The notes under the pieces were generated by a model. It saw only the letters and a program-made list of their open reading frames with translations. It had not been told where the DNA came from and did not search any database. Made by a program: the position numbers and the translations under genes. This document shows positions 1 through 64,000 of a DNA stretch of 64,000 nucleotides, one piece after another. The stretch spans positions 28,028-92,027 of the forward strand of contig CADBLE010000008.1 of the NCBI GenBank assembly GCA_902795435.1. The letters run 5' to 3'. Source of the DNA: an uncultured Pseudomonadota bacterium. Lineage in GTDB: Bacteria; Pseudomonadota; Alphaproteobacteria; Rs-D84. Positions within the stretch are counted from its first letter, which is position 1; every line of letters starts with the position of its first letter.

Positions 1-823
1 CCAAACGGGTAATAGAATCTAACAAGATAACAACATCTTGACCTGCTTCTACCAAACGTTTTGCTTTTTCAATAACCATTTCTGCAACCTGGATATGACG
101 TGTTGCAGGTTCATCAAATGTAGAAGAAATAACTTCGCCACGAACACTGCGTTGCATATCTGTAACTTCTTCTGGACGTTCGTCAATCAACAACACAATC
201 AATTTAACATCTGGATAATTTGTAGCAATTGAATGTGCGATATTCTGCAACATAATTGTTTTACCAGTTCTTGGTGGTGCAACGATTAAAGAACGTTGTC
301 CCTTTCCAGTTGGAGAAATTAAATCAATCACACGGGCAGACAAATTGCGTCCCTTGTCTGTGTCGTCTTCCACTTCCATTTTCAATTTTTCATCTGGATA
401 TAATGGTGTCATATCGTCAAAAGAAATACGATGACGTAATTTTTCAGGATTATCACCATTTACGCGTTCAATTGTTTCCAATGCAAAATAACGTTCGGAT
501 TCGTTTTGTGGTGCTTGAATTTGACCTTCTATGTAATCACCTGTCTTTAATCCATATTTTTTAATCAAAGCCGGCGAAACATACAAATCATCTGGGCCCG
601 CCAAATAATTACTTTCAGGTGCGCGCAAGAAACCGAAACCTTCCTGCATACGTTCCAAAACACCATCACCGATTAAAGTGATATCTTTATCAGATGCATA
701 AACACGCATAACCGCGAAACGCAACTGTTGTACATTTAATTGAGAAGGATTTTCAATCCCCATATCTTCAGCCATCTTCAACAATTGTTGTGGTGACTTT
801 GTTTTTAATTCATTTACATGCAT
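1..823 (-). CDS. rho: Transcription termination factor Rho (C-terminal part lies beyond window edge)
   Basis: Absent from ORF track because no stop lies in the window. Manual minus-strand translation from ATG at 821-823 gives [25 protein letters not shown]..., then Walker A APPRTGKT and [13 protein letters not shown], typical of Rho. Confidence 0.9.
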
Positions 824-912
824 GAAAAAACCTTTTTTGGAAATCTGAACCAAGGAACCCTGGCCCGTTATTTATAATGTTAGTAAATTTAAGAGAAAAA
901 GTCAAGAGGATA

Positions 913-941
913 GAAAAAAGGCCTGACAATCCAATCAGGCC
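913..941 (-). terminator. Rho-independent terminator after small ORF 960-1142
   Basis: Stem GGCCTGA (920-926) / TCAGGCC (935-941); A-run 914-919 gives a T-tract on the minus strand. Confidence 0.6.
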
Positions 942-959
942 ATTGAAACCAGATTATTA

Positions 960-1142
960 TTAAGCAGCAGTTTTAACGTTTTGTGTATTTAACATATTTA
1001 CATCAACGCCCAAAGATGCGAATTTACCCGAAATATCAACTCTTTTCTGGGCATTTTTGAAAGCTTCTGTTTTTGTAGCAGATTTTACACCTTCTTTTAC
1101 ATCTTCTGTCGCTTTCTTAAAAGTATTCTTGTTGTTACCCAT
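960..1142 (-). CDS. Small Lys/Ala-rich hypothetical protein (60 aa)
   Basis: ORF track; own terminator downstream; no family recognised. Confidence 0.45.
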   Translation of the reverse strand: MGNNKNTFKKATEDVKEGVKSATKTEAFKNAQKRVDISGKFASLGVDVNMLNTQNVKTAA

Positions 1143-1220
1143 ACTATCACCTTTTCAATTTTTCTATCTATTTTTGACAAATAATACACTAATAAATATT
1201 TTTGTCAAGTATTTTGTCGA

Positions 1221-2612
1221 TTATTTTTCACAATCTTCGCATTCATCAACTTCGGTATATTTTTCAACCAAAATTGGTGTTGGCTTTGGTTCTTCTTCGA
1301 AAGAAGTTTCTTTGACAACACGAACACGACGATTTTCAGCATTTGGTGTGTTGTTTGGTGTTTTGACCTTCAAATCTTCTTCACCAGCAGACACAGCAAT
1401 TATCTGAGAAGATGGGATTCCCGCTTCTATCAACATCTTTTGTACAGCTTCTGCACGACGACCACCCAATGCATAATTGTAAGAATTAGAACCCGCTGTA
1501 TCAGTATGGCCAACCACAGAAACCTTTACATTTTTGTTTGCCTGGGTTGTTTCGGCCAATTTTCTGATAATTTCATCATATTCAGGTTTGATGATGGCTT
1601 TATCAAAATCAAATCTTATTTCAAAGATTTCTTCCATTACACGTTGTTGTGGTTCTAATGGAATCTGTTGAACTTTGATAATTGTTTTTTCTTCGCTTGG
1701 TGCTGGTTGGTTATCCAAAGCATCAAGACGTTTGTTGATTTTTGCCAATTCATCACGCATTTCCAACATCATATTGATAAATTCATCTCTTTTAACATAT
1801 TCTTCACCAACTGTTGGAATATCTGATTCTTCGGTATTTTCTTCACCACCATAAATTGTTTGATTAATAATCATAGGTGCCTGTTGTGGGACAGGTTCTC
1901 TCTTGATTAAATTTTCAGGTATATTTACATTATTAACAATTACTACACCTTCACGTGTTCTGGTTGAACCAGACATAGCGTTCAAACGATATGTTTCTGG
2001 ATAATATTTTTCAGTAACTTCTGTTGGTTTGATTGTCTGAGATTTCACATGTGTCGGTGCAACAACCCTGCCTTCTGCACAATCTTGTAACGCCTGAAGA
2101 GATGCTTTGAATCTTTGTTTGCATTCATTGGCAGTTGCATTTTGGTTTGATGCAGCAGCACTTATCCAACAATCAAATTTAGCCTGGGATTCAGCGGCCA
2201 ATTTTGGTTGTTCATCAGCAGCATCACTTTGTAATTGTGTCATCAAATTGTTATAAGCATTAAAGATTTCAAATCTTTCACTTTCTGAATCTATTTCCCA
2301 ATTATCTAAACTTTCAGGAAAAGGTCTTTCACCAGAAAATGCACCAACCGCTTTTTGTGCGAACAATTCTGCAATATCTGGATAATTGCTTGTTCTGGCA
2401 TTAAATATAGCATAAGAGCGATAATTCATAGCCAATTGATTCAAGAAAGAATCATGATGTGGCGCATCATTCACATTTAAACGTTCAACATAATCAACCG
2501 TTGGAGTATCGTATTCTTCCATGTATTCGTCGTTATTACGCATACCCGCGCAACCCGCAATCATAGTGCAAACACATAATGCCAACACAGATACATAACG
2601 TTTATTTTTCAT
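1221..2612 (-). CDS. OmpA-family peptidoglycan-associated lipoprotein
   Basis: Start trimmed to MKNKRYVSVLALCVCTMIAGC (lipobox-like). C-terminal OmpA domain VVGHTDTAGSNSYNYALGGRRAEAV...NRRVRVV. Confidence 0.8.
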   Translation of the reverse strand: MKNKRYVSVLALCVCTMIAGCAGMRNNDEYMEEYDTPTVDYVERLNVNDAPHHDSFLNQLAMNYRSYAIFNARTSNYPDIAELFAQKAVGAFSGERPFPESLDNWEIDSESERFEIFNAYNNLMTQLQSDAADEQPKLAAESQAKFDCWISAAASNQNATANECKQRFKASLQALQDCAEGRVVAPTHVKSQTIKPTEVTEKYYPETYRLNAMSGSTRTREGVVIVNNVNIPENLIKREPVPQQAPMIINQTIYGGEENTEESDIPTVGEEYVKRDEFINMMLEMRDELAKINKRLDALDNQPAPSEEKTIIKVQQIPLEPQQRVMEEIFEIRFDFDKAIIKPEYDEIIRKLAETTQANKNVKVSVVGHTDTAGSNSYNYALGGRRAEAVQKMLIEAGIPSSQIIAVSAGEEDLKVKTPNNTPNAENRRVRVVKETSFEEEPKPTPILVEKYTEVDECEDCEK

Positions 2613-2708
2613 AATAAATCCCTTTCCTTGTTTTAATATCAAGATAATTATATCTATTTTTGCAAATTGAGTAAAGTAAAAAAGAATACAAAAAATGTTT
2701 TTTTACAA

Positions 2709-3530
2709 TTATTTATCTAAAAATTGTCCCAAAGATGGTAATACGGCCCCACCAATAGATTGCAAATTACCACTGCCACCCATAGCAGAGACCGCTTCTA
2801 TAACAGACCCAGTTCCCGCAGCACCAGTTGTTTGACCAACCGTACCCAATGTCTGTGTTAAAAATCCACCCCACAATTGACGTTTTGCCGCAGTAATTTT
2901 TGCAGGTGCACAACGTTCAGATTTTTCAATCAATTTTGTAACTTTATTTGCTTCTTTGATTGTTAAATCTTCTTCAGCAAAAGGAATCTTGGTAAATACA
3001 TCATACAAATTAGAAAATGTTTTACATTTTTTAGCATTATCTGCTTCACAGATTTTTGCAGAACTCGCCTTTGGATACCCTTCCCAAATCATGTCTTTGT
3101 CAGATTCACTTGAAAATGTAAGATAACAAGATGTTTTACCATCAGATACAAATTCCATATAATCTTTATATGCAGAATCAGCAGAATTATCACCTTCTTC
3201 TGATAATTTACATGGGTCCCCCAAACCAGAAACCGCGTCACTTGCGGAAGATTCCCCTATTTTTGCCCATTCTTTGACCAAATTATTCACGGTATTTAAT
3301 TCATCAGATGTAGGAACACAATCTGCTTCTAATTGTTGCTGTTGTGCACTTAACGCTTTAACAGAACCAACCAAACCGATAACACTTGGCAACAAACTGG
3401 TTGCAGATTCCATTTTGTCTGCTTTCTTTGCAGTCACAGACGCGGCTTTTTTAACCGTAACAGCACCCTGCGACATCACAGGAACCGCAGTCATAAACGC
3501 AATAACAAAAATGGATAATATTTTTTTCAT
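2709..3530 (-). CDS. Secreted hypothetical protein, Cys-containing with Gly-rich C-terminus
   Basis: Signal peptide MKKILSIFVIAFMTAVPVMSQGA; C-terminus TGAAGTGSVIEAVSAMGGSGNLQSIGGAV; no family recognised. Confidence 0.5.
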   Translation of the reverse strand: MKKILSIFVIAFMTAVPVMSQGAVTVKKAASVTAKKADKMESATSLLPSVIGLVGSVKALSAQQQQLEADCVPTSDELNTVNNLVKEWAKIGESSASDAVSGLGDPCKLSEEGDNSADSAYKDYMEFVSDGKTSCYLTFSSESDKDMIWEGYPKASSAKICEADNAKKCKTFSNLYDVFTKIPFAEEDLTIKEANKVTKLIEKSERCAPAKITAAKRQLWGGFLTQTLGTVGQTTGAAGTGSVIEAVSAMGGSGNLQSIGGAVLPSLGQFLDK

Positions 3531-3619
3531 TCTCTCTTTCAGGTGTATTATATCACATTTTTTTAATTAGATAAATATAAAAATTGCTTTTTTGTTTTCA
3601 AAATATTAAACTGTTAAGT

Positions 3620-4099
3620 ATGGTTCAAGATCGCAGAAATTTTATTATCATATCAAAACACAGACGCCTGACCCGTCTTTGGCAATTTTTCTTTACGGGC
3701 TGGGGTTTGATAATGGTTGCTGTGTTGGTGGCCGCGTCTTTGTTTACAAAACAAATTTTATGGACACCTATAACCGCTGTAAATATGAAAGATGTTGTTT
3801 CTAATCAATTCAAAATGACCAATGCATCATTTGCCGGCATGGACAAAGATAATAATCCTTATAAAATTCATGCAAATACTGGTTATAAAAAATATGATAA
3901 ACCAAATATTGTATTTCTTGAAAAACCATCTGGCAAAATAACTCGCACTACAAAAGATGGCAAAGTAACAGATAATATCACCGCATCTCGTGGTCAATTT
4001 AATCACAAAACCAAGGTTTTAACATTGACTGGTAATGTTCGTGTAAATTCCAGCAATGGCGACAAATTTTTAACAGAAGAAATGGTGTTACAATTATGA
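3620..4099 (+). CDS. LptC-like LPS export protein
   Basis: N-terminal TM helix then beta-rich domain; start/stop overlap (ATGA) with lptB; start trimmed to MVQDRRNF. Confidence 0.55.
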   Translation: MVQDRRNFIIISKHRRLTRLWQFFFTGWGLIMVAVLVAASLFTKQILWTPITAVNMKDVVSNQFKMTNASFAGMDKDNNPYKIHANTGYKKYDKPNIVFLEKPSGKITRTTKDGKVTDNITASRGQFNHKTKVLTLTGNVRVNSSNGDKFLTEEMVLQL

Positions 4100-4824
4100 A
4101 AAAGTCTGTATTAAGGGTTGAACATTTATCAAAAAATTATGGCAAACGCATTGTTTTGCGTGATATTTCTTTGATTGCTAACCAGGGTGAATCTGTTGGT
4201 TTATTGGGACCAAACGGTGCTGGTAAAACAACCGCATTTTATTGTATTACCGGACAATTATCTGCAACCAGTGGCCAAATATTCTTGAATTCACAAGATA
4301 TTACACACCTGCCTTTCTATCAACGTTCAAGATTACATATTGGTTATTTACCACAAGAAAACAGCGTGTTCCGTGGTTTATCCGTAGAAGATAATATTAT
4401 GTCTGTATTAGAGGTTGTTGAACCGAATCGTAAAAAACGCGAAGAAAAATTGAACGCTTTACTTGATGAATTTTCTATAACTTTTTTAAGAAAGAGTCCG
4501 GCTACTGCATTATCTGGTGGTGAACGTCGTCGTGTTGAAATTGCACGTGCATTGGCAAATGACCCTAAATTTATTTTGTTAGACGAACCTTTTGCAGGTA
4601 TCGATCCAATCGCAGTAAATGAAATTCGTGAATTGGTATCCCAATTAAAGAACCGTGGCTTGGGTGTTATTATCACAGACCATAACGTTCGTGAAACATT
4701 GGGTATCACAGACAGAAGTTATGTTTTACATGACGGTAAAATCTTGAAACACGGAACTTCTGATGAAATCGTCCAAGACGAAATGGTTAAAAAGGTCTAT
4801 TTGGGCGAAAATTTCACCATGTAA
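4096..4824 (+). CDS. lptB: LPS export ABC transporter ATP-binding protein LptB
   Basis: Walker A GPNGAGKTT, signature LSGGERRRVEIARAL, Walker B ILLDEPFAGIDP; LptB-typical length. Confidence 0.9.
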   Translation: MKKSVLRVEHLSKNYGKRIVLRDISLIANQGESVGLLGPNGAGKTTAFYCITGQLSATSGQIFLNSQDITHLPFYQRSRLHIGYLPQENSVFRGLSVEDNIMSVLEVVEPNRKKREEKLNALLDEFSITFLRKSPATALSGGERRRVEIARALANDPKFILLDEPFAGIDPIAVNEIRELVSQLKNRGLGVIITDHNVRETLGITDRSYVLHDGKILKHGTSDEIVQDEMVKKVYLGENFTM

Positions 4825-4841
4825 AAAATCACAAATTTTAA

Positions 4842-6134
<1,293 letters not shown>

Positions 6135-6225
6135 GCAAAAAACATATACGTTCAATCAAATAAATTTTGATTGAACGTATAAAAAACAGTGTTATAATCA
6201 CAAAAAATTTAGACAGGTTTAATAA

Positions 6226-6432
6226 ATGTTATTCGGTATAAATGTTTTGTTGATTATAAAATATATCGTTGCGGTTGGTGTTTTGACCTGTATTTTTTTG
6301 TTTCCTTCATATCTGGCCGCTGTAACTTCTAAATCTAAATATGATAATATGCGTGTCCGCGTCGGCTCTTGGCTGTTTGGTTGTCTGTTTGTTGGTTGGA
6401 TATTTGCTCTGTTTGTATCTGCAAAGAAATAA
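6226..6432 (+). CDS. Small two-TM membrane protein (possibly superinfection-immunity-like family)
   Basis: 68 aa and hydrophobic; the motif ...WLFGCLFVGWIFALFVS resembles the Imm_superinfect pattern, recalled from memory only. Confidence 0.35.
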   Translation: MLFGINVLLIIKYIVAVGVLTCIFLFPSYLAAVTSKSKYDNMRVRVGSWLFGCLFVGWIFALFVSAKK

Positions 6433-6434
6433 AT

Positions 6435-7760
6435 TTATTTTTTCACTTCTTCTTTGTCATCTAATCTGACAACTTTATTAGGATTATTTTTCAACAATTC
6501 AATTTTAGAATCCAATTTCTTTTTGTATTCCATAAACAGAGGTTTATTTTTAGCGTCCAAATTTTCTATTGCCGGCAATTTCACAGTCAAAGGATTCACA
6601 TGGACACCATTTTTTATAACTTCATAATGTAAATGTGGGCCGGTTGATAAACCTGTGGAACCCGCATATCCGATAATTTGTCCCTGGCGAACAACGGTTC
6701 CAACATTGACACCTTTTGCAAATTTAGACATGTGAGCATACAAAGTTTCAAATGTTCCATTATGTCTAATTTTTACAAAATTACCATGACCACGGTTGAA
6801 ACTGCGTGCAATAACACGACCAGAACCAGCCGCAGGAATTGGTGTTCCGGTTGGTGCGCGGAAATCTACACCTTTGTGTGCACGTGTAAAGCCCAAGACT
6901 GGATGTTTACGTCTGCCAGCAAATTTAGAGGTAATTTTTGCATTATTTATAGGTGTTCTTTTTAATGATTTAATTGCACCATTACCGTTTTCATCATAAT
7001 AACCCGCATGTCCGTCTGGTTTAACATAGCGATACATTTGGACATTACCACGCAACGCATCAAAAGAAACAGCCAATATATGTCCATTATCTACTTTCTT
7101 TTCAGATGCAAAATTTTCTTCATATAAAACATAGAATTTTTGTCCCGCCCTGATGTCACGTTCAAAGTCCATTTCAAACGCCAACAAATCATAAACATCT
7201 ATCAAAATACCTTCTGGAATACCGGCTTCAAGACCTGCTAAATAAAAACTGCTACCATCTTTGATTTCGCCTTCTTTGTAAGTAATTCTGGTATCACGTT
7301 CAATTTCAACTTTTTGACATTGCCATGTGTTTGGTGTTCCACAATCTATTTCAATTCTGGTCCATGGGCCATTTACAATAACAATCTTGGACACAGGTGC
7401 TTTTTCATTTGGACGAATAAAATCAACCTTGTCTTTATCTGCACGCAATGTTGTAAAATCGGCCTCTGTCTTTAATGTTTTTGATATTGTGTCTATATCA
7501 CGCATGGCAAAGCCCTGTTCACCCAAAATTTTAGACAATGTGTCGCCCCTTTTAACCTCTACTACCGTGTGGGTTTCAGGATTACATATAACCTCTTTCA
7601 ATGGGGTTTTATAAAACAAAACTATCCCAATTGCGACAACCATCATGACCGCCGCCACAATCAAAACAACACGTGATAAAACATTTACATTTCTTAAATT
7701 TTGACAAGATTTTACCAATCCGGCATTCATCTTTTTTATAATATTTTTTGCTTTTCTCAT
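6435..7760 (-). CDS. M23 family metallopeptidase (active-site intact)
   Basis: HKGVDF (HxxxD) and GPHLHYEV (HxH) motifs; N-terminal TM anchor; start trimmed to MRKAKNII. Confidence 0.85.
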   Translation of the reverse strand: MRKAKNIIKKMNAGLVKSCQNLRNVNVLSRVVLIVAAVMMVVAIGIVLFYKTPLKEVICNPETHTVVEVKRGDTLSKILGEQGFAMRDIDTISKTLKTEADFTTLRADKDKVDFIRPNEKAPVSKIVIVNGPWTRIEIDCGTPNTWQCQKVEIERDTRITYKEGEIKDGSSFYLAGLEAGIPEGILIDVYDLLAFEMDFERDIRAGQKFYVLYEENFASEKKVDNGHILAVSFDALRGNVQMYRYVKPDGHAGYYDENGNGAIKSLKRTPINNAKITSKFAGRRKHPVLGFTRAHKGVDFRAPTGTPIPAAGSGRVIARSFNRGHGNFVKIRHNGTFETLYAHMSKFAKGVNVGTVVRQGQIIGYAGSTGLSTGPHLHYEVIKNGVHVNPLTVKLPAIENLDAKNKPLFMEYKKKLDSKIELLKNNPNKVVRLDDKEEVKK

Positions 7761-7781
7761 AAAGCGTATTATAATAAAAAT

Positions 7782-8549
7782 ATGAACATAAATCAAGCAT
7801 TCTCAATTTTACAATCTTGTGGTGGAAATCGTGCCGCGCGCATAATAACAGACAGATATAAAAAGATGTCTTTTTTGCGTGTGAAATATTATGCACATTT
7901 ATTAAAGAAAGGAATGCCTGTTGCAAAAATAATTCATTCTAAATGGTTCTATGGTTTGGAATTTTATACAAACAAACACACACTGGACCCACGCCCAGAC
8001 ACCGAAACATTGGTAGAAGCCGTCATAAAAGATTGCGCCACAAACGAACCACGTAAAATATTAGACATGGGAACTGGAACCGGATGTATAATTTGTGCGT
8101 TATGTAAAAATATTCCTGAATCAACGGGGGTTGGGTTTGACAAATCAAAATCTGCATTGCGTGTTGCAAAAAGAAATGTAAAAAATCTTGGGCTGAAAAA
8201 CCAAATCAAATTGTTTCGTGGTGATTTTGCACATTTTGAATCAGAACACATGTTTGACATAATCGTTTCCAACCCGCCATACATAAAATATGGTGATTTG
8301 CGTGTAAATGATGCGGCTAAATTTGACCCTAAAATTGCATTATATGCAAATAATAACGGATTGTCGGCATACGAACAGATTGCAAAAAACGCCCCAAATT
8401 TATTAAAACCAAATGGACGAATTTATCTTGAAATTGGCGCAGGCCAGGCAAATTCTGTTATCAAAATATTTACATTTTTCGGTTGGAAATTTGACCGTAT
8501 TGAAAAAGATTTATCTGGAATAAATCGCGTTGTTATATTCAACCGTTAA
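7782..8549 (+). CDS. prmC: Release-factor glutamine methyltransferase PrmC/HemK
   Basis: ILDMGTGTGCI SAM motif and IVSNPPY catalytic motif; start trimmed to MNINQAF. Confidence 0.8.
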   Translation: MNINQAFSILQSCGGNRAARIITDRYKKMSFLRVKYYAHLLKKGMPVAKIIHSKWFYGLEFYTNKHTLDPRPDTETLVEAVIKDCATNEPRKILDMGTGTGCIICALCKNIPESTGVGFDKSKSALRVAKRNVKNLGLKNQIKLFRGDFAHFESEHMFDIIVSNPPYIKYGDLRVNDAAKFDPKIALYANNNGLSAYEQIAKNAPNLLKPNGRIYLEIGAGQANSVIKIFTFFGWKFDRIEKDLSGINRVVIFNR

Positions 8550-9183
8550 AAAATGGATTGTGTTGTTTTAACCAACCTATCGTTGTGTCGTGGTCATGCC
8601 CGTGAACAACATATGTTTCATCATCAAGATTTTTGTTATAAACATCTTTGATAGATTGCATCAATGCGTTTTTATTCCCACCCGGAAAATCAAAACGACC
8701 AAAAGATGTTGCGAACAAAGTGTCGCCTGTGATTAAAATTTTATATTCTGGAAAATAGAACATCAAACCACCAGGTGTATGACCCGGGCTGTCCCAAATT
8801 TCCATATTTATATTTGGTAAAATTTCTTTCACCCCAGCGCACAAATTTACAGGTCTTTTATAATCATGATGAATATGTGGTATTGAAAACATATCTAATA
8901 ATTCATTACCCCACCCGATTAAAAAATTATCTTTTTCAGACAAAAACCAATCTATATTAAAAGCCCTTGCCAATGCTGGTGCAGCAGAAATATGATCGGG
9001 ATGTCCATGTGTAGAATATATCGCGCGCAATGTCAATCCACGTTCCAACAAAACTTTGTCCCAATCTGCAGGTTTTCCCCACGCGTCAATAATGACCGCA
9101 TCACGCCCAACGGATACCAACACAGAATTTGTGTTGGTTGGTGGCATGTGTAAAACCTCAAATTTTACATTATTTTCTGGCAT
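8539..9183 (-). CDS. MBL-fold metallo-hydrolase
   Basis: STHGHPDH (HxHxDH) motif and a downstream conserved His. Confidence 0.8.
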   Translation of the reverse strand: MPENNVKFEVLHMPPTNTNSVLVSVGRDAVIIDAWGKPADWDKVLLERGLTLRAIYSTHGHPDHISAAPALARAFNIDWFLSEKDNFLIGWGNELLDMFSIPHIHHDYKRPVNLCAGVKEILPNINMEIWDSPGHTPGGLMFYFPEYKILITGDTLFATSFGRFDFPGGNKNALMQSIKDVYNKNLDDETYVVHGHDHDTTIGWLKQHNPFFNG

Positions 9184-11095
9184 TTGATTTTTTTGTTGTT
9201 TTGACTGTCTTAACTGTTTTTACAACTTTTGCTGTTTTTTTGACGGTCTTTTTACCAAAAACAATTTCTTTTATTTCATCAACAGTCAAAGTTTCTTTTT
9301 CAAGCAATGCTTTTGCTAATTTATCAACAGTCGCCTTGTTTTTAGCAATTAAATTTTTAGCATCATTGTGTGCATTGTCCATCCAATGTTTGATTTCAGC
9401 ATCAACCATTTCTGCTGTCTTTTCAGACGCATTTTGTAATGCGATTCTTTGACCGAAACTGTCCGCTTGTTTAATTGCAATCAACCCAATTTTATCGGAC
9501 AACCCAGCGGTTGTGATTGCATATCTGGCCAATCTGGTCGCCATTTCAATATCATTTTCAGCCCCAGTTGTAATTTTATTTGCACCAAAGAAAACTTCTT
9601 CACTGGCACGACCCGCCAATGATGTTGATAAATTCGCACGAACTTCTTCAATACTCATAGAAACTTTGTTATCTATTGGCAAATATTGAACCATCCCCAG
9701 CGCACGACCACGTGGTATAATTGTGGCCTTGTGTATTTGGTCGATAATGTCGCCATAATGCAAACCTACGAATGCATGACCCGCTTCGTGATAGGCGGTC
9801 AATTTGATATCTTCTGGACGCATTTTGCGGTTCTTGACCGGGCCCATCAAGATTTTATCTCTGGCTTCGTCTAAATCATCTTGTTCAACAACAGTATGTT
9901 TTACACGAACCGCATGCAAAGCCGCTTCGTTCAACAGGTTTTCCAAATCTGCGCCTGAAAAACCAGTTGTTCCACGTGCAACATCTAACATATCTATATT
10001 TTCAGCAATCTTGAATTTCTTAGCATGCAAATTCAGAATATCACGACGACCTTCTAAATTAGGCAATTCAATATGAATCTGTCTGTCAAAACGACCCGGT
10101 CTTAACAATGCAGCATCTAACATATCTGGTCTGTTTGTTGCAGCGATAACGATAATACCTGTTTCATTTGCAAAACCGTCCATTTCAATCAACAATTGGT
10201 TTAATGTCTGTTCGCGGTCATTATCATTATGTGAAAATTTACTGCGACTTTGACCGATAGCATCAATTTCATCTATGAACAAAATGCAAGGGGCGTTTCT
10301 TTTTGCCAATTCAAAAATTTCTTTAATCTTGGCAACACCCAAACCAACAATGATACCTGAAAAATCACTGCCTGATGTTGCAAAGAACGGAACATTTGCT
10401 TCGCCGGCGACGGCACGTGCAAGTAAAGTTTTACCAGTCCCCGGTTCACCGGCCAACAAAATACCACGTGGCACACGGGCACCCAATGCCTTGAATTTAT
10501 CTTTGTTTTTCAGGAAATCTACTACTTCCATCAATTCTTGTTTTTCAGCATCTATTCCGGCAACGTCTTTGAATGTAGTTTTTGTTTTACCGGTTGTAAT
10601 TTTAGTTGGGTTTTGACCAATTAAACTGCGTGTGATACCGCCCTTTGGCCCCATACCACCGCCACGTAACATACGCAACAACCAGAAAATAAATAATCCT
10701 GTAAAGAATATAGTCATCCATCTGTATGCAGATTCCAACATAGAATCTCTGTTTTCTATTGAAACAACAGTTCCATTTTTAGAAATCTTTTCCAACATTT
10801 CTGGATTATATGTAATAACGGCTTTGTATTCTGTACCGTCTTTCAATGTTCCAGTTGCAGTATTGTCTTTTTTGATTTCCATTGTTTTGATTTCATTACT
10901 TCTGCGCATAACATCAGAAAAGGTCATTTCTATTGGACGATTTTTGCCGACTATTTTTTCAGCAACAGAATTTGTTTGCAAATCACCCCTGACGAATAAC
11001 ACACGTACAACCAGCAAAACAAACAATATGATAAATGTGATTAAATAAAATTTAGAATTATCTTTCTTCTTAAAAATATTATTTTCTTTTTTCAT
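9170..11095 (-). CDS. ftsH: ATP-dependent zinc metalloprotease FtsH
   Basis: Walker A GEPGTGKTLLA, Walker B ILFIDEIDA, SRH region, HEAGHA zinc site; Lys/Thr/Val-rich C-terminal tail. Confidence 0.95.
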   Translation of the reverse strand: MKKENNIFKKKDNSKFYLITFIILFVLLVVRVLFVRGDLQTNSVAEKIVGKNRPIEMTFSDVMRRSNEIKTMEIKKDNTATGTLKDGTEYKAVITYNPEMLEKISKNGTVVSIENRDSMLESAYRWMTIFFTGLFIFWLLRMLRGGGMGPKGGITRSLIGQNPTKITTGKTKTTFKDVAGIDAEKQELMEVVDFLKNKDKFKALGARVPRGILLAGEPGTGKTLLARAVAGEANVPFFATSGSDFSGIIVGLGVAKIKEIFELAKRNAPCILFIDEIDAIGQSRSKFSHNDNDREQTLNQLLIEMDGFANETGIIVIAATNRPDMLDAALLRPGRFDRQIHIELPNLEGRRDILNLHAKKFKIAENIDMLDVARGTTGFSGADLENLLNEAALHAVRVKHTVVEQDDLDEARDKILMGPVKNRKMRPEDIKLTAYHEAGHAFVGLHYGDIIDQIHKATIIPRGRALGMVQYLPIDNKVSMSIEEVRANLSTSLAGRASEEVFFGANKITTGAENDIEMATRLARYAITTAGLSDKIGLIAIKQADSFGQRIALQNASEKTAEMVDAEIKHWMDNAHNDAKNLIAKNKATVDKLAKALLEKETLTVDEIKEIVFGKKTVKKTAKVVKTVKTVKTTKKSNARK

Positions 11096-12047
11096 GTCTT
11101 TTCCTAAAACTTGTTCTTTTTCCTTCTGGAACGATTAAGATTCTGTCGTTTAATCTTCGCAATGTGCAATGTCCCAATGTAAATTTGCAATCGCTATGCA
11201 ATTTAGATAATGCATTTTGCAAAGAATTCAAGCGTGGAATATAATCACCCCCCCCAATTTTCTGAATCAACAGACCCAGCAATTTTAATCTAATTTCTTC
11301 TGCTTCGTCAAATAAAAAAGAATCTAGGAACAGAGCGCCCCATGAACGAATAACCATTTCAATTCTGGCATCTAAATATTTTTCCATCCATTGACGTGTT
11401 CGCCCCAGATTTTGCACAGCCAACAAAATACGGGCATCACTGATATCTAATTTTTCATTTAATAAATGACGGTTCTGGCGAATTTTCACCCGGGTGTAAT
11501 GTTCGTCAGTATTCATAGAATCAACAAAATATTTAATATTGTTGTCTTCACAATACTTTTTAATTTCACTGCGTGGAACATTTAACAAAGGTCTTAAAAT
11601 TTTAATACCATCACGTTCAGATTCCGCCATCATACCCGCCAAACCAAACAAACCACTACCACGTGATAAATTCATCAAAAATGTTTCAATTTGGTCATCA
11701 CTTTGATGTGCAGTCAATAAATATTCAATATTATTTTCATGGCAAAAATCAGTCATCATTTTATAACGTGCCTGACGCGCGGCTGCTTCCAACCCATTTT
11801 CAGGTTTTTCATCATTCCAATAAAAAATATGCACTGGAATATTTAATTTTTCACAAACACTTTTTACATATTCTGTTTCAATGTCTGCCTCTGGTCGCAA
11901 ACGGTGATTTACATGCAGACAAACGACATCCATTTTAACATTATGTAACCAATATAATAAACACATAGAATCAACGCCACCACTGACCCCAACAGCGACT
12001 TTTGATTGTTTATATTTAGCAATAAAATCCAAAAAATTTTGATTCAT
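11079..12047 (-). CDS. tilS: tRNA(Ile)-lysidine synthase TilS
   Basis: PP-loop VGVSGGVDS; length fits; overlaps ftsH start. Confidence 0.85.
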   Translation of the reverse strand: MNQNFLDFIAKYKQSKVAVGVSGGVDSMCLLYWLHNVKMDVVCLHVNHRLRPEADIETEYVKSVCEKLNIPVHIFYWNDEKPENGLEAAARQARYKMMTDFCHENNIEYLLTAHQSDDQIETFLMNLSRGSGLFGLAGMMAESERDGIKILRPLLNVPRSEIKKYCEDNNIKYFVDSMNTDEHYTRVKIRQNRHLLNEKLDISDARILLAVQNLGRTRQWMEKYLDARIEMVIRSWGALFLDSFLFDEAEEIRLKLLGLLIQKIGGGDYIPRLNSLQNALSKLHSDCKFTLGHCTLRRLNDRILIVPEGKRTSFRKRHEKRK

Positions 12048-12096
12048 AACAGACCTATTTTATGTTATAATTTCCAAAAATAAAGGAAAAAAGAAC

Positions 12097-12654
12097 ATGA
12101 CAAAAAAAATAAAAACAGTTGCAGTTTATTGCGGACATCAATTTGGTTTATACCCTGCATTTGAACATGATGCTAATTTAATGGGCGAACTTATTGGAAA
12201 GAACGGTTTGAATATGGTTTTTGGCGGTGGCGCGGTTGGTTTAATGGGTGCCGTGGCTAATTCCGCACTTGAAAACGGTTCACACGTAATCGGCATTTCA
12301 ACAAAACATGTGATGGCATTGCAAGAACCTGTTCATGAAAAAATAGAAGCAACCATTGTAGATGGTGTGAATGAACGTAAACAAAAAATGTTTGAATTAT
12401 CTGATGCTTTTATAATCTTGCCTGGTGGAATTGGAACTTTGAATGAAGCAACAGATATTTTAACCATGCAACAAATTGGTGAAACAAAAAAACCAATATT
12501 CTTTTTGAATACTAATCGTTTCTGGGGACCTTTCCATGATTTGATTGTTGATATGTTAAACAACAAATTTATTGATTCCCTGGACGAATATAAAGTGTCC
12601 GTCGCCAAAGACCCACAAGAACTTATCGGTTGGATTTTGGAATACAAGGGCTAA
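12097..12654 (+). CDS. LOG family (TIGR00730) nucleotide 5'-monophosphate nucleosidase
   Basis: GGGAVGLMG and PGGIGTLNE motifs. Confidence 0.8.
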   Translation: MTKKIKTVAVYCGHQFGLYPAFEHDANLMGELIGKNGLNMVFGGGAVGLMGAVANSALENGSHVIGISTKHVMALQEPVHEKIEATIVDGVNERKQKMFELSDAFIILPGGIGTLNEATDILTMQQIGETKKPIFFLNTNRFWGPFHDLIVDMLNNKFIDSLDEYKVSVAKDPQELIGWILEYKG

Positions 12655-12884
12655 CCGATTTCAATAACTTTATCGCGTGCGGTACCACCGCGAACGATTT
12701 TGATTTGTGATTTCGGCACATTAAAATATTTTGCCAATAATTCAATAACGGAATCATTTGCCCGCCCCTTTTCAGGGGCGACATTTGTATAAACACGCAA
12801 TTGGCCGTTTTCTTCTACGACCTTTGGTTGTTTTGCATGCGGTGTTACACGCACATTAAAAATCTTCTTTGAATCGTTCATCAC
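12651..12884 (-). CDS. DUF167 (YggU-like) protein
   Basis: 77 aa; the pattern V.VTPHAKQ...APEKGRAN..VIELLAKYF.V.KS.I.IVRGGTARDK matches the DUF167 family. Confidence 0.7.
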   Translation of the reverse strand: MMNDSKKIFNVRVTPHAKQPKVVEENGQLRVYTNVAPEKGRANDSVIELLAKYFNVPKSQIKIVRGGTARDKVIEIG

Positions 12885-13203
12885 TCATTATATGTACATG
12901 AAAATGCATCACAGATTGACCCGCCCCACGACCGGTATTTGCAACAGTTCTGAAATTATCACGCAAACCCAATTTTTCAACCGTATTGCGAACACCCGCC
13001 CAAAAAGCAATTTGCAGAGATTCAGGTGCATTTTGAGTAAAATCAAAAATATCTGTATATTCACCGCGTGGAATAACCAAAACATGAACGCGCGCACGTG
13101 GTGCAACATCATAGAAAGCCAACACATTATCATCACTGTAAACAGTTTTATTTGGAATTTCACCACGCAAAATTTTTGCGAAAACATTGTCTTTGTTATA
13201 CAT
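12856..13203 (-). CDS. HIT family hydrolase
   Basis: Histidine triad HFHVHIM; start trimmed to MYNKDNVFAKILRGEIP (ATG at 13201-13203). Confidence 0.85.
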   Translation of the reverse strand: MYNKDNVFAKILRGEIPNKTVYSDDNVLAFYDVAPRARVHVLVIPRGEYTDIFDFTQNAPESLQIAFWAGVRNTVEKLGLRDNFRTVANTGRGAGQSVMHFHVHIMSDERFKEDF

Positions 13204-13547
13204 TATTTTCCCCTTTCTTGACTTTGATACATTTTTAATAATGGAATATAAGTTTTTTGATAATTTCCCAATTTGAAAGTATCCGGAACAATCACAGATG
13301 TTGTATCGCTGACGACAACACCGTCTTTTTTCATTTGTTCCAGTTTCATTTTTTCTTCTTCCAATCTTATATTTGAACGTCTGCATTCATTTCCGATAAT
13401 ACCGGTTAAAAACATTAAACAAATAACCCACAAACACCCATTAAGTGGCATTGCACACCCCGGTCTGACGGGCATTTGTTGTTGTGGCACTTGATTTGGT
13501 TGAGGTATCACAGGTTTTTGTTCTTTAATTTTCTTTGATTTTTTCAT
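13203..13547 (-). CDS. Hypothetical membrane protein
   Basis: ORF track; Pro/Gln-rich N-terminus, one hydrophobic helix; 1-nt overlap with HIT gene start. Confidence 0.45.
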   Translation of the reverse strand: MKKSKKIKEQKPVIPQPNQVPQQQMPVRPGCAMPLNGCLWVICLMFLTGIIGNECRRSNIRLEEEKMKLEQMKKDGVVVSDTTSVIVPDTFKLGNYQKTYIPLLKMYQSQERGK

Positions 13548-13609
13548 TTAATATTTTACCCTTGTCTATATAATATAGATATACCCAAAAATATAAATAA
13601 AATCAAGGT

Positions 13610-13638
13610 CTTGAAAACTAAATTTTTTTACTTATATT
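13610..13638 (+). promoter_or_regulatory. RpoH (sigma-32)-type heat-shock promoter for groES-groEL
   Basis: CTTGAA at 13610-13615 and CTTATATT at 13631-13638, i.e. CTTG-N17-CTTAT. This matches the alphaproteobacterial sigma-32 consensus CTTG-N17-CYTAT-NT. Confidence 0.55.
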
Positions 13639-13664
13639 TCTGACATGTAAAAGGAGTTGTTATT

Positions 13665-13949
13665 ATGTTTAGACCATTACATAACTATGTCCTGCTGACC
13701 AGAATCGAAGAAGAAAACATCACAGCAGGCGGAATAATTATCCCAGACACAGCAAAAGAAAAACCAGTTCATGGCAAAGTAGTTGCTGTTGGTGACGGAA
13801 TTTATGAAAACGGAGAAAAGATTCCTATGTCTGTCAAGATTGGCGACAATGTATTATTTGCAAAATGGGCTTCATCTGCGAACGAAGTTAAAATAGAAGG
13901 CAAAGATTACATTTTAATCAAAGAATCAGACATATTGGGTATCTTATAA
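13665..13949 (+). CDS. groES: Co-chaperonin GroES
   Basis: 94 aa; RPLHNYVLL...[20 protein letters not shown]; immediately upstream of groEL. Confidence 0.95.
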
Positions 13950-13965
13950 TAAAAGGAACAAAGAT

Positions 13966-15582
13966 ATGGCAAAAGATATTGTTTTTAATACAGACAAATT
14001 GGCTGCGGGTGTTGATAAATTGGCAAACGCAGTAAAAATCACCATGGGGCCAAAGGGTCGCACGGTTGTCATTGAACGTGCATACGGCGCACCAGTTGCA
14101 ACAAAAGACGGTGTTACCGTTGCAAAAGAAGTTTCATTGAAAGATAACGCTGAAAACATTGGTGCAAAAATGATTCAGGAAGTTGCCAAACGCGCGGGCG
14201 ACAGTGCTGGTGACGGAACAACAACTGCAACTGTTTTGGCACAAAATTTATTCAAAGAAGGTCGTCGTGTAATCGCCGCCGGTATGAATCCAATGGACAT
14301 TAAACGCGGTATTGATATCGCGGTATCTGCCGTTGTTGCCGACATTGAAAAACATGCACGTCCGGTCAAAGATTCTTCTGAAATCGCCCAAGTTGCAACA
14401 ATTTCCGCAAACAGCGATTCTGAAATCGGTCAAAAAATTGCAGACGCCATGGAAAAAGTTGGCAAAGAAGGTGTTATCACTGTCCAAGAAGCCAAGGGTC
14501 TGGACACAGAAATTGATGTGGTTGAAGGTATGCAATTTGACCAAGGTTTCATGTCCCCTTATTTCGTAACAAACAGCGAAAAAATGTTGGCGGAATTGGA
14601 AAATGCACAAATTTTGGTTTCTGAAAAGAAAATCACAGGCCTGCAAGCCCTGCTTCCTATATTGGAACCAATCGCTCAACAGGGTCGTCCATTGTTGATT
14701 ATTGCCGAAGATGTTGAAAGCGAAGCATTGGCAACATTGGTATTGAACCGCCTGCGTGGTGGGTTAAAGGTTTGTGCAGTCAAAGCACCTGGATTTGGTG
14801 ACCGTCGCAAAGAAATGTTGAAAGATATCGCAATTGTAACCGGTGCAACCGTCATATCTGATGATATGGGTATGACATTTGAAAACATTACACCGGCGGT
14901 GTTGGGTTCTGCAAAACGCGTTGTTGTTGCGAAAGATAAAACTTTGTTGGTCAATGGCAACGGCGACAAAGAAGCCATCCAAAATCGTGCAGATGAAATC
15001 AGAAAAACCATCACAACCACAACCAGCGAATATGACCGCGATAAATTGGCGGAAAGATTGGCTAAATTGGTTGGCGGTGTTGCTGTTATTCACGTTGGCG
15101 GTATGACAGAAGTAGAAGTTAAAGAAAAGAAAGACCGCGTAGATGATGCATTGGCCGCAACACGTGCCGCCGTCGAAGAAGGCATTGTTGCCGGTGGTGG
15201 TGTCGCATTGGTTCGTGCGGTAAGTGCATTGACCGGTTTAACCGGTGCAAACCCAGACCAAAATGTTGGTATTGATATTGTCCGCAAAGCCATCGTTGCC
15301 CCATGTATGCAAATTGCAGAAAACGCGGGTGTATCTGGCGAAATCGTTGTTGGCAAAATCATGGAAAATTCCGACTATAATTTCGGTTATAACGCACAAA
15401 GCGGTGAATATGTTGACATGATGAACGCCGGCATTATTGACCCAGCCAAAGTTGTAAAAACCGCGATTCAAGCGGCCGCATCAACCGCGGGTGTGTTATT
15501 GACAACGGGCGCCGTTATGTCTGAAATTCCAGAAGAAAAATCATCAACCACACCAAACGGTGCGATGCCTGGAATGATGTAA
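13966..15582 (+). CDS. groEL: Chaperonin GroEL
   Basis: [40 protein letters not shown]-terminal GMM tail. Confidence 0.97.
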
Positions 15583-15602
15583 TATCCAACAAAAAATAAA
15601 AG

Positions 15603-15626
15603 ACCCGATTTTTATCGGGTTTTTTA
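15603..15626 (+). terminator. Rho-independent terminator after groEL
   Basis: Stem ACCCGAT (15603-15609) / ATCGGGT (15614-15620) followed by a T-run. Confidence 0.75.
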
Positions 15627-15639
15627 TTTATACCCCCCG

Positions 15640-15754
15640 CCGATTCCATTTGTCATCCCGAGGAATAAAATACAACAACCCATGTTGTTGATTTTATGAC
15701 GTCCAGAATATCTTTAAGTGTTCGGTGTTTAACCGAACCACATATTACAATTTG
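15640..15754. repeat. Intergenic repeat module, copy A (second copy at 26637-26757)
   Basis: CCGATTCCATTTGTCATCCCGAGGAATAAAATACAACAACCCATGTTGTTGATTTTATGACGT...GTTCGG..TTTAACCGAACCACATATTACAATTTG is near-identical at both loci; contains internal hairpins. Confidence 0.85.
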
Positions 15755-15813
15755 GTTTTGGATTAAACATAACACAGATAATTTATAAACATACTTTCAT
15801 TATTGGTATAACC

Positions 15814-15959
15814 AGGTTCTCCCCCGTGTGGGGGAGTGGTTGCGAAAGCAACCGAGGGGGGTTGGACAAACCGGTCAACAGATAGGCTCTGTCTATGTCG
15901 TTTGTGGGGCCAACCCTCCCCGCCACTCTGTGGCCCTCCCCTCCCTCGGAGGGGAACCT
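15814..15959. mobile_element. GC-rich palindromic MITE/REP-like insertion, present only in cassette A
   Basis: Ends AGGTTCTCCCC and GGGGAACCT are inverted. Internal long-range complements include GAGGGGGGTTGG / CCAACCCTCCCC. Much more GC-rich than its surroundings, and the paralogous locus lacks it. Confidence 0.35.
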
Positions 15960-15971
15960 AGTATCTGGAAT

Positions 15972-15998
15972 AAAAAAACACCCCGAATAATCGGGGTG
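15972..15998 (-). terminator. Terminator of surface-protein paralog A
   Basis: Stem CACCCCG (15979-15985) / CGGGGTG (15992-15998); A-run 15972-15978 gives a T-tract on the minus strand; conserved at 26900-26927. Confidence 0.7.
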
Positions 15999-16066
15999 CA
16001 AAGGAAAGGGAGAGAACCCTTTTTATCGGGACGGACACAACCCCGCCCCAATCTCGTTTAACAACA

Positions 16067-17281
16067 TTACCCGTTGTTGCCACTGGTTGTTGTTTGTTCT
16101 GGTGCACTGAAACGCCAACCCTTAAATGTTTTACCCTTAATAGTTTGGGCTTTAACTGGGGTACGAACGTCAGAACCGTATGTCGCGGTTCCCGCATTAT
16201 TTGCAGATACATCTTCTGCATCTGCATTTGACCAATTAATTGTAATTGTGTTCGCTTCACAACTTGCCAAAGGATTACCAACAAACCCGAAAAATGCAGC
16301 ACGAAAACGCAAATCCGACGAATAAGTAAACGCCAGATTATCTGCACATATAACCGCACAATCTTCAGCACAACTAGATGCAGAACCAGGGTTTTGTGTA
16401 TAAACCCAAGGGGTAGATACAGATATTAAGCTTTCTCCACTTGGAGTATAGCTATCAAGCTTACAGTAGCAATATTGAGCACCAGTATTACCGGTTTCGT
16501 CAACTAATGTTTCGTATACTGTTGGATTACTCCAATTGTAACCGTCAAAATCACCATCCATAAATCCTTGTGATGTACTGCAACGTCCATGTCCTGCTAT
16601 TCTACCTTTATCACCATAATCCACAGCCCATGTATTTTTTTCTGTCATTCCCCAAACATTTGCTTGTCGTACTTTTTCACCGTTATTTCTTATAGCCGCA
16701 TTATATATAGTACTGCCAACTTTTTTTACTTCAGTATTACCAATTATATTTATCAAATCAGGTGCACCTGGTTTTAGATGCCATCCATTTTCACATGCCG
16801 TTGGTTCGCATGTATCGGTGCCGTTGCCGTAATAATCATTACCGCTGATTGCGGTTGCGTGGGCGATTGCTGTTATGGAATCACCAACATTATTTATATC
16901 GCATGCACGATAACATTGGGTATTACTGCTTGAACCGTCTGCGGAACTGCCAAAACCAGATGGGCATGTTTCTATACCCTGAGCCAAATTTTCATTATAT
17001 TGAACCGTTTCACCACCCGCACAGAAAGAACCCGCCGGACATGTTGTTATTGTTTCGGAATCTTTCGGTAAATATTTTCCCGCATTTAACAAATAATTTA
17101 TTGTTTCATATTCTGCTGTTGCGTTGACGGTACCTTCATAAACACCGTCCATATTTGTTGATGTTGCCGCGTTATCGTATGTTTTGTTTTGTTGCATTAA
17201 ACCATTTGACGGAAAATTTTCCGCCATTGCCGGTGCAACCGACATTATCAACATAGAACTTAAAAATATTTTATTTTTCAT
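16067..17281 (-). CDS. Secreted Cys-rich surface protein paralog A, with C-terminal Listeria-Bacteroides-repeat (Flg_new)-like domain
   Basis: Signal peptide MKNKIFLSSMLIMSVAPAMA. The C-terminus ITINWSNA..TATYGSDVRTPVKAQTIKGKTFKGWRF fits the Flg_new pattern (Y/T-V-x-F ... yG ... P ... GytFxGW). Paralog of 26997-28232. Confidence 0.75.
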   Translation of the reverse strand: MKNKIFLSSMLIMSVAPAMAENFPSNGLMQQNKTYDNAATSTNMDGVYEGTVNATAEYETINYLLNAGKYLPKDSETITTCPAGSFCAGGETVQYNENLAQGIETCPSGFGSSADGSSSNTQCYRACDINNVGDSITAIAHATAISGNDYYGNGTDTCEPTACENGWHLKPGAPDLINIIGNTEVKKVGSTIYNAAIRNNGEKVRQANVWGMTEKNTWAVDYGDKGRIAGHGRCSTSQGFMDGDFDGYNWSNPTVYETLVDETGNTGAQYCYCKLDSYTPSGESLISVSTPWVYTQNPGSASSCAEDCAVICADNLAFTYSSDLRFRAAFFGFVGNPLASCEANTITINWSNADAEDVSANNAGTATYGSDVRTPVKAQTIKGKTFKGWRFSAPEQTTTSGNNG

Positions 17282-17303
17282 TTTTCTTTCCTTTCTTTTG
17301 TTA

Positions 17304-17349
17304 AATAAAAAAACAGACAAATAACGTCATCAACGTTATTTGTCTGTTT
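17304..17349 (-). promoter_or_regulatory. Terminator-like hairpin in the 5' leader of paralog A
   Basis: Perfect 17-bp stem 17311-17327 / 17333-17349. On the minus strand it is followed by a T-run, then RBS AAAGGAAAG and the ATG. Conserved at 28257-28302. Confidence 0.6.
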
Positions 17350-17357
17350 TCAATCTT

Positions 17358-17370
17358 GTGCGAATTTCAT

Positions 17371-17376
<6 letters not shown>
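17358..17376. promoter_or_regulatory. Palindrome GTGCGAAT-TTC-ATTCGCAC upstream of paralog A (operator or RNA hairpin)
   Basis: Perfect 8-bp arms. The paralogous site 28311-28329 is GCGTGAAT-ACA-ATTCACGC, so the differences between copies are compensatory. Confidence 0.5.
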
Positions 17377-17466
<90 letters not shown>

Positions 17467-17554
17467 AAACTGCGCCTTTCACGACTTTCACTATTTTTAT
17501 TCCCCCTATCTCGATATGAATATTATACCAAAAATCGCATCTTAAAAAAAGCAC

Positions 17555-17580
17555 AAAAAAACACCGACATTTTGTCGGTG
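17555..17580 (-). terminator. Terminator after the GNAT gene
   Basis: Stem CACCGACA (17562-17569) / TGTCGGTG (17573-17580); A-run on the plus side gives a T-tract on the minus strand; the same stem sequence recurs at 28395-28418. Confidence 0.7.
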
Positions 17581-17583
17581 TTT

Positions 17584-18312
17584 TTATTTAGAATTTAATA
17601 AATAATTTTGTATTTGTTGTTGTCTTAAACCTCTGATATCTGGCAACAATTTATCATTGAAATAAAATTGTTCGGTTCCGTCTTTTTTAATTAAACCGAT
17701 TGAATCTATTTCTTGTTTTTCATTTACATAAACCGCAATTGGTCTGTGTTTTGATTTGCGTAATAACAAAATGTCTGCGTTTGCCATTTGTTTTACACGA
17801 AAATCACCAATATTCCATTTGAATACCGGATAAATACCCGCGGTTGGACGTTTTAATTTTTTTGTAAAATTTTGAGTATCTTGAACATTTGTTCTGATAT
17901 TATAAGATTGATGTTTATAAAACCCAAGCGCCCAAGAATAAGACATACCATGAATATTAGCATGAAATAAATTTACCGCATGTTCAAATTCAGCCAATAA
18001 ATTTTTACCGATTCCATGACCTTGAAATTCAGGTTTCACAAACAAAGAATCAAGATAAAAATCCCCCAACCCCAATTGATAACCATTTGCAAAACCGACC
18101 AATGAATCATTTACATACGCCCCGAACGCCACATTGTTATCAAAATTTTTCCACGCCTTGTAATAAGCATCTATAATATTGTCATAAGCACCATACATAA
18201 ACATGTGGCCATGTTGGGCACGTGCAGATATTTCAATATCAGCAAAATTATCCCATAATTTTGGGTCTGATTTTTGATTAAAAATTGGTCTTACTACATA
18301 ATTTTGTTGCAC
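17584..18312 (-). CDS. GNAT family N-acetyltransferase
   Basis: Acetyl-CoA binding motif FQGHGIGKNLL. Confidence 0.65.
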   Translation of the reverse strand: MQQNYVVRPIFNQKSDPKLWDNFADIEISARAQHGHMFMYGAYDNIIDAYYKAWKNFDNNVAFGAYVNDSLVGFANGYQLGLGDFYLDSLFVKPEFQGHGIGKNLLAEFEHAVNLFHANIHGMSYSWALGFYKHQSYNIRTNVQDTQNFTKKLKRPTAGIYPVFKWNIGDFRVKQMANADILLLRKSKHRPIAVYVNEKQEIDSIGLIKKDGTEQFYFNDKLLPDIRGLRQQQIQNYLLNSK

Positions 18313-18375
18313 GATATTACACCCCCAACAATATAAATATAGACTAAAATTTTATTTTGTCAATTATATTCGTTA

Positions 18376-18408
18376 AAAAAATAATAAAAAAAACGCCCAA
18401 ACGGGCGT
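18376..18408 (-). terminator. Terminator after the DUF374 gene
   Basis: Stem ACGCCC (18393-18398) / GGGCGT (18403-18408), flanked by A-run and T-run, so possibly bidirectional. Confidence 0.65.
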
Positions 18409-18411
18409 GTT

Positions 18412-19185
18412 TTATTTTGATTTTTGTTTTCTGCGACGGTCTTTGTATTCGCCCGCCCCGATTCCATATTCTACAACCGGCAAATTAAATTCAGCATCCA
18501 TACGCGCCAATTGTTCAACCATAACAGATTCAACTTCTTTGCGTTTTTGTTCAAATTCTGCGCCTTTTAATCTGGAATCAATATATATCGGGTGTCCCAA
18601 TTCAAATGTCAATGTGCCAAATAATTTTGGTATTAAATATCTGTCCCACCTGTCCATCATTTTTGCACGTGATGCAGAAAAACAACATGGGATAATTGGT
18701 GCGCCACTCATCTTGGCAAAATAAAGTGCGCCTTCGTGGCATGTCAAAGCCGGGCCTGATGGACCATCAACACTGATTACAATAGATGATTTTTCGTCTT
18801 TTGTGACACGAACACCTTCACGCAGAACATTTAATGCCCCTTTGGTTCCAGAACCATAAATCGCACGCAGACCAAACAAACGCTGTAATTTTGCCATCAT
18901 TCTGCCGTCTGCGTGTTGCGAAGTTATACAATATGCCGGTATTTTCATACTTTTTATCAACGGCGATAACATTGCAGAACGACCATGATAAAATACAAAC
19001 ACAACCGGTTTTCCACGGAATTTTTCAACCAATTCCAGATTATAATATTTGCGTTTTGATGTCAGATATATTGTCCAAATTACACCCGCTATCAACAATG
19101 CTAACACCCATTGAATAATCGCATTAAAGAACAAAAAAGACATTATTTTTCTGCGTATTCTTTTTGCTTTCTTTGACATAATCAC
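18412..19185 (-). CDS. DUF374-type lysophospholipid acyltransferase family protein
   Basis: N-terminal TM helix; the FVFYHGRSAML motif resembles the DUF374 FWHGR box. Confidence 0.55.
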   Translation of the reverse strand: MIMSKKAKRIRRKIMSFLFFNAIIQWVLALLIAGVIWTIYLTSKRKYYNLELVEKFRGKPVVFVFYHGRSAMLSPLIKSMKIPAYCITSQHADGRMMAKLQRLFGLRAIYGSGTKGALNVLREGVRVTKDEKSSIVISVDGPSGPALTCHEGALYFAKMSGAPIIPCCFSASRAKMMDRWDRYLIPKLFGTLTFELGHPIYIDSRLKGAEFEQKRKEVESVMVEQLARMDAEFNLPVVEYGIGAGEYKDRRRKQKSK

Positions 19186-19232
19186 CCTTTTTCATATATC
19201 TATAATTTTAACAACAACAAATGCTATTTACA

Positions 19233-19259
19233 ATAAAAAAACGGGGAAACAATTCCCCG
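19233..19259 (-). terminator. Terminator after the autotransporter gene
   Basis: Stem ACGGGG (19240-19245) / CCCCGT (19254-19259), with an A-run on the plus side. Confidence 0.7.
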
Positions 19260-19279
19260 TTTTTATACAATTGTGATTA

Positions 19280-22200
19280 TTAGAAATTATATCTCCATTT
19301 GATACGGCCAGTATGAGATATATATTCATCACGAACATCTAAATCATAATCTAATGTCCAATCTGCGTTATAATATCTCATTGTCAAACCAACGCCAAAT
19401 TCAGCACCAAATCTGGACAATTTATCACCAGATATTGAATAAGAATTTACACCTGGCATTGTGACAACTGCAACCTGATCATCAGACATAACATCATATT
19501 TCAACAAACCATGGAATTCAGGTGCAAATGAAATATGTGTATGTTTTGTATTGAAATTGCGTGTGTATTTTCCACCCAAAGTCAATGTCATATAGTCTGT
19601 ATCTTTCAAACTGTGTTTAACACCCAGATTGTTTTTATAATCATCTGCATCTATGTGAGTATAACGCAATCCTAATTCTGGTGTTACACCATTTGCTAAA
19701 TCATACCCAGTTGCAATACGTCCACCAAATGAATGAACATCATAATCAGATTTAACACCAATACCCAATGCAGAACCAGTTTCTGAATATTGAGATATAG
19801 TATAATTCAACACTGCATTTGCATACCATTGGTTTGGTTTATATTGACCATATACAAACATTGTGTATGAATCAATTTCTGTATCACGATGTGCAGAATC
19901 AATGTCAGAATGAGAATAAGAATACCCAGTTCCCACAGTGACAACTTTGTTAAATACACCGTCCATACCGATTGCAAATCCACGTGTATAACCATCAAAA
20001 GAATCTTTTTGATTTGTATAGTTATACAAACCATTTGCCCAGAAACCCGCACCTGTTGGTTTTATATCACCACCGGCACGACCAATTGTTGGCAAAGACA
20101 TACGTGTTGCAGCCAAATTACCAACTGTTGTTTGGACAGATGTTGCAACAGATTGAACAACAGATTCTGTTTCAGGATGAACAGATTTTGTTGCATCTTC
20201 AACCGCAGCAATATCATCCTTTGAATGAGTTGCTAATTTTTCCTGCATCTTGATAGACAAATCTTTCAATTGTTCTGAATCAGATGAAGCGATATTCAGA
20301 ACTGTATTTACAGTTTCTTTTGCTGCACCTGTATCTTCAACAATTTTATCTGCTGATTTCAAAGACGCATCAAAACTTTTGCCGTCTACTGACCATGTCA
20401 AATCAAACACAGAACTGGTTATTTGATTTTTAGCATTTGCAAATACTTTGTCACCAAATATATTATATGTTCCAACCTTTTCAACCGCGACACTCAAATT
20501 TCCATCACCTTCAAAAGATTGTGTTGCAGTCAAGAAAGCGTCCCCATCAGCAAACAAATCTGCAATCAAAGTTCCATTTAATGTAATGTTATTTTGATTT
20601 ATTTTTGCACTGCCTATATTCAATGTAGAGCCATCTGCAATTGTTAAATCACCAGCACCCGCAATTCCACCGTCTATTGTTGTAGTGCCGTTTGCGATTG
20701 TTAAATCACCGACATTATAAATATCGTTTGCAGAATTTTGTGCTTTGTTTCCAGAAAATTCATTTGTTCCAGACAAAACCAAAGTTCCCGCATTATAAAT
20801 CGCCCCACCATTTGCAGATGCTGAGTTATTTGTGAATTTAACATTTGATAATGAAATGTTTCCGCCAATCTGGTCTGTTGTCCCATACGTTTCGTTGTAA
20901 ATCGCACCACCATTTAATGCAGTATTAGAATTAAATGATGTATCTGAAATACTTACAAAACCAGAATCATTTTTATCATTATGCAAAGTATTATAAATCG
21001 CACCACCAAAATTGTCCGCATGGTTTCCGATAAATTTTGTATTTGCTATATCCAATGTTGCATCTTTATTATTACCCAGGTCCACAAAACGCATAGATAT
21101 CGCACCACCATTTGTAGCCGATGTATTAGAATTGAATTCAACATTTGATAAATCGTTCGTTGATACAGACCCCATAAATATTGCGCCACCACCATTTGAT
21201 GCTAAACCGTCAACATGGTTGCCATTGAATTTTGCGTTCTTTAATACTAAATCAGAGAAAGAGCCAATCGCACCACCACCGTCTAAATCGACACCCGCAG
21301 TTGAATTATTGATAAATGTTGTGCCGTCTATGGATAATTTGTGTCCTTTGTTTATCAATGTAGCCAAATAAATTGCACCACCACCATCATTTGATGAATT
21401 CCCTTCAAAAGAGCCCCCATTTATATCAACATTTCCGCGGGCAACCATCGCGCCACCCCAATCAGCACTGTTTTCAACAAAATTTACATTTTTTAATTTC
21501 AAAACTGAATTTACATCATGCTGGGCAATTGCACCAGAATTTCCAGTCGCAGTATTTAAATGAAATGATGCGTTTTCTATTTCCAGTGTACCCGCATTAT
21601 AAATCGCACCACCCTTGGTCGCAGTGTTTTCTTTGAATGCAAAGCCAGATGTTTTATAATTTCGTGTATCTTTTATAACCAATTCGCTTTCATTATAGAT
21701 TGCACCACCCATATTCGCATCATTTTTAGAGAAAGTAGAATTATCAATCCACAATTTTGCATTGCCACCATCAGAATCTGTCCAACCTTCTACAAAAACA
21801 GCACCACCTTTGTCTGCACGATTGGAAACAAATGTTGAATCAGAAACATAGGCATAACCTTCTTTCGCTTTGCTGTTATAGAAAGAATTAAAGAACGCAC
21901 CACCACGAGTACCAGCAACATTGTTAAAAAATTGGGAATATGTAATATCAACCTTGGCACCGGCGGACGAATTTGTTCCTTTTCCTGAATAGTTTGTATC
22001 CAACCAATAATTTATTGGACGTGTTGCAATTGCTCCCCCAACCGTTCCAGATTCATTGCTGTCAAAAGAAACACGATAAACGACAGTCTGGCTTTCTGAA
22101 CCCAACATCAAAGCGCCCGCCCCATCACCCAGATTCGCATAATTTGCAGTTGCTTTATTATGTGCAAATTGTGAATTAGAAACAAGACTGTTTGGTGAAA

Positions 22201-22552
22201 ATATTGCAACGGCCCCAAAATCGCCTGCGGTATTATATACAAAATAACTGCTATCTATTGATACAGAATAATTACCAGTTTGTTTTTTAAAAGCGGTCAA
22301 ACTGTTATCATATAATGCACCTGCGGCACCACCTGTGTTATTTTTTATCTCGCTGTTTTTTATAATTAATTTATTATTAGATAAAATTGCACCACCAGTT
22401 GCAGAATTAGAAATATCTTTTATCTGAACACCATCAAAAGTATAATCTTCTTGTAAAACCTGCCGTTCATTAATTTCTGTATAATCATCCGCCATTGCAG
22501 GCAACACCAATAATGCAGGTAATATGGAAATCAATTTGAAAATTTTATTCAT
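19280..22552 (-). CDS. Pmp-type (polymorphic outer membrane protein repeat) autotransporter
   Basis: Signal peptide. At least 12 FxxN...GGAI(Y) repeat pairs, e.g. FSKNDANMGGAIYN, FTNNSASANGGAIYN. C-terminal beta-barrel ends ...RIKWRYNF. Confidence 0.85.
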   Translation of the reverse strand: MNKIFKLISILPALLVLPAMADDYTEINERQVLQEDYTFDGVQIKDISNSATGGAILSNNKLIIKNSEIKNNTGGAAGALYDNSLTAFKKQTGNYSVSIDSSYFVYNTAGDFGAVAIFSPNSLVSNSQFAHNKATANYANLGDGAGALMLGSESQTVVYRVSFDSNESGTVGGAIATRPINYWLDTNYSGKGTNSSAGAKVDITYSQFFNNVAGTRGGAFFNSFYNSKAKEGYAYVSDSTFVSNRADKGGAVFVEGWTDSDGGNAKLWIDNSTFSKNDANMGGAIYNESELVIKDTRNYKTSGFAFKENTATKGGAIYNAGTLEIENASFHLNTATGNSGAIAQHDVNSVLKLKNVNFVENSADWGGAMVARGNVDINGGSFEGNSSNDGGGAIYLATLINKGHKLSIDGTTFINNSTAGVDLDGGGAIGSFSDLVLKNAKFNGNHVDGLASNGGGAIFMGSVSTNDLSNVEFNSNTSATNGGAISMRFVDLGNNKDATLDIANTKFIGNHADNFGGAIYNTLHNDKNDSGFVSISDTSFNSNTALNGGAIYNETYGTTDQIGGNISLSNVKFTNNSASANGGAIYNAGTLVLSGTNEFSGNKAQNSANDIYNVGDLTIANGTTTIDGGIAGAGDLTIADGSTLNIGSAKINQNNITLNGTLIADLFADGDAFLTATQSFEGDGNLSVAVEKVGTYNIFGDKVFANAKNQITSSVFDLTWSVDGKSFDASLKSADKIVEDTGAAKETVNTVLNIASSDSEQLKDLSIKMQEKLATHSKDDIAAVEDATKSVHPETESVVQSVATSVQTTVGNLAATRMSLPTIGRAGGDIKPTGAGFWANGLYNYTNQKDSFDGYTRGFAIGMDGVFNKVVTVGTGYSYSHSDIDSAHRDTEIDSYTMFVYGQYKPNQWYANAVLNYTISQYSETGSALGIGVKSDYDVHSFGGRIATGYDLANGVTPELGLRYTHIDADDYKNNLGVKHSLKDTDYMTLTLGGKYTRNFNTKHTHISFAPEFHGLLKYDVMSDDQVAVVTMPGVNSYSISGDKLSRFGAEFGVGLTMRYYNADWTLDYDLDVRDEYISHTGRIKWRYNF

Positions 22553-22652
22553 GTGAAGACTCCTTGTTCCTATTCATATAAAATTATTACAACAAAAAAT
22601 TTGTGTTTTCAAGTTTTTATGTATATATACAAACAAGATTGTTTTCACAAAA

Positions 22653-23375
22653 TTATTTTGCGTTTTTGCGCATATATAATTTTGTATATTCTTCTAATAA
22701 AGATGTTCTTAAAAAACTGTTATGAATTTTTCCGTATGTAAAACATTTATGATAATCACCAAATGAAGTTCCTTCCCAATCTATAAACGCCTTTATTTTA
22801 AGTGTCTTTTCATCCATCATAAAATTATACCACAAATCATTTTGGCACCAACCATGCATGAAAGACGGTTTTTCATTTTTATTTGGTTTCAAATCACGAA
22901 TCTCTTTTGGGTCTGCCGTTCCAATTTCATACAGAAATTTAGCCAATTGGGTTGTTATAATTTTTGCATATTTTTGTTTTTCTTCCTTGGTAAAAGATTC
23001 CAATGTTCGCCCACCAACAAATTCATATTTACGAACCGCCATATTGTTCCAATTTATAATTTCCATTTTTGGAATTTTTATAGAAGATATTGGACGCAAA
23101 GCATCTGTAACTCTTTTTTCGTGTTCTGCGGCTGCGATACCATTTGATTTTACAGGAAATTTAAACACAAATTTTTTATCAACGATAACAACGAAATTAT
23201 GACACCCATATCCAATCGCAGTTTTTATTTTTGGGTGTTTTTGATTACTGAAAGATTTTGCAAATTTCAACATATTATGCATTAAACGCCAATGATTCAA
23301 ACGCATACGAACACGATTACGTGTATTGTGTCCTGGAATAAAACCACAAATAATATTAACTATAATTTTTTTCAT
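22653..23375 (-). CDS. Phosphotransferase (APH/choline-kinase-like) family protein, tandem paralog 1
   Basis: QNDLWYNF (Brenner-like xNDLxxxN) and FIDWEGTSFGD, cf. LicA/APH HNDLxxxN...IDWE. The N-terminus ICGFIPGHNTRNRVR is common in polysaccharide-modifying enzymes. Confidence 0.5.
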   Translation of the reverse strand: MKKIIVNIICGFIPGHNTRNRVRMRLNHWRLMHNMLKFAKSFSNQKHPKIKTAIGYGCHNFVVIVDKKFVFKFPVKSNGIAAAEHEKRVTDALRPISSIKIPKMEIINWNNMAVRKYEFVGGRTLESFTKEEKQKYAKIITTQLAKFLYEIGTADPKEIRDLKPNKNEKPSFMHGWCQNDLWYNFMMDEKTLKIKAFIDWEGTSFGDYHKCFTYGKIHNSFLRTSLLEEYTKLYMRKNAK

Positions 23376-24110
23376 TTATTTGCCCTGATTTTTAAAATAA
23401 AGACGTGCATATTCTTCCATTATATCTACAACAATATATCTGTAACCAAATTTATCCCAATTGTGTGACGCGACATATAAACCATCTTTAAGAGTTTTGA
23501 ATTCAGTTAATTCCCAATCTATAAAGAAAGTTATATTGAATTTATCATCCAGCATAAAATTCTGCCAAATATCACCCTGGTTCCAACCATATAAAAATCC
23601 AGGTTTTTCGTTTTTATTTGGTTTCAAATCACGAATTTCTTTTGGGTCTGATTTTGCAACAACATATAAAAAATTAGCAATCTGTTTTGCAATATGATTA
23701 CGGTGCTGTGCGATAACACCTGGTTTTATATCGGTCAATAATTTCCCAGTTGCAAATTCATATTTACGAATATAAATGTTTTTATATGGTATAACCTTCA
23801 TCAACGGAATCTTTATCGGCGAAATTCCATAGAACGCATCAACAATACGTTTTTCACGCGCAGCAACTTCGCGTCCATCATTTAACAACGGAAATTTGAA
23901 AACATGTTTATTATTCAAAATCACAACAAAATTTTTACAGCCATACCCGACGGTTGTCTTGATTTTGCATTGTTTCATATTTTTAGCAAAATTACGAACA
24001 TAGCGAACATATTCACGTGTTTGCGGATATCGAATCATAGTGCGGACTTTGTCCCGCAAAGATTTACTCCAAATAAAACCACAAACAATATTAGAAATTA
24101 AATGACGCAT
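23376..24110 (-). CDS. Phosphotransferase (APH/choline-kinase-like) family protein, tandem paralog 2
   Basis: Colinear with 22653-23375 (QGDIWQNF, FIDWELTEF). Its stop TAA abuts the downstream ATG, giving TAAATG. Confidence 0.5.
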   Translation of the reverse strand: MRHLISNIVCGFIWSKSLRDKVRTMIRYPQTREYVRYVRNFAKNMKQCKIKTTVGYGCKNFVVILNNKHVFKFPLLNDGREVAAREKRIVDAFYGISPIKIPLMKVIPYKNIYIRKYEFATGKLLTDIKPGVIAQHRNHIAKQIANFLYVVAKSDPKEIRDLKPNKNEKPGFLYGWNQGDIWQNFMLDDKFNITFFIDWELTEFKTLKDGLYVASHNWDKFGYRYIVVDIMEEYARLYFKNQGK

Positions 24111-24211
24111 AAATATACCTCGATATGAAATATATCATAAGACATTTTTCCCAACTATGCAAAGAAAAGTTTTGTTTAACAAAAAAACACCCACATGGGG
24201 TGTTTGAATTC

Positions 24212-24245
24212 TTGATTGGGGCAGCTGATTGTAATTCCCAACACT
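24212..24245 (-). pseudogene. tRNA-Gln 3'-half fragment (acceptor plus T-arm remnant)
   Basis: TTGATTGGGGCAGCTGATTGTAATTCCCAACACT aligns with the 3' half of the intact tRNA at 24366-24397 (TTGGTTGGGGCAGCTGGATTCGAACCAACACT). Confidence 0.6.
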
Positions 24246-24331
24246 TTGTGTTGGGCCCCTTTCACTCTGCTTTGCTTCGTCCCGAACCAAATCAACTTTG
24301 TTGAATTGTTGAACCATCGCACCACAGAACC

Positions 24332-24359
24332 AAAAATTGAACCGCCACTTCGGGCGGTT
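24332..24359 (-). terminator. Terminator immediately after tRNA-Gln
   Basis: Stem AACCGCC (24340-24346) / GGCGGTT (24353-24359); AAAAATT on the plus side gives a T-run on the minus strand. Confidence 0.55.
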
Positions 24360-24366
24360 AAATCTT

Positions 24367-24440
24367 TGGTTGGGGCAGCTGGATTCGAACCAACACTAGC
24401 GGAGTCAGAGTCCGATGTTCTACCATTAAACTATGCCCCA
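24367..24440 (-). tRNA. tRNA-Gln (anticodon CUG), CCA encoded
   Basis: Manual cloverleaf of 74 nt. Acceptor TGGGGCA/TGCCCCA, D-arm GTTT-AATGGTA-GAAC, anticodon loop CTCTGAC, T-arm GTTGG-TTCGAAT-CCAGC, discriminator A plus CCA. The U1-A72 pair is typical of bacterial tRNA-Gln. Confidence 0.9.
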
Positions 24441-24475
24441 ATGCGAAATACATTATATATTTATTCTTTTTAATT

Positions 24476-25201
24476 TCAATCAAATATTTTCAGATTCTTA
24501 AATTTATCATGTGTGGCGTTTTCTATTAAAACTATGTCTTTTTCATTTGCCCATTGTTTTGCCAATTCGTATGGAACGATATCGTCACGACCACCAACAA
24601 AATGAGTTTGTTTTATTTTTGGTAATTGTTTCATATTTAACGAAGCATCTAATTTTGTATCCCCGAAATGCTGTGTCCATTTTTCGTGGTCTAATACACC
24701 CGCAATTGTGACCCATTGTTTAATTGGTAAATTTTTATTTTGTTCTATGACCAAACCAGACACCAAAGCCCCACCAGAATAACCGATTAAAACAATATCC
24801 CTGCCCCGCGATATTTGTTTTATCACAGACGACACAGAATCTATAATTTTTTGTGAAAACCGACCATTTGTCCAATCTGATACAGTGCAATTTTTATCCA
24901 TTATAAATTGACATGGACGCGCAATATAAACCACATTATCAAAATCGTCATTAAACGCAATTTCCCGCAAAGTTGTTGATTGTGGTGTTGGGTCAAAACT
25001 TGGGCGACCATATACATCAAATGCGTGTCCATCACCTTCTATATAAATATGCAGAATATTATTTTTTGGGCTGTTTATTTTTTGCCATGTTGCGATTTCA
25101 TAGTTTTGTGTTTTTATATCTTGTCTGACAAAATCATTTGGAACAAATATGCTTTGCCCGACACACGCAGATAATAAAAAGAAAAATAAAATCTTTCTCA
25201 T
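24476..25201 (-). CDS. Alpha/beta hydrolase lipoprotein
   Basis: Lipobox LLSAC; nucleophile elbow GYSGG. Confidence 0.6.
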   Translation of the reverse strand: MRKILFFFLLSACVGQSIFVPNDFVRQDIKTQNYEIATWQKINSPKNNILHIYIEGDGHAFDVYGRPSFDPTPQSTTLREIAFNDDFDNVVYIARPCQFIMDKNCTVSDWTNGRFSQKIIDSVSSVIKQISRGRDIVLIGYSGGALVSGLVIEQNKNLPIKQWVTIAGVLDHEKWTQHFGDTKLDASLNMKQLPKIKQTHFVGGRDDIVPYELAKQWANEKDIVLIENATHDKFKNLKIFD

Positions 25202-25324
25202 AACAATATAATGACATTTTTAATTTCTAAATTCAATCTGACAAATCAAAACGTGCAAAAGATTTTTTTTTATGTTATAATTCGCAATGTCATATACAGA
25301 CAATTTAACAAAAGGAAAAATATC

Positions 25325-26563
25325 ATGAAAATTAAACCATTTGCAGGCGTTCGCCCACCAAAAGAATTGGCCAGCGAAGTTGCTTCGCGTCCTTATGATG
25401 TGCTGAATTCAGAAGAAGCCAAGGCCGAAGCCGGTGAAAAATCTTTACTGCACATTATCAAACCTGAAATAGATTTTGACCCTATTGCAGATGAACACGA
25501 ACAAAGAACTTATGACAAAGCGGTTGAAAATTTCAAGAAATGGCAAGATAACGGTTGGCTGGTCCAAGATGAAAAAGAAATGTATTACATCTATGCACAA
25601 ACAATGGACGGCCGCACACAATATGGTTTGGTTGCTGCTGCAAATGTTGATGATTATATGACTGGAAAAATCAAGAAACATGAATTGACTCGCAAAGACA
25701 AAGAAGACGACCGTATGATTCACGTTCGTATTCAAAATGCGAATTTGGAACCTGTGTTTTTTGCATATCCAGACGTTGAAGAAATGAATAAAATCGTTGA
25801 AAACATTGTTAAAAATCAAAAGCCAGAATATGATTATATCGCTCCAGATGGCTTTGGCCACACTTTCTGGAAAATCGAAGATGACGCAATAAACGCACGT
25901 ATCACAGAAATTTTTGCAAATGTTCCTGCGTTTTATGTTGCAGACGGTCACCACAGAACCGCTGCCGCCGCACGTGTGGGTGCTGAAAAACGCGAACAAA
26001 ATCCAAACCATACCGGAAACGAAGAATACAATTATTTCTTGGCTGTGATATTCCCAGAAAGCCAATTAAAAGTTATTGACTATAACCGCGTGGTCAAAGA
26101 TTTGAATGGACTTAGCAAAGAAGAATTTTTATCAAAATTGTCTGAATCTTTTGACGTCGTTGAAATGGGTTCTGAAATTTACCACCCAACAAAATTGCAT
26201 AATTTTGCAATGTATCTGGACGGCAAATGGTATTCTTTGACCGCAAAGGCGGGAACATATAACGACAACGACCCAATCGGCGTTTTGGACGTAACCGTAT
26301 TATCAAATTTGATATTTGATAAAATATTAAATTTGGGTGATTTGCGCACATCAAAACGTATAGATTTCGTTGGTGGAATTCGTGGTTTGGGCGAATTACA
26401 AAAACGCGTAGATTCTGGTGAAATGGCGGTTGCATTTGCATTATATCCGGTAACAATGCGTCAAATCATAGATATCGCAGACACCGGCAACATTATGCCA
26501 CCAAAGACAACTTGGTTTGAACCAAAATTGCGCAGCGGTTTGGTAATTCACAAATTGTCATAA
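25325..26563 (+). CDS. DUF1015 family protein
   Basis: Start trimmed to MKIKPFAGVRPP; internal ADGHHR motif typical of DUF1015. Confidence 0.75.
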   Translation: MKIKPFAGVRPPKELASEVASRPYDVLNSEEAKAEAGEKSLLHIIKPEIDFDPIADEHEQRTYDKAVENFKKWQDNGWLVQDEKEMYYIYAQTMDGRTQYGLVAAANVDDYMTGKIKKHELTRKDKEDDRMIHVRIQNANLEPVFFAYPDVEEMNKIVENIVKNQKPEYDYIAPDGFGHTFWKIEDDAINARITEIFANVPAFYVADGHHRTAAAARVGAEKREQNPNHTGNEEYNYFLAVIFPESQLKVIDYNRVVKDLNGLSKEEFLSKLSESFDVVEMGSEIYHPTKLHNFAMYLDGKWYSLTAKAGTYNDNDPIGVLDVTVLSNLIFDKILNLGDLRTSKRIDFVGGIRGLGELQKRVDSGEMAVAFALYPVTMRQIIDIADTGNIMPPKTTWFEPKLRSGLVIHKLS

Positions 26564-26583
26564 AAAAATAAAAGCAACAAAAA

Positions 26584-26606
26584 ACGCCCAATCGGGCGTT
26601 TTTTTT
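26584..26606 (+). terminator. Terminator after the DUF1015 gene
   Basis: Stem ACGCCC (26584-26589) / GGGCGT (26594-26599) followed by a T-run. Confidence 0.75.
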
Positions 26607-26636
26607 ATATCGCGACGGAGTGAAACAGAGAGGGTT

Positions 26637-26757
26637 CCGATTCCATTTGTCATCCCGAGGAATAAAATACAACAACCCATGTTGTTGATTTTATGACGTG
26701 GGGATCCAGAATATCTTTAAGCGTTCGGGTTTTAACCGAACCACATATTACAATTTG
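26637..26757. repeat. Intergenic repeat module, copy B (first copy at 15640-15754)
   Basis: Near-identical to copy A apart from a 6-nt insertion (GGGGAT) and a few substitutions. Confidence 0.85.
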
Positions 26758-26899
26758 TATCGGCATTCTGCCGAAACTTTTATAACCTGGATTGCCACAT
26801 TCGTATTGCGACGAACATGGTCGCCGACAATACTCATTCGCAATGACAAAATGGAGTGTAGCGGAGACGGACCATCGCGACGGAGTGAAACGAAGACGG

Positions 26900-26927
26900 A
26901 AAAAAAACACCCCGTTGAAACGGGGTG
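26900..26927 (-). terminator. Terminator of surface-protein paralog B
   Basis: Stem CACCCCG (26908-26914) / CGGGGTG (26921-26927) with an A-run on the plus side; homologous to 15972-15998. Confidence 0.7.
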
Positions 26928-26996
26928 CAAAGGAAAAGGGAGAGATGCCCCTTTATCGGGACGGACACAACCCCGCCCCAATCTCGTTTAACAACA

Positions 26997-28232
26997 TTAC
27001 CCGTTATTGCCGGTTGTTGTTTGTTCTGGTGCACTGAAACGCCAGCCACGGAATGTTTTACCTTTCTTGGTTGCCGCTTTGACTGGGGTTCTGACGTCGC
27101 TGCCATATGTAGCGGTTCCGGCATTGTTTGCGGATATATCCGCTGCACTTGCATCCGACCAATTAATTGTAATTGTATTCGCTTCACATGATGCCAAACC
27201 ACCAGTTCCGGTTGCAGAACCGACCAACGCAGCACGGAACGCGAGGTTGGTCGGGTCCGAGTTATTCATGCCGCTCACACAGGCTCTAGCGCAGCTGTCC
27301 GCACAATTCGACGCGCTGTTGTAGCTGTTGTAGCTGTTGTAGAACACCCAAGGGGAGAGCACCGCTTGCAAGGTTCCACCATTCGGTGTATAGCCCGTCA
27401 CATTACAATAACAATTTGATGCGCCCTCTTGTCCCGTTTCGTCTGTTAAACTGCTTACAAAATGGTCAGATTCAAATGTATTATTATTGTAAGACCATTT
27501 ATTTGCTACACCACGTGTGCTACAACGGGCCTGACCAATCAACATACCCTTGGATGAACCGTAATCTACCACCCATGTGTTATTATCGCTTATGCCATAA
27601 TAACTTTGTTCTTGATGTACAACAACTTTACTGTCTTCACTGAAAGAACCGTTGTTGTTTATAGATGCACCCGCACCGGTGCCTGTACCAATTGCGGTTG
27701 CTAATTCACTGCTACTTATTCCTGATTTCAGATGCCATCCGTTTTCACAATCTGTTGCGCCACATTGGTTATTATCACCATAATAATAGCCACCCGTTAC
27801 GCCCGCAGAATGTTCTACATCCGCCGTTGTACATGTTCTGTAACAATCGTTTTGTGAATCAGAACCCGCTGCGGATAATGCGTATATACCGTCTGTCGCG
27901 GTGGAACATGAATTTATACCCTGGTCTGCGTTTTCATTATACAATGCATTTGTTAACCCAGGGCACCAAGAACCCGCTGGACATTGTGTTCCGTTTGTTG
28001 CGTCAGAACCAGCCGCCAAATAATTACCAGCGACGATATTATACAAGATATCTGTATATTCTGCGACCGCGTTTACGGTTCCCGAATATACACCGTCCAT
28101 ATTTGTTGATGTTGCCGCATTATCGTATGTTTTGTTTTCCTGCATATATCCGTTTGATGGAAACGTTTCCGCCATTGCAGGTAACACAAACCCCATTGCA
28201 AATGCACTGGTTAAAAATATATTCTTTTTCAT
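26997..28232 (-). CDS. Secreted Cys-rich surface protein paralog B, with C-terminal Flg_new-like domain
   Basis: Signal peptide MKKNIFLTSAFAMGFVLPAMA. The N-terminal block ETFPSNGYMQENKTYDNAATSTNMDGVY and the C-terminal block ASCEANTITINWS...GKTFRGWRFSAPEQTTT are shared with 16067-17281; the core is diverged. Confidence 0.75.
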   Translation of the reverse strand: MKKNIFLTSAFAMGFVLPAMAETFPSNGYMQENKTYDNAATSTNMDGVYSGTVNAVAEYTDILYNIVAGNYLAAGSDATNGTQCPAGSWCPGLTNALYNENADQGINSCSTATDGIYALSAAGSDSQNDCYRTCTTADVEHSAGVTGGYYYGDNNQCGATDCENGWHLKSGISSSELATAIGTGTGAGASINNNGSFSEDSKVVVHQEQSYYGISDNNTWVVDYGSSKGMLIGQARCSTRGVANKWSYNNNTFESDHFVSSLTDETGQEGASNCYCNVTGYTPNGGTLQAVLSPWVFYNSYNSYNSASNCADSCARACVSGMNNSDPTNLAFRAALVGSATGTGGLASCEANTITINWSDASAADISANNAGTATYGSDVRTPVKAATKKGKTFRGWRFSAPEQTTTGNNG

Positions 28233-28256
28233 GTTTTTCCTTCCTTTGTTTGTTAA

Positions 28257-28302
28257 ATAAAAAAAACAGACAAATAACGTCATAAACGTTATTTGTCTGT
28301 TT
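28257..28302 (-). promoter_or_regulatory. Terminator-like hairpin in the 5' leader of paralog B
   Basis: 17-bp stem 28264-28280 / 28286-28302, identical in sequence to the cassette A stem; only the loop differs. Confidence 0.6.
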
Positions 28303-28310
28303 TCATATTC

Positions 28311-28329
28311 GCGTGAATACAATTCACGC
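28311..28329. promoter_or_regulatory. Palindrome GCGTGAAT-ACA-ATTCACGC upstream of paralog B
   Basis: Perfect 8-bp arms; a covarying counterpart of 17358-17376. Confidence 0.5.
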
Positions 28330-28354
28330 AATTTATACACGCAACGAAACTATC

Positions 28355-28374
28355 TGTGTGTGTGTGTGTGTGTG
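28355..28374. repeat. (TG)10 dinucleotide microsatellite upstream of paralog B
   Basis: Direct count of 10 TG units; same flanks (AACGAAACTATC...TAGAAAACT) as the (TG)15 tract at 17433-17462. Confidence 0.95.
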
Positions 28375-28388
28375 TAGAAAACTAGCAC

Positions 28389-28418
28389 AAAAAAACACCG
28401 ACAAAAAAATGTCGGTGT
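28389..28418 (-). terminator. Terminator after ssb
   Basis: Stem ACACCGAC (28395-28402) / GTCGGTGT (28411-28418) with flanking A and T runs. Confidence 0.7.
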
Positions 28419-28439
28419 TTTTTATAAAAGATGAGATCT

Positions 28440-28898
28440 TTAGAATGGAATTTCATCATCACCCATATCGACGACACCTTCTTCTGGTTTATATTCGTCG
28501 TGTGATGGTTGTGCACCACCCGATTGTTCAGAACCAGATACAGATTTTGCACCCGCCAAAATAACCATCTGGCCAGAATATGGATTCAATACAACTTCTG
28601 TTGTTCTGATATCTGCACCTTCTTGGTTTTGCCATTTACGTGTGCGCAGTGAACCTTCCAAATACAGTTTTGTACCCTTTTGCAACAAACGTTCTGCAAT
28701 ATCTACCAATGATGGGTTAAATATAACGATATTGTGCCATTCTGTTTGTTCTTTCTGTTCACCAGATTGTCTGTCGCGCCATCTTTCAGATGTTGCCAAT
28801 GAAAAAGTAACTACCTTTTGACCATTTTGGGTTTGGCGAATATTTGGTTCTTGACCGATATTACCAACCAAAATAACTTTATTTATAGAACCTGCCAT
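28440..28898 (-). CDS. ssb: Single-stranded DNA-binding protein
   Basis: OB-fold N-terminus INKVILVGNIGQEP; acidic C-terminal tip DDEIPF. Confidence 0.95.
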   Translation of the reverse strand: MAGSINKVILVGNIGQEPNIRQTQNGQKVVTFSLATSERWRDRQSGEQKEQTEWHNIVIFNPSLVDIAERLLQKGTKLYLEGSLRTRKWQNQEGADIRTTEVVLNPYSGQMVILAGAKSVSGSEQSGGAQPSHDEYKPEEGVVDMGDDEIPF

Positions 28899-28987
28899 TT
28901 TTTCTTCCTTTGTTAAATCTGTTTATATCATGGCGAATTTTTTTGATAAAAACAAGAAAAAAAGAAAGGGGTTTTTACACCCCTTTT

Positions 28988-29554
28988 TTATCCTTCGTCA
29001 TCTTCGCCATCATCATCTTCTTCGTCTTCGTCAATGGCGTTCAAATCTATTTCTTTTGGCACACCCAAAATATCTTCTATTTTATCGGATGCGGCGTCTA
29101 AATCCATTTTATGCAATACGGCAAATTCTTGGGCCATACGTTCCAACGCACGCAAATATAATTGACGTGCAGAAAATGTCATTGTATCTGTTGTTGAACG
29201 ACGTTGCAGGTCACGAACCACCTCTGCCAATTTCATTGGGTCGCCAGAATTTATGTTTTCTTCGTATTGTGCGGCACGTCTTGCCCAAATCATACGTTTG
29301 GCACCCGCCTTGCCCTTTGCCGAAGCGATTGCTTCGTCCATTTTTTTGACACTTGACAATGGGCGCAACCCAGATAATTCAGCACGTTCCAATGGAACAC
29401 GCAAAGTCATATGATTTCTTTCAAAATCTATGACCATCATTTTAATCTTTTGATCACCGATTGTTTGTTCTTCTACACGCAATAATTTTCCAACACCCTG
29501 GGTTGGATAAACAACATATTGTCCAGATTTAAAATCAAGTTTTTTTGTTGGCAT
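28988..29554 (-). CDS. carD: CarD/CdnL family transcriptional regulator
   Basis: N-terminal FKSGQYVVYPTQGVGKLL (CarD_CdnL_TRCF domain); acidic C-terminal tail. Confidence 0.8.
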   Translation of the reverse strand: MPTKKLDFKSGQYVVYPTQGVGKLLRVEEQTIGDQKIKMMVIDFERNHMTLRVPLERAELSGLRPLSSVKKMDEAIASAKGKAGAKRMIWARRAAQYEENINSGDPMKLAEVVRDLQRRSTTDTMTFSARQLYLRALERMAQEFAVLHKMDLDAASDKIEDILGVPKEIDLNAIDEDEEDDDGEDDEG

Positions 29555-29642
29555 ATCTTAAACACCTTTTATGGTTGCCATTCTCTCATCTCAATGGTGA
29601 TTATAGCACAAATTTACGAAAAAACAAATCTATCGTGCAAAT

Positions 29643-30071
29643 TTATTGTCCCAGACCCGCTGGTGAAAAACGACCGATATTATTGAACAATTCTTCAAAC
29701 GCATTTAATTCAATTGCCGCAGGTATCTTGGTTTCACCGTCAGCCATTTTGACATCTTCTAAATCTTTATCGTTCAAAATTTTGGTTTTCAGGACTTTTT
29801 TCCCATTTACCCATACCAATAAGACCTTTTTATTGTCGTATGTTGTTGGAAATGGCCCATGCAAGTTTTCGTCGGCACTGTAATAAATCCAAACTTCATC
29901 ACCATAGATAGTGCGGGTTTGTGGGTCACCAATTTCGTCCTGTAATTGTGTTGTAGTTTTGATTTTCGCAACCCTTTCTTCCAGATTTTCTGGGAAAACA
30001 TAGCCACGATGTTTCGTCTGCAACGAACAAGACGCCATTACCAATGCCAACAAAAACAATACTTTTTTCAT
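29643..30071 (-). CDS. bamE: Outer membrane protein assembly factor BamE (SmpA/OmlA lipoprotein)
   Basis: Lipobox VMASC; small size; the HRGY...L..I..G.T motif is typical of SmpA/OmlA. Confidence 0.6.
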   Translation of the reverse strand: MKKVLFLLALVMASCSLQTKHRGYVFPENLEERVAKIKTTTQLQDEIGDPQTRTIYGDEVWIYYSADENLHGPFPTTYDNKKVLLVWVNGKKVLKTKILNDKDLEDVKMADGETKIPAAIELNAFEELFNNIGRFSPAGLGQ

Positions 30072-30073
30072 AT

Positions 30074-33000
30074 TTAACCTTCGCCGTTGTCTTTATTTAC
30101 CTTTACTGTGAAATTAGCAATATGCTGTTTCAATTCAGTTTTGTATAAATTGTTTGCTTTGGCCTGTTCTACCAATCTGTCAAAGTTTGGATTTACAGAA
30201 CGTGCCGCTGCAAATCTGGTTTCAGATTTCATGAATTCTTCCAATGGGAATGGTGTATCAACATGTGAATCCATTGTCAATGGGTTTTGTTCCCGTGACA
30301 AATTTTCAGGATTAAATCTGTAAAGTGGCCATGCCCCTGTATTCACCAAATTGATTTGATGTTCAACACCGTTCTGTAATGCGAATCCATGTGCAATACA
30401 TGGTGCATACGCCAAAATAATAGATGGGCCATCAAATGCTTCTGCTTCACGGAATGCACGAATCGCTTGTGCTTGGTTTGCACCAATCGCAATTTGCGCA
30501 ACATAGGCACCCGACATCATTGCCATTAAACCTAAATCTTTCTTGGCATGTTCTTTACCGCCAATTGCAAATTTCATAGACGCACCAAATGGTGTTGATT
30601 TAGATTGCTGACCACCGGTGTTGGAATAACCTTCGGTATCCAAAACCAATATATTTACATTTTCACCACTGTGTAAAATATGGTCAACGCCACCGTAACC
30701 AATATCGTATGCCCAACCATCACCACCAACAATCCAAACAGATTTATCAACAATCGCATCTAACAAAGTCAATGCGTATTTAGCGCGTTCATTATCCATT
30801 TGTGATAATTGTTGTTGCAGTGTTTCTTTGATTTGTCTTTGTTGTTCGGTGTCTTTGATATTGAACATATCTTCTACGTTTTCAATACCCAATTCAAACA
30901 ATACACTTTTCAATGCAGATTTTTTCTGGTTCAAAGCGATTCGCATACCTAAACCATATTCTGCATTATCTTCGAACAAAGAATTAGACCATGCCGGACC
31001 GCGCCCGTTTTTATCCGCACACCATGGTGTTGTTGGTAAATTTCCACCGTATATAGATGAACATCCCGTTGCATTTGCAACAACCATTTTATCCCCGAAC
31101 AAATGCGACATTAAACGAACATAAGGTGTTTCGCCACAACCAGCGCACGCCCCAGGAAATTCAAAATAATGAGGCAACAATTCAACATGCTTTGGTATAT
31201 TCAGATTCAATTTTGATTTATCAATGTCTTTGATTTTCAGAGATTCATCAAATGTCTTTTGATTTTTTATACCATCACTCATTGGAATCATTGTCAATGC
31301 ACCAACTGGACAATTTTTCATACACAAACCACACCCCGTACAATCAGATGGTGAAATATTTAATGTGTAATACAAACCATCACCCAATTCAGGTGTTTTC
31401 ATTGGAACAACAGTTATACCGTTTGCCTTTTCACGTTCCATTTCTGATTCATTCATAACCTTGATACGAATCGCACCATGTGGGCACAACATTGAACATT
31501 TTCCACATTGGATACATTTGCTCAAATCACAATTCGCAACGCGTGTTGCCAATGCCCTTTTTTCATAACGCGATGTTCCAACAGGATATTGACCACCACC
31601 AAATGTACCGTCTATCTTGAATCTGGACACAGGAATTTCATCACCCCTGCCCGCTGCCATTTCACCCAATGTGCCGGCAATTTCAGATGGTGCATCCATT
31701 GTCATTGCAGGAACAAAATCAGGTGCAAATTCAGAAACACTGGATGGAAAATCATATTTACGCAAATATGATTCCGCCATATCAACCGCTTTCCAGTTAG
31801 CCTGGACAACTTCGATTCCTTTCTTTTTATATGTTTTTTCAATTGCAACCTTTGCCGCGTCTTTCGCTGTATCTGGGTTTATCACTTTTGTTAAATTAAA
31901 GAAATTCAACATTATAAATGTGTTTATTCTGTTACCCAATCCCAATTCTTGTGCCGCAGCATTCGCGTCTAAGAAATACAAATTCGCACGCATACGAATC
32001 AAATGTTCTTGGGCTGATTTTGGTAAATTCATAAATGCTTCATCTGGTGTCATAGCAGTATTTATCATAACCGTTCCGCCCGCACGCAAAGACGCAAACA
32101 CATCAAATCTTTGTGCAATCATAAAATTAGATACACAGATGAAATCTGCACTTTCTACTAAATATTCACTTTTGATTGGATTTTCAGAAAAACGAATATG
32201 AGATTGTGTTATACCACCAGATTTTTTGGAATCATATACCGCATAAGATTGTGGATATAAATCAGAATTTTCACCAACAATTTTTACAATGTTTTTCACG
32301 GCACCAACTGTTCCGTCACTGCCGATACCATAAAGAATAGCGGTTTTAACATCTTTGTTTTCAATGGTGAAACTTTTATCTGTATCCAATGATAAATGTG
32401 TTAAATCATCTTCAATTCCAACTGTGAAATTATGATGTAATTTATTTTGCATCATGTATTCAACGATTGCTTTGACATCACGTGGTTTAAATTCTTTTGA
32501 CCCCAAACCATATCTGCCACCGAATACAGAAATCTTGGAATCAACGATTGAACGAACATTTTGATACAATGGTTCACCCACAGAACCCGCTTCTTTTGTT
32601 CTGTCTAAAACTGCGATTTGTTCAACTGTTTCTGGCAGTACATCTAAAAACGCTTTCACAGGGAACGGATTAAATAAATGAACACGAATTAAACCAACAC
32701 CCTTTGGTAAAAATTCAATTGTTTCTTCTATTGTTTCGCAACTTGACCCCATTGAAACAATTACATATTTTGCAGATTTATCACCAACATAATCAACCAG
32801 ACCATATTTACGACCGGTCAATTCTGCAAATTTATCCATACATTTTTGGACAATATCTGGCAATTCATCATACAGTGGATTTGCCGCTTCGCGTCCTTGG
32901 AAATAAACATCTGGATTTTGAGCCGTTCCACGAATCTTTGGATTATCAGGATTCATACCACGTGATTTATTCAACGCAACTAAATCAGCCGGCATCATTT

Positions 33001-33571
33001 CACGCAAAACATCATCTTCTATTCTGACCAAAGCAGATTCTTCGTGACTGGTTCTGAAACCATCAAAGAAATGTAAAAATGGAACACGACTTTGTAATGT
33101 CGCAGCATGTGCAATCGCCGCCATATCGTGTGCAGATTGAACATTATGTGAAGACAACATTGCAAACCCAGTTTGACGAACCGCCATAACATCACTGTGG
33201 TCACCAAAAATAGACAACGCATGTGTAGCCAGCGCACGTGCCGCAACATGCATAACGAAAGGTGTCTGTTCACCAGCAATTTTATACATGTTTGGAATCA
33301 TCAACAACAAACCCTGAGATGCTGTAAATGTTGTTGCCAAAGCCCCCATCTGTAACGCACCATGCAACGCACCCGCCGCACCTGCTTCAGATTGCATTTC
33401 TATAATTTCAGGAATCACACCCCAAATATTTTTCTTGTGTTGGAAAGACCATTCGTCTGCCAATTCACCCATAGTAGAACTTGGTGTAATCGGATAAATC
33501 GCCGCACAATCAACACATCTGTACGCAACATCAGCCGCAGCCCAGTTTCCATCAACAATCATTTTTGCCAT
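30074..33571 (-). CDS. nifJ: Pyruvate:ferredoxin (flavodoxin) oxidoreductase, single-chain NifJ/PFOR type
   Basis: Two ferredoxin-type clusters (CIQCGKCSMLCPHGAI and CTGCGLCMKNCPVGAL); TPP-binding GGDGWAYDIGYGG; start trimmed to MAKMIVDGNWAAA (ATG at 33569-33571). Confidence 0.93.
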   Translation of the reverse strand: MAKMIVDGNWAAADVAYRCVDCAAIYPITPSSTMGELADEWSFQHKKNIWGVIPEIIEMQSEAGAAGALHGALQMGALATTFTASQGLLLMIPNMYKIAGEQTPFVMHVAARALATHALSIFGDHSDVMAVRQTGFAMLSSHNVQSAHDMAAIAHAATLQSRVPFLHFFDGFRTSHEESALVRIEDDVLREMMPADLVALNKSRGMNPDNPKIRGTAQNPDVYFQGREAANPLYDELPDIVQKCMDKFAELTGRKYGLVDYVGDKSAKYVIVSMGSSCETIEETIEFLPKGVGLIRVHLFNPFPVKAFLDVLPETVEQIAVLDRTKEAGSVGEPLYQNVRSIVDSKISVFGGRYGLGSKEFKPRDVKAIVEYMMQNKLHHNFTVGIEDDLTHLSLDTDKSFTIENKDVKTAILYGIGSDGTVGAVKNIVKIVGENSDLYPQSYAVYDSKKSGGITQSHIRFSENPIKSEYLVESADFICVSNFMIAQRFDVFASLRAGGTVMINTAMTPDEAFMNLPKSAQEHLIRMRANLYFLDANAAAQELGLGNRINTFIMLNFFNLTKVINPDTAKDAAKVAIEKTYKKKGIEVVQANWKAVDMAESYLRKYDFPSSVSEFAPDFVPAMTMDAPSEIAGTLGEMAAGRGDEIPVSRFKIDGTFGGGQYPVGTSRYEKRALATRVANCDLSKCIQCGKCSMLCPHGAIRIKVMNESEMEREKANGITVVPMKTPELGDGLYYTLNISPSDCTGCGLCMKNCPVGALTMIPMSDGIKNQKTFDESLKIKDIDKSKLNLNIPKHVELLPHYFEFPGACAGCGETPYVRLMSHLFGDKMVVANATGCSSIYGGNLPTTPWCADKNGRGPAWSNSLFEDNAEYGLGMRIALNQKKSALKSVLFELGIENVEDMFNIKDTEQQRQIKETLQQQLSQMDNERAKYALTLLDAIVDKSVWIVGGDGWAYDIGYGGVDHILHSGENVNILVLDTEGYSNTGGQQSKSTPFGASMKFAIGGKEHAKKDLGLMAMMSGAYVAQIAIGANQAQAIRAFREAEAFDGPSIILAYAPCIAHGFALQNGVEHQINLVNTGAWPLYRFNPENLSREQNPLTMDSHVDTPFPLEEFMKSETRFAAARSVNPNFDRLVEQAKANNLYKTELKQHIANFTVKVNKDNGEG

Positions 33572-33732
33572 TTCTTTTACCCCAATTTTTTCAATATTAA
33601 AATTATGAGAAAAATATACATCTTTTATAAATTTAAGGCAATACAAAAAAACAAAACTATAAATAAAAATATTTGCATTAAATTATAACCTTATTTATAA
33701 TTGGGTTGACAATATGAATTATATTGTTGGGG

Positions 33733-33894
33733 TGTAGTTACCCTTGAAAGTAGCGTCTGTGGCAGACGAAAAATGCCTCCAATCTTCATGGTTGGAGGGC
33801 TGTGAATAATACGACATTGTCGTAAAATAAGCACACTATTCTACTTTATAGTAACTAACCTCCAACCACCAATCAATTTTGGTGGTGTTTTTTG
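33733..33894 (+). ncRNA. Structured leader / riboswitch-like attenuator upstream of the PAP2 gene (class unknown)
   Basis: Closing helices 33735-41/33851-57 and 33747-53/33841-47. Hairpins at 33754-68, 33776-98 and 33811-23. GGTTGGAGG (33790-98) can pair with either CCTCCAA (33776-82) or CCTCCAACC (33859-67); the second overlaps the terminator stem 33865-72/33879-86, which is followed by a T-run. Confidence 0.5.
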
Positions 33895-33920
33895 TTTAAC
33901 AAAAACATGGAGAGTTATAA

Positions 33921-34472
33921 ATGAAAAAAACATTACTTATATCAAGTATTGTGTGTTTAGCAATTATATCAAACTCAAATAAAGCTGATGCTTTTGGTGG
34001 TCCGTTCTCTAATTGGGAAAAGGCTGGCGATATGATGCTTGTTATGGCACCAGCATACGCACTTGGTCTGTCTATTATGGCCCAAGATTACAAAGGCGCA
34101 CTTCAACTTGGCGAATCTGTACTTGCAGGACAAATAGCAAGTGAAGGGATAAAGGCATTTAATCTTGAAAGACGCCCAAATAAAAAAGATAAAAAATCTT
34201 TTCCAAGTGGACATGCAGTTGGAGCTTTTTCTGCTGCAATGTTTGTTCATAAAAGATATGGCATAAGATACGCAATCACACCTTATGTTATGAGTGCTTT
34301 TGTCGGATATTCTCGTGTGAGAGCAAAAGCACACTATTGGCACGATGTTGCTGCAGGTGCCGCAATATCAGCATTTTTTACATGGGTACTTGTTGATAAA
34401 TATTTACCAAATGGTGTAAATGTAGAAGCCAACCCAAAATCTGTTCGTGTCGGTTTCAACACACAATTTTAA
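33921..34472 (+). CDS. PAP2 superfamily lipid phosphatase
   Basis: Signal peptide; three acid-phosphatase motifs: K...RP (LERRPNK), PSGH, and SRVRAKAHYWHD. Confidence 0.85.
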   Translation: MKKTLLISSIVCLAIISNSNKADAFGGPFSNWEKAGDMMLVMAPAYALGLSIMAQDYKGALQLGESVLAGQIASEGIKAFNLERRPNKKDKKSFPSGHAVGAFSAAMFVHKRYGIRYAITPYVMSAFVGYSRVRAKAHYWHDVAAGAAISAFFTWVLVDKYLPNGVNVEANPKSVRVGFNTQF

Positions 34473-34505
34473 AATAAAAATAATGGGATTAAAAAAATCC
34501 CATTA

Positions 34506-35987
34506 TCATTTTGATTTTTTATCAGATTTATTTTCAGTTTTTGTTTCTGATTTCTTATCAGATTTTTCTTCAACTTTTTTATCTGATTTTTCTTCGGTTT
34601 TTGTTTCTGTTTTTTCCAGATTTTTTGTTCCGTATTTAGACAACGCACGCACCATATCCATTGCCCTTTGCAATTGATAATCACGTGCATCTTTTTCTTC
34701 ATCTGTTAAATTCAAGAAATCTTCATCATCATCTTTGTCGTCATCTTTTGATTTCTTAGAATCTTTTTTCTTTGATTTGTCCCCTTTCTTAGACGCGTCA
34801 TTTTTCAATGAATTTTTGAAAGTTGCTTCTGTAAACAATGCTTCTTTCTTTTCAAGTGTTTCTACTTTACTCTGTAAAACTTCTACATCTGGGGTGATAC
34901 CTTCGTTTTGGATTGAACGACCACTTGGTGTGTAATAACGTGCAATTGTTATGTGTATTGCAGAACCATCACCCAATGGTTTTTGTTGTTGTACAGACCC
35001 CTTGCCAAAACTCTGTGATCCCATAACGATAGCACGACCGTTATCTTGTAATGCGCCCGCAACAATTTCAGATGCAGATGCGGAACCATGATTTATCAAA
35101 ACAACAATTGGTTTGCCATTTATCAAATCACCTTTTGTTGCGAAACTTCTTTCTATATCTGTTTTTTCTTTGCCACGTGTGGAAACAATTTCGCCTTCGT
35201 CCAAAAATGCATCAGACACTTCAATCGCAGCGGTTAAATATCCACCCGGATTATTACGCAAATCCAAAACATAACCTGCAACTTTTTTCTTTTCTAAATC
35301 TTTTAATGCATCATGTAATTCTTTTGTTGTTGTTGCACCGAAATCAGAAATACGAACATAACCTATCTTGGCAATTTTATCGTCATCTTGTGCAACAGCA
35401 TCTGATTTTTCTGCAAATTTAACAGATTTAACCTTTATAATTGCACGTTTCAGAGTTATAACCTTTGGTTCTTCACCGTCATGAACAATTGTCAATTTAA
35501 CTTTTGTTCCTGGTTTTCCTTTCATTTTTTTGACTGCCTGATTTAATGACATATCAAAAACCTGTTCACCATCAATGTGTGTAATATAATCGCCAGATTG
35601 AATTCCTGCCTTGGCCGCCGGTGTATCGTCAATCGGAGATATTACACGAACAGCCCCCTTGTCACTTGTAATCTGAATTCCCAAACCACCAAATTCACCA
35701 TGTGATTTATCATAAAATTCTTTGAAATCTTCTTTGGATAAATATGAAGAATGTGGGTCCAATGCCGCCAACATACCGTTCATTGCCCCTTCTAACATCT
35801 TTTTTTCGTCGGCTTCTTCTACGAATTTATCGCGTGCCGTTTCAAAAACAAGAGCCAATTTTTTCAATTCGCTATAAATTTGTTCGTCGGTTAAATGCAC
35901 CACAGGTTCATCTTTTTTGCCCTTTTCAGCACTATACACCGAACAAATTGGCATTATCAAAGCAATCAATAGCAATAATTTTTTCAT
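34506..35987 (-). CDS. ctpA: S41 C-terminal processing peptidase (CtpA-like) with Lys/Glu/Asp-rich tail
   Basis: PDZ segment GDYITHIDG, catalytic region GSASASEI...SFGKGSVQ; repetitive C-terminal tail ...EKSDKKVEEKSDKKSETKTENKSDKKSK. Confidence 0.88.
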   Translation of the reverse strand: MKKLLLLIALIMPICSVYSAEKGKKDEPVVHLTDEQIYSELKKLALVFETARDKFVEEADEKKMLEGAMNGMLAALDPHSSYLSKEDFKEFYDKSHGEFGGLGIQITSDKGAVRVISPIDDTPAAKAGIQSGDYITHIDGEQVFDMSLNQAVKKMKGKPGTKVKLTIVHDGEEPKVITLKRAIIKVKSVKFAEKSDAVAQDDDKIAKIGYVRISDFGATTTKELHDALKDLEKKKVAGYVLDLRNNPGGYLTAAIEVSDAFLDEGEIVSTRGKEKTDIERSFATKGDLINGKPIVVLINHGSASASEIVAGALQDNGRAIVMGSQSFGKGSVQQQKPLGDGSAIHITIARYYTPSGRSIQNEGITPDVEVLQSKVETLEKKEALFTEATFKNSLKNDASKKGDKSKKKDSKKSKDDDKDDDEDFLNLTDEEKDARDYQLQRAMDMVRALSKYGTKNLEKTETKTEEKSDKKVEEKSDKKSETKTENKSDKKSK

Positions 35988-36117
35988 ATTTTACCCTTTT
36001 CCTTTTCAATTCAGCATAATAAAAAACAGAATATTGTGCAACACGATTTTTTTATATTTTTATTTTTCTAATCTAACGATTTACAATTCCAATCTGTTTT
36101 GATAAAATGAATTTGAT

Positions 36118-37221
36118 ATGAAGGCAAATCGTTTATTTTTATCAGGTATTATTTTGGGTATTTTCTGTAATACATCTGTATTTGCTGCAAATAACGAATT
36201 GATAAAAATCCAAAATCAAATCAAACAAACAGAACAACAACACAAAAAGATTGCCCAACAATTAAAAGCAGCATTGCAAGATGTTGAAAAAACAAAAAAG
36301 AAGTTAGTAAAAACGGCCGACCGCGTCAGCGATTTAGAAGAACAACGCACTATTTTAATAAAACGTATTGCAGAATTGGATAAACAACGCGATATTATCA
36401 GCAAAGATTTAGCACAAAGTCATGACGGAATATCCGATACATTATCCAGCATTTTATTTATATCACAAAATCCGAATTTTGATTCTGAAACAATGCACGA
36501 ATATGTTTTGACATCTGTTATATTATCATCTGCGGCAGACCAATTTGATGCTCAAATTATGGACGCCACTGCGAAAATGAAAGAAATAGATAAAATTCGT
36601 GACGCACGTGCCGTTGAAAAAGAAAAATTGGACCGCAGTGCAAAAAGATACACAGACGAAAAAAACAGTCTGGATAAATTATTAAAAACGCGTTCTGCAC
36701 AAAATGAAAAATTGAAAAACCAACAAATTGCAATTCAAGAAAAATTGAAAAAATTATCTGCCCAGGCAAAAAATATTTCTGAATTGTCTGCCGGGGTCGG
36801 TTCATCTGAAATGTCTGGGGATAGCCGTTTTTCAAGACGCAAACTGACAACACCTGTACGTGGGAAATTGGTTGTTCGTTTTGGTGAAAAAACAGCATTA
36901 GGCCTTAAATCAGACGGTTGGCGTATTCGTACACGTGGGGACGCTTTGGTTATGGCACCTGCAGATGGTGTTGTAAAATTCGCTGATAATTTCCGTGGAT
37001 TTGGCAAAGTCGTAATTATGTCTCATAAAAATGGATATAATACAGTTATGACAAATATGGGCAGTATAGATGCCCTGGTCGGCCAGGAAGTATTAGCGGG
37101 CGAACCAATCGGACGTATGAACGAAAATCGTCCTGAAATGTATTTAGAAGTCAGACGTGGCAAAAACTTGGTTGACCCTGCGTCATTATTTAATGAACCA
37201 AAATCAAATTCTTGGATATAA
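36118..37221 (+). CDS. EnvC-like murein hydrolase activator (coiled-coil plus degenerate LytM domain)
   Basis: Signal peptide, long Gln/Lys-rich coiled coil, and a C-terminal LytM fold that lacks the HxxxD and HxH metal ligands. Confidence 0.7.
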   Translation: MKANRLFLSGIILGIFCNTSVFAANNELIKIQNQIKQTEQQHKKIAQQLKAALQDVEKTKKKLVKTADRVSDLEEQRTILIKRIAELDKQRDIISKDLAQSHDGISDTLSSILFISQNPNFDSETMHEYVLTSVILSSAADQFDAQIMDATAKMKEIDKIRDARAVEKEKLDRSAKRYTDEKNSLDKLLKTRSAQNEKLKNQQIAIQEKLKKLSAQAKNISELSAGVGSSEMSGDSRFSRRKLTTPVRGKLVVRFGEKTALGLKSDGWRIRTRGDALVMAPADGVVKFADNFRGFGKVVIMSHKNGYNTVMTNMGSIDALVGQEVLAGEPIGRMNENRPEMYLEVRRGKNLVDPASLFNEPKSNSWI

Positions 37222-37230
37222 AAAATTCAA

Positions 37231-38211
37231 TTAAAATTCAAATCTTAAACCAATCATAACATTGGTATAGAGCATATTTTCAGCACTGAACCAATCACGA
37301 TGACGTGTTGCCTCAGAATTTACCAATTGCCATGTGATTTTTGGAACATACATTAAACGAACACCCGCGTCTATAAATGTGTTTTCTGCGATACCGTATG
37401 CAAAACCCACAGACCCCAAAACCGCTATATTTGTAGAAGATGGTAAATCATTATCGGACGGTGTATCAAATTGTAAAATATTATCAGAATCAGGTGTTCC
37501 ATAATTTTTCAAATCAGAATCTAATGACAAATCACCATAAATATCTGTCAAATGTAATTTTGTCTTAGAAATTGCATAACCGACACCAAAACCGACATAC
37601 GGAACAAATTGTCCAACTGTCTTTTGACGACCTTCATAAAAATCATAGAACGCCATTGCGGATATAATATCTGTTGTTATGCTTGATTTTGCACCACTGC
37701 TGCGAACATGAACAGTTGCGCCACTTGAAAGTTCTAAATCACCTTCGAACAAAGGTATTTGATTATAATCTGTTTCTGCAATATGATCATATCCTGCTTC
37801 TAATCTCCAATTAGAATGGTGTGGAATTGTGAAACCGATACTGCCCCCCGCTGTGAATACAGTTTTTGCAAATTTTTCTTTCACCGGTAATTTTGATAAA
37901 TCACCAGTTCCGGCATATTCCCATCCCGGAATAACCGCATCACAATCACCAGCCGCAAGACAATATCTTAAATCAGAAATCACTTCACCACTGGTTGTAT
38001 TCACATAATATCCAGATTCCAAACTGCCCATTTCGTTTTTCATTTTTGCATTTGCGAAAGATACCCCGCCACGCAAACCAATAACAAATCTGGAACCGTC
38101 ATCTGTATAACGCCCATCATCCATATAATAGCCAGCATTCTGCCAACCCGCAAATGCAGGCATTATTGCAACAGACAATATTAAAGAAACAAGATATTTA
38201 TTTATTCTCAT
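37231..38211 (-). CDS. Outer-membrane beta-barrel protein
   Basis: Signal peptide, alternating hydrophobic strands, C-terminal ...MIGLRFEF. Confidence 0.6.
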   Translation of the reverse strand: MRINKYLVSLILSVAIMPAFAGWQNAGYYMDDGRYTDDGSRFVIGLRGGVSFANAKMKNEMGSLESGYYVNTTSGEVISDLRYCLAAGDCDAVIPGWEYAGTGDLSKLPVKEKFAKTVFTAGGSIGFTIPHHSNWRLEAGYDHIAETDYNQIPLFEGDLELSSGATVHVRSSGAKSSITTDIISAMAFYDFYEGRQKTVGQFVPYVGFGVGYAISKTKLHLTDIYGDLSLDSDLKNYGTPDSDNILQFDTPSDNDLPSSTNIAVLGSVGFAYGIAENTFIDAGVRLMYVPKITWQLVNSEATRHRDWFSAENMLYTNVMIGLRFEF

Positions 38212-38274
38212 GATTTAATATATTATATCACAAAAAAAGTATAAAAAAAAGTAAAATGCCCTTTCGGGCATTTT

Positions 38275-38628
38275 TTATTTTTCAACAGATTCAACATCTA
38301 TTTCTGTGTAATTTACGCCCTTGTCTACATTACCATAAACAGTGACAATATCATTTACACGAACTGTATTTCCGTTCCAATCTTCTTCGTCTATTTCCAA
38401 CATCACATTACCCGAAGAATCTTCAAACAAATACATATTACCGCCCATATTTTTTGTTATACGACCACGCATAACAACCGGTGAATTATCAGGTAATGCC
38501 ATAACCTCTGTCACCGACCAATATGTTGGTTGATTATTTGTTTTTTGCATTTGATTATTATTATTCATTGCCATTGCATTACAAACTGGCAACAAAGTTA
38601 AAACAGCAAGCATAGATATTTTTTTCAT
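38275..38628 (-). CDS. YgiW/BOF family periplasmic OB-fold protein
   Basis: Start trimmed to MKKISMLAVLTLLPVCNAMA. The C-terminal pattern V.MRG.I.....GN.Y.F.D.SG.....ID...W is typical of BOF/YgiW. Confidence 0.65.
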   Translation of the reverse strand: MKKISMLAVLTLLPVCNAMAMNNNNQMQKTNNQPTYWSVTEVMALPDNSPVVMRGRITKNMGGNMYLFEDSSGNVMLEIDEEDWNGNTVRVNDIVTVYGNVDKGVNYTEIDVESVEK

Positions 38629-38732
38629 TTTTTTCTCCTTATGTTTATATGTTCGCCACATAAAGATTATATCAAATGCCCCCCAAAAAATATCTAGGAA
38701 CGATTGCCAAAACCCCAGGTATAAATTCAGCA

Positions 38733-38762
38733 CAAAAAAAACAACCACCAAATTGGTGGTTG
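38733..38762 (-). terminator. Terminator after Cys-rich paralog P1
   Basis: Stem ACAACCACC (38741-49) / GGTGGTTGT (38754-62) with flanking A and T runs. Confidence 0.7.
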
Positions 38763-38780
38763 TTTTTGATTGGTTTATTT

Positions 38781-41255
38781 TTACATCTTTACTTCTTTAC
38801 ATTCTTCTTCGCCATCTTTAACCTTGCAATCTCTATCGTTTCTGTTCCAACTGTATTTTCCGCCCTTCTTACATTCCTTGGTTGCGCGAGTTGTACAGAT
38901 TTTACATGTTCTGGTTGGTTTGTCAAAGTATGTAGATTTTGTTGTTCTAACGCCACTGACATCCATAGATTCATCCCAAGAAGCATCCCTGTCTGAACCA
39001 GTTGATTTCATAGAAGCCAAATCATTTACATCCAAACCAACACCAACATCATAGTATATTGCAAATGGTGCAGTCAAAGGTGATTGTTCTACAATACCCT
39101 TGTTACTTGATGACCCAGCACCAATATCTGCCATTTTCTTACACAGATATTCTGCTACTTCTGCACTAGAATCATTTGATGCTTTTTCTATGGCTTCTGT
39201 AACTTTCTTATTATAATTATCTTGTGCCTGACGCAAAGCAGACATACCAATCATTACACGATATTGATTCAACAATTTCGGGAAACGGGCTTCTGTTTGA
39301 TTTTTGCCATTCTTGTTATCTTTACCGTTGATTTGGCTCAAATCACGACCGTTGATACAATATTGGATTTGTTGGTCAGATTCAATCAAAGAAATTGTTC
39401 TGTTAATTGTTCCAGCAATGTTTTTCAATTCTTCTTCAATAGAAGAAATTATAGCGTCTGCATTAGGAACATTTTTATTATTTTTCTTGATTTCTTTGAT
39501 GTAATCTTGAACACCGATTTCACCAGGTTCAAGAACTCTTCCACCGTCTGTTACAGTACCACCAGCGTCACCCATTTTGATAGAACCAAATGAAATCATA
39601 CCAGTTACACGATATACGGTTCCATCTTTCTGGGATTTAACAGAACTTGTTCCGATATAGTTATCACTAGCAAAAGAATTACAATCTGTTGTTGAACCAC
39701 ACAATTCAAGCATTTTTTCTTCTGCTAAATTTTGACAGTTATCCAATGCCTTGTTATCTATGTTCAAATACAGACCCATCAACATAGAATCTAAATCAGA
39801 CATCTTGAAATCTGGGTTTGTTTGTTTACATACAACCAATTTATCAATTGGGCAAATATCATGTATGTAATCAAAATCCATACCTATACAATTCTTGAAA
39901 TCTTCACCACAACGGTCTTCGGCTGTAAAGCAATCTTTAACTTCTTTTGTACATGCATCAACACGCATAGAAGCCAATTTGCTTACAACGTAATCCCAAA
40001 TTTGTGGTTCCATTCTTTCGCATGGATCAATTTGGATTTTACAGAAAGAACGAGCCATATCTGGACGTGCAAGACATGCGTCCATTGTTGCTACACCCTT
40101 GCCTTCAATATCATCTTTACATGCTTTCTGGATACATGCAGAAATATCACCCAAACAAGATTGTCTTTTCTGAGATTCAATATTTTGTTCAGCCAATCTG
40201 ATTGTTGGTGCTGCTTCCCTTAAGAAATCGTCCCAAATTAAATCACGAACAGCAACGCAACTATCTAAAACTTTTTCACAAATAAAACGTTTTGATTCCA
40301 AAATACTCATTGTAGATGCTGTAATATCGTATGTATTCACAGTATCAATGCTTGTTCCTGCAACTGATTCTGCTTTATTATTTTGCATGTTTTCAGATGC
40401 AATTGTAAATACACATTGTCCCCAATCTGCACCACACGCGTCTTCGCTTTTCATACATTTTTTATATTCAACCATACATGTTCCACGATCATATTTGTTG
40501 GATTCTTCCAAACTTTCTTTCAAAGCATTACGAACCGCAGAATTTGCAGATGCTAACGCTGTTTTTGCTTCTGCTGTTTTTTGTTCAATACTGTTTGCCA
40601 AACCTTTACAATCTGAAACAATTTGACGAGAATACATCTGGGTCAACATTGTTAAATCTTTGGAACATTTGTCATCCATTTCAGATTTACACAATTGATG
40701 TGCCGCTGCATATAATTGGTTACCCGTCTTTGATGAAATATCTAAATCAAATTCTTCACCTTCTGATTCTTCATCTTCTTCATCAGCGTCATAAAAATTA
40801 GACCATTGTGTAGACGCTATTTTTGTTTTATCTTTTGTAGCAGTTGTTTGAACAACATTGTTGTTTTCATCATATTTTCTTGTTCCATTAAAGATAATAT
40901 CAGCATTTGCACCGGCCTGAACTTTTTCAACTTCTTCTGTGTTGATACGATCCGCTTCTGCTAACATTTTTTTGATATTTTCAAGATCGGCTTCATATTT
41001 TTTAATATCATCATTACAATTACAAGTTCCCCCAATTTCATTATCTACAATACAAAATTGGTCCATACATCCATAATATTGATCATAGCAATCTTGGTCA
41101 TATAAACCTTTGGAATCTACTTTCGCACGAACTTTTGTTCCAATAGAGATAGCCGCCTGTTTTTTTCCTGCCTTTGTCGCAGCAAAAGAATCTGCGGTTC
41201 CTAATAAAGCCCCAACAAATCCGAACACCAAACCAATATTTAACAACTTTTTCAT
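38781..41255 (-). CDS. Large secreted cysteine-dense protein, family member P1 (824 aa)
   Basis: Signal peptide MKKLLNIGLVFGFVGALLGTADSFA. Motif DCYDQYYGCMDQFCIVDNEIGGTCNC. Colinear Cys blocks shared with P2, P3 and P5. RBS GGGAGAG lies 17 nt after the P2 stop. Confidence 0.8.
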   Translation of the reverse strand: MKKLLNIGLVFGFVGALLGTADSFAATKAGKKQAAISIGTKVRAKVDSKGLYDQDCYDQYYGCMDQFCIVDNEIGGTCNCNDDIKKYEADLENIKKMLAEADRINTEEVEKVQAGANADIIFNGTRKYDENNNVVQTTATKDKTKIASTQWSNFYDADEEDEESEGEEFDLDISSKTGNQLYAAAHQLCKSEMDDKCSKDLTMLTQMYSRQIVSDCKGLANSIEQKTAEAKTALASANSAVRNALKESLEESNKYDRGTCMVEYKKCMKSEDACGADWGQCVFTIASENMQNNKAESVAGTSIDTVNTYDITASTMSILESKRFICEKVLDSCVAVRDLIWDDFLREAAPTIRLAEQNIESQKRQSCLGDISACIQKACKDDIEGKGVATMDACLARPDMARSFCKIQIDPCERMEPQIWDYVVSKLASMRVDACTKEVKDCFTAEDRCGEDFKNCIGMDFDYIHDICPIDKLVVCKQTNPDFKMSDLDSMLMGLYLNIDNKALDNCQNLAEEKMLELCGSTTDCNSFASDNYIGTSSVKSQKDGTVYRVTGMISFGSIKMGDAGGTVTDGGRVLEPGEIGVQDYIKEIKKNNKNVPNADAIISSIEEELKNIAGTINRTISLIESDQQIQYCINGRDLSQINGKDNKNGKNQTEARFPKLLNQYRVMIGMSALRQAQDNYNKKVTEAIEKASNDSSAEVAEYLCKKMADIGAGSSSNKGIVEQSPLTAPFAIYYDVGVGLDVNDLASMKSTGSDRDASWDESMDVSGVRTTKSTYFDKPTRTCKICTTRATKECKKGGKYSWNRNDRDCKVKDGEEECKEVKM

Positions 41256-41272
41256 TGTTTTCTCTCCCAATT

Positions 41273-43486
41273 TTACATGTTTATATCTTCGCAAGATTCA
41301 AGTTCTTGACAGAATTGTTTTTTACCACCAGATGCAGCACCCAATGCACCGGCACCAACCGCACCAACCAATCCACCAATGGCGGTTCCCCAACCTGCAC
41401 TGACCATTGTTCCAGCTGACGCACCAGCAGACAAACCACCCGCAGCTGCCTTTAATGCAGATGTAGCCTTGGATTCGCCACCTTCTTCGCAAACCTGTTG
41501 CATGCGACAAACATGACAATTACGCAAATTTGGTTCAAATGATACAGTATGGATATAACTGTAATTTGAAGATTTCTTTTCTTCATCTGGCTTTTCTGGT
41601 TTATATGTCTTCAAGCAAATTTCTTTTGCTTCTTCCAAATCTTTTTTACGTGCCAATTCTGCAATTTTGGAATCTAATTCACGCAAATTACGATTTTCAG
41701 CAGACATTTTCGCCAACAACTTAGCAGTCATAAACACACTGGTTCCCAAAGAATTTTTACCTTTTACCTTCTTGGTATCATCAGCAACACTTTGAGAATC
41801 CGCACATGCAGAAACAGTTTTATCTCTTTCAAATTGTGTAAAGAATTCTTCTACAGCAGCATCAGAATTTGCAACAACCGTCTTACGCAAAGCCATCAAA
41901 CCTTCTTCTGTATCTGGCAAATCTGTCAAAGATTCAACCGTTGCATCTATTGGCAAACAGGCCATATCTGTTCCACACACTTTTGACAATTGGTCACTGA
42001 AATAATTCACACAACCCTGCAACATCTGATAATCCATTTGCAAGATTGCAGATTGAACAATTATATCATATTGTGTTGCACCATTACATGATGGGAACAT
42101 ATCTTGTGGGCAGAGTGCAGCAATTTCGTACGGTTTTTTACCAACACATTCTGGTTTACTGAAATCTTGACCACATTTATCTTGCAAACATTTATCAATA
42201 TCGTTTTCACAGAACTTTGTTCTCAAAAAACCAAGTTTATCATTTATAACCGCTTGGAAACCTGGGATAATGGAATCACATTCTGTAATAATTGGACAGA
42301 TACCCGCCGCAACATTTACATTTGTTAAACATTCAGCATTTGTTGATGTTGCGCAACTATCTTCCAAACAATATTGTGCCTGGGCCAAACAAGTACCACG
42401 TCTGTGTTTATCAGCGTATTTTTCTGCATCAACCAAGATGCTTTTCATTTCCGCTTCCCAATCTTTTTTAACATAATCACGAACAGCCATACATTGATCC
42501 AAAACATTATCACAAGCATTAGAACGACGTTGTAATAATTTTTTATCAAGACAGTTTTCGAAATTAGTTCCACAACCACCCTTATCCGCAACGCACGCAC
42601 GATAAGCCAACAAACATTCACCACGGTTATATTTGTTTGTTATATCCAACATTTCAAGACGCGCTTTTCTAACCGCAGATTCAGCAATACGTTTATTTGA
42701 TTCAGCATTTGCTTTTTGATCTTTCAAATAAGCATCATAATTCTTACAATCTTGGGCAATCATACGTGTGTATAACATTGATTCCATTTCAGATTTAGAA
42801 CCACATGATTTCAATTCAGCAGAACAATATTTTACAGCCATTTTGTATAAATCATCACCCATTGTGACATCTTCACCAACCTCACCTTCATCGTCTTCGT
42901 CTTCTTCAGACCCCAACCATGCCAAGAAACTGGTTCCAGAAACACCCTTATTACCAGATTTTTCACTAAACACCAATGACGCTTTGGCACCTAATTGTTC
43001 ACGTTCTACACCTTCTGTGAATAATTTATCTGCCTCTGCTTGAATATCAAGAACGGCTTTAATTTTGCTTTTTGCAAGATTTATATTATCTGAACAAGCA
43101 CATCTTTCCCCCTGACTTTCGTCTAACAAACAGAATTGGTCCATACAATCACGATACGCATCACGACAATCGCCATTGCTACTCGCTGTCTTTGCCGGAA
43201 TCGATTCGGAAACTGGTTCTGAAACCACACTTGCATTTGCAGATTCTACATCAGTTTTTTCAACAACTGGTTCTTCTTCAACAAAATCTTCTTCCTCAGG
43301 AACTTCTTCTTTTTCAACGGTTCCAGCGACCAATGCTGCTTTAACATCAGCAGTTGTTATCGTCATACGATTTCCTGCTTGAGAATTTCTGTTCATGCCA
43401 ACACGTGCACTTGAATCAACACGTCCCGCACCAAACACAAGCGTTGGAAACACTAATAAAACCGGTAAAATATTTATTATTTTCAT
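41273..43486 (-). CDS. Large secreted cysteine-dense protein, family member P2 (737 aa), Gly-zipper C-terminal segment
   Basis: Signal peptide MKIINILPVLLVFPTLVFG. Motif DCRDAYRDCMDQFCLLDESQGERCAC. C-terminus AAGGLSAGASAGTMVSAGWGTAIGGLVGAVGAGALGAASGG. Confidence 0.8.
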   Translation of the reverse strand: MKIINILPVLLVFPTLVFGAGRVDSSARVGMNRNSQAGNRMTITTADVKAALVAGTVEKEEVPEEEDFVEEEPVVEKTDVESANASVVSEPVSESIPAKTASSNGDCRDAYRDCMDQFCLLDESQGERCACSDNINLAKSKIKAVLDIQAEADKLFTEGVEREQLGAKASLVFSEKSGNKGVSGTSFLAWLGSEEDEDDEGEVGEDVTMGDDLYKMAVKYCSAELKSCGSKSEMESMLYTRMIAQDCKNYDAYLKDQKANAESNKRIAESAVRKARLEMLDITNKYNRGECLLAYRACVADKGGCGTNFENCLDKKLLQRRSNACDNVLDQCMAVRDYVKKDWEAEMKSILVDAEKYADKHRRGTCLAQAQYCLEDSCATSTNAECLTNVNVAAGICPIITECDSIIPGFQAVINDKLGFLRTKFCENDIDKCLQDKCGQDFSKPECVGKKPYEIAALCPQDMFPSCNGATQYDIIVQSAILQMDYQMLQGCVNYFSDQLSKVCGTDMACLPIDATVESLTDLPDTEEGLMALRKTVVANSDAAVEEFFTQFERDKTVSACADSQSVADDTKKVKGKNSLGTSVFMTAKLLAKMSAENRNLRELDSKIAELARKKDLEEAKEICLKTYKPEKPDEEKKSSNYSYIHTVSFEPNLRNCHVCRMQQVCEEGGESKATSALKAAAGGLSAGASAGTMVSAGWGTAIGGLVGAVGAGALGAASGGKKQFCQELESCEDINM

Positions 43487-43617
43487 GTGACACATTCCTA
43501 CATTTTGTATTTATTTTATCAAAAAATATCAACTCTTGCAAGCACATAAAAATTTCTTGCTTTTTATTTTTATGATGAATAATATTATTCAAGTACAAAC
43601 AACTAAGGATTTTATAC

Positions 43618-43869
43618 ATGGCAAAAGATGATGTAATTGTTTTTTCTGGAACTGTTGAAGAAAGATTACCAAACACAATGTTTCGTGTAAAACTTGAAAA
43701 CGGACATGTAATTTTAGCGACAGTTTGTGGAAAAATGCGTAAAAACCGCATTTGGGTAAACGTTGGTGAAAATGTTCATGTTGAAATGACACCTTATGAT
43801 TTAGACAAAGGTCGTATCACTTTTGTTGAAAGAAGTCATTCAACAGAAACAACCCAAAACCACCAATAA
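43618..43869 (+). CDS. infA: Translation initiation factor IF-1
   Basis: S1-like fold: ...[52 protein letters not shown]. Confidence 0.9.
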
Positions 43870-43873
43870 TAAA

Positions 43874-43897
43874 AATCCACGAAATGTGGATTTTTTT
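43874..43897 (+). terminator. Terminator after infA
   Basis: Stem AATCCAC / GTGGATT followed by a T-run. Confidence 0.75.
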
Positions 43898-43969
43898 ATT
43901 TTTATTTTTTTGTAAAATACCCTTGCTTAAAACCACCTATTTTTGATATTATTATTAAAAGGTAAAGGA

Positions 43970-46336
43970 ATGAGGAAAATCTCTTTGATTTTATCAGCAC
44001 TGTTTTTGTGCATTGGTTTTAATACCAATGCTGCTGTTCGCACACCTCAATCCCCTGCCCGTCAATCAGAAACTAATGCACGTCAAACAGCAACCGCAAA
44101 AAAATCAGTTGTAAAAAATACAGAAACAAAATCTTCAAGAACAGCAACTTCTAAATCTGTAAAAAAAACTGTTTCTAATGTAAATCGTTCCGCAACAAAC
44201 AAAAAAACTGTTATGTCTAGAAATACGGCAAACGCATCTGTCCACAAAATTTCAACTGCACGTTCTGCGACAAAACAACAAAAAAGCAAAAACGCACGTG
44301 CAGCTGCCACAACAAAAACAGTTGCTTTCAGCGAACCATACATTGCATGTCGCGATGCTTATTTTTCATGCATGGACCAATTTTGCGCAACACAAAACGA
44401 AACATACAGAAGATGTGTATGTTCTTCTAAACTGACAAAAATTCAAGACACTGAAAAGAAAATAGACCAGACAGTAGATAGTTTGAAAGATTTCCAAGAC
44501 ATAAACATAGACGCAATTTCTAAAACATCTGCAGAAGTAAAAGCAATGGGTAATGCATCTGAAGGCGAAAGCGCTATGAAAAAAGATAAATCCAGCAGTG
44601 CAACTGCATTGAAAAATATTTCTGGGGTTCTGAATGACACAAAACAAAAATCATTACAAGAACCTGTTTCAACAAACAACAAAGCAATTTGGGGAACGAC
44701 AGATTTAATTGGCGGTTCTGATATTGCTGATTTAACTGGCGAACCATTGTATAATGCGGTTCATGCACAATGTGCAGAAATTGTTCAAGCAAGTTGTTCT
44801 GATTCTGATTTAAAAATGGTTTCGTCCGCATACGGTGTTTATATTGAAAACGATTGTGCATTATTAGAATCAGCATTAAACAATAAAAAGAATGCTACAA
44901 ATTCTTCAATCCGTTCTACAAGGCATCAAATGCAAGAAGCCCGTCTTGAAAATTATAATGCACACAATTCTTTATCATTAAACGATTGCATTGCAAAAGT
45001 CCGCGAAGATTTGACACAAGAAACCGCTTGCGGTAAAGATTATATTCACTGTCTGGATGTAACAGGTAAATATTTGAATATAACAACCGGCGAACCAATT
45101 TATTCCAAAGAATTTTATCAACTTGAAAATCAAATCTCGTTATCTGGTGATGTATTAAAAAATTCTACAAACAGTCTTGTTTTATCTGTATTGAACGATA
45201 AAAAAGCATTCGCACAAAAATCTCTTGATTTGTGCACAGACAATTCTACAGATGTATGGGAAGAATTTTTAAGACAGGCCATTGTTGAAATTTCCCAGGG
45301 ACAATTAAAGAGAATACAAAATGTTAAATCAGAATGTTTAAAGGTTGTAAATGATTGTTATCTTAAACAAACAGAACAAATAAAAGGTTTCTCTGATAAT
45401 TCATCTGAAATTTCGTTGGGAACAACCCTTGAATTATCCGAAGAAATGTGCAAAGAAAAATTGACCACATGCAGTAATTTATATGGTCATGGTTCAGATG
45501 GTCTTGAAATTTTAGTAAATACAATGAAAGGAATCACAGATTCAACCATTGCGCAAACATGCCCTGATTTATTAGATACCTTTATTACAAAAACATGTGC
45601 CGTATCATCAAATGATTCTAAACATTCTTTCCCATACGGATGTCGTGCATATGCACCGGGTGAACAACGTTATGCTGTGAATTCAATATGTAATTTATCA
45701 ACTATCAATCCTTTTGAACGTTCATCAACATCAACAATTGATGCATCATCATCAACAACAACCACAATAAATACTATGTACAATGTAGCAACACTTGTAA
45801 AATCGTTATCGTTAGTATTGAAATACACATATTGTAATTTCAATTATTATTTATTCTATTCTGATGGTGAAACAGAATGTAACGCTACCAACGAATGGTG
45901 TTATAATCAAACTAAAGCGACACAATGTAAAACATGTCCTACGGGATACCTGTGTATGGGGGGGCAAAACCCACCAACCCAAGGCGACCAAACAATAATA
46001 TATAAAAATTGTGGTGAAACATATATCGGTTCTCTTTATCATAAATTGGTCAGATACGCTTTACAAAACTGCGTTCGTCCATCCAGCAATTCTGGTGAAT
46101 TACCTGAAACACTGTTGGGGGATGTTGATAATGCGATGAAGAAAGTTAAACAAAAACTTGTTGCAGAATTATCAACAGAATGTTCTGACATGGGTGGTGT
46201 TTGGGTTGAAATTCCATGGAAAGATACCAATTCAGACGGAAAACATGACGACAACAAAGCGACATTATACGTAAAATTCTATACAACAACTGGTGCAAGT
46301 AATTTATGGGGATTCTGTGCAACACCGACAGAATAA
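43970..46336 (+). CDS. Large secreted cysteine-dense protein, family member P3 (788 aa)
   Basis: Signal peptide MRKISLILSALFLCIGFNTNA; basic Ser/Thr/Lys-rich N-region; motif ACRDAYFSCMDQFCATQNETYRRCVC; late CKTCPTGYLCMGG module. Confidence 0.8.
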   Translation: MRKISLILSALFLCIGFNTNAAVRTPQSPARQSETNARQTATAKKSVVKNTETKSSRTATSKSVKKTVSNVNRSATNKKTVMSRNTANASVHKISTARSATKQQKSKNARAAATTKTVAFSEPYIACRDAYFSCMDQFCATQNETYRRCVCSSKLTKIQDTEKKIDQTVDSLKDFQDINIDAISKTSAEVKAMGNASEGESAMKKDKSSSATALKNISGVLNDTKQKSLQEPVSTNNKAIWGTTDLIGGSDIADLTGEPLYNAVHAQCAEIVQASCSDSDLKMVSSAYGVYIENDCALLESALNNKKNATNSSIRSTRHQMQEARLENYNAHNSLSLNDCIAKVREDLTQETACGKDYIHCLDVTGKYLNITTGEPIYSKEFYQLENQISLSGDVLKNSTNSLVLSVLNDKKAFAQKSLDLCTDNSTDVWEEFLRQAIVEISQGQLKRIQNVKSECLKVVNDCYLKQTEQIKGFSDNSSEISLGTTLELSEEMCKEKLTTCSNLYGHGSDGLEILVNTMKGITDSTIAQTCPDLLDTFITKTCAVSSNDSKHSFPYGCRAYAPGEQRYAVNSICNLSTINPFERSSTSTIDASSSTTTTINTMYNVATLVKSLSLVLKYTYCNFNYYLFYSDGETECNATNEWCYNQTKATQCKTCPTGYLCMGGQNPPTQGDQTIIYKNCGETYIGSLYHKLVRYALQNCVRPSSNSGELPETLLGDVDNAMKKVKQKLVAELSTECSDMGGVWVEIPWKDTNSDGKHDDNKATLYVKFYTTTGASNLWGFCATPTE

Positions 46337-46352
46337 TAAATAAAATAAAAAA

Positions 46353-46376
46353 ACCGATAATTATATCGGTTTTTTT
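46353..46376. terminator. Bidirectional terminator between P3 and clpX
   Basis: Stem ACCGATA (46353-59) / TATCGGT (46364-70), with an A-run upstream and a T-run downstream. Confidence 0.75.
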
Positions 46377-46396
46377 ATTTTAAGATTCACAACTTT

Positions 46397-47659
46397 TTAT
46401 GCTGCTTTTTTATTTTCAGCATAAATTTCCATAGGTGCCTTTTTACCATTTACAACATCAGCATCTACGACTATTTCTTGTAATCCTTTCTTGTCAGGAG
46501 CATCAAACATAGATTGCAATAATATTTTTTCTAAAATAGAACGCAAACCACGTGCACCTGTTTTTCTGTCTATTGCCATTTTTGCAATTGCATTCAACCC
46601 ATCTTTTGTGACATTTAATTTTATTCCGTCCATTTCAAGCATTGCTGCATATTGTTTTACAATCGCATTTTTAGGTTCTGTTAAAATTTTTACCAATGCT
46701 TTTTCATCCAATGGTTTCAATGTTGTAACAATTGGCAAACGACCAATCAATTCTGGGATAATACCAAATTTAACCAAATCGCTTGATTGAACATCATCTA
46801 ATCTGTCTTGTTCTTCGCGTTCTTTTTTATCGGATACAGTTGCACCAAAACCTATACCTGCACGGGCAGCAGTTCTTGATGCGATAATTTTATTTAATCC
46901 ATCAAACGCACCGCCACAGATAAACAGAATCTTGCTGGTATCTAATTGAACAGTTGTTTCCCCAGGGTGTTTTCTGCCACCACCACCAGCAGGAACATTT
47001 GCAACAGTTCCTTCTATCAATTTCAATAGTGCCTGTTGTACACCTTCGCCAGAAACATCCCTGGTCAAAGATGGGTTTTCAGATTTTCTTGAAATTTTAT
47101 CTATTTCATCAATATAAATAATTCCACGTTGTGCGCGTTCTACATCAAAATTCGCATTTTGTAATAAACGTGTTAAAACAGATTCAACGTCATCACCAAC
47201 ATAGCCCGCTTCTGTCAAAGTGGTCGCATCTGCAATTGCAAATGGAACATCTAAAATACGAGCCAATGTTTGTGCAAACAATGTTTTACCAGTACCCGTA
47301 GAACCAATCATCAAAATATTTGATTTCTGGATTTCTACATTTGATGCAACGGATGCAGAATTTCTTTTGTAATGATTATATACTGCCACAGACAAAGTTC
47401 TTTTTGCATCATCTTGACCGATAACATAATCATTCAAGAATTTATAAATTTGTGATGGTGTTGGCAGAGTTGCCGCATCTGTCTTGATACGAGTTTTCTT
47501 GTCATCAGCCATAATATCATTACATAAATTGATACATTCATCACAAATGCAAACATTACGGCCACGTACAAGTTTTTTTACTTCATACATAGATTTACCA
47601 CAAAAACTGCAAAATTGTTGTGGTGTCTCTGGTGTCTGCTGTTTTTTATCATCACTCAT
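46397..47659 (-). CDS. clpX: ATP-dependent Clp protease ATP-binding subunit ClpX
   Basis: Zinc finger CSFCGK...CICDEC; Walker [12 protein letters not shown]; Walker [10 protein letters not shown]. Confidence 0.96.
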
Positions 47660-47685
47660 TTTATAAACCTTGATTTATATGTGAA

Positions 47686-48267
47686 TTATTTACGAACCAA
47701 AATGCTATCTACCAATCCGAATTTTTTGGCATCTTCTGCACTCATCCAATTATCACGTTCCATCGCATCAAAAACTTCTTTTTCTTTGCGACCTGTGAAT
47801 TCAGCCATTTGTTTAATCAAAACTTTCTTTACACGTTGTGTTTCATTCATGTAAATTTCCATATCTGTCACTTTACCCTGGGTTCCAGAAGATGGTTGGT
47901 GAATCATAATTTCAGTATTTGGCAAAACAAATCTTTTACCCTTTTCACCGGCAGCCAACAATACAGCACCCATAGATGCAACCAACCCCATACCAATTGT
48001 AGAAACATTTGGTTTGATATATTGCATTGTGTCCATAATTGCCCAACCTGCATTTACATCACCGCCAGGTGTGTTGATATATAAAGAAATATCTGCATTT
48101 GGGTTTTCAGATTCCAAGAATAATAATTGTGCAATAACAGTATTCGCCATTCCTGGTTCAATTGGACCAGAAATCATAACAATTCTATCACGCAATAAAC
48201 GTGAATAAATATCAAATGAACGTTCTCCACGTGGTGAAGATTCTATAACCATAGGGATTAAAGACAT
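47686..48267 (-). CDS. clpP: ATP-dependent Clp protease proteolytic subunit ClpP
   Basis: Catalytic region [11 protein letters not shown] and IMIHQPS; directly upstream of clpX. Confidence 0.95.
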
Positions 48268-48289
48268 ATAAAGACCTCTTTTTGCGTAA

Positions 48290-48319
48290 ATTATACCATA
48301 AAAATGACCGATTCGCCAA
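48290..48319 (-). promoter_or_regulatory. Candidate sigma-70 promoter for clpP-clpX (extended -10)
   Basis: On the minus strand: TTGGCG (48314-19), 18-nt spacer, TGgTATAAT (-10 at 48290-95). Confidence 0.45.
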
Positions 48320-48353
48320 TTTTATAACAGATAAATAGTTTTTTTTCCTGAAA

Positions 48354-49550
48354 TTACAAGTCCAACTTGATATTATTTTTTACCAGAGCGTCAATTCCAG
48401 GCAAAATATCCCCCTGGATAAATTCAAGGAACGCACCACCACCGGTTGAAACATAACTGATATCTTGCATAACATCACACGCGTTTAATACAGAAACACT
48501 GTCACCACCACCAACAACACTTTCCAGTTTTTGTTCGCGTGTATATTGTGCCAATGTTTTTGCAAAATCAAAAGATGCCCTGCCCCAGATTTCGCCCCAT
48601 TCTGTCACACCGAACGGACCGTTCCAGATAACCGTTTTTGCATCTTTTAATAATTCTGCATTTCGCAATATTGTTTTTTCACCATCGTCCATAATAACAT
48701 CATCATCTGTAATTTCGTCTATTGACTTGTTTGTTCTGATTGCATCATTTGAGAAAGTTTTTCCAACACCCTTGTCCAATGGGAAATATAATTCACAATT
48801 ATTTTCTTTGGCTAAATTTATAATATCCAGCGCATCTTGTTTCATATCTGGTTCATACAGGGAATTTCCAACATTATATCCACGTGCATAATTGAAAGTT
48901 GTTCCCATTGCACCACCTATGACCAATTTGTCTGCAATATGAATCAAACGTTTTAATAATGTCAATTTTGTAGAAACCTTGCCCCCGCCGACAAATACCA
49001 ATAATGGTCTGGTTGGGTGTTGCATAATGTTTGTTAAATTTTCAATTTCTGTGGTCAATAATAAACCTGCAAAAGAAGGCAAATATTTTGTAACCCCGGT
49101 TACACTGGCTGCATTTCTGTGTGATACTGCAAAACCATCATTTACATACAAATCAAAACCGTCTGACAATTTTTTTGCAAAATCATCTTCGTTTTTTTCT
49201 TCGCCATTATAGAATCGCAAATTTTCCAATAAAACAACATCACCATTTTTCATATCGTGCAAAAAATCTTTTTCCAAACAATCATGAACAAATGGAACAT
49301 TCATATAATCTGCAACAATTTGTAAAGATAAATCTTTTTTATATTCGCCCTTTGGTCGTCCCAAATGTGCACAAATAACAACACGCGCCCCGTTTTCTGT
49401 CAGATAATTTATTGTTTCCATAGATTTATCTATACGAAAAGAATCTGTAATTTTTCCATCAACAATTTGAACATTAAAATCATCACGCAATAAAATATAT
49501 TTACCAATTAAATCTTGTTTATTCACATCAGAAATTTTACGCATTGCCAT
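48354..49550 (-). CDS. pgk: Phosphoglycerate kinase
   Basis: N-terminal RDDFNV; C-terminal STGGGAFLEF; length fits. Confidence 0.92.
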   Translation of the reverse strand: MAMRKISDVNKQDLIGKYILLRDDFNVQIVDGKITDSFRIDKSMETINYLTENGARVVICAHLGRPKGEYKKDLSLQIVADYMNVPFVHDCLEKDFLHDMKNGDVVLLENLRFYNGEEKNEDDFAKKLSDGFDLYVNDGFAVSHRNAASVTGVTKYLPSFAGLLLTTEIENLTNIMQHPTRPLLVFVGGGKVSTKLTLLKRLIHIADKLVIGGAMGTTFNYARGYNVGNSLYEPDMKQDALDIINLAKENNCELYFPLDKGVGKTFSNDAIRTNKSIDEITDDDVIMDDGEKTILRNAELLKDAKTVIWNGPFGVTEWGEIWGRASFDFAKTLAQYTREQKLESVVGGGDSVSVLNACDVMQDISYVSTGGGAFLEFIQGDILPGIDALVKNNIKLDL

Positions 49551-50163
49551 TTTTTTCTATCCTTTCTTTCACAGGACGATATGTCTTTCTATAATGTTCA
49601 TTTATACCATATTTTTCTATCGCTTGCAAATGTTGTTGTGTTGGATAGCCCGCATTTTTATCCCAACAATATTCAGGATATTTTAATGCCAATTCACGCA
49701 TAATTTTATCACGCGTCTGTTTTGCAATTATAGATGCTGCTGCAATTGAAACAGATGTTGCATCACCCTTTACCACCGCTTCACCGACCAATCCTTTTGG
49801 CATTTTATTACCGTCTATTAAACAATATTCAGGTTGAACAGACAATTTTTCAATTGCACGTTTCATAGCCGTCATAGACGCATTTAATATATTTAATTCA
49901 TCTATTTCTTGCGCACTGCATTGTGCAACCGCCCAAATAATATCAGGATTATTTGTTATCCAATTATATGCAATTTCACGTTGCTTTTCAGACATTTTCT
50001 TAGAATCAGTAATAAGTGGCATACCATCAAAATCATATTTCTTGAATATAACCGCACCCGCAACAACTGGGCCACATAATGGACCACGACCCGCTTCGTC
50101 TGTGCCGGCTATGATTTTATAACCACAATTTTTTTCAATTGAAAAATCAGGAATTTTTTTCAT
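49537..50163 (-). CDS. rnhB: Ribonuclease HII
   Basis: GTDEAGRGPLCGPVV and the DSKK motif. Confidence 0.9.
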   Translation of the reverse strand: MKKIPDFSIEKNCGYKIIAGTDEAGRGPLCGPVVAGAVIFKKYDFDGMPLITDSKKMSEKQREIAYNWITNNPDIIWAVAQCSAQEIDELNILNASMTAMKRAIEKLSVQPEYCLIDGNKMPKGLVGEAVVKGDATSVSIAAASIIAKQTRDKIMRELALKYPEYCWDKNAGYPTQQHLQAIEKYGINEHYRKTYRPVKERIEKNGNA

Positions 50164-50170
50164 TTTGTTT

Positions 50171-51895
50171 TTACAAAGATAATCTGTTCATTATTTGATT
50201 TTGCACATATTCATCTTCGCTGTTATAAAGTGGCCATTCACCATCTGCCAATTCTTTCAATGAAGTCAAAGGTTGATTTAATCTAGCACGATATAACCAT
50301 AAATTAGACATAACACGTTTGATATAATTTCTGGTTTCATAGATAGGAAAACTTTCTATAAATAACAACGGGTCAGATGTCGCGAATGTTTTTTCAAATT
50401 TTACCAAATGCCCCATACCTGCATTATAAGCAACCAACATTTTTATAATATTATTTTGAATCATTTGATGTTGTAATAAATCAACAATATATTGCTGGCC
50501 TAAAAACATATTATGTTCTGGGTTTGACATATCTATTTCAGACATTTTTACATCATTTTTACGCGCAACACGTTTTGCAGTATTTGGCATAATCTGCATT
50601 AAACCATTTGCACCCGCACCAGATTTAGCATTTGTTTTGAAACCACTTTCTTGTTTTGTAATTGCCAACAACAAAGCACGGTCAATAGACCAACCACCCA
50701 TTGGTTCCCAATCTGGTAATGGATATTGTGCAGAATAAATAATATCATCATTTATTTCCAAAACGCCCCTGTCGTGCATAACACCTGAAACCAATATAGA
50801 AACACGTGGCAAACCATACAACGAAGACACCGCATTCACAGCATGTAACATCTGGTCAGATGATTTAGATGTTACAAGGTATTTCAAATATTGTTCTGCC
50901 CTGTCCTTTTTTCCAACTTGAATCAATTCCAAAGCAATTTTTCCATATTTGTTTTTACGTAATTCAACGATATCTTCATCTGAACATTCTTGATCATAAA
51001 AAACATATTCTGGTCCATCATCTAACATACTTGATGCCAGCGCACCGTAAAAAGACATTGGATACGCCGCAGCAATTTCCCAATATTTTTTTGCTTCACT
51101 TTTTTCATCATTTATATATGCCGCACGTCCCGCCCAGAAAGCAGCCTCTGTCTTGCGGGCATTATTTATTTGATTCAGATTTAATATCTGTGAAAAATAT
51201 TGTTTACTTTCTTTGTATTTTTCTTCCCTGAAATAAACCAATCCCATTGACCATAAACCATATTCAGATTTTTCATCAGAAGAAACAAAACCCCATTTTT
51301 TTGCCAATTCATATTCACCATTTGTGTAATATAAATAAGACAAACGACCCGCCAAACGACCATAGTCTGCAGATGTTATTTTTGATTTGAACGATTTATC
51401 TTCTAATATCATACGTGCATTCTTGGAAGAACCAGAACGAACAGATTTCTTAAATTTTTCTATTTTCTTTGCAACATTTCCTGTATAAGTTTTCGCAGTC
51501 CATGTTTCAGATTGTGCGGTTTCAATATATTCTTTACCAGTTAAAATATGTGGTGACACTGGCTTTTTTACAGAAACTTTTTTCAAGTTTGCAATTTTTG
51601 CCAATCTTTCTGCACCCGGCATATCATAGTTTTTATTCATCCAACTTTGTATTTCTGAACCATGTGTATGATATGTTTTGGAAACAAATCTTTGATATAA
51701 CACTTCGTGCATCAAAGATTTATCCATCAATTTACTTTCAAGTTTTTTTGCAGAATCAATTTTTTCTTTGTCTTGCAACATAAATATTTGTTGATAAATC
51801 GCCGCATCTTCATCAGATAAAATATCAATAGATTCCAACGCCATCACAGACAGCGGACAAAATATTGCAAACAAAAATGCTAAGATTTTTTTCAT
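50171..51895 (-). CDS. Soluble lytic murein transglycosylase (Slt family)
   Basis: Signal peptide; superhelical repeat region; catalytic SLT domain ITKQESGF...GANGLMQIMPNTA. Confidence 0.82.
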   Translation of the reverse strand: MKKILAFLFAIFCPLSVMALESIDILSDEDAAIYQQIFMLQDKEKIDSAKKLESKLMDKSLMHEVLYQRFVSKTYHTHGSEIQSWMNKNYDMPGAERLAKIANLKKVSVKKPVSPHILTGKEYIETAQSETWTAKTYTGNVAKKIEKFKKSVRSGSSKNARMILEDKSFKSKITSADYGRLAGRLSYLYYTNGEYELAKKWGFVSSDEKSEYGLWSMGLVYFREEKYKESKQYFSQILNLNQINNARKTEAAFWAGRAAYINDEKSEAKKYWEIAAAYPMSFYGALASSMLDDGPEYVFYDQECSDEDIVELRKNKYGKIALELIQVGKKDRAEQYLKYLVTSKSSDQMLHAVNAVSSLYGLPRVSILVSGVMHDRGVLEINDDIIYSAQYPLPDWEPMGGWSIDRALLLAITKQESGFKTNAKSGAGANGLMQIMPNTAKRVARKNDVKMSEIDMSNPEHNMFLGQQYIVDLLQHQMIQNNIIKMLVAYNAGMGHLVKFEKTFATSDPLLFIESFPIYETRNYIKRVMSNLWLYRARLNQPLTSLKELADGEWPLYNSEDEYVQNQIMNRLSL

Positions 51896-51900
51896 ATTTA

Positions 51901-52401
51901 TCAGAACAAAGATGTCTTTGGTAATTTACATACAACCGCATCATCTTTATCTTCTGGGATTTGGTTGATAATTTTTTTGAAATCAGAAACCTTGCTAAAT
52001 TTTCTGTAAACAGAAACAAATCTTATAAATGCGATTGGGTCAAGATTCAGCAAAGAATCAGAAACCATTTGACCAACCTGGGCACTGGTGACAGTATCAT
52101 CAGCACTTTCAGTTTCAAGGCGTCTTTGGATAGAAGCAACCAATTTTTCAATCTGGTCATCTTTCACATCACGATTACGGCATGCTAATTTAATAGAACG
52201 AAATAATTTGTCCCTATCAAAAGGTTCTGTTTTACCATTATTTTTAATAACAATTAAATCACGCATTTGAATACGTTCCACAGTAGTAAATTTTGCACCA
52301 CATTGGTTGCAAACACGTCTGCGACGAATAATCGCATCTTCAATATCAGGACGGGAATCCGCCACTCTGCTATCTGTAGAATTACAATAAGGACATCTCA
52401 T
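51901..52401 (-). CDS. nrdR: Transcriptional repressor NrdR
   Basis: Start trimmed to MRCPYCNS...CNQCGAKFTTVERI (zinc ribbon) followed by an ATP-cone. Confidence 0.9.
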   Translation of the reverse strand: MRCPYCNSTDSRVADSRPDIEDAIIRRRRVCNQCGAKFTTVERIQMRDLIVIKNNGKTEPFDRDKLFRSIKLACRNRDVKDDQIEKLVASIQRRLETESADDTVTSAQVGQMVSDSLLNLDPIAFIRFVSVYRKFSKVSDFKKIINQIPEDKDDAVVCKLPKTSLF

Positions 52402-52591
52402 AATTCTTAAAGATAGAAAAAAAACATCAATATGTAAAGAAGAATTTAACATTAAAAAAATTGCTTTTTTATAAAAATCAAGTGTTTTTTTTACAAACCG
52501 ATTCGTTCAATGCTTTTTTATAACCCTTTTTTATGGTAAAATATTACTAAATAAAGGGATTTTTATTCCCAAAAAAAACGAGAGAGAAAAA

Positions 52592-53692
52592 ATGCAAAAA
52601 TATCTTAACCAAATTTTGTGTGGTGATTGCATAGAAATCATGCGCAAAATTCCAGATGCATCTGTTGATGCTATTTTTGCTGATTCCCCTTATAATTTAC
52701 AGTTGGGTGAAAAAACTCTCTACAGACCAGAAGACCAAACCGCAGCCCGTGCGGTTCGTGATAATTGGGACGCGTTTGAATCACCAAAACAATATGATGA
52801 ATTCACACGTCAATGGATGGAACAATGTAAACGCATATTAAAACCAGATGGTGCAATGTGGGTTATTGGTTCTTATCACAATATATTCCGCGTTGGCGCT
52901 ATATTACAAGATTTGGGATTTTGGATATTAAATGATATTGTTTGGGTAAAAACAAATCCTATGCCTAATTTCCGTGGAACACGTTTTACAAATGCACATG
53001 AAACTTTAATCTGGGCTACACCGACAAAAACCGGAAAATACACTTTCAATTACGAAACAATGAAAAAATTAAACGGTGGAAAACAGATGCGTTCTGATTG
53101 GGATATAAATATATGTTTGGGCGAAGAACGCGTGAAAGATGAAAACGGAAAAAGTTTACACAATACACAAAAACCACTTGATTTATTACGTCGCGTAATT
53201 TTGGCATCTACCAAGGCGGGTGATGTTATATTGGACCCATTTGTTGGTTCTGGAACAACCGCTGCGGCTGCGAAAGAATTAGGACGTAATTTCATTGGTA
53301 TTGACCGCGAAGAATCTTATGTGAAAGCGGCACGTGAACGTGTTGAAAATGTTAAACCAATTGATTTATCTGAAATTGAGGTTGCAAAACCAAAACGCGA
53401 AGAAATCAAGATAGCATTCAAAGAATTGATAGAGGCAGGATTGCTGTATGTTGGTCAAACATTGGTTGGACCACGTGGCGACCGTGTTATGATAACACAT
53501 GACGGCCAATTATCACATTCATTACATGGCAAAGCATCTATCCACGTTATGGCTGCCCGCATACAACACAGCGTCAGTTTTAACGGTTGGGATTATTGGT
53601 CTGCGCAAAAACAAGATGGCTCTCTGGTGGCAATAGATGATTTAAGAAAATATCTGCGCGAAATAAAACAGAATATGAAACAAGCCGCATAA
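52592..53692 (+). CDS. ccrM: CcrM-type N6-adenine DNA methyltransferase (beta class)
   Basis: Strongly colinear with Caulobacter CcrM as I recall it (WVIGSYHNIFRVG...DLGFWILNDIVW.K.NPMPNF.GTRF.NAHETLIWA; DVILDPF.GSGTT; a C-terminal about 80-aa domain). Motif IV reads DSPY rather than DPPY. Confidence 0.85.
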   Translation: MQKYLNQILCGDCIEIMRKIPDASVDAIFADSPYNLQLGEKTLYRPEDQTAARAVRDNWDAFESPKQYDEFTRQWMEQCKRILKPDGAMWVIGSYHNIFRVGAILQDLGFWILNDIVWVKTNPMPNFRGTRFTNAHETLIWATPTKTGKYTFNYETMKKLNGGKQMRSDWDINICLGEERVKDENGKSLHNTQKPLDLLRRVILASTKAGDVILDPFVGSGTTAAAAKELGRNFIGIDREESYVKAARERVENVKPIDLSEIEVAKPKREEIKIAFKELIEAGLLYVGQTLVGPRGDRVMITHDGQLSHSLHGKASIHVMAARIQHSVSFNGWDYWSAQKQDGSLVAIDDLRKYLREIKQNMKQAA

Positions 53693-53749
53693 AACCAACA
53701 ACACAATTTTCATAACAAAAAAATTCATAAACAAAAAGACAATAAAAAA

Positions 53750-53775
53750 ACACCGATTAAATATCGGTGTTTTTA
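53750..53775. terminator. Bidirectional terminator between ccrM and P4
   Basis: Stem ACACCGAT (53750-57) / ATCGGTGT (53763-70) with A and T runs on either side. Confidence 0.75.
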
Positions 53776-53791
53776 TTTATATATCTGACGA

Positions 53792-55867
53792 TTACTTGTG
53801 TATGATACCATCCTTTTTGAAATAATCATAGCACATTTGTTCCAAACTGCCACTGTATGTTGCATTTGAAGCACCAGTTGTTGATACTGCTGAATCTGGC
53901 AAATGTAAATTCCACTTTACATAGAAATCTTTCAAAGAATCTATGGTGTGTGATTTACCCAATGAAACAGAATTCAAACCATCACCAACCTTACATGTAA
54001 TGTTACTGCGTTCAATCAAAGCGGTAATACCTGTTGCCAAACCACCAGCGGCCGCACCAGTTACAGCACCGATTGCCAAACCTTTACCGATTTCAGCGCC
54101 CTTGCTCAATTTCTTTGTTGAACCAGATTTTATACCAGATGGAATAACCGGAGCAATTTCATCTAACAATGAATTCATTCTGGCCAATTCATTTTTGATT
54201 TGGTTCACAGTTTTGCACATACCATTATGATTACAGAATGGATTATCTGGACCTTCTACTGCAAATCCAAGCTGTAATGGAACAAATAAACATTGTTCAT
54301 TAAATGTACGTATTTCATCATTAGTAATTCCATTAGCAGAACCACATATTACAGAACCAGACATAACAACACTATCACCTTCTGGGGTTCTGATTTCCAA
54401 TTTTTCGTATGCAGTTTGATTTTTTGCACTTTCAACCATCGCGGTCAATCTGTTGTTTGTTTGATTTGATGTACAAGATGCAATTGCGTCTTTATAAACA
54501 TTAGCCTTGGAATACAAATCAAGTATTGCATTACATTGTTGTTTGTTCAAATTATACCAATTTGTTTCTGGGCCAAATAATTTGTTAGAAGATGCTTCTT
54601 CAACTTCTGCCAAAGATTTACCATCTGTACCTGTTTTCAATTTAACATTTTCATACAAATATGTTTTTAATAAACCTTGGTTAGAAGTAGAAGTTATTTG
54701 CGCAGCCAATTTTCTGCGGTATTCATCATCAGCACAAGGATTCAAATCTTTGTTTGCCAATTCTTCTTCTGCTGCTGCAGCTGCTTTTGCTTTCTTGTCA
54801 TATACTGCGGCACCTGCACCTGCACCAATTGCAGCACCCAACAGAGTACCACCGCCAACACCAACAACAGCAACTGTTCTGGTATCATTTAACAGAGATT
54901 TGAAATCAAACAATTCTTTGTTACATGTAAATGTAGAACCTGTCTTTTCCCAAACTTCTGCAGGATTATTATTACCAACTGCACCGAACAACCAACTGTT
55001 TGTAATCAATTTATCTTTGTTATATGCAGCAACACGAATTAAACATTCTGCCTTTGATGCGTCCCAACGTGCATAATGACCACGATTTCCATCATAGCCA
55101 GCAGTATTTACCATAACACCTTGAGGATTCAATTTAGACAAATTGCCATCACCAGATTTGTTGTATGCACCAACACCATTATTGTATTCTGTATTCACAG
55201 CATTTGTATCAGATACCGCTGCAAATGAAGAACCGTATGTATTTCTGTCAATCAACAAACAAGTATTTTCAGCCTGGTTAGGTGTCAAACCTGTTTTACG
55301 TAAAACGAAATTATAATATTCTGGTTGAACGATAGAACAATTGAAATTCATCCAAACATCAGCATTGGAAGAATAAACATTTTTACAATCAACACGAACT
55401 TCGCGGATACATTTATCAATTTGGGCCTGACATAATCTCATTCCACCCATGATAGAATTACGAACTTCGTCATTAAACATATCGTTTAAACCACCCTGTA
55501 ATGCACCACCATTGATACATTGCAAAACATCATCCATACACATAGTTGTTGTGTATGTGGAATTTTTTACACCACCATCTTCGCATTCAGGTGTTGGTGT
55601 TGGGGTATCAGGTGTTGGAACAACCGGTGTCGGCACAATACTGCCACCAGAAACACTTAAATTTCCAGACAAATCAATATTCTGAACCGCAGGATTTCCG
55701 ACCGTATTCAAAGACACAACCGGCATAGTTGGCATACGTGCAGTGTTTACATTTTGTGGCATCACACTGCGACTTGCACGACCATTATCAGCAGCATTTA
55801 CACCGCTGAAAGCCAGCATAACTGCGAAACTTGTAAGTGTTATTCCAAAATAATTTAATGTTTTCAT
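53792..55867 (-). CDS. Secreted Cys-rich protein P4 with two glycine-zipper hydrophobic segments (691 aa)
   Basis: Signal peptide MKTLNYFGITLTSFAVMLAFSGVNA; Pro/Thr linker PTPVVPTPDTPTPTPEC; segments VGVGGGTLLGAAIGAGAGAAV and GLAIGAVTGAAAGGLATGITALI. Confidence 0.7.
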   Translation of the reverse strand: MKTLNYFGITLTSFAVMLAFSGVNAADNGRASRSVMPQNVNTARMPTMPVVSLNTVGNPAVQNIDLSGNLSVSGGSIVPTPVVPTPDTPTPTPECEDGGVKNSTYTTTMCMDDVLQCINGGALQGGLNDMFNDEVRNSIMGGMRLCQAQIDKCIREVRVDCKNVYSSNADVWMNFNCSIVQPEYYNFVLRKTGLTPNQAENTCLLIDRNTYGSSFAAVSDTNAVNTEYNNGVGAYNKSGDGNLSKLNPQGVMVNTAGYDGNRGHYARWDASKAECLIRVAAYNKDKLITNSWLFGAVGNNNPAEVWEKTGSTFTCNKELFDFKSLLNDTRTVAVVGVGGGTLLGAAIGAGAGAAVYDKKAKAAAAAEEELANKDLNPCADDEYRRKLAAQITSTSNQGLLKTYLYENVKLKTGTDGKSLAEVEEASSNKLFGPETNWYNLNKQQCNAILDLYSKANVYKDAIASCTSNQTNNRLTAMVESAKNQTAYEKLEIRTPEGDSVVMSGSVICGSANGITNDEIRTFNEQCLFVPLQLGFAVEGPDNPFCNHNGMCKTVNQIKNELARMNSLLDEIAPVIPSGIKSGSTKKLSKGAEIGKGLAIGAVTGAAAGGLATGITALIERSNITCKVGDGLNSVSLGKSHTIDSLKDFYVKWNLHLPDSAVSTTGASNATYSGSLEQMCYDYFKKDGIIHK

Positions 55868-56004
55868 ACTATTTTCCCCTAAATTCCTATGAAATTATTA
55901 TATCACAGAACGCATATAAAAAAAAGTTTTTTTTAGAATAATATTACAACGATTTTATTTGTATAAAATATTGACAAAGCAAATATATTGTCTATAATTT
56001 ATAT

Positions 56005-56964
56005 ATGAACAAAATAAAAGAATTCTTGCAAACAAATCTGATTGTATTGAAATGGGGTTTATACTATTTCATTGGACTGTGGTTTATTTTGGAATTTTTG
56101 TTTGGTTTTAATTTGTTATCTGCACAACATTGGCACAAATTCTTTCATTCCAGTTTTCATGGTTTTGCCGGATTTACATTTCAAATAATTATGTATGCCG
56201 CATTACCAATATTTATTGCAAGTGTTATAACAATATACAGAACGAAAGAACCAATAATAAAAATAACTATTTTTGATAAAATCAAAGAATACTTAAAAGG
56301 TCTGAAACCGACAACCGCTGAAGAATCAAAAGAAGAAACAACACCGGAAAACGAATCGGAACCAGAATATATCTATCCGAACGATTTACCACGTGAATTA
56401 CGCATTCCGTTTAAACGTGCCAAAGAAAGAATTGGTATCCGTGGCCCAGTATCCGCATATAATCAAATTCATCAAACAAAAAACGAAACACTGGAACAAC
56501 CAACACCAGAATCAACGGACGCGTTCCCTATTCCATCAGATTTTGATATATCTGATACATTTGACGAAAATGATACACAATCATTAAATGAAATACCTGT
56601 ATTCCAAGATTTAGATTTTGATACACCAATCATGACTGAAAAAAAATTAGAAAACGAAACAACAAAATATTTTGATAATAAAAAAATAGAATATGAAACA
56701 AATAAAAATTTTGTTATCACAGATAAATATGTAATCTATGAACATAATGATGGCGATTTTTGGATAATGGATAATGAGGCATGGTTTGCCGCTGGAAAAC
56801 AAATAGATTCCCCTGTTCCAGAAATTTTACAAATTGCAAAAATGAACAGTTTAATACCAATCATATATTTACAATCTGAAAACATTATGGATATAGAAAC
56901 AACAATATCTAATTTTGAAAACAATGGCATTCGTGTAATAAAAAGTCTGGCTGAATTAGATTAA
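56005..56964 (+). CDS. Hypothetical membrane protein (N-terminal TM helices, acidic linker, C-terminal globular domain)
   Basis: ORF track; hydrophobic N-terminal third; own terminator; no family recognised. Confidence 0.5.
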   Translation: MNKIKEFLQTNLIVLKWGLYYFIGLWFILEFLFGFNLLSAQHWHKFFHSSFHGFAGFTFQIIMYAALPIFIASVITIYRTKEPIIKITIFDKIKEYLKGLKPTTAEESKEETTPENESEPEYIYPNDLPRELRIPFKRAKERIGIRGPVSAYNQIHQTKNETLEQPTPESTDAFPIPSDFDISDTFDENDTQSLNEIPVFQDLDFDTPIMTEKKLENETTKYFDNKKIEYETNKNFVITDKYVIYEHNDGDFWIMDNEAWFAAGKQIDSPVPEILQIAKMNSLIPIIYLQSENIMDIETTISNFENNGIRVIKSLAELD

Positions 56965-56978
56965 AAAACAAATAAAAA

Positions 56979-57008
56979 CAGTGGTCAAAAACGACCACTG
57001 TTTTTTTT
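56979..57008 (+). terminator. Terminator after 56005-56964
   Basis: Stem CAGTGGTC (56979-86) / GACCACTG (56993-57000) followed by a T8 run. Confidence 0.8.
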
Positions 57009-57032
57009 ACCGGACAACCATTAAATCTCAGA

Positions 57033-57057
57033 TAAAAAAACCACCCGTTTGGGTGGT
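57033..57057 (-). terminator. Terminator after Cys-rich paralog P5
   Basis: Stem ACCACCC (57040-46) / GGGTGGT (57051-57) with an A-run on the plus side. Confidence 0.7.
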
Positions 57058-57065
57058 TTTTGTTT

Positions 57066-59834
57066 TTATTGACCTGTCTTATCAACCAAGCTTCCTCTGT
57101 TTACTTTCTTCATAGGAATCTTGTCTGTTGCTGTAACTTTTGCATCTTTGTCTTGTTGCCAACTCCAGCAACAACCCGCAACACGTCTTGAACAACGATA
57201 TTCTTTACGTGTTACAGTACATGTGCTTGTAGCGGAATCATACGCAACTGTTGCACCGTATGTAACACCACGACGGCCACGTCTTGTGCAACCTGTATAG
57301 AAATCAGGTGTTTCTTTTCTTGCGTTACACATAGCTTCATTATATCTATGTTGTTTATCCGCTTCGAATTGAACGATTTCATCTATACGTGCATCAAGTT
57401 TCTTTTGTACGTCATCCCATTTGTCTTCTTTCAACTTATTGATTTGACCTGCATAAAGTTCCCATAATTGGTCAACCAATTGTTGTGCAATAACAACCTT
57501 GTAAGCATCTAACAAGTTAGGGAATCTTGCACCATTACCAGAATCAGAAGGAGATGTTCCATCTTTCTTGGAAATGCCTTGGAAATCTTTACCAACCAAA
57601 CAAGCGTTCACAGTTCTGTCTGCTTGAATTTGTTTGATTTTCAGATTGAAAGCATTCTGCATAGCAACTTCCAATTTTTCCAAATCAGATTCTTTATATC
57701 CCGCTGTCGCATCAACATTTGTCAAAGGATCATGAGAGAAGATTTTTTCTGGAACCGGTGTTGCATTTGCATTTGCATTTGCTGCATCTTGTGCAACTGG
57801 GGCAACTGGTGTTGCAGAAAAGTCCTTATATCCAACAACTGACAAATCTAAACGACCAACGACACGTGGTGTAATCTTACCGGCAATCAAATCTTCTTTA
57901 GCAAATGAATATGCATCTGCTGAACAAGTTGTTGTGCCTTCTTTACACAATTGAACTGTCAAGATATCGTTTACGAACAAGTTATCTGACAAAGTTGCGT
58001 TTTCACAAGTTGTTGTTCCACCACAAACTTCTGTCATTGCTTTATCCGCAGCTTCTTCACAGATTTCGCCATAAGAATTATTGATATTCAAAGCCAAACC
58101 TTGCGCAACTTCTGCAACATAATCTTGAACTGTGTCTTTGTTATATTTTGTTTGGCAAGCGATAAGTTTGTCAAATGGGCAAAGAGCAACTATACGATCT
58201 GTAGATAAACCAATACAGCCAGCATAATCTTCACCGCAACGATCTTCGCTTTGCAAACATTCTTTAATTTGTTCTGTACATCTATCAACACGGTCTGCAG
58301 CCAATTTAGCCTGAACGTATGCAACAACGTCATTTTCAGAACCTACATCACCGCAACGTTTGATTTCTAATGAACAGTAGTTTTTAATAGAATCTGGATT
58401 TGACAAACATGAATCGTAGTTGTCTGTTCCTTCATCCATACCTGCAGATTTACATGATTTCTTTACACAGTTAATGATTGTTGTTAAACAATTCATACGT
58501 GAATTAGAAGCCATGTTATATTCTGTATTATAAACTGTCAAAGCAATGTCTTTCATAAATTCACCAAGAACTTTACCGCCAGCCAATGTAACACCACCGT
58601 TAGCGTTTTGACATTGACGAACAACAGATTCACAACGCATTGCTTTATTCTGCAAGATATCGTATGTTGCAGAAGAAATTGTTACAGTTGTAGCACCTGT
58701 TTTGATTTGGGTTGTAGCAACCTTACCATTTTTTGTGCCTTTTGTTTTTCCATATAAAGCACTCAAAATAGAAGTGTCAGCAACGCAACCGCCGAAATCT
58801 GTTCCGCATTCACCAGTTGTTTGCATACATTGTTTAAACGCGATTACGCAAGAACCCAAATCTTCGTATTTGTTTTTGTTCTTTTCTTCGTCCAACAATG
58901 CTTCACGAACTGCTCTTTGTGCTGTTTGCAATTTTTGAGCAGATGCTGTTCTTTGTTGTTTCAAAGCATTTTCGTAACCCGTACAATCTGAACGGATTTT
59001 TTGAGCGTATGTTTGTTGCAACATAGCAGCTGCTGTTTTACATTGACTTGGGATTTGTTGTGTACAAATCTTTGCGGCAGATTTATGTAATTCATCACCT
59101 TTTTTGTTTGCCAAATCATCTTCGATTTTGAAATCGTCTTTTTCTTCGTCTCCACCGAATATTTCATCATCATCAAACATAGATGAATTATTCCAAGCAG
59201 ACAAATCTAATTCTCTCTTCTTTGATGTATTAGCAGCAGCCTGTTGCTTTTTTTCTTCATCGGTCAAGAATTCTTTTTCCAAAGATTTTGCACGAGCATC
59301 AATTTGAGAAGCCAATTCACCCATTTGGACTTTTTCAACACCCTGTGTTGCCAAATTCATACTCTTTTCGTCCAACTTCATAATTTCATCAAGAATCTTG
59401 TCTAATTCTGTAATTCTGTCATTACATTGACAACGACCACCAGAAGCATTATCCATCATACAGAAAGCGTCCATACATCCATAGTATGCATTTTGACATT
59501 CTGTACTTATAGTTGTGTTTTCAACAGCAGTTGAAACCTTGGTTCCCATGTTGATTGCTTTCTTAGTAGCAGCAGCACGCGCACCATTTGGTTTACCAGC
59601 AGATGGCTTTGTTGCAGCAGCATTTGAACCACCAGTTGTTGAACCTGTGGATTTGCCAGGATTAGTAACCTTGCCACCACCCATTTTTGCGGCACGGGCG
59701 CCATTTGGTTTTGGTGCGGCACTGGCATTTGAACCAGATGTTCCACCACCACGTCCACTACGAGGTGCAGCGAAAGTGCTGGTTTCCACGGCACACATAG
59801 CCATGATTATCGGTAAAATTAAAAGTTTTTTCAT
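57066..59834 (-). CDS. Large secreted cysteine-dense protein, family member P5 (922 aa)
   Basis: Start trimmed to MKKLLILPIIMAMCAVETSTFA (ATG at 59832-59834). Gly/Ala/Lys-rich N-region with KPNGARAA twice. Motif ECQNAYYGCMDAFCMMDNASGGRCQC. Colinear with P1. Confidence 0.8.
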   Translation of the reverse strand: MKKLLILPIIMAMCAVETSTFAAPRSGRGGGTSGSNASAAPKPNGARAAKMGGGKVTNPGKSTGSTTGGSNAAATKPSAGKPNGARAAATKKAINMGTKVSTAVENTTISTECQNAYYGCMDAFCMMDNASGGRCQCNDRITELDKILDEIMKLDEKSMNLATQGVEKVQMGELASQIDARAKSLEKEFLTDEEKKQQAAANTSKKRELDLSAWNNSSMFDDDEIFGGDEEKDDFKIEDDLANKKGDELHKSAAKICTQQIPSQCKTAAAMLQQTYAQKIRSDCTGYENALKQQRTASAQKLQTAQRAVREALLDEEKNKNKYEDLGSCVIAFKQCMQTTGECGTDFGGCVADTSILSALYGKTKGTKNGKVATTQIKTGATTVTISSATYDILQNKAMRCESVVRQCQNANGGVTLAGGKVLGEFMKDIALTVYNTEYNMASNSRMNCLTTIINCVKKSCKSAGMDEGTDNYDSCLSNPDSIKNYCSLEIKRCGDVGSENDVVAYVQAKLAADRVDRCTEQIKECLQSEDRCGEDYAGCIGLSTDRIVALCPFDKLIACQTKYNKDTVQDYVAEVAQGLALNINNSYGEICEEAADKAMTEVCGGTTTCENATLSDNLFVNDILTVQLCKEGTTTCSADAYSFAKEDLIAGKITPRVVGRLDLSVVGYKDFSATPVAPVAQDAANANANATPVPEKIFSHDPLTNVDATAGYKESDLEKLEVAMQNAFNLKIKQIQADRTVNACLVGKDFQGISKKDGTSPSDSGNGARFPNLLDAYKVVIAQQLVDQLWELYAGQINKLKEDKWDDVQKKLDARIDEIVQFEADKQHRYNEAMCNARKETPDFYTGCTRRGRRGVTYGATVAYDSATSTCTVTRKEYRCSRRVAGCCWSWQQDKDAKVTATDKIPMKKVNRGSLVDKTGQ

Positions 59835-59859
59835 AAAGTACTCCTTAACCTTTACGGTT

Positions 59860-59888
59860 ATTTTATCATAATCACCAAATATTGACAA
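59860..59888 (-). promoter_or_regulatory. Candidate sigma-70 promoter of P5
   Basis: On the minus strand: TTGTCA (59883-88), 17-nt spacer, TAAAAT (59860-65), about 25 nt before the ATG. Confidence 0.45.
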
Positions 59889-60035
59889 GCACATTTTTAT
59901 ACAAAAAAAGAAAAAATTTCTACATTTTGAAAAATTTTTATAAAAAAACACATCTTATATTTGACAAACCATTTTTATCGTGCTAGTTTTTGTCGGCTTG
60001 CCCTAAAAAAAGTGGGTCAAAATAAAGGTTAAAAA

Positions 60036-60419
60036 ATGAGATTAAAAAAACGTACTTATGTAATAGACATAAAATCTTTTCCTCAGGTTTTTTGCGATCA
60101 CTATGCCGATCACACTTATATTCCTGTGACAATATTATCTGTCAATGGACAAAAAATTCCAAGACCAACATCTGAAATACCAACAAAATTATTACCATCA
60201 TTTGAAACAATCAGAATGTTGGCTGATTTTTATTACAAACCAAAATCACATACAAGATATTCTTTGACGGTTGTTGAATATCACACCAGAAACCAAGAAC
60301 CAATTGCGTATTTATATCCAAACGGTATGGTGTCTTATACAAAACACCCAACAAACAATGCAATCAAACGCGATATAGCATATCAAATTGCATTACGTCA
60401 AAACGCATTGTCTAAATAA
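60036..60419 (+). CDS. Hypothetical protein (127 aa)
   Basis: ORF track; upstream TTGACA-N17-TAGTTT; own terminator; no family recognised. Confidence 0.45.
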   Translation: MRLKKRTYVIDIKSFPQVFCDHYADHTYIPVTILSVNGQKIPRPTSEIPTKLLPSFETIRMLADFYYKPKSHTRYSLTVVEYHTRNQEPIAYLYPNGMVSYTKHPTNNAIKRDIAYQIALRQNALSK

Positions 60420-60436
60420 AAAAATAAAATAAAAAA

Positions 60437-60462
60437 ATACCACCGATTTGGTGGTATTTTTT
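60437..60462. terminator. Bidirectional terminator between 60036-60419 and rplQ
   Basis: Stem ATACCACC (60437-44) / GGTGGTAT (60450-57) with A and T runs on either side. Confidence 0.75.
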
Positions 60463-60476
60463 ATATTACTGAAAAA

Positions 60477-61028
60477 TTATTTTCCAGTTGCACGACGTTT
60501 AACAGCCACTGTTTTTGTAGTTTTTGCAGCCTTTGGTGCAGAAACTTTCTTTTCAGCAGTTGCTTTCTTTTCTGTTTTTGGTGCAGAAGTTTTTGTTTCT
60601 TCTTTTGCAACAGGTTCTGCTTTTTCAGCAGCAACAGTTTTTGGTGCAACTTTCTTTGCATTTTCGTCACGGTCAACCAATTCAATAATAGCCATTGGTG
60701 CCGCATCACCATAACGGAAGCCCGCTTTCAAAACGCGAGTGTAACCGCCCGGACGTTTTGCATAACGTGGTCCCAATACAGCGAACAATTTTTTAACTGT
60801 TTTATCAGAATTGTTACCCAATTCAGAAGCAGTCAAACGACGATTTGCAACAGTATCCACTTTTGCGCGGGTAATCAATTTTTCAACCACACTGCGCAAA
60901 TCTTTTGCTTTTGGTAAAGTTGTTTTAATTTGTTCTTTTTCAATCAAATTTTTTGCCAAACCAATAAACATGGCTTTGCGAGCATTTGTGTCGCGATTGA
61001 AAGTACGACCTGCTTTCATATGTCTCAT
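60477..61028 (-). CDS. rplQ: 50S ribosomal protein L17 with Lys/Ala/Thr-rich C-terminal extension
   Basis: [20 protein letters not shown]...; core ends near ...[10 protein letters not shown], then a low-complexity basic tail of about 60 aa. Confidence 0.9.
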
Positions 61029-61141
61029 TGATTACTCCTTTTGTTTGCTTCTGCCCTGACATTTAATTACACCAGGGATTCATTTGAGACACCATAACCT
61101 GGGGTTACACCCCAGTATTATGGAATTTATAAAGACCATTA

Positions 61142-62170
61142 TTATTTATAAGGATCTTCGTATTTTTTTGCCAATTCAGAAATATTTTCTGGTGGCCAAC
61201 CTGGAACTTCCATACCCAATGACAATCCCATTGCTTCCAATTGAGCCTTGATTTCGTTCAAAGATTTACGGCCGAAATTAGGTGTTTTCAACATATCATT
61301 TTCGGTCTTTTGAACCAATTCGCCCAACCAGTTGATTTTGTCGTTCTTTAAGCAATTTGTTGCACGAACAGACAATTCAAGTTCATCAACACGTTTCAAT
61401 AACTTTGGATCAAATGGCAAAGTGTCTTTTGATTTTTCGTCATCATCTTCAACAGAAGACATTGCAGGATCTTCAAAATTGATAAATCCTGTCAATTGGT
61501 CTGTCAAGATACGTGCTGCGAAAGCGATTGCATCTTCTGGAGATACAGAACCGTTAGTTTTAACAGTCAATTCCAATTTATCATAATCTGTGTTTTGTCC
61601 AACACGAGTTGGTGAAACATTGGACGCAACATTCAAAATTGGTGAATAAATTGAATCTACTGGGATAGTTCCCAATGGTAAATCAACAGCATTGATATTT
61701 GCAGGTACATAACCACGGCCAGAATTCAAAGTTATTTCCATATCAAAAGAAGCGCCTGCGTCCAAAGTGCAGATTTCAGCGTCTTTGTTCATAACTTCAA
61801 CATTGCCAGATGTTTCAATCATACCAGCAGTTACAACAGCAGGACCTTTGACTTTCAATTCTGCCTTGTGTTGACCTTCGGTCAGGGCTTTGAAATAAAC
61901 GCCCTTCAAATTTAACAGGATATCTGTGATATCTTCACGAACACCAGACAAAGATGTGAATTCGTGTTGAGCACCTTCAATTTTTACATAGACAGGTGCA
62001 CATCCCTGTAAAGAAGACAACAACACACGACGCAAAGCGGTTCCCAATGTTAAACCGAAACCTTTTTCCAAAGGTTCAGCGATCAATGTTGCAATATTAG
62101 GATTATGTTCATCAACTTTGATATTCATTTTTTTTGGTTTTATCAAAGTCATCCAGTTTTTTTCAATCAT
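61142..62170 (-). CDS. rpoA: DNA-directed RNA polymerase subunit alpha
   Basis: N-terminal domain ...[18 protein letters not shown]-terminal domain [14 protein letters not shown]...[10 protein letters not shown]. Confidence 0.96.
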
Positions 62171-62310
62171 TTTAAAAACTCCATAAGGCTTAGTTTATTA
62201 TTTTCGCCACACGGCACACACCTGATTTTTCAAGTATGCCCGGAAATTTTAATCTAAAAAACCAATAAAGTCAAATAAAATCACAATATTATTTTATAAT
62301 TTACAAACAC

Positions 62311-64000
62311 CTAATTTCCCGCAGGTTCTTTGTTTGTTATATGATACATTTTTTCAAAACTCATTGGTATTTCCGCTATTTCAAAGCACCAATTCTGATT
62401 TTGTTTGTCTTTTATGCAAAACTTTTTTGCATCAATATATGTATTGCAAACACTTGATTGACAAGTTGTTTCATCACTAGAATTACATACGGTTCCCTTG
62501 CCACTTGTCGTTTTACCGTTTTGGCACGCAACACAATTACCAACTGCGCCACTACACGCCATACCTTTCCAAGAATAAGTTCCCTGGACACATTCATATT
62601 TATCACCATTCATACAACAAGAACCCGCCGGACATTCTGTCCAAACATTGCTTTCTTGATAGTATGTATTTGCATCATCCACTACTTTAGCCAATTCAGC
62701 ATATGTTAAACACCATTTCAATTTCATGTTACTTGAATCTGTATATAAAGCGGTATTCCCACCACATGTTTCGCATTTAAAAGTGTTTGTGCTTGTATCC
62801 CACAAGAATCCCTTGTTATCTGAACATGGTTTGCAAGTGTGAGGTGCCTGGTCGGTTCCTATGTTAACACCATTAGGGCAACCTTGACAAACCGTTCCGT
62901 GTCCACCTTCTGTAACAATATCTACAATTTGCCCAGCAGTTGGATTAGCAGCAGCTTGACCACACACACAACTATTGCCTACGACACGTTCTATATCTTT
63001 GCATTGATGACAAACACGAATATTATGGTTACCATCATTGAACGTACTAAATTTTACCACTCTAAAATCTTCATATTCTGCTGAGTTTGTTGCTTGTAAC
63101 TCATAAGTGTCTGGATATCCATTTACTATAGAACATTCTGCATATTCAAAACCGCTATAATAACTATCTTCATGATTTTCTCTATATGTTACTTCTGATA
63201 CAATCTCATATGTTTTGTTTGAATTGTGTAAAAAACCCTTATTTGAATTATTAACACCTTTTTTTAAAGATACACATGAATTATTAAAGGTTCCATTAGT
63301 TTGCCCATTTACTGTTCCGAACGGACATTTTATCTTTGTTTTTCTATTACATGCAAAATTTTTCGGACAAGGTTGACAAGTTTGTTCCGAAAACCATTGG
63401 TCTGTATCACACTGTTCACATTTACCTTCTTCTGTATTAAAATATTGATATTCACCACAACAAACGTTTACATTTGTATCTCCAGCAGATACAGTATACG
63501 AATTATCACATGTTTCTACACACTCTTTGCTATCAAAATCATAATACCCACTGCAATAAGCACAACTGCCATCTTGTATTACTTGATAATCACCACATTC
63601 TAATTCACAAGAATAGACCCTTGGTTTTTTTATATCTTGTTTTGACGTCATTCCATAAATAGAACATTTAACACATTGACTATAGGATGTTCCTTCTATT
63701 ATTTGGGAAAATTTCCCATATCCTTTTTCATTATTAAATCCAGTCTCAGTACAATAGTTAACACACCTAGAATTATCATATTTTGCAACTTGGACAGACC
63801 CACACGTTTTATACTTATAATAATATTTCTCATTTCCATCTGAAACTTCGTCCGGCACTTTTCCAAAATCATTTTCACTGGTATATGTTATACATTTATA
63901 TCCCTCAGTATCTTCAACTGACGTTTCACCTGGGTGTTCGTCACCACCGCATTTCCGACATTCACCGTTTTCGGTGTCTCGCCCATATCCTTTCTTACAA
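62311..64000 (-). CDS. CxxC-repeat, extremely Cys-rich protein P6 (N-terminus beyond window edge)
   Basis: The ORF track starts it at a GTG (63858), but the frame stays open to position 63999 (manual translation: CKKGYGRDTENGECRKCGGDEHPGE...). Many C-x2-C modules: CQPCPKNFAC, CHQCKD, CQGCPNG, CKPCSD, CETCGG, CVACQNG, CPAGSCCMNG. Confidence 0.7.
   Translation of the reverse strand, partial: CKKGYGRDTENGECRKCGGDEHPGETSVEDTEGYKCITYTSENDFGKVPDEVSDGNEKYYYKYKTCGSVQVAKYDNSRCVNYCTETGFNNEKGYGKFSQIIEGTSYSQCVKCSIYGMTSKQDIKKPRVYSCELECGDYQVIQDGSCAYCSGYYDFDSKECVETCDNSYTVSAGDTNVNVCCGEYQYFNTEEGKCEQCDTDQWFSEQTCQPCPKNFACNRKTKIKCPFGTVNGQTNGTFNNSCVSLKKGVNNSNKGFLHNSNKTYEIVSEVTYRENHEDSYYSGFEYAECSIVNGYPDTYELQATNSAEYEDFRVVKFSTFNDGNHNIRVCHQCKDIERVVGNSCVCGQAAANPTAGQIVDIVTEGGHGTVCQGCPNGVNIGTDQAPHTCKPCSDNKGFLWDTSTNTFKCETCGGNTALYTDSSNMKLKWCLTYAELAKVVDDANTYYQESNVWTECPAGSCCMNGDKYECVQGTYSWKGMACSGAVGNCVACQNGKTTSGKGTVCNSSDETTCQSSVCNTYIDAKKFCIKDKQNQNWCFEIAEIPMSFEKMYHITNKEPAGN

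Follow-up and report, generated by a model that had tools for sequence, protein, structure and literature searches.

Comparison with distant homologues identified the two glycine zippers of P4, a 691-aa exported protein, as the arms of one hairpin, which looks membrane-anchoring and bears a fast-evolving domain at its tip. P4 is encoded in the window, by which we mean the whole 64,000-nucleotide stretch of contig CADBLE010000008.1 analyzed here, and is peculiar to a single family of gut Alphaproteobacteria with reduced genomes. It looks like a core envelope gene and not like an accessory toxin, since it is near-universal and single-copy, its flanking domains show 74–82% identity among homologues, and it is placed among housekeeping genes (ccrM, nrdR, slt, rpoA and the gene of ribosomal protein L17). 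We give about an even chance to the explanation that P4 is a Sec-exported envelope protein anchored by the zipper hairpin, most likely in the outer membrane, with a stapled hairpin base and an insert at the tip, and that it forms part of a lineage-specific envelope or surface structure.

Domain organization of P4

The P4 gene (53792..55867, minus strand), as given in the list of open reading frames, starts with an ATG preceded by a Shine-Dalgarno-like AGGGGA and encodes 691 residues followed by a stop codon. The signal peptide and the PT-rich linker described in an earlier note on this DNA are both present in the reading frame. The N-terminus, MKTLNYFGITLTSFAVMLAFSGVNA/AD, reads as a Sec-type signal peptide (residues 1–25; 55793..55867, minus strand) with predicted cleavage at VNA/AD, in which the consensus xGAxAA is kept among the aligned homologues. 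Its C-terminal end, ...AFSGVNA/ADNG, has no lipobox Cys, the first Cys of the protein being residue 95; P4 is thus no lipoprotein. The low-complexity linker that follows (residues 26–94; 55586..55792, minus strand) consists of the PT-rich spacer PTPVVPTPDTPTPTPEC and the conserved motif R44-M45-P46-x-x-P49; R30, R44 and M45 are invariant and P46 and P49 near-invariant in the homologue alignment, and the AlphaFold model gives this region a pLDDT below 50. One post-signal motif, R[LM]P[ST][IM][PA], unites P4 with C11:22232-25693 alone; two occurrences against about 0.9 expected from a rough residue-frequency estimate are not significant, and a regular-expression search for an ‘AR’ motif behind signal peptides gave no enrichment.

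The scattered cysteines reported earlier amount to 19 residues (95, 110, 117, 146, 153, 161, 177, 203, 275, 315, 378, 445, 465, 508, 526, 545, 551, 625, and 679). The N-domain (residues 95–330; 54878..55585, minus strand) contains nine invariant Cys and invariant polar residues, including those of RGHYARWD and NQAENTC; its mean identity among 57 homologues is 74%, and its AlphaFold2 pLDDT is about 80–85, loop 210–262 excepted. The C-domain (residues 619–691 including the stop; 53792..54013, minus strand) is 81.5% identical over residues 619–660, and this P4 allele lacks the tail of about 55 aa with three Cys that about 95% of the homologues carry. The middle domain (residues 357–592; 54092..54799, minus strand) comprises 236 aa and is the fastest-evolving part of P4, with a mean identity of 31%. 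Its six invariant Cys are widely spaced and form no CxxC-type metal motif, and C508 is present in 78% of the homologues.

P4 was found in 170 of the 171 sampled genomes of its family (11 genera, about 0.9 Mb each) and is single-copy in the 0.95-Mb genome from which the window comes. The full-length homologues form at least 729 clusters, none of which has a name. Scans of P4 and of the divergently transcribed neighbor memb319 against Pfam, NCBIfam and PHROG revealed nothing above threshold, a PDB sequence-profile search with P4 yielded no matches at E ≤ 1, and the best Foldseek hit of the P4 AlphaFold model in the PDB (E 2.8) was treated as no match. At least ten other Cys-rich exported open reading frames of the same genome possess similar zipper pairs; these are analogous to P4 in pattern only, since an HMM search of the genome detected no paralogues of any P4 sub-domain.

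The two glycine zippers as arms of one hairpin

The Gly/Ala-rich stretches noticed earlier were located at residues 331–356 (zipper 1; 54800..54877, minus strand) and 593–618 (zipper 2; 54014..54091, minus strand, 70% identity), and their phasing proved to be conserved. Among 58 homologues, conservation is complete or at least 90% for G340, G344, G348 and G352 of the first zipper and for G600, G604, G608, T612 and A616 of the second one, all with i+4 spacing. Both segments are free of charged residues over 22–26 positions, and within the family they are 67–70% identical, against 31% for the domain that separates them. Judged by these residue patterns, the zippers are more than a product of chance composition. 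The earlier note would have given up its reading had the Gly-rich segments been placed in a soluble beta-rich core; they are helical, charge-free and phase-conserved, and lie outside any such core.

The relationship between the two zippers becomes apparent from distant homologues, which retain the N-domain, both zippers across a loop of only 12–14 aa, and the C-domain, the middle domain being absent. The 415-aa homologue P0121 of G027, from another family, has exactly this order, with the 13-aa loop SKENTTPDISSEQ; it aligns with P4 at an hhalign probability of 96.6% (E 4.8e-10), and the corresponding tblastn segments are colinear. A 512-aa homologue in L031 has an N-domain 43% identical and a C-domain 56% identical to those of P4, and its zippers are joined by the 14-aa loop HNTETADGGNKTGE. 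The hhalign alignment between P4 and the short homologues continues through zipper 1, and the short forms have loops of acidic or neutral character. Directly adjacent GxxxG-phased helices occur only in these short homologues, while the zippers of P4 itself stand 236 residues apart; over 47 remote relatives the spacing covers a range of about 8–320 aa.

In one relative (G029) the position between the zippers is occupied by an OmpA domain recognized by Pfam (47 bits against the cutoff of 27.2). This protein aligns to P4 residues 300–395, i.e., through zipper 1 and into the insert (probability 96%, E 4.9e-9), and a bona fide OmpA domain at that position argues that the middle-domain insert of P4 is extracytoplasmic. 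The G029 relative alone has the OmpA domain (PF00691), to which P4 gives no Pfam match, and a Pfam scan of the inserts of 43 remote relatives found no recognizable domain.

Relation to described glycine-zipper proteins

The outer-membrane Glycine zipper 2TM lipoproteins (SlyB/Pcp, YfgH, OsmB and the Rickettsia 17-kDa antigen) share with P4 an exported, charge-free pair of helices with GxxxG phasing. Such lipoproteins, as well as the combination of a zipper with an OmpA domain in YiaD, were described recently, and SlyB and YfgH are regarded there as transmembrane (bioRxiv 10.64898/2025.12.22.696046). Unlike all characterized outer-membrane glycine-zipper proteins, P4 has neither a lipobox nor a lipid anchor; moreover, its hairpin is split by the 236-aa domain, is flanked by large Cys-rich domains that match no known fold, and is bracketed by a conserved Cys pair. 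YiaD (NF053611), to which P4 shows a weak match (E 0.068), joins a glycine zipper and an OmpA-like domain as the G029 relative does, but places the OmpA domain behind the hairpin, whereas in the G029 protein it stands between the zippers and in P4 there is none.

In profile searches P4 remained below the gathering threshold of every Pfam glycine-zipper family (PF05433, PF13488, PF13441, PF13436). The sub-threshold matches were to Gly-zipper_YMGG, Rick_17kDa_Anti and Gly-zipper_Omp, with PF13441 at 10.2 bits (cutoff 28.9). When zippers 1 and 2 were artificially joined, the scores were 20.4 bits for PF13441, 14.6 for PF05433 (cutoff 24.2) and 12.8 for PF13488 (cutoff 25); only the module of the G032 relative passes PF13488 (Gly-zipper_Omp; 27 against 25 bits). 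By analogy, the best reading of P4 would be a protein comparable to SlyB or YiaD, though no lipoprotein. On this reading the Glycine zipper 2TM hairpin would not be confined to small lipoproteins, and since the P4 form is lipid-free, Cys-bracketed and tolerant of whole domains at the tip, the hairpin is possibly a general modular anchor.

A putative disulfide staple

Even in relatives of about 25% identity, the Cys ahead of zipper 1 never varies and its counterpart behind zipper 2 is conserved to at least 90%. In 137 of 148 homologues, the Cys before the hairpin and those after it are each odd in number, figures that are not phylogenetically independent; in the minimal form, seven Cys precede the hairpin and a single one follows it. 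The odd counts on both sides together with the conservation of Cys315 and Cys625 suggest a putative Cys315–Cys625 disulfide stapling the hairpin base, near which the AlphaFold2 model of P4 predicts strands at residues 312–314 and 623–627. An odd Cys count of the middle domain in many homologues speaks against the stapled-anchor explanation. The genome encodes a DsbA-like protein that is membrane-anchored and contains CPYC, in line with an extracytoplasmic insert; a search of the 90%-complete genome for DsbB and VKOR found neither.

Proposed membrane association and topology

In the explanation we favor, P4 would be exported by the Sec pathway and probably become disulfide-bonded in the envelope. 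The zipper arms would pack as one antiparallel helical hairpin and, like those of SlyB/Pcp, YiaD, OsmB and the Rickettsia 17-kDa antigen, act as a membrane anchor, with the outer membrane as the likeliest site. The conserved N- and C-domains would meet at the hairpin base, probably stapled by the Cys315–Cys625 bond, and the fast-evolving, Cys-bearing domain would be inserted at the tip. Against this anchor count a pLDDT of the zippers below 45 in the AlphaFold2 model, the scores below every Pfam glycine-zipper threshold, the missing lipobox, and the positive-inside rule, by which P4 would rather sit in the inner membrane with its middle domain in the cytoplasm.

Since the hydrophobicity of the zippers is marginal, P4 might instead be wholly periplasmic and only peripherally associated with a membrane, its zippers oligomerizing (with each other or with partners, e.g., the zipper pair of P2) or dipping into one leaflet. 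Such an arrangement, which we consider unlikely, would reconcile the OmpA insert of the G029 relative with periplasmic N- and C-domains, and the other Cys-rich exported proteins with zipper pairs could serve as associates; however, charge-free segments of 22–26 residues kept across deep divergence are typical of bilayer-embedded helices, and the characterized analogues SlyB and YfgH are described as transmembrane.

The charge distribution around the zippers bears on a further topology, in which P4, once its signal peptide is cleaved off, would be a two-pass inner-membrane protein, zipper 1 acting as a stop-transfer and zipper 2 as a re-insertion segment, with the N- and C-domains in the periplasm and the middle domain in the cytoplasm. 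Where the zippers adjoin the middle domain, their flanks are indeed rich in Lys: the mean net charge is +2.0 ahead of zipper 2 and +0.6 behind zipper 1, while the outer flanks average −0.5 and −0.2. The Kyte-Doolittle 19-mer hydropathy of zipper 1 reaches a maximum of 1.72. On a crude Hessa sum the two zippers of P4 score +3.0 and +3.3 kcal/mol, with zipper sums extending over +3.0 to +3.5, compared with −3.3 for FtsH TM1, which disfavors insertion; yet +2.4 is obtained for FtsH TM2 of this genome, which shows that helices with marginal scores do become inserted, and the sum discriminates the zippers from marginal genuine transmembrane helices weakly. A cytoplasmic middle domain is difficult to combine with its six invariant Cys lacking a CxxC-type metal motif, with its rate of evolution, with the acidic or neutral loops of the short forms, and with the peptidoglycan-binding OmpA domain at the equivalent position of the G029 relative. 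Considering these facts, we regard the two-pass topology as quite improbable.

Least of all do we expect P4 to be a membrane-permeabilizing or pore-forming factor whose zippers oligomerize into a channel in a target membrane or its own, possibly delivered together with CMDxFC proteins: glycine zippers are known in channel-forming proteins (Kim et al., 2005, as cited in bioRxiv 10.64898/2025.12.22.696046), the insert is variable and the lineage has been proposed to depend on partner cells (PMC12306168), but the gene is near-universal, single-copy and syntenic, has no associated toxin, secretion-system or immunity gene and no PADLOC-type or phage context (PHROG matches being insignificant), the regions adjoining the zippers are the most conserved ones, and the zipper pair of the short homologues reduces to a simple hairpin like that of anchoring 2TM domains. 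As regards VacA-type toxins, the Pfam, NCBIfam, PHROG and PDB-sequence searches gave P4 no match to any protein, and Foldseek gave none below E 2.8. The earlier note had proposed P4 to be membrane-inserting or anchoring and had connected its zippers with pore formation in toxins. The pore part of this proposal received no positive support, while the anchoring part probably holds, a single anchoring hairpin with an insert at the tip fitting the zippers better than a toxin pore.

As to the orientation of the favored outer-membrane anchor, the fast evolution of the insert fits a surface-exposed tip, whereas the OmpA domain of the G029 relative implies a periplasmic one. The topology of P4 bears on which envelope face these bacteria show their partners.

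Genomic neighborhood and the CMDxFC family

The membrane protein said earlier to lie divergently next to P4, memb319 (56005..56964, plus strand), begins with two transmembrane helices and ends in an alpha/beta domain (AlphaFold2 pLDDT above 90 for residues 218–318), the two parts being joined by a linker that is acidic and disordered; its putative periplasmic loop carries W43, H48 and H52. The best Foldseek hit of its model in the PDB, at E 0.36, was treated as no match. The adjacency is conserved, as memb319 homologues adjoin P4 in L011 (45% identity), L013 (28%) and L031 (28%). P5 (57066..59951, minus strand), a Cys-rich exported protein of the CMDxFC family, is likewise a conserved near neighbor: about 19 of the genomes sampled from the same genus, plus one from a sister genus, have a P5-type gene 2–5 kb from P4, and in G027 a CMDxFC gene is located directly upstream of the short P4 homologue. 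The neighborhood with memb319 and a CMDxFC gene is conserved in three deeply separated lineages, and on a distant contig P4 again stands together with both the membrane-protein gene and a CMDxFC gene, beside L17-rpoA. Since P4 and CMDxFC genes are both universal in the family, nothing can be learned there from their co-occurrence.

P4 resembles the CMDxFC proteins (P1, P2, P3 and P5) in its signal peptide, S/T/R-rich post-signal linker, many invariant Cys and lineage; CMDxFC relatives, however, extend to other families of the order, whereas P4 is restricted to one family. The segment TTMCMDDVLQC, taken earlier for an echo of the CMDxFC motif, is present and conserved, but profile-profile comparison gives no homology. 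Membership in the CMDxFC family was defined by homology to a conserved scaffold with about 30 invariant Cys, which P4 lacks; in hhalign only the signal peptides align (probability 2.7%), and neither BLASTP of P4 homologues against the paralogues in the window nor HMM searches produced cross-matches. P4 as a divergent CMDxFC member was therefore rejected, and of its suggested partnership with this family the gene-neighborhood link is what stands. P2 (41273-43495, minus strand), a CMDxFC member, does end in a zipper pair, as had been claimed (41324..41458, minus strand), which has no insert and is followed by FCQELESC; its likeness to the zippers of P4 is at the level of pattern, the flanks having no HMM-detectable homology.

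P4, the neighboring CMDxFC proteins and possibly memb319 probably belong to a cell-envelope or surface structure that is particular to this lineage. Going further, P4, the CMDxFC proteins and the dozen other zipper-bearing Cys-rich proteins of the genome might constitute an undescribed disulfide-cross-linked layer, in which stapled hairpin anchors display interchangeable tip domains (none, OmpA-like or variable Cys-bearing) as an interface to partner cells; we put this forward as a speculative and rather doubtful possibility. If true, the layer would be where metabolically dependent bacteria attach to partner cells or exchange with them. In chlamydiae, host-dependent bacteria with reduced genomes, several Cys-rich envelope proteins form the OmcA/OmcB/MOMP complex, whose likeness to P4 is conceptual only, and these chlamydial proteins are not known to have glycine-zipper hairpins.

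The profile of the present genome agrees with what has been published on Candidatus Enterousia/order Rs-D84. Uncultured bacteria of the Rs-D84/Enterousia type abound in the gut of livestock and humans; their genomes measure below 1 Mb, and they have been proposed to depend on other cells (PMC12306168). Because so small a genome retains few dispensable genes, the near-universal, family-specific P4 stands out as a strong candidate for one of the key components of the envelope.

The intergenic region between the divergent starts of P4 and the membrane-protein gene (55868..56004, unstranded) contains a perfect sigma-70 consensus, TTGACA-16-TATAAT (55971-55998, plus strand), that faces the latter, and beyond the P4 stop a bidirectional terminator-like hairpin (53746..53774, unstranded) lies between the convergent ccrM and P4 genes.

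Sequence features and distribution of P4

The P4 gene (53792-55867, reverse strand) starts with ATG preceded by a Shine-Dalgarno-like AGGGGA, encodes 691 aa and forms a monocistronic transcription unit, with a bidirectional terminator-like hairpin (53746-53774) lying between it and the convergent ccrM. The N-terminus of the protein is a Sec-type signal peptide (MKTLNYFGITLTSFAVMLAFSGVNA/AD), in which reading of the sequence revealed no lipobox, followed by a low-complexity stretch of 70 residues ending with PTPVVPTPDTPTPTPE; it contains 19 Cys and two Gly/Ala-rich, charge-free stretches (residues 331-356 and 593-618). Small residues spaced at i+4 in these stretches (G340/G344/G348/G352 and G600/G604/G608/T612/A616, respectively) are invariant or nearly so in an alignment of 58 homologues, which, judging from sequence conservation, is a glycine-zipper signature and not an accident of composition. 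The sequence and this alignment bear out all that the earlier note had read from the gene, i.e., the ORF, signal peptide, PT-rich linker, Cys residues and both Gly-rich stretches. At its C-terminus (window 53792-53900) the window's allele, like P0001 and P0002, the two relatives nearest to it, is devoid of the ~55-aa, 3-Cys tail carried by ~95% of homologues, the tail of P0003 being different and longer, and the small clade of this allele has gained an extra Cys at N-domain residue 177 (FNCSIV versus consensus FNSR).

No above-threshold match to P4 was found in Pfam, NCBIfam or PHROGs, nor any match among PDB sequences. Its AlphaFold2 model, built on the alignment of 58 sequences, is confident for the N, middle and C domains (pLDDT ~75-90) and of low confidence for the zippers (<45), and Foldseek found nothing for this model in PDB (best E-value 2.8). 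At least 729 full-length relatives were present in a collection of 5.8 billion proteins, all of them originating from metagenome-assembled genomes and either unnamed or designated 'hypothetical protein [Alphaproteobacteria bacterium]'. The P4 family and the folds of its three domains are undescribed, as is the family of the neighbouring membrane protein, memb319. The gene is present in a single copy in the window's genome (0.95 Mb, ~35% G+C, 90% complete), in 170 of the 171 sampled genomes of its family (11 genera, all ~0.7-1.1 Mb) and in none of 29 genomes of five sister families at E <= 1e-5. Record names ('Alphaproteobacteria bacterium') and sample labels agree with a metagenomic source. 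The profile of this tiny, PFOR-encoding genome is in line with what was published on Candidatus Enterousia and the order Rs-D84, for which dependence on partner cells was proposed (PMC12306168).

Predicted glycine-zipper hairpin and its insert

A 415-aa protein of the genome G027 (L014:2029-3276), reached via a weak sister-family match, comprises a signal peptide, an S/T/R-rich linker, a shorter N-domain, zipper 1 (ILGIVGAGGGAFVGG), a loop of 13 residues (SKENTTPDISSEQ), zipper 2 (VVGITAGVGVGGALGSYAGAYLG) and a C-domain (SVYCTVGRGIEMV...). It was matched by the P4 profile with hhalign Prob 96.6% and E 4.8e-10, its other parts giving colinear matches to P4. A second short form (P0242, 512 aa, locus L031), 43% identical to P4 in the N-domain and 56% in the C-domain, has an inter-zipper loop of 14 residues (HNTETADGGNKTGE). 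A full HMMER scan, in which the short form was the query against 1.84 billion representatives (E <= 0.001), yielded 48 relatives, the query included, and across the other 47 the inter-zipper distance varied from ~8 to ~320 residues. The two short forms and this variable distance therefore point to an ancestral or minimal unit composed of the N-domain, a two-helix glycine-zipper hairpin and the C-domain. By these comparisons, the two zippers of P4 are the arms of one predicted hairpin, and its tip is apparently a favoured site of insertion. The tip in the window's family carries an insert of 236 residues with six invariant Cys, and the mean identity within the family is only 31% in the insert versus 74% in the N-domain, 67-70% in the zippers and 82% in the C-domain.

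Cys315 (FTC), 17 residues ahead of zipper 1, is invariant, while Cys625 (ITCKV), 7 residues past zipper 2, is at least 90% conserved, even in relatives only ~25% identical; equivalents of both were found in proteins of the genomes G029 and G032. On the N side the minimal form possesses seven mature Cys, on the C side exactly one, and among the 148 homologues with both motifs locatable the counts were odd on both sides in 137, a number inflated by shared ancestry. With odd counts on both sides, full pairing of all Cys needs one disulfide across the sides. In the AlphaFold2 model short strands occur at 312-314 and 623-627. A Cys315-Cys625 disulfide, stapling the predicted hairpin, is probable.

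Topology of the insert and proposed role of P4

We infer, with about an even chance of being right, that P4 is a hairpin-anchored envelope protein: it would be exported to the envelope, the two-helix glycine-zipper hairpin would serve as its membrane anchor, the conserved N- and C-domains would be clamped to each other at the hairpin base and the variable domain would be shown at the tip. P4 may work like the glycine-zipper 2TM outer-membrane lipoproteins SlyB/Pcp, YfgH, OsmB and YiaD, apparently its closest functional analogues, YiaD combining a zipper with an OmpA domain (bioRxiv 10.64898/2025.12.22.696046). Unlike them, P4 lacks a lipobox and its hairpin is split; as it also scored below every HMM threshold, its membership in this lipoprotein family was rejected. 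The anchoring principle is already known; new in P4 are the absence of a lipid anchor, the Cys-bracketed hairpin and whole domains at the tip, and this variant bears on envelope biology and on how gut symbionts with reduced genomes face their partners.

We regard it as unlikely that P4 is a peripheral or oligomerising periplasmic protein. Quite improbable, too, is an inner-membrane two-pass protein with a cytoplasmic insert, the evidence on which is as follows. A 521-aa relative from the sister family f6 (genome G029, locus L030, ORF from base 1379) aligns to P4 residues 300-395 (Prob 96%, E 4.9e-9), i.e., to zipper 1 together with the AEVWE...FTC.KELF motif and the insert's first helix, including the invariant Cys378, and carries a bona fide OmpA domain between its two zippers (PF00691, 47 bits versus the 27.2-bit cutoff). 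Peptidoglycan in the periplasm is the ligand of OmpA-like domains. Several observations argue that the P4 insert is extracytoplasmic and therefore speak against placing the middle domain in the cytoplasm: an OmpA domain occupies the equivalent position; the insert has invariant Cys that are widely spaced; in the short forms the loops are acidic or neutral; the Hessa sums of the zippers are positive (on a crude scale, +3.0 and +3.3 kcal/mol versus -3.3 for FtsH TM1 of the same genome); and the genome encodes a DsbA-like, membrane-anchored oxidoreductase that has a CPYC motif (G000:C12:15251-16120). Three points weaken this argument: both zippers have Lys-rich flanks on the side of the insert, as the positive-inside rule demands of a two-pass topology in the inner membrane; FtsH TM2 itself sums to +2.4 on the same crude scale; and neither DsbB nor VKOR was found in the window's 90% complete genome. 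The re-oxidation route of the DsbA-like protein is puzzling without DsbB or VKOR in an organism that ferments and is reported to have no respiratory chains.

As for the hairpin-anchored protein, OmpA at the tip in G029 implies a periplasmic tip; the fast evolution of the insert would be explained if the tip were exposed at the surface. Pore formation by the zippers or a toxin role, mooted in the earlier note, found no positive support and is very improbable, fitting poorly with a gene that is universal, single-copy and syntenic and is most conserved in the parts flanking the zippers.

Genomic neighbourhood of P4

The memb319 gene (56005-56964, forward strand), divergently paired with P4, encodes two N-terminal TM helices with a short, conserved loop rich in His/Trp between them, then an acidic disordered linker and, at the C-terminus, a ~100-aa alpha/beta domain (predicted pLDDT above 90), for which no fold match was found in PDB (best E 0.36). 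A perfect TTGACA-16-TATAAT promoter sequence is located near it, at 55971-55998. Homologues of memb319 adjoin P4 homologues of 50% and 42% identity to P4, and one is also found near the short P4 on L031.

P4 had been proposed to be a membrane-inserting or anchoring partner of the Cys-rich exported proteins of the CMDxFC family. Coordinate comparison places a P5-type CMDxFC gene at a distance of 2-5 kb from P4 in ~19 sampled same-genus genomes and one sister-genus genome. In G027 the short P4 is preceded on its own strand by a 400-aa CMDxFC protein (CSNYFSECMDNIC) whose end lies 61 nt upstream, and the gene order on L031 is rpoA, L17, the memb319 homologue, a 923-aa CMDSFC protein, a BrnT/BrnA pair and the short P4, this toxin-antitoxin pair (L031:6090-6651) having been inserted, in a distant relative, between the latter two genes' counterparts, the CMDxFC gene and short P4. 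That the two are neighbours in three deep lineages is a genuine sign of a functional link; co-occurrence inside the family is uninformative, since the CMDxFC family is wider than P4 (31 of 31 genomes of P4's family and 13 of 29 from the rest of the order). P4 as a CMDxFC protein was ruled out (hhalign Prob 2.7%), and no paralogues of any of its domains were found in its own genome.

Other Cys-rich exported proteins of the genome

By a crude signal-peptide heuristic, the 0.95-Mb genome contains ~45 signal-peptide ORFs with 12 or more Cys (e.g., G000 C11:22232-25693, C9:46896-48698, C7:37842-39491, C3:9752-11611, C1:49514-53113 and C8:826-4950). At least 10 of them bear one or two glycine-zipper segments, some with P4-like inserts of ~240 aa, and the zipper-bearing ones displayed no detectable homology to the flanking domains of P4. 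Just upstream of the OmpA-bearing gene in G029 lies one for a further Cys-rich protein, which has a zipper pair and a ~100-aa insert. The motif R-[LM]-P-[ST]-[IM]-[PA], a putative sorting or docking motif, sits ~20 residues past signal-peptide cleavage (window 55700-55790 in P4) and, over the entire six-frame ORF set, is confined to P4 (ARMPTMP) and the 1146-aa, two-zipper Cys-rich protein C11:22232-25693 (SRLPSIA), a count that is not statistically significant; the short P4 of L031 has RLPSIP. Besides these, a large paralogous family of ~400-aa, 14-Cys exported proteins (MKQKIFLTSALAMGF...FPSNGYMQE...NMDGVY), the 'cassettes' of the earlier note, is spread over many contigs, being encoded at 16067-17320 and 26997-28340 of the window and at ~15 further loci of the genome.

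Follow-up and report, generated by a model that had tools for sequence, protein, structure and literature searches.

What does P5, a large cysteine-dense protein of an uncultured gut bacterium, do for the cell, and is its gene one copy of a dispersed family or something more particular? Bacteria of the order Rs-D84 (Candidatus Enterousia) are widespread in animal guts. Their genomes are under 1 Mb in size, they are predicted to be obligate symbionts or parasites drawing metabolites from other cells, and no cultured representative has been reported (PMC12306168). In the stretch of 64,000 nt analysed here as a whole (the window), exactly four open reading frames carry the motif CMDxFC; the family takes up about 10 kb of genome and P5 is its largest member. 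All matches to the family come from uncultured animal-gut Alphaproteobacteria of Ca. Enterousia/order Rs-D84 with genomes of <1 Mb, and no paper was found that links Rs-D84 to cysteine-rich proteins.

The P5 gene and its anchored locus

The open reading frame enclosing P5 covers 57066..59951 on the minus strand, and the ATG at 59834 gives a product of 922 aa; the string ECQNAYYGCMDAFCMMDNASGGRCQCNDRITELDKILDEIMKLDE, by which an earlier sequence-only reading had characterised this protein, is present in it. Gene, signals and neighbours are arranged as follows.

57066..59834 (-): coding sequence of P5, 922 aa and stop codon, 38 of the mature residues being Cys
59860..59888 (-): promoter-like site TTGTCA-N17-TAAAAT with TG extension (consensus match)
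59841..59846 (-): ribosome-binding site AAGGAG, 6 nt 5′ of the P5 ATG
59769..59834 (-): signal peptide, residues 1-22 (MKK, hydrophobic stretch, TFA↓A), read from the sequence
57034..57061 (-): GC-rich intrinsic-terminator-like hairpin CCACCC-AAAC-GGGTGG, then T7, directly 3′ of the P5 stop
56005..56964 (+): convergent conserved neighbour, a 319-aa membrane protein without family match, syntenic with P5 orthologs
53792..55867 (-): conserved neighbour of 691 aa, exported, containing 19 Cys and two hydrophobic, Gly-zipper-like segments; unrelated to the CMDxFC family

The promoter and the terminator that had been assigned to P5 were both found again, as consensus matches and not as transcripts; the promoter-like site agrees with the consensus at 10 of 12 positions and shares the top score for the region, and the upstream rplQ has a terminator-like hairpin of its own (60462..60432). 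While P5 does possess such signals, the accompanying view that it was dispersed to a separate locus was overstated: the site is an anchored locus and not that of a dispersed copy, because P5 orthologs directly follow rpoA-rplQ in nearly all related species (about 70 of the 80 species-representative genomes), and the other three paralogs are 10.7 kb off, with nine housekeeping and conserved genes between. Most of the 80 representatives have kept the gene order rpoA-rplQ-P5-(319-aa membrane protein)-(691-aa Cys protein), and in several relatives (L003, L009, L010, L012, L015, L023 and L024) tandem paralogs lie right beside the P5 ortholog. The window also encodes pyruvate:ferredoxin oxidoreductase (PFOR) and ferredoxin-type metabolism, as well as LptC, an OmpA-family protein and an autotransporter, which show the source organism to have an LPS outer membrane.

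P5 is a predicted exported protein: its N-terminus reads as a typical signal peptide ending in a conserved ..AFA↓A site, at which the orthologs have the consensus ..GAFA↓A. There is no canonical lipobox in the signal peptide, and reading P5 as a lipoprotein was rejected: the Cys in the signal peptide occurs in only 61% of orthologs, the residue at -1 is Leu/Met, and the conserved AFA↓A site comes after this Cys.

The CMDxFC family and its cysteine framework

38781..41255 (-): P1, 824 aa, the member that evolves slowly, with conservation as far as about residue 680
41273..43486 (-): 737-aa paralog with a C-terminal Gly/Ala-rich hydrophobic segment, on the same strand and 17 nt upstream of P1
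43967..46336 (+): P3, 789 aa, carrying ARAAATT; the most divergent member, without the second 4-Cys repeat

That P5 is the fourth and largest member of this family, as had been proposed, is borne out by the signature in the four reading frames and by BLASTP, which with correction for composition aligns P5 (residues 86-808) to P1 with 30% identity over 724 aa (E 4e-93) and P5 to the other two paralogs with E-values of 2e-33 and 5e-15. The similarity to P1 is positional and not compositional: about 24 Cys are invariant in the four-way alignment, and 100 shuffles of P1 scored at most 25 bits, against 301 observed. Colinearity of P5 and P1 had been claimed along the whole length; it holds for residues 86-808, and both segments quoted in its support are present in P1, but the BLASTP alignment ends at residue 808, and over the last ~110 residues of P5 the colinearity consists of a few aligned Cys only. 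All four proteins begin with what appear by eye to be signal peptides (basic n-region, hydrophobic stretch, small-x-small site). The 691-aa neighbour was considered as a fifth member, as it contains MCMDDVLQC, but was rejected with an hhalign probability of 0.1%.

The layout of P5, in which the AlphaFold2 (AF2) model is combined with conservation among orthologs, is given below.

59517..59768 (-): basic, acid-free, disordered N-terminal region, residues 23-106, with repeated ARAA motif (AF2, composition)
59688..59711 (-): KPNGARAA copy 1, residues 42-49
59571..59594 (-): KPNGARAA copy 2, residues 81-88, running into a nearly invariant ..KKAINMGTKV segment
58170..59516 (-): conserved Cys-rich alpha-helical core, residues 107-555; 26 Cys 100% conserved among orthologs
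59424..59498 (-): family signature C-x6-CMDxFC-x9-CxC, residues 113-137
58785..58850 (-): 4-Cys repeat copy 1, C-x6-C-x6-CGxD[FY]xxC, residues 329-350 (hhalign)
58215..58280 (-): 4-Cys repeat copy 2, residues 519-540 (hhalign)
57069..58169 (-): hypervariable C-terminal cassette exchanged by recombination, about residues 556-922; one long helix and a small domain of beta-sheet

The duplication of KPNGARAA in the N-terminus and its echo in P3, both recognised earlier, are thus as described; elsewhere in the window ARA[AG], which occurs twice in P5 and once in P3, is found only in ClpX, where it is incidental. Residues 1-106 have a pLDDT of <50, and the orthologous N-terminal regions contain one to four copies of ARA[AG] in a composition of 25% A, 14% T, 10% G, 15% R+K and <1% D+E. 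In the core the Cys are mostly spaced C-x6-C, and the number that is 100% conserved rises from 26 to 29 if counted up to residue 610; the cassette contains only four invariant Cys (C745, C836, C872 and C889). Comparison of the profiles of the two halves of P5 that contain the 4-Cys repeats gave an hhalign probability of 88% (E 2.9e-6). The AF2 models of P5 and P1 concur in long helices and a small C-terminal beta domain, which in P5 comprises only about 50 residues of an otherwise mainly helical model; their confidence is moderate (mean pLDDT 68 and 71, pTM 0.38 and 0.47, respectively).

In the alignment of 49 P5 orthologs of 36-87% identity, 33 columns are occupied by Cys without exception. 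Mature P5-type proteins contain between 34 and 46 Cys, yet the number is even in 114 of 117, and so it is in all 121 P1-type proteins; therefore about 17-23 disulfides may be expected in a P5-type protein. Ten Cys-Cys spacings of exactly seven residues fall inside predicted helices of P5, and this heptad spacing, together with the rule of even counts, suggests a new disulfide-stapled helical fold. A counterpoint is that a strict fermenter without respiratory chain would need an oxidase for making the disulfides. It is conceivable, if very improbable, that the Cys are instead ligands in a metal- or cofactor-binding redox protein; so many Cys in an anaerobe with PFOR and ferredoxin-type metabolism encoded in the same window would fit, but P5 has neither CxxC nor CxxCH motifs and no Pfam match to Fe-S or cytochrome domains, Cys come and go two at a time (235 of 238 proteins have an even number), and heptad spacing along helices suits stapling rather than cluster binding.

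Helices paired by regularly spaced disulfides are also found in twin-Cx9C/Cx3C (CHCH) hairpins and in the Sel1-like Hcp proteins of Helicobacter; these differ from P5, with its unit C-x6-C-x6-CGxD[FY]xxC, in spacing, size and compartment, and P5 has no CHCH match in Pfam and no Sel1 match there at E≤1. More generally, when the four paralogs were scanned against Pfam, NCBIfam, PADLOC and PHROGs, no match stood out from noise, the marginal matches being confined to a low-complexity Gly-zipper in the 737-aa paralog. The PDB contained no match to the single sequence or to a 64-sequence family profile, and in Foldseek the models (P5 against PDB and viral structures, P1 against PDB) reached E-values of 0.06-0.67 at best; a ~60-residue C-terminal sheet resembling levivirus coat proteins recurred, but not significantly (E 3-6), and was discarded. 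A tblastn search of 50,697 phage records with P5 was likewise without match. No relative with a known function or structure could be detected for the family, whose fold is worth solving.

The last third of P5 is exchanged between strains

The main feature of P5, absent from the earlier reading, is a recombining C-terminal cassette. P1 orthologs are 64-79% identical over 100% of their length, whereas P5 orthologs in the same genomes are 36-45% identical, with a hypervariable C-terminal third; the suggestion that the family is functionally diversified agrees with this difference. When 117 P5 orthologs were clustered at ≥50% identity, the N-terminal core fell into 3 clusters and the C-terminal third into 66, and in many ortholog pairs the core is 90-98% identical while the C-terminal third is about 25% identical.

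Recombination moves this last third from strain to strain as a cassette. The DNA of the window and that of a close strain, L085 (RpoA 98.8% identical at the protein level), are 85-98% identical over 10 kb; only 58170..57097 drops to 32-45%, and identity is back at 87-91% directly past the P5 stop, where the next gene is convergent and 83% identical. In the pair L088 and L089 the flanks are 92-100% identical and the 3′ 1.1 kb of the P5 gene 29-51%; between L088 and L001 the situation is the reverse, with flanks of 65-85% identity and a 3′ 1.5 kb of 97-100%. All sequences are from metagenome assemblies, so single combinations of core and head could be chimeric, but the breakpoint recurs in many independent assemblies.

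The exchanged heads are discrete allelic types of one domain, exchanged among close strains. They are functional, because dN/dS within one head type is 0.2-0.3 and the four Cys and short motifs are retained in all types. Of the tests for selection and recombination that had been proposed earlier, recombination was thus found, at the C-terminal third, but an overall dN/dS above 1 was not; substitutions between head types are saturated. When the window was searched with the 117 head sequences for silent donor cassettes, the matches were P5 and the paralogs' own C-termini only, and P1 was excluded as a recent donor of the P5 head, the identity being about 25%.

A conserved N-terminal part followed by a sharply delimited, horizontally exchanged C-terminal module is also found in polymorphic toxins (CdiA-CT, Rhs, colicins/pyocins), and the three-part layout of P5 resembles theirs as well: a bacteriocin would have a disordered N-terminal translocation region, as in colicins, a helical shaft for receptor binding and, at the C-terminus, a killing domain that can be exchanged. 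We regard this as improbable. The same Cys and motifs in all heads point to one fold and not to diverse toxin folds, and there is no toxin match in Pfam, PADLOC or PHROGs. No same-strand gene lies 3′ of P5, and the return of identity to 87-91% past the stop leaves no room for a co-varying immunity gene; the flanking 319-aa and 127-aa genes do not follow the head type either, and orphan cassettes are absent from the window. In addition, P5 is a syntenic core gene and not an accessory one, and colicins have neither signal peptides nor a high Cys content.

A proposed surface protein with an exchangeable head, or a possible envelope scaffold

The reading preferred here, to which we give about even chances, is that P5 leaves the cytoplasm by the Sec route and is a structural protein of the envelope or of the cell surface, made of a disulfide-stapled helical stalk and an exchangeable interaction head. 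After cleavage of the signal peptide, mature P5 would have three parts. The basic disordered N-terminal tail with its repeated ARAA may tether P5 to some anionic component of the envelope; the core of ~450 residues, which the four paralogs have in common, would be a stalk or scaffold that resists proteases and is held by intramolecular disulfides between its C-x6-C heptad Cys; and the head of ~370 residues, predicted to combine a constant fold with an extremely variable sequence and moved between strains by homologous recombination, would contact something outside the cell, be it the surface of a partner or host cell, a phage or an antibody. Many head types would then be maintained by frequency-dependent selection, and the conserved P1 would supply an invariant version of the same scaffold. 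The bonding of the Cys into disulfides, surface exposure, the role of the tail and the nature of the partner are the parts of this scheme that we infer.

P5 could, however, stay in the periplasm: a lipobox is missing, outer-membrane beta-barrel and autotransporter domains are absent, and none of the genes nearby is recognisable as a secretion-system partner; PF03797 or a related barrel was not matched by P5, while the real autotransporter of the window was detected at 8.7e-30. The four paralogs might accordingly form a disulfide-rich lattice inside the envelope, like the cysteine-rich outer-membrane complex of chlamydiae, with the C-terminal third co-evolving with a variable envelope partner or being weakly constrained. 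This seems unlikely, yet it would agree with a Sec signal unaccompanied by any feature for outer-membrane translocation, with the retention of P5 as a core syntenic gene in tiny genomes, with the high conservation of P1, as expected of a structural protein, and with a basic N-terminus that could bind peptidoglycan or the inner leaflet. Weak constraint, in turn, leaves unexplained the purifying selection within head types (dN/dS 0.2-0.3) and heads that are 97-100% identical on cores and flanks of 65-85% identity; the discrete, sharply bounded replacement is not explained either, and variation in the conserved genes next to P5 does not follow that of the head. The nearest chlamydial counterpart is OmcB, an envelope protein which like P5 is large, rich in Cys, exported by Sec and basic in its N-terminal region; P5 is helical instead of beta, has no match to Chlam_OMP6/DUF11 in Pfam or NCBIfam, and a recombining head is not a known feature of OmcB. 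Pmp-repeat autotransporters are also carried by the bacterium that encodes P5.

For P5 as a stalk with an exchangeable head, there is a likeness to the intimin/invasin adhesins, in which an N-terminal anchor is conserved and a variable C-terminal domain binds the receptor and defines the allelic types. Shared with them are conserved N-terminal two thirds and a C-terminal module of ~300 residues, of which there are discrete types with a common fold, exchanged through recombination. The likeness is one of analogy only: intimin is beta-rich, with an outer-membrane beta-barrel and LysM, whereas P5 is predicted to be alpha-helical, is Cys-rich and has neither a barrel nor a Pfam match. Disulfide-stapled, largely helical extracellular modules diversified by mosaic recombination are known from the Duffy-binding-like (DBL) domains of Plasmodium PfEMP1/EBA and from Giardia VSPs, the latter being Cys-rich coats of a gut-dwelling parasite; these are eukaryotic, and P5 shares with them no sequence, profile or fold match, lacks CxxC and has C-x6-C spacing.

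A further-reaching proposal, which must be considered speculative and rather doubtful, is that the four CMDxFC paralogs jointly build an undescribed disulfide-stapled alpha-helical surface structure specific to Rs-D84, with P1 as invariant scaffold and P5 as exchangeable specificity subunit whose head decides on attachment to partner cell or host, or on phage susceptibility. If true, P5 would be a bacterial counterpart, with a new fold, of the variant, Cys-rich coats that eukaryotic parasites of gut and blood carry.

The population-genetic signature of P5, dozens of head types moved between lineages, is that of a molecule on which something outside the cell exerts pressure, with cassette swapping as in proteins facing hosts, phages or partner cells. 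P5 is for this reason a concrete first candidate for the molecule through which the Rs-D84 lineage meets host, partner or phage. Its head could also be used as a strain-typing marker.

The P5 gene, its paralogs and its locus

The sequence-only reading placed P5 in a cysteine-dense protein family marked by the motif CMDxFC, at a locus of its own and with its own promoter and terminator. The CMDAFC segment it quoted is found within the 922-residue product, and a six-frame motif search of the window yields CMDxFC in exactly four ORFs. These and the putative signals of P5 are:

38781–41255, reverse strand: P1, 824 aa, CMDxFC
41273–43486, reverse strand: CMDxFC paralog, 737 aa
43967–46336, forward strand: P3, 789 aa, CMDxFC
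57066–59951, reverse strand: P5 ORF, 922 residues from the ATG at 59834
59888–59860, reverse strand: promoter-like TTGTCA-N17-TAAAAT with TG extension, consensus match
57061–57034, reverse strand: hairpin, then T7 (terminator-like), directly past the P5 stop, consensus match

In BLASTP with composition correction, P5 matches P1 (E 4e-93, 30% identity, 724 residues), the 737-aa paralog (E 2e-33) and P3 (E 5e-15); P1 shuffled 100 times never scored above 25 bits, and about 24 cysteines are invariant in the proposed multiple alignment, now made for all four paralogs. Membership of P5 in the family is therefore borne out, and a purely compositional explanation of the likeness fails. The gene of the 737-aa paralog precedes P1 by 17 nt, and the two are therefore probably co-transcribed.

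The predicted promoter and terminator were both located as consensus matches, with AAGGAG 6 nt ahead of the ATG. The region holds 17 promoter-like sites, as compared with 13.4 expected from shuffles; that of P5 is joint best among the 17 and correctly placed. Because rplQ, upstream of P5, carries its own terminator-like hairpin, an independent P5 transcription unit is plausible.

Most of the loci compared (those from long contigs plus 80 species representatives) share the gene order rpsM-rpsK-(cysteine-rich gene)-rpoA-rplQ-P5 ortholog, followed by a convergent gene for a 319-aa membrane protein, genes for a cysteine protein of ~690 aa and a CcrM-like methylase, nrdR, and further on slt, rnhB, pgk, clpP and clpX. 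The other three paralogs in the window begin just past clpX, 10.7 kb from P5; in seven relatives, paralogs stand in tandem adjoining the P5 ortholog. P5 is thus no dispersed copy: given the conserved order and the seven tandem arrangements, its site is the stable anchor of the family. Taken as a whole, the earlier observation is confirmed and its interpretation partly supported.

Layout of P5 and pairing of its cysteines

The product divides as follows:

residues 1–22: signal peptide, ortholog consensus ..GAFA|A, without canonical lipobox
residues 23–106: N-terminal region, predicted disordered
residues 107–555: core, long helices and invariant cysteines (judged over 49 orthologs, 36–87% identity)
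residues 556–922: C-third, helices (one of ~60 residues), then a small beta domain

In orthologs, residues 23–106 are basic and rich in Ala, Thr, Gly and Ser, with acidic residues almost absent. They hold one to four copies of ARA[AG], the last continuing into a nearly invariant ..QKVINMGTKV segment, so the KPNGARAA duplication noticed earlier is a conserved family feature; elsewhere in the window ARA[AG] occurs only in P3 and, by chance, in ClpX. Ten Cys-Cys spacings in the core are of exactly seven residues, and a four-cysteine unit, C-x6-C-x6-CGxD[FY]xxC, occurs twice, at residues 329–350 and 519–540 (hhalign probability 88%, E 2.9e-6). The C-third is poorly conserved, its sole invariant cysteines being C745, C836, C872 and C889, and its small beta domain is confidently modelled (pLDDT about 90). 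P1 is modelled with the same layout; the pTM values of the two models, 0.38 and 0.47, indicate moderate confidence. A likeness of the C-terminal sheet (P5 residues ~857–907, P1 ~768–823) to levivirus coat proteins (e.g. PP7, Q-beta) recurs in both Foldseek searches, but over 50–70 residues and at E 3–6 it is not significant.

Counted from the first invariant cysteine onward, the cysteine number is even in 114 of 117 P5-type proteins (34, 36, 38, 40, 42, 44 or 46) and in 121 of 121 P1-type proteins (36 in 116 of them), which argues that cysteines of the family are gained and lost in pairs. Such a pattern would be expected if every cysteine sat in an intramolecular disulfide, about 19 being predicted for P5; it suits an exported protein and would speak against roles as metal ligands.

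Exchange of the C-terminal cassette

The main new finding is that the C-third of P5 is exchanged as a cassette. In eight close relatives residues 85–600 are nearly identical, while beyond them the sequences split into two types that cannot be aligned. When the window is compared with the close strain L085, RpoA, CcrM and the 691-aa neighbour are 98.8%, 98.6% and 93% identical, and the P5 core 87%, as compared with 25% for the C-third (dN 0.91, dS 1.1); DNA identity is 85–98% across 10 kb, falls to 32–45% exactly from 58170 to 57097 and is high again just beyond the P5 stop codon. L088 and L089 have flanks 92–100% identical and a last 1.1 kb of the gene only 29–51% identical, whereas L088 and L001 share only 65–85% in the flanks and 97–100% over the gene's last ~1.5 kb. 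Clustered at ≥50% identity, 117 proteins form three core clusters and 66 clusters of the C-third (the head); a single core cluster (≥80% identity) carries up to four head types, and eight head types are found on more than one core cluster. Every comparison sequence comes from a metagenome assembly, so a given pairing of core and head might be a chimera; the boundary itself turns up again in independent samples and with different assemblers. For sequences of a single head type dN/dS is 0.2–0.3, which argues for functional rather than decaying heads. P1 orthologs from the same genomes are 64–79% identical over 100% of their length, with variation confined to the last ~140 residues.

Exchangeable C-termini might suggest a polymorphic toxin, a reading which fails its defining tests: the divergence ends at the stop codon, there is no immunity gene beside P5, the heads have one fold in common, the neighbours do not follow head type, and the window holds no orphan cassettes. 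Export, paired cysteines, core-genome status and recombining head types of one fold are best fitted by a stable stalk, which would hold a variable interaction domain toward the outside; phage, antibody or the surface of a partner or host might be what selects on the head. P5 would accordingly be surface-exposed, its basic ARAA tail may act as a tether, and the paralogs may co-assemble. A purely periplasmic scaffold is possible, since P5 has no evident way through the outer membrane; such a scaffold would leave the cassette traffic unexplained. The family behaves much like variable surface proteins already known but has a new architecture.

Distribution and neighbouring ORFs

The window (35–37% G+C) encodes PFOR (pyruvate:ferredoxin oxidoreductase), FtsH, GroEL-like and ClpXP proteins, LptC, an OmpA-family protein and an autotransporter with Chlamydia-Pmp repeats; this gene content points to an anaerobic diderm with LPS. 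At least 367 relatives of P5 occur in a collection of 5.8 billion proteins, all unnamed or "hypothetical" and none with a Pfam domain; the named sources are metagenome-assembled genomes (MAGs) of uncultured gut Alphaproteobacteria. When GTDB species, each represented by one genome, were scanned with a pattern, 213 coding stretches came up, of which 80 were kept, all from animal-gut MAGs (e.g. rumen, faeces) and many named Candidatus Enterousia; searching 1.84 billion cluster representatives with a profile brought up 1017 members at E≤1e-3. Enterousia belongs to the order Rs-D84, has genomes below 1 Mb with transporters missing, lacks the TCA cycle and respiration, and is predicted to be an obligate symbiont or parasite (PMC12306168). 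Pfam, NCBIfam, PADLOC and PHROGs gave no family match, the PDB none by sequence or profile, and Foldseek with the two AlphaFold2 models none that was accepted among PDB or viral structures; the CMDxFC family is uncharacterised, lineage-restricted and without detectable known relative.

Several neighbours of P5 deserve mention. A cysteine-rich ORF (62311–64000, reverse strand; 8.5% Cys, >560 aa, running past the window end) lies directly upstream of rpoA, where it oddly interrupts the ribosomal-protein/rpoA cluster; in three relatives the gene at this place, between rpsK and rpoA, is of widely differing length (251–665 aa) and gives weak Ephrin_rec_like/NCD3G matches. The 691-aa exported protein (53792–55867, reverse strand; 19 Cys, two Gly/Ala-zipper hydrophobic segments), syntenic with P5 in most relatives, is ruled out as a CMDxFC member (hhalign probability 0.1%); another replacement distinguishing L085 from the window affects the far 3′ end of its gene (about 53712–53818). 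The 319-aa protein (56005–56964, forward strand), with N-terminal membrane helices, an acidic linker and no family match, is convergent with the P5 ortholog in every case, and the cassette shared by L088 and L001 appears to reach the 3′ end of its gene (91–93% there vs 65–85% in the flanks). The interval from rplQ to P5 holds, on the other strand, a 127-aa ORF (60036–60419, forward strand) without family match, which occurs in several relatives and evolves fast (39–42% identity where CcrM has 87–93%).

Elsewhere, two paralogous exported proteins (16067–17320 and 26997–28340, reverse strand; 14 and 15 Cys), which share nearly identical segments at both termini (e.g. ...CEANTITINWS...GWRFSAPEQTTT) and have no Pfam match, form another lineage-specific cysteine-containing secreted family. 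The 1090-aa autotransporter (19280–22552, reverse strand), with its Chlamydia polymorphic-membrane-protein (Pmp) repeats, has no cysteine at all, in contrast to the cysteine-rich families around it. Two adjoining paralogous ORFs of ~240 aa (22653–23375 and 23376–24110, reverse strand) have alike N-termini (..NI(I/V)CGFI..) and only a weak APH match. The C-terminal ~70 residues of the 737-aa paralog comprise a long Gly/Ala-rich hydrophobic (glycine-zipper-like) segment, then ..CQELESCEDINM; similar ends are seen in P1 (..CKEVKM) and some P5 orthologs (e.g. P0006 and P0007, ..ISM), and the family may have a conserved C-terminal signal ending in Met.

Follow-up and report, generated by a model that had tools for sequence, protein, structure and literature searches.

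A strain-variable, cysteine-rich protein with a signal peptide is encoded between rpsK and rpoA in an uncultured alphaproteobacterium of the order Rs-D84

The stretch of DNA analysed here (the window) comprises 64,000 nucleotides, G000:C8:28028-92027, of a 955-kb genome that is assembled in 15 contigs, has a GC content of 35% and is 90% complete. At its far end lies a minus-strand reading frame that ends at position 62311 and is open to base 64000; as the initial annotation had proposed, the gene, which we call P6, extends beyond the window. The 1690 bases inside it (62311..64000, minus strand) are the 3' part of the gene and comprise the stop codon and codons 432-993. On the genome contig, the frame extends as far as a TTG start codon at the window-equivalent position 65292 (G000:C8:93319), with the ribosome-binding site AAGGAAAGG just upstream, giving a full gene of 993 codons (protein P0001) that is free of stop codons and frameshifts. 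The upstream stop or frameshift that had been named as the mark of a pseudogene is thus absent from the contig, and the gene is intact. The homologue P0009 has an ATG start and encodes the same signal peptide, MILQKSARFLMIFLCAIMFHGNVFG, which favours the upstream TTG as the start; the gene caller had instead picked an ATG, yielding the 977-aa protein P0002. The N-terminus that lies outside the window, where a signal peptide had been suggested as something to look for, carries one: MQIKKSLRFLLISLCIMSVHNVVLS/DDDW, whose charged, hydrophobic and small-residue regions are arranged as in a Sec signal.

The part of P6 inside the window, read on the minus strand towards the C-terminus, opens with the end of the best Ephrin_rec_like-type unit of the protein (63943..64000; the unit spans residues 382-450, of which 432-450 are in the window). 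It continues through an internal hypervariable segment (63025..63546, residues 583-756), within which lies an invariant 22-residue island, CQPCPKNFACNRKTKIKCPFGT (63313..63378, residues 639-660), and on to a C-terminal cysteine domain (62383..62634, residues 887-970) of the form CPAGSCC..C..GTYS..C..C..GKTT..C...FCI..CF. This last domain is shared with proteins found at the same site in other species, and it carries the motif flagged by the initial annotation. The C-terminal tail, ...IAEIPMSFEKMYHITNKEPAGN, is devoid of a hydrophobic stretch, so P6 has neither a C-terminal membrane helix nor a CRGKA tail. Since no anchor, sorting signal or outer-membrane export route was identified, P6 could remain periplasmic. 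A tail motif of the same-site proteins of other species, [ILV][ND]xS[VA][IVL], has no occurrence among the ORFs of this genome and was ruled out as a general sorting signal here.

P6 sits exactly between rpsK (S11) upstream and rpoA (61142..62170, minus strand) downstream; rpoA forms the conserved downstream flank of this slot and is followed by rplQ (L17; 60477..61028, minus strand). The 3' end of rpsK has a strong 12-bp terminator hairpin and a U7 run (-17.4 kcal/mol, z -3.9), after which, upstream of P6, comes a promoter-like TTGACC-17-TACACT. The 140-base spacer between the P6 stop codon and rpoA holds a second promoter-like element, TTGACT-17-TAAAAT (62246..62274, minus strand), recognised by consensus match only. 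P6 looks like a self-contained unit inserted in the rpsM-rpsK-rpoA-rplQ row.

The gap between rpsK and rpoA is ~40 bp in other families of the order and 175 to >3600 bp in the genus, and some species of the genus have no rpsK within 5 kb of rpoA. The gene order S11-X-rpoA was found in 3 of 3 homologue contigs examined. Among the closest relatives, whose rpoA is 87-97% identical, a single secreted cysteine-rich ORF of 210-978 aa with 6-11% Cys occupies the gap; the content of the slot is different in almost every close species, and the slot proteins form a similarity network of shuffled modules. Nucleotide alignments with most close relatives break off at the rpsK stop codon and pick up again 33-100 nt past the P6 stop codon. 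The comparison with L047 (rpoA 97% identical) shows 92% similarity through the first ~36 nt of P6, which is then lost across the mature region and returns 16 nt past the stop codon; the two proteins are 29% identical over residues 300-985. A mobile-element origin of P6 was ruled out: the flanks are housekeeping genes and the boundaries are the rpsK stop codon and the rpoA leader. A slot of this kind between rpsK and rpoA is undescribed in the papers searched.

Cys accounts for 8.8% of P6 (87 residues, 86 in the mature protein). The CxxC motif occurs 21 times, compared with 7.5 +/- 2.5 expected (5000 shuffles, maximum 20), and its copies are often paired 10-20 residues apart. Among the modules that the initial annotation quoted for P6, CQPCPKNFAC, CQGCPNG, CKPCSD, CETCGG and CVACQNGKT are present as given, but the one quoted as "CTECPAGSCCMNG" actually reads WTECPAGSCCMNG, with W and not C before TEC. 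The more specific motif CPxGxxC has two copies in P6 and one each in P3, paralogue A and paralogue B. Its shuffle probabilities (5e-5 for P6, 9.5e-4 for P3, 1.6e-3 for paralogue A and 1.1e-3 for paralogue B) are low enough that it is not an artefact of composition. In P3, the motif lies at 45935-45955, inside CKTCPTGYLCMGG (45926..45964, plus strand); it reads CPAGSFC in paralogue A (17021..17041, minus strand), which is one of ~14 genome-wide copies of a ~410-420-aa family, and CPAGSWC in paralogue B (27963..27983, minus strand), another ~410-420-aa paralogue. CPxGxxC recurs in the ~14 copies of this ~410-aa family as SETVITCPAGSFCPGISGNVQ...CPTGYASSAAGASSDTQC, and also in the giant proteins of contig C5.

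The proposal that a single module links P6, P3 and paralogues A and B was not supported: the motif recurs above chance, but the link between the proteins spans only 7-14 residues. Homology of the CPAGSCC module of P6 to the module of the ~410-aa paralogues is unproven beyond the motif (hhalign paired 14 columns at 5% probability), and a phmmer search of all ORFs found no paralogue of P6 in its own genome. The best interpretation of CPxGxxC is that it is the signature half-unit of a single module class in wide use across the lineage; it is not evidence of a specific unit common to these four proteins.

Pfam scans of P6, performed on the whole protein and on its thirds, gave no significant match, GCC2_GCC3 included. 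The Furin-like (PF00757) and TNFR_c6 (PF00020) profiles did not match P6 or any of its three thirds at E <= 10, and the Giardia VSP profile (PF03302) did not match P6 at the same threshold; the furin-like and VSP-like affinities that had been suggested for the protein were thus not borne out. The third suggested affinity, to GCC2_GCC3 (now Ephrin_rec_like, PF07699), fared differently. P6 itself is below the curated gathering cut-off of 23.1 bits (10.4 bits, E 0.61, residues 154-185; 14.2 and 11.4 bits in a six-frame search), but there is an indirect profile link and proteins from the same site are positive: 7 of 11 slot proteins tested from sister species are above the cut-off, with 26.9-57 bits. 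A PDB sequence search with P6 returned nothing significant.

A word-indexed search of 5.8 billion proteins returned five non-self homologues of P6, with 47-79% identity, and a profile search of 1.84 billion representative proteins returned only 19 matches. The 100 other genomes of the family that were searched, including 58 from the same genus, gave no match to P6, and a scan of genome contigs with the P6-family alignment found no relative. The P6-family profile matches P0012 (4e-47), P0014 (1e-25), P0019, P0020 and P0021, with E-values from 4e-47 to 1e-4, all of which are PF07699-positive; the matches include Tribonema minus KAG5190945.1 (4e-47), a Tribonema gayanum protein (1e-25) and several metagenome proteins. 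They fall at P6 residues ~382-450, and Pfam calls the matched proteins Ephrin_rec_like (PF07699) and TNFR_ELAPOR1. P6 residues 382-449 align to residues 49-119 of P0020, including CTACGANEQPNSDHTACVC against CTPCGTNEQPNSRRTACTC. For the CPAGSCC module (residues 876-938), the alignment partners are a stretch of P0019 that is positive for PF07699 and a set of three tandem repeats in P0018. The consensus unit C-x2-C-P-x-G-x-[YF] has few good fits in P6 (CDTCPANTY, CKPCPDGYRC, CQPCPKNFAC and ECPAGSCC), and their spacing is irregular.

Of 121 genomes of the order Rs-D84, 97 contain PF07699 above its cut-off, often with many matches in a single genome; none of 14 control genomes does. In the present genome, only two giant proteins of contig C5 pass the cut-off; the ~410-aa paralogues score 10-11.5 bits, located exactly at the CPAGS module. 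Modules of the Ephrin_rec_like and TNFR type are disulfide domains. Those of P6 would be degenerate versions of this Ephrin_rec_like (formerly GCC2_GCC3)/TNF-receptor-like cysteine repeat, expanded throughout the order. The module class itself is known; its use by bacteria is undescribed in the papers searched.

AlphaFold2 models calculated from shallow alignments have a pLDDT of 49 for the whole of P6 and 69 for residues 262-660, and both are chains of short β-hairpins. The best Foldseek neighbour is the Chlamydomonas mastigoneme protein 8wa2 (E 3e-6 for the poor whole-protein model and 3.6e-3 for the better model), and other neighbours are meckelin, TNF receptors, EphA2, Pfs25-type EGF domains and R-spondin furin repeats. 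With the better model, no match reaches E 0.001 (E >= 3.6e-3), and TM-scores are at most 0.31. The initial annotation had spoken of a cysteine knot, which the models suggest is the wrong fold class, as they resemble ladders of disulfide-type β-hairpins like those of TNF-receptor and ephrin-receptor repeats. The modelled fold class is consistent with the sequence link to Ephrin_rec_like, though not proof of it, and P6 may be an elongated stack of small β-hairpin modules that are most likely stapled by disulfides.

Comparison of P6 alleles shows a mosaic. Nucleotide identity to strain L127 is 96.6% from rpsK to P6 codon ~582 and 95.9% from codon 757 on; codons 583-638 and 661-756 are unalignable at the nucleotide level, and the island between them (codons 639-660) is 92.6% identical. 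The same breakpoints are seen against L128. Over segment 583-638, P0001 is 77% identical to P0006 and 37% identical to P0003, and P0003 and P0005 share 92% identity; over segment 262-520, the latter two share 36-45%. These incongruent segment identities indicate recombination between alleles. A blastn search of the genome (90% complete) found no template repeat, silent cassette or second copy of any part of P6; the variation is therefore not accounted for by a retroelement template or by silent cassettes.

Substitution rates were calculated by the Nei-Gojobori method, pairwise against L128. For P6 residues 26-993, dN is 0.277 and dS 0.309 (dN/dS 0.90), and a ratio near 1 over most of the protein is also compatible with relaxed constraint at non-Cys positions. 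For residues 26-250, dN is 0.286 and dS 0.143 (dN/dS 2.0, Fisher p 0.005), the excess over 1 being confined to this one region in one pairwise comparison. The island, residues 639-660, has dN 0.059 and dS 0.28 (dN/dS 0.21; range 0.2-0.34), and dN/dS is 0 in both rpoA (dN 0, dS 0.033) and rpsK (dN 0, dS 0.15). Aligned Cys residues are kept at 83 of 85 positions, compared with 60% identity for other residues. One homologue, L002, is broken in two by a 1-base frameshift.

Uncultured and living in the gut, Candidatus Enterousia and the order Rs-D84 have genomes of ~0.9 Mb and are thought to depend on partner cells (PMC12306168). Members of the order have reduced genomes, a fermentative metabolism and a lifestyle that is probably partner-dependent (PMC12306168). 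The close relatives of the present organism, which belong to Candidatus Enterousia, were sampled from ruminant, horse, chicken and human guts. The genome encodes a DsbA-family protein and a secretin; DsbB and VKOR were not found in it, at 90% completeness.

From these data we assign a probability of roughly 0.7 to the reading that P6 is a functional and self-contained gene and its product a diversifying contact protein, exported by Sec and scaffolded by disulfides. The signal peptide marks P6 for export by Sec, after which it would probably be oxidised by the DsbA-family protein, its cysteines presumably pairing in disulfides; the secretin is a possible outward route to a putative location at the cell surface or outside the cell. 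In the P6 lineage, the Cys scaffold stays fixed; the residues in between change, and homologous recombination exchanges entire segments among alleles. Almost every species of the Candidatus Enterousia subclade has its own secreted Cys-rich protein in the slot, which is bounded exactly by rpsK and rpoA. A fixed Cys scaffold, diversifying loops, exchange of segments and species-specific content together suggest a protein that faces cells, hosts or phages, and the role of P6 may accordingly be contact with, or recognition of, a partner cell, a host or phages.

Four other explanations appear less likely than a contact protein. P6 could be a structural protein of the periplasm or envelope, contributing, in the manner of chlamydial OmcB/OmcA, to an envelope-stiffening layer cross-linked by disulfides. 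Such a role would fit the presence of a signal peptide without a recognisable outer-surface route or anchor, the position beside highly expressed genes, and the several other Cys-dense exported families encoded in the genome. Structural proteins of this kind are normally conserved, however, and P6 had no match in 100 other genomes of the family, the same-site protein differs in almost every species, and dN/dS is 0.9-2.0 with mosaic alleles; we consider the structural role unlikely. A further step down in probability is the idea that P6 is drifting under relaxed selection as leftover, functionless cargo in a recombination-prone gap. The reading frame has remained free of stop codons over 993 codons of an AT-rich genome, Cys is kept at 83 of 85 aligned positions against 60% of other residues, the island has a dN/dS of 0.2-0.34, and full-length intact alleles occur in several independent metagenome samples. 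These observations make drift improbable, despite a dN/dS close to 1 over most of the length of P6, one frameshifted homologue, and slot contents that are short or different in more distant species.

The CxxC pairs could alternatively form no disulfides and instead coordinate a metal such as zinc, in the way of zinc-ribbon arrays. The 21 CxxC motifs, often paired 10-20 residues apart, have a suitable arrangement, and the organism is a strict fermenter of the anoxic gut in which DsbB and VKOR were not found. We nevertheless regard metal binding as very improbable, as P6 carries an export signal, its mature form has an even number of Cys (86), it is related to disulfide modules of the Ephrin_rec_like/TNFR type, and a DsbA-family protein is present in the genome. 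Least probable of all is that P6 is a secreted effector of the polymorphic type, acting as a toxin or in competition, which would suit a secreted, strain-variable protein of a partner-dependent bacterium. Pfam and PDB sequence searches detected no toxin or enzymatic domain in P6, the gene directly downstream is rpoA and no immunity-like gene is adjacent, and P6 is variable internally and N-terminally with a conserved C-terminal domain, which is the reverse of the arrangement in polymorphic toxins.

A diversifying contact protein of this type has partial parallels in several known systems. With PF07699 proteins (Tribonema minus KAG5190945.1, ELAPOR1-type repeats and mastigoneme 8wa2), P6 shares the C-x2-C-P-x-G-x-Y type of unit, with few good fits, and, if the models and its presumed location are correct, β-hairpin modules and an extracellular position. 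It differs from them in scoring below the Pfam cut-off, in having irregular units rather than a regular tandem array, and in being bacterial, no bacterial member being described in the papers searched. Giardia VSPs (PF03302) are likewise CxxC-rich, exported and highly variable on a conserved Cys scaffold, but P6 lacks their profile match, C-terminal membrane helix and CRGKA tail, and it varies between strains at a single locus rather than by switching among many genomic copies. Chlamydial OmcB/OmcA are also exported, Cys-dense proteins of small-genome bacteria; no sequence similarity between them and P6 was detected, and they are conserved whereas P6 is hypervariable. The variable proteins of diversity-generating retroelements resemble P6 in their localised hypervariability on a fixed scaffold. 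In contrast to those targets, P6 has no template repeat or second DNA copy in the genome, and its differences are whole-segment replacements and not adenine-directed point changes.

Recombining hypervariable loci flanked by core genes include the pneumococcal capsule locus (dexB-aliA) and the E. coli O-antigen locus (galF-gnd). The features that define such loci, namely conserved flanks, sharp boundaries, differing content and mosaic alleles, are all found at the P6 slot, whose contents, like those of dexB-aliA and galF-gnd, differ between related strains. Unlike these loci, the slot holds a single protein-coding gene and not a biosynthetic cluster, and its flanks are ribosomal-operon genes that are normally adjacent.

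What is new here is the hypervariable slot between rpsK and rpoA, the fixed breakpoints around the island, the segment incongruence, the dN/dS figures and the order-wide count of PF07699, together with the negative test of module homology between P6 and P3 or paralogues A and B. One could speculate further that the slot is a dedicated site of population-level variation, in which the ultra-conserved ribosomal-operon flanks and the island anchor recombination of eukaryote-derived, receptor-like Cys-module cassettes, and that partner specificity is determined by the resulting proteins, which would mimic or bind surface molecules of a eukaryotic partner, either a gut protist or the epithelium of the host; we think this extended scenario rather doubtful. 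With 97 of 121 genomes positive, a Cys repeat usually counted as eukaryotic belongs to the standard repertoire of a bacterial order. The mosaic alleles of P6 and their fixed breakpoints make this a manageable case for studying diversification that preserves a scaffold and involves neither a retroelement nor silent cassettes. Being exported, built on a conserved Cys scaffold, otherwise diversifying and encoded inside the ribosomal alpha operon, P6 is a concrete candidate for the interface through which Enterousia may make contact or achieve evasion.

The slot, the hypervariable gap between rpsK and rpoA that holds P6 here, is filled in more distant Enterousia species by an unrelated, Cys-poor family of 208-229-aa proteins (loci L039, 7116-7802; L043, 3274-3897; and L044, 2797-3435), whose members match one another with E values of 1e-19 to 1e-26. 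Other occupants in more distant Enterousia are a secreted protein of 138-142 aa or alpha/beta-hydrolase-like ORFs. In several sister species (L049, L053, L055, L059, L062, L063 and L115), the final ~40 codons of each slot ORF encode a common tail: a hydrophobic x-P strand, followed by [GK][RK][IL]N[RT]SV[IV] and then basic residues. This tail is absent from P6 and from all other ORFs of its genome. The alpha operon itself is split in 27 of the 80 loci (L071-L122), about a third of the sampled Enterousia genomes, where rpsK is absent within 5 kb upstream of rpoA.

A P6 homologue on metagenome contig ERZ28653813 (L002) is divided by a 1-base frameshift (5380-5560) into ORFs of 556 and 236 aa. 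The frameshift lies within the variable segment and the site has no long homopolymer; the split could be a real pseudogene or else an assembly error.

The ~410-aa paralogues, at window 16067-17320 and 26997-28340, belong to a family of about 14 copies across the genome. Their N-terminal module is near-identical between copies (AEYDIIDYIVNAGQYLPADSETVITCPAGSFCPG...CPTGYASSAAGASSDTQC) and matches PF07699 (Ephrin_rec_like) over its full length, with sub-threshold scores of 10-11.5 bits.

The window also encodes, on the minus strand, a 1090-aa protein (19280-22552) in which Pfam detects PMP repeats of the Chlamydia type, seven in number, together with an autotransporter beta-domain at the C-terminus (2e-18 and 9e-30). 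Elsewhere in the source genome, a DsbA-family domain (contig C12, 15635-16114) is found inside a 290-aa ORF; no DsbB or VKOR partner for it was found in this 90% complete genome. The full-length, 1190-aa pyruvate:ferredoxin oxidoreductase (window 30074-33646, minus strand) is consistent with a strictly fermentative anaerobe.
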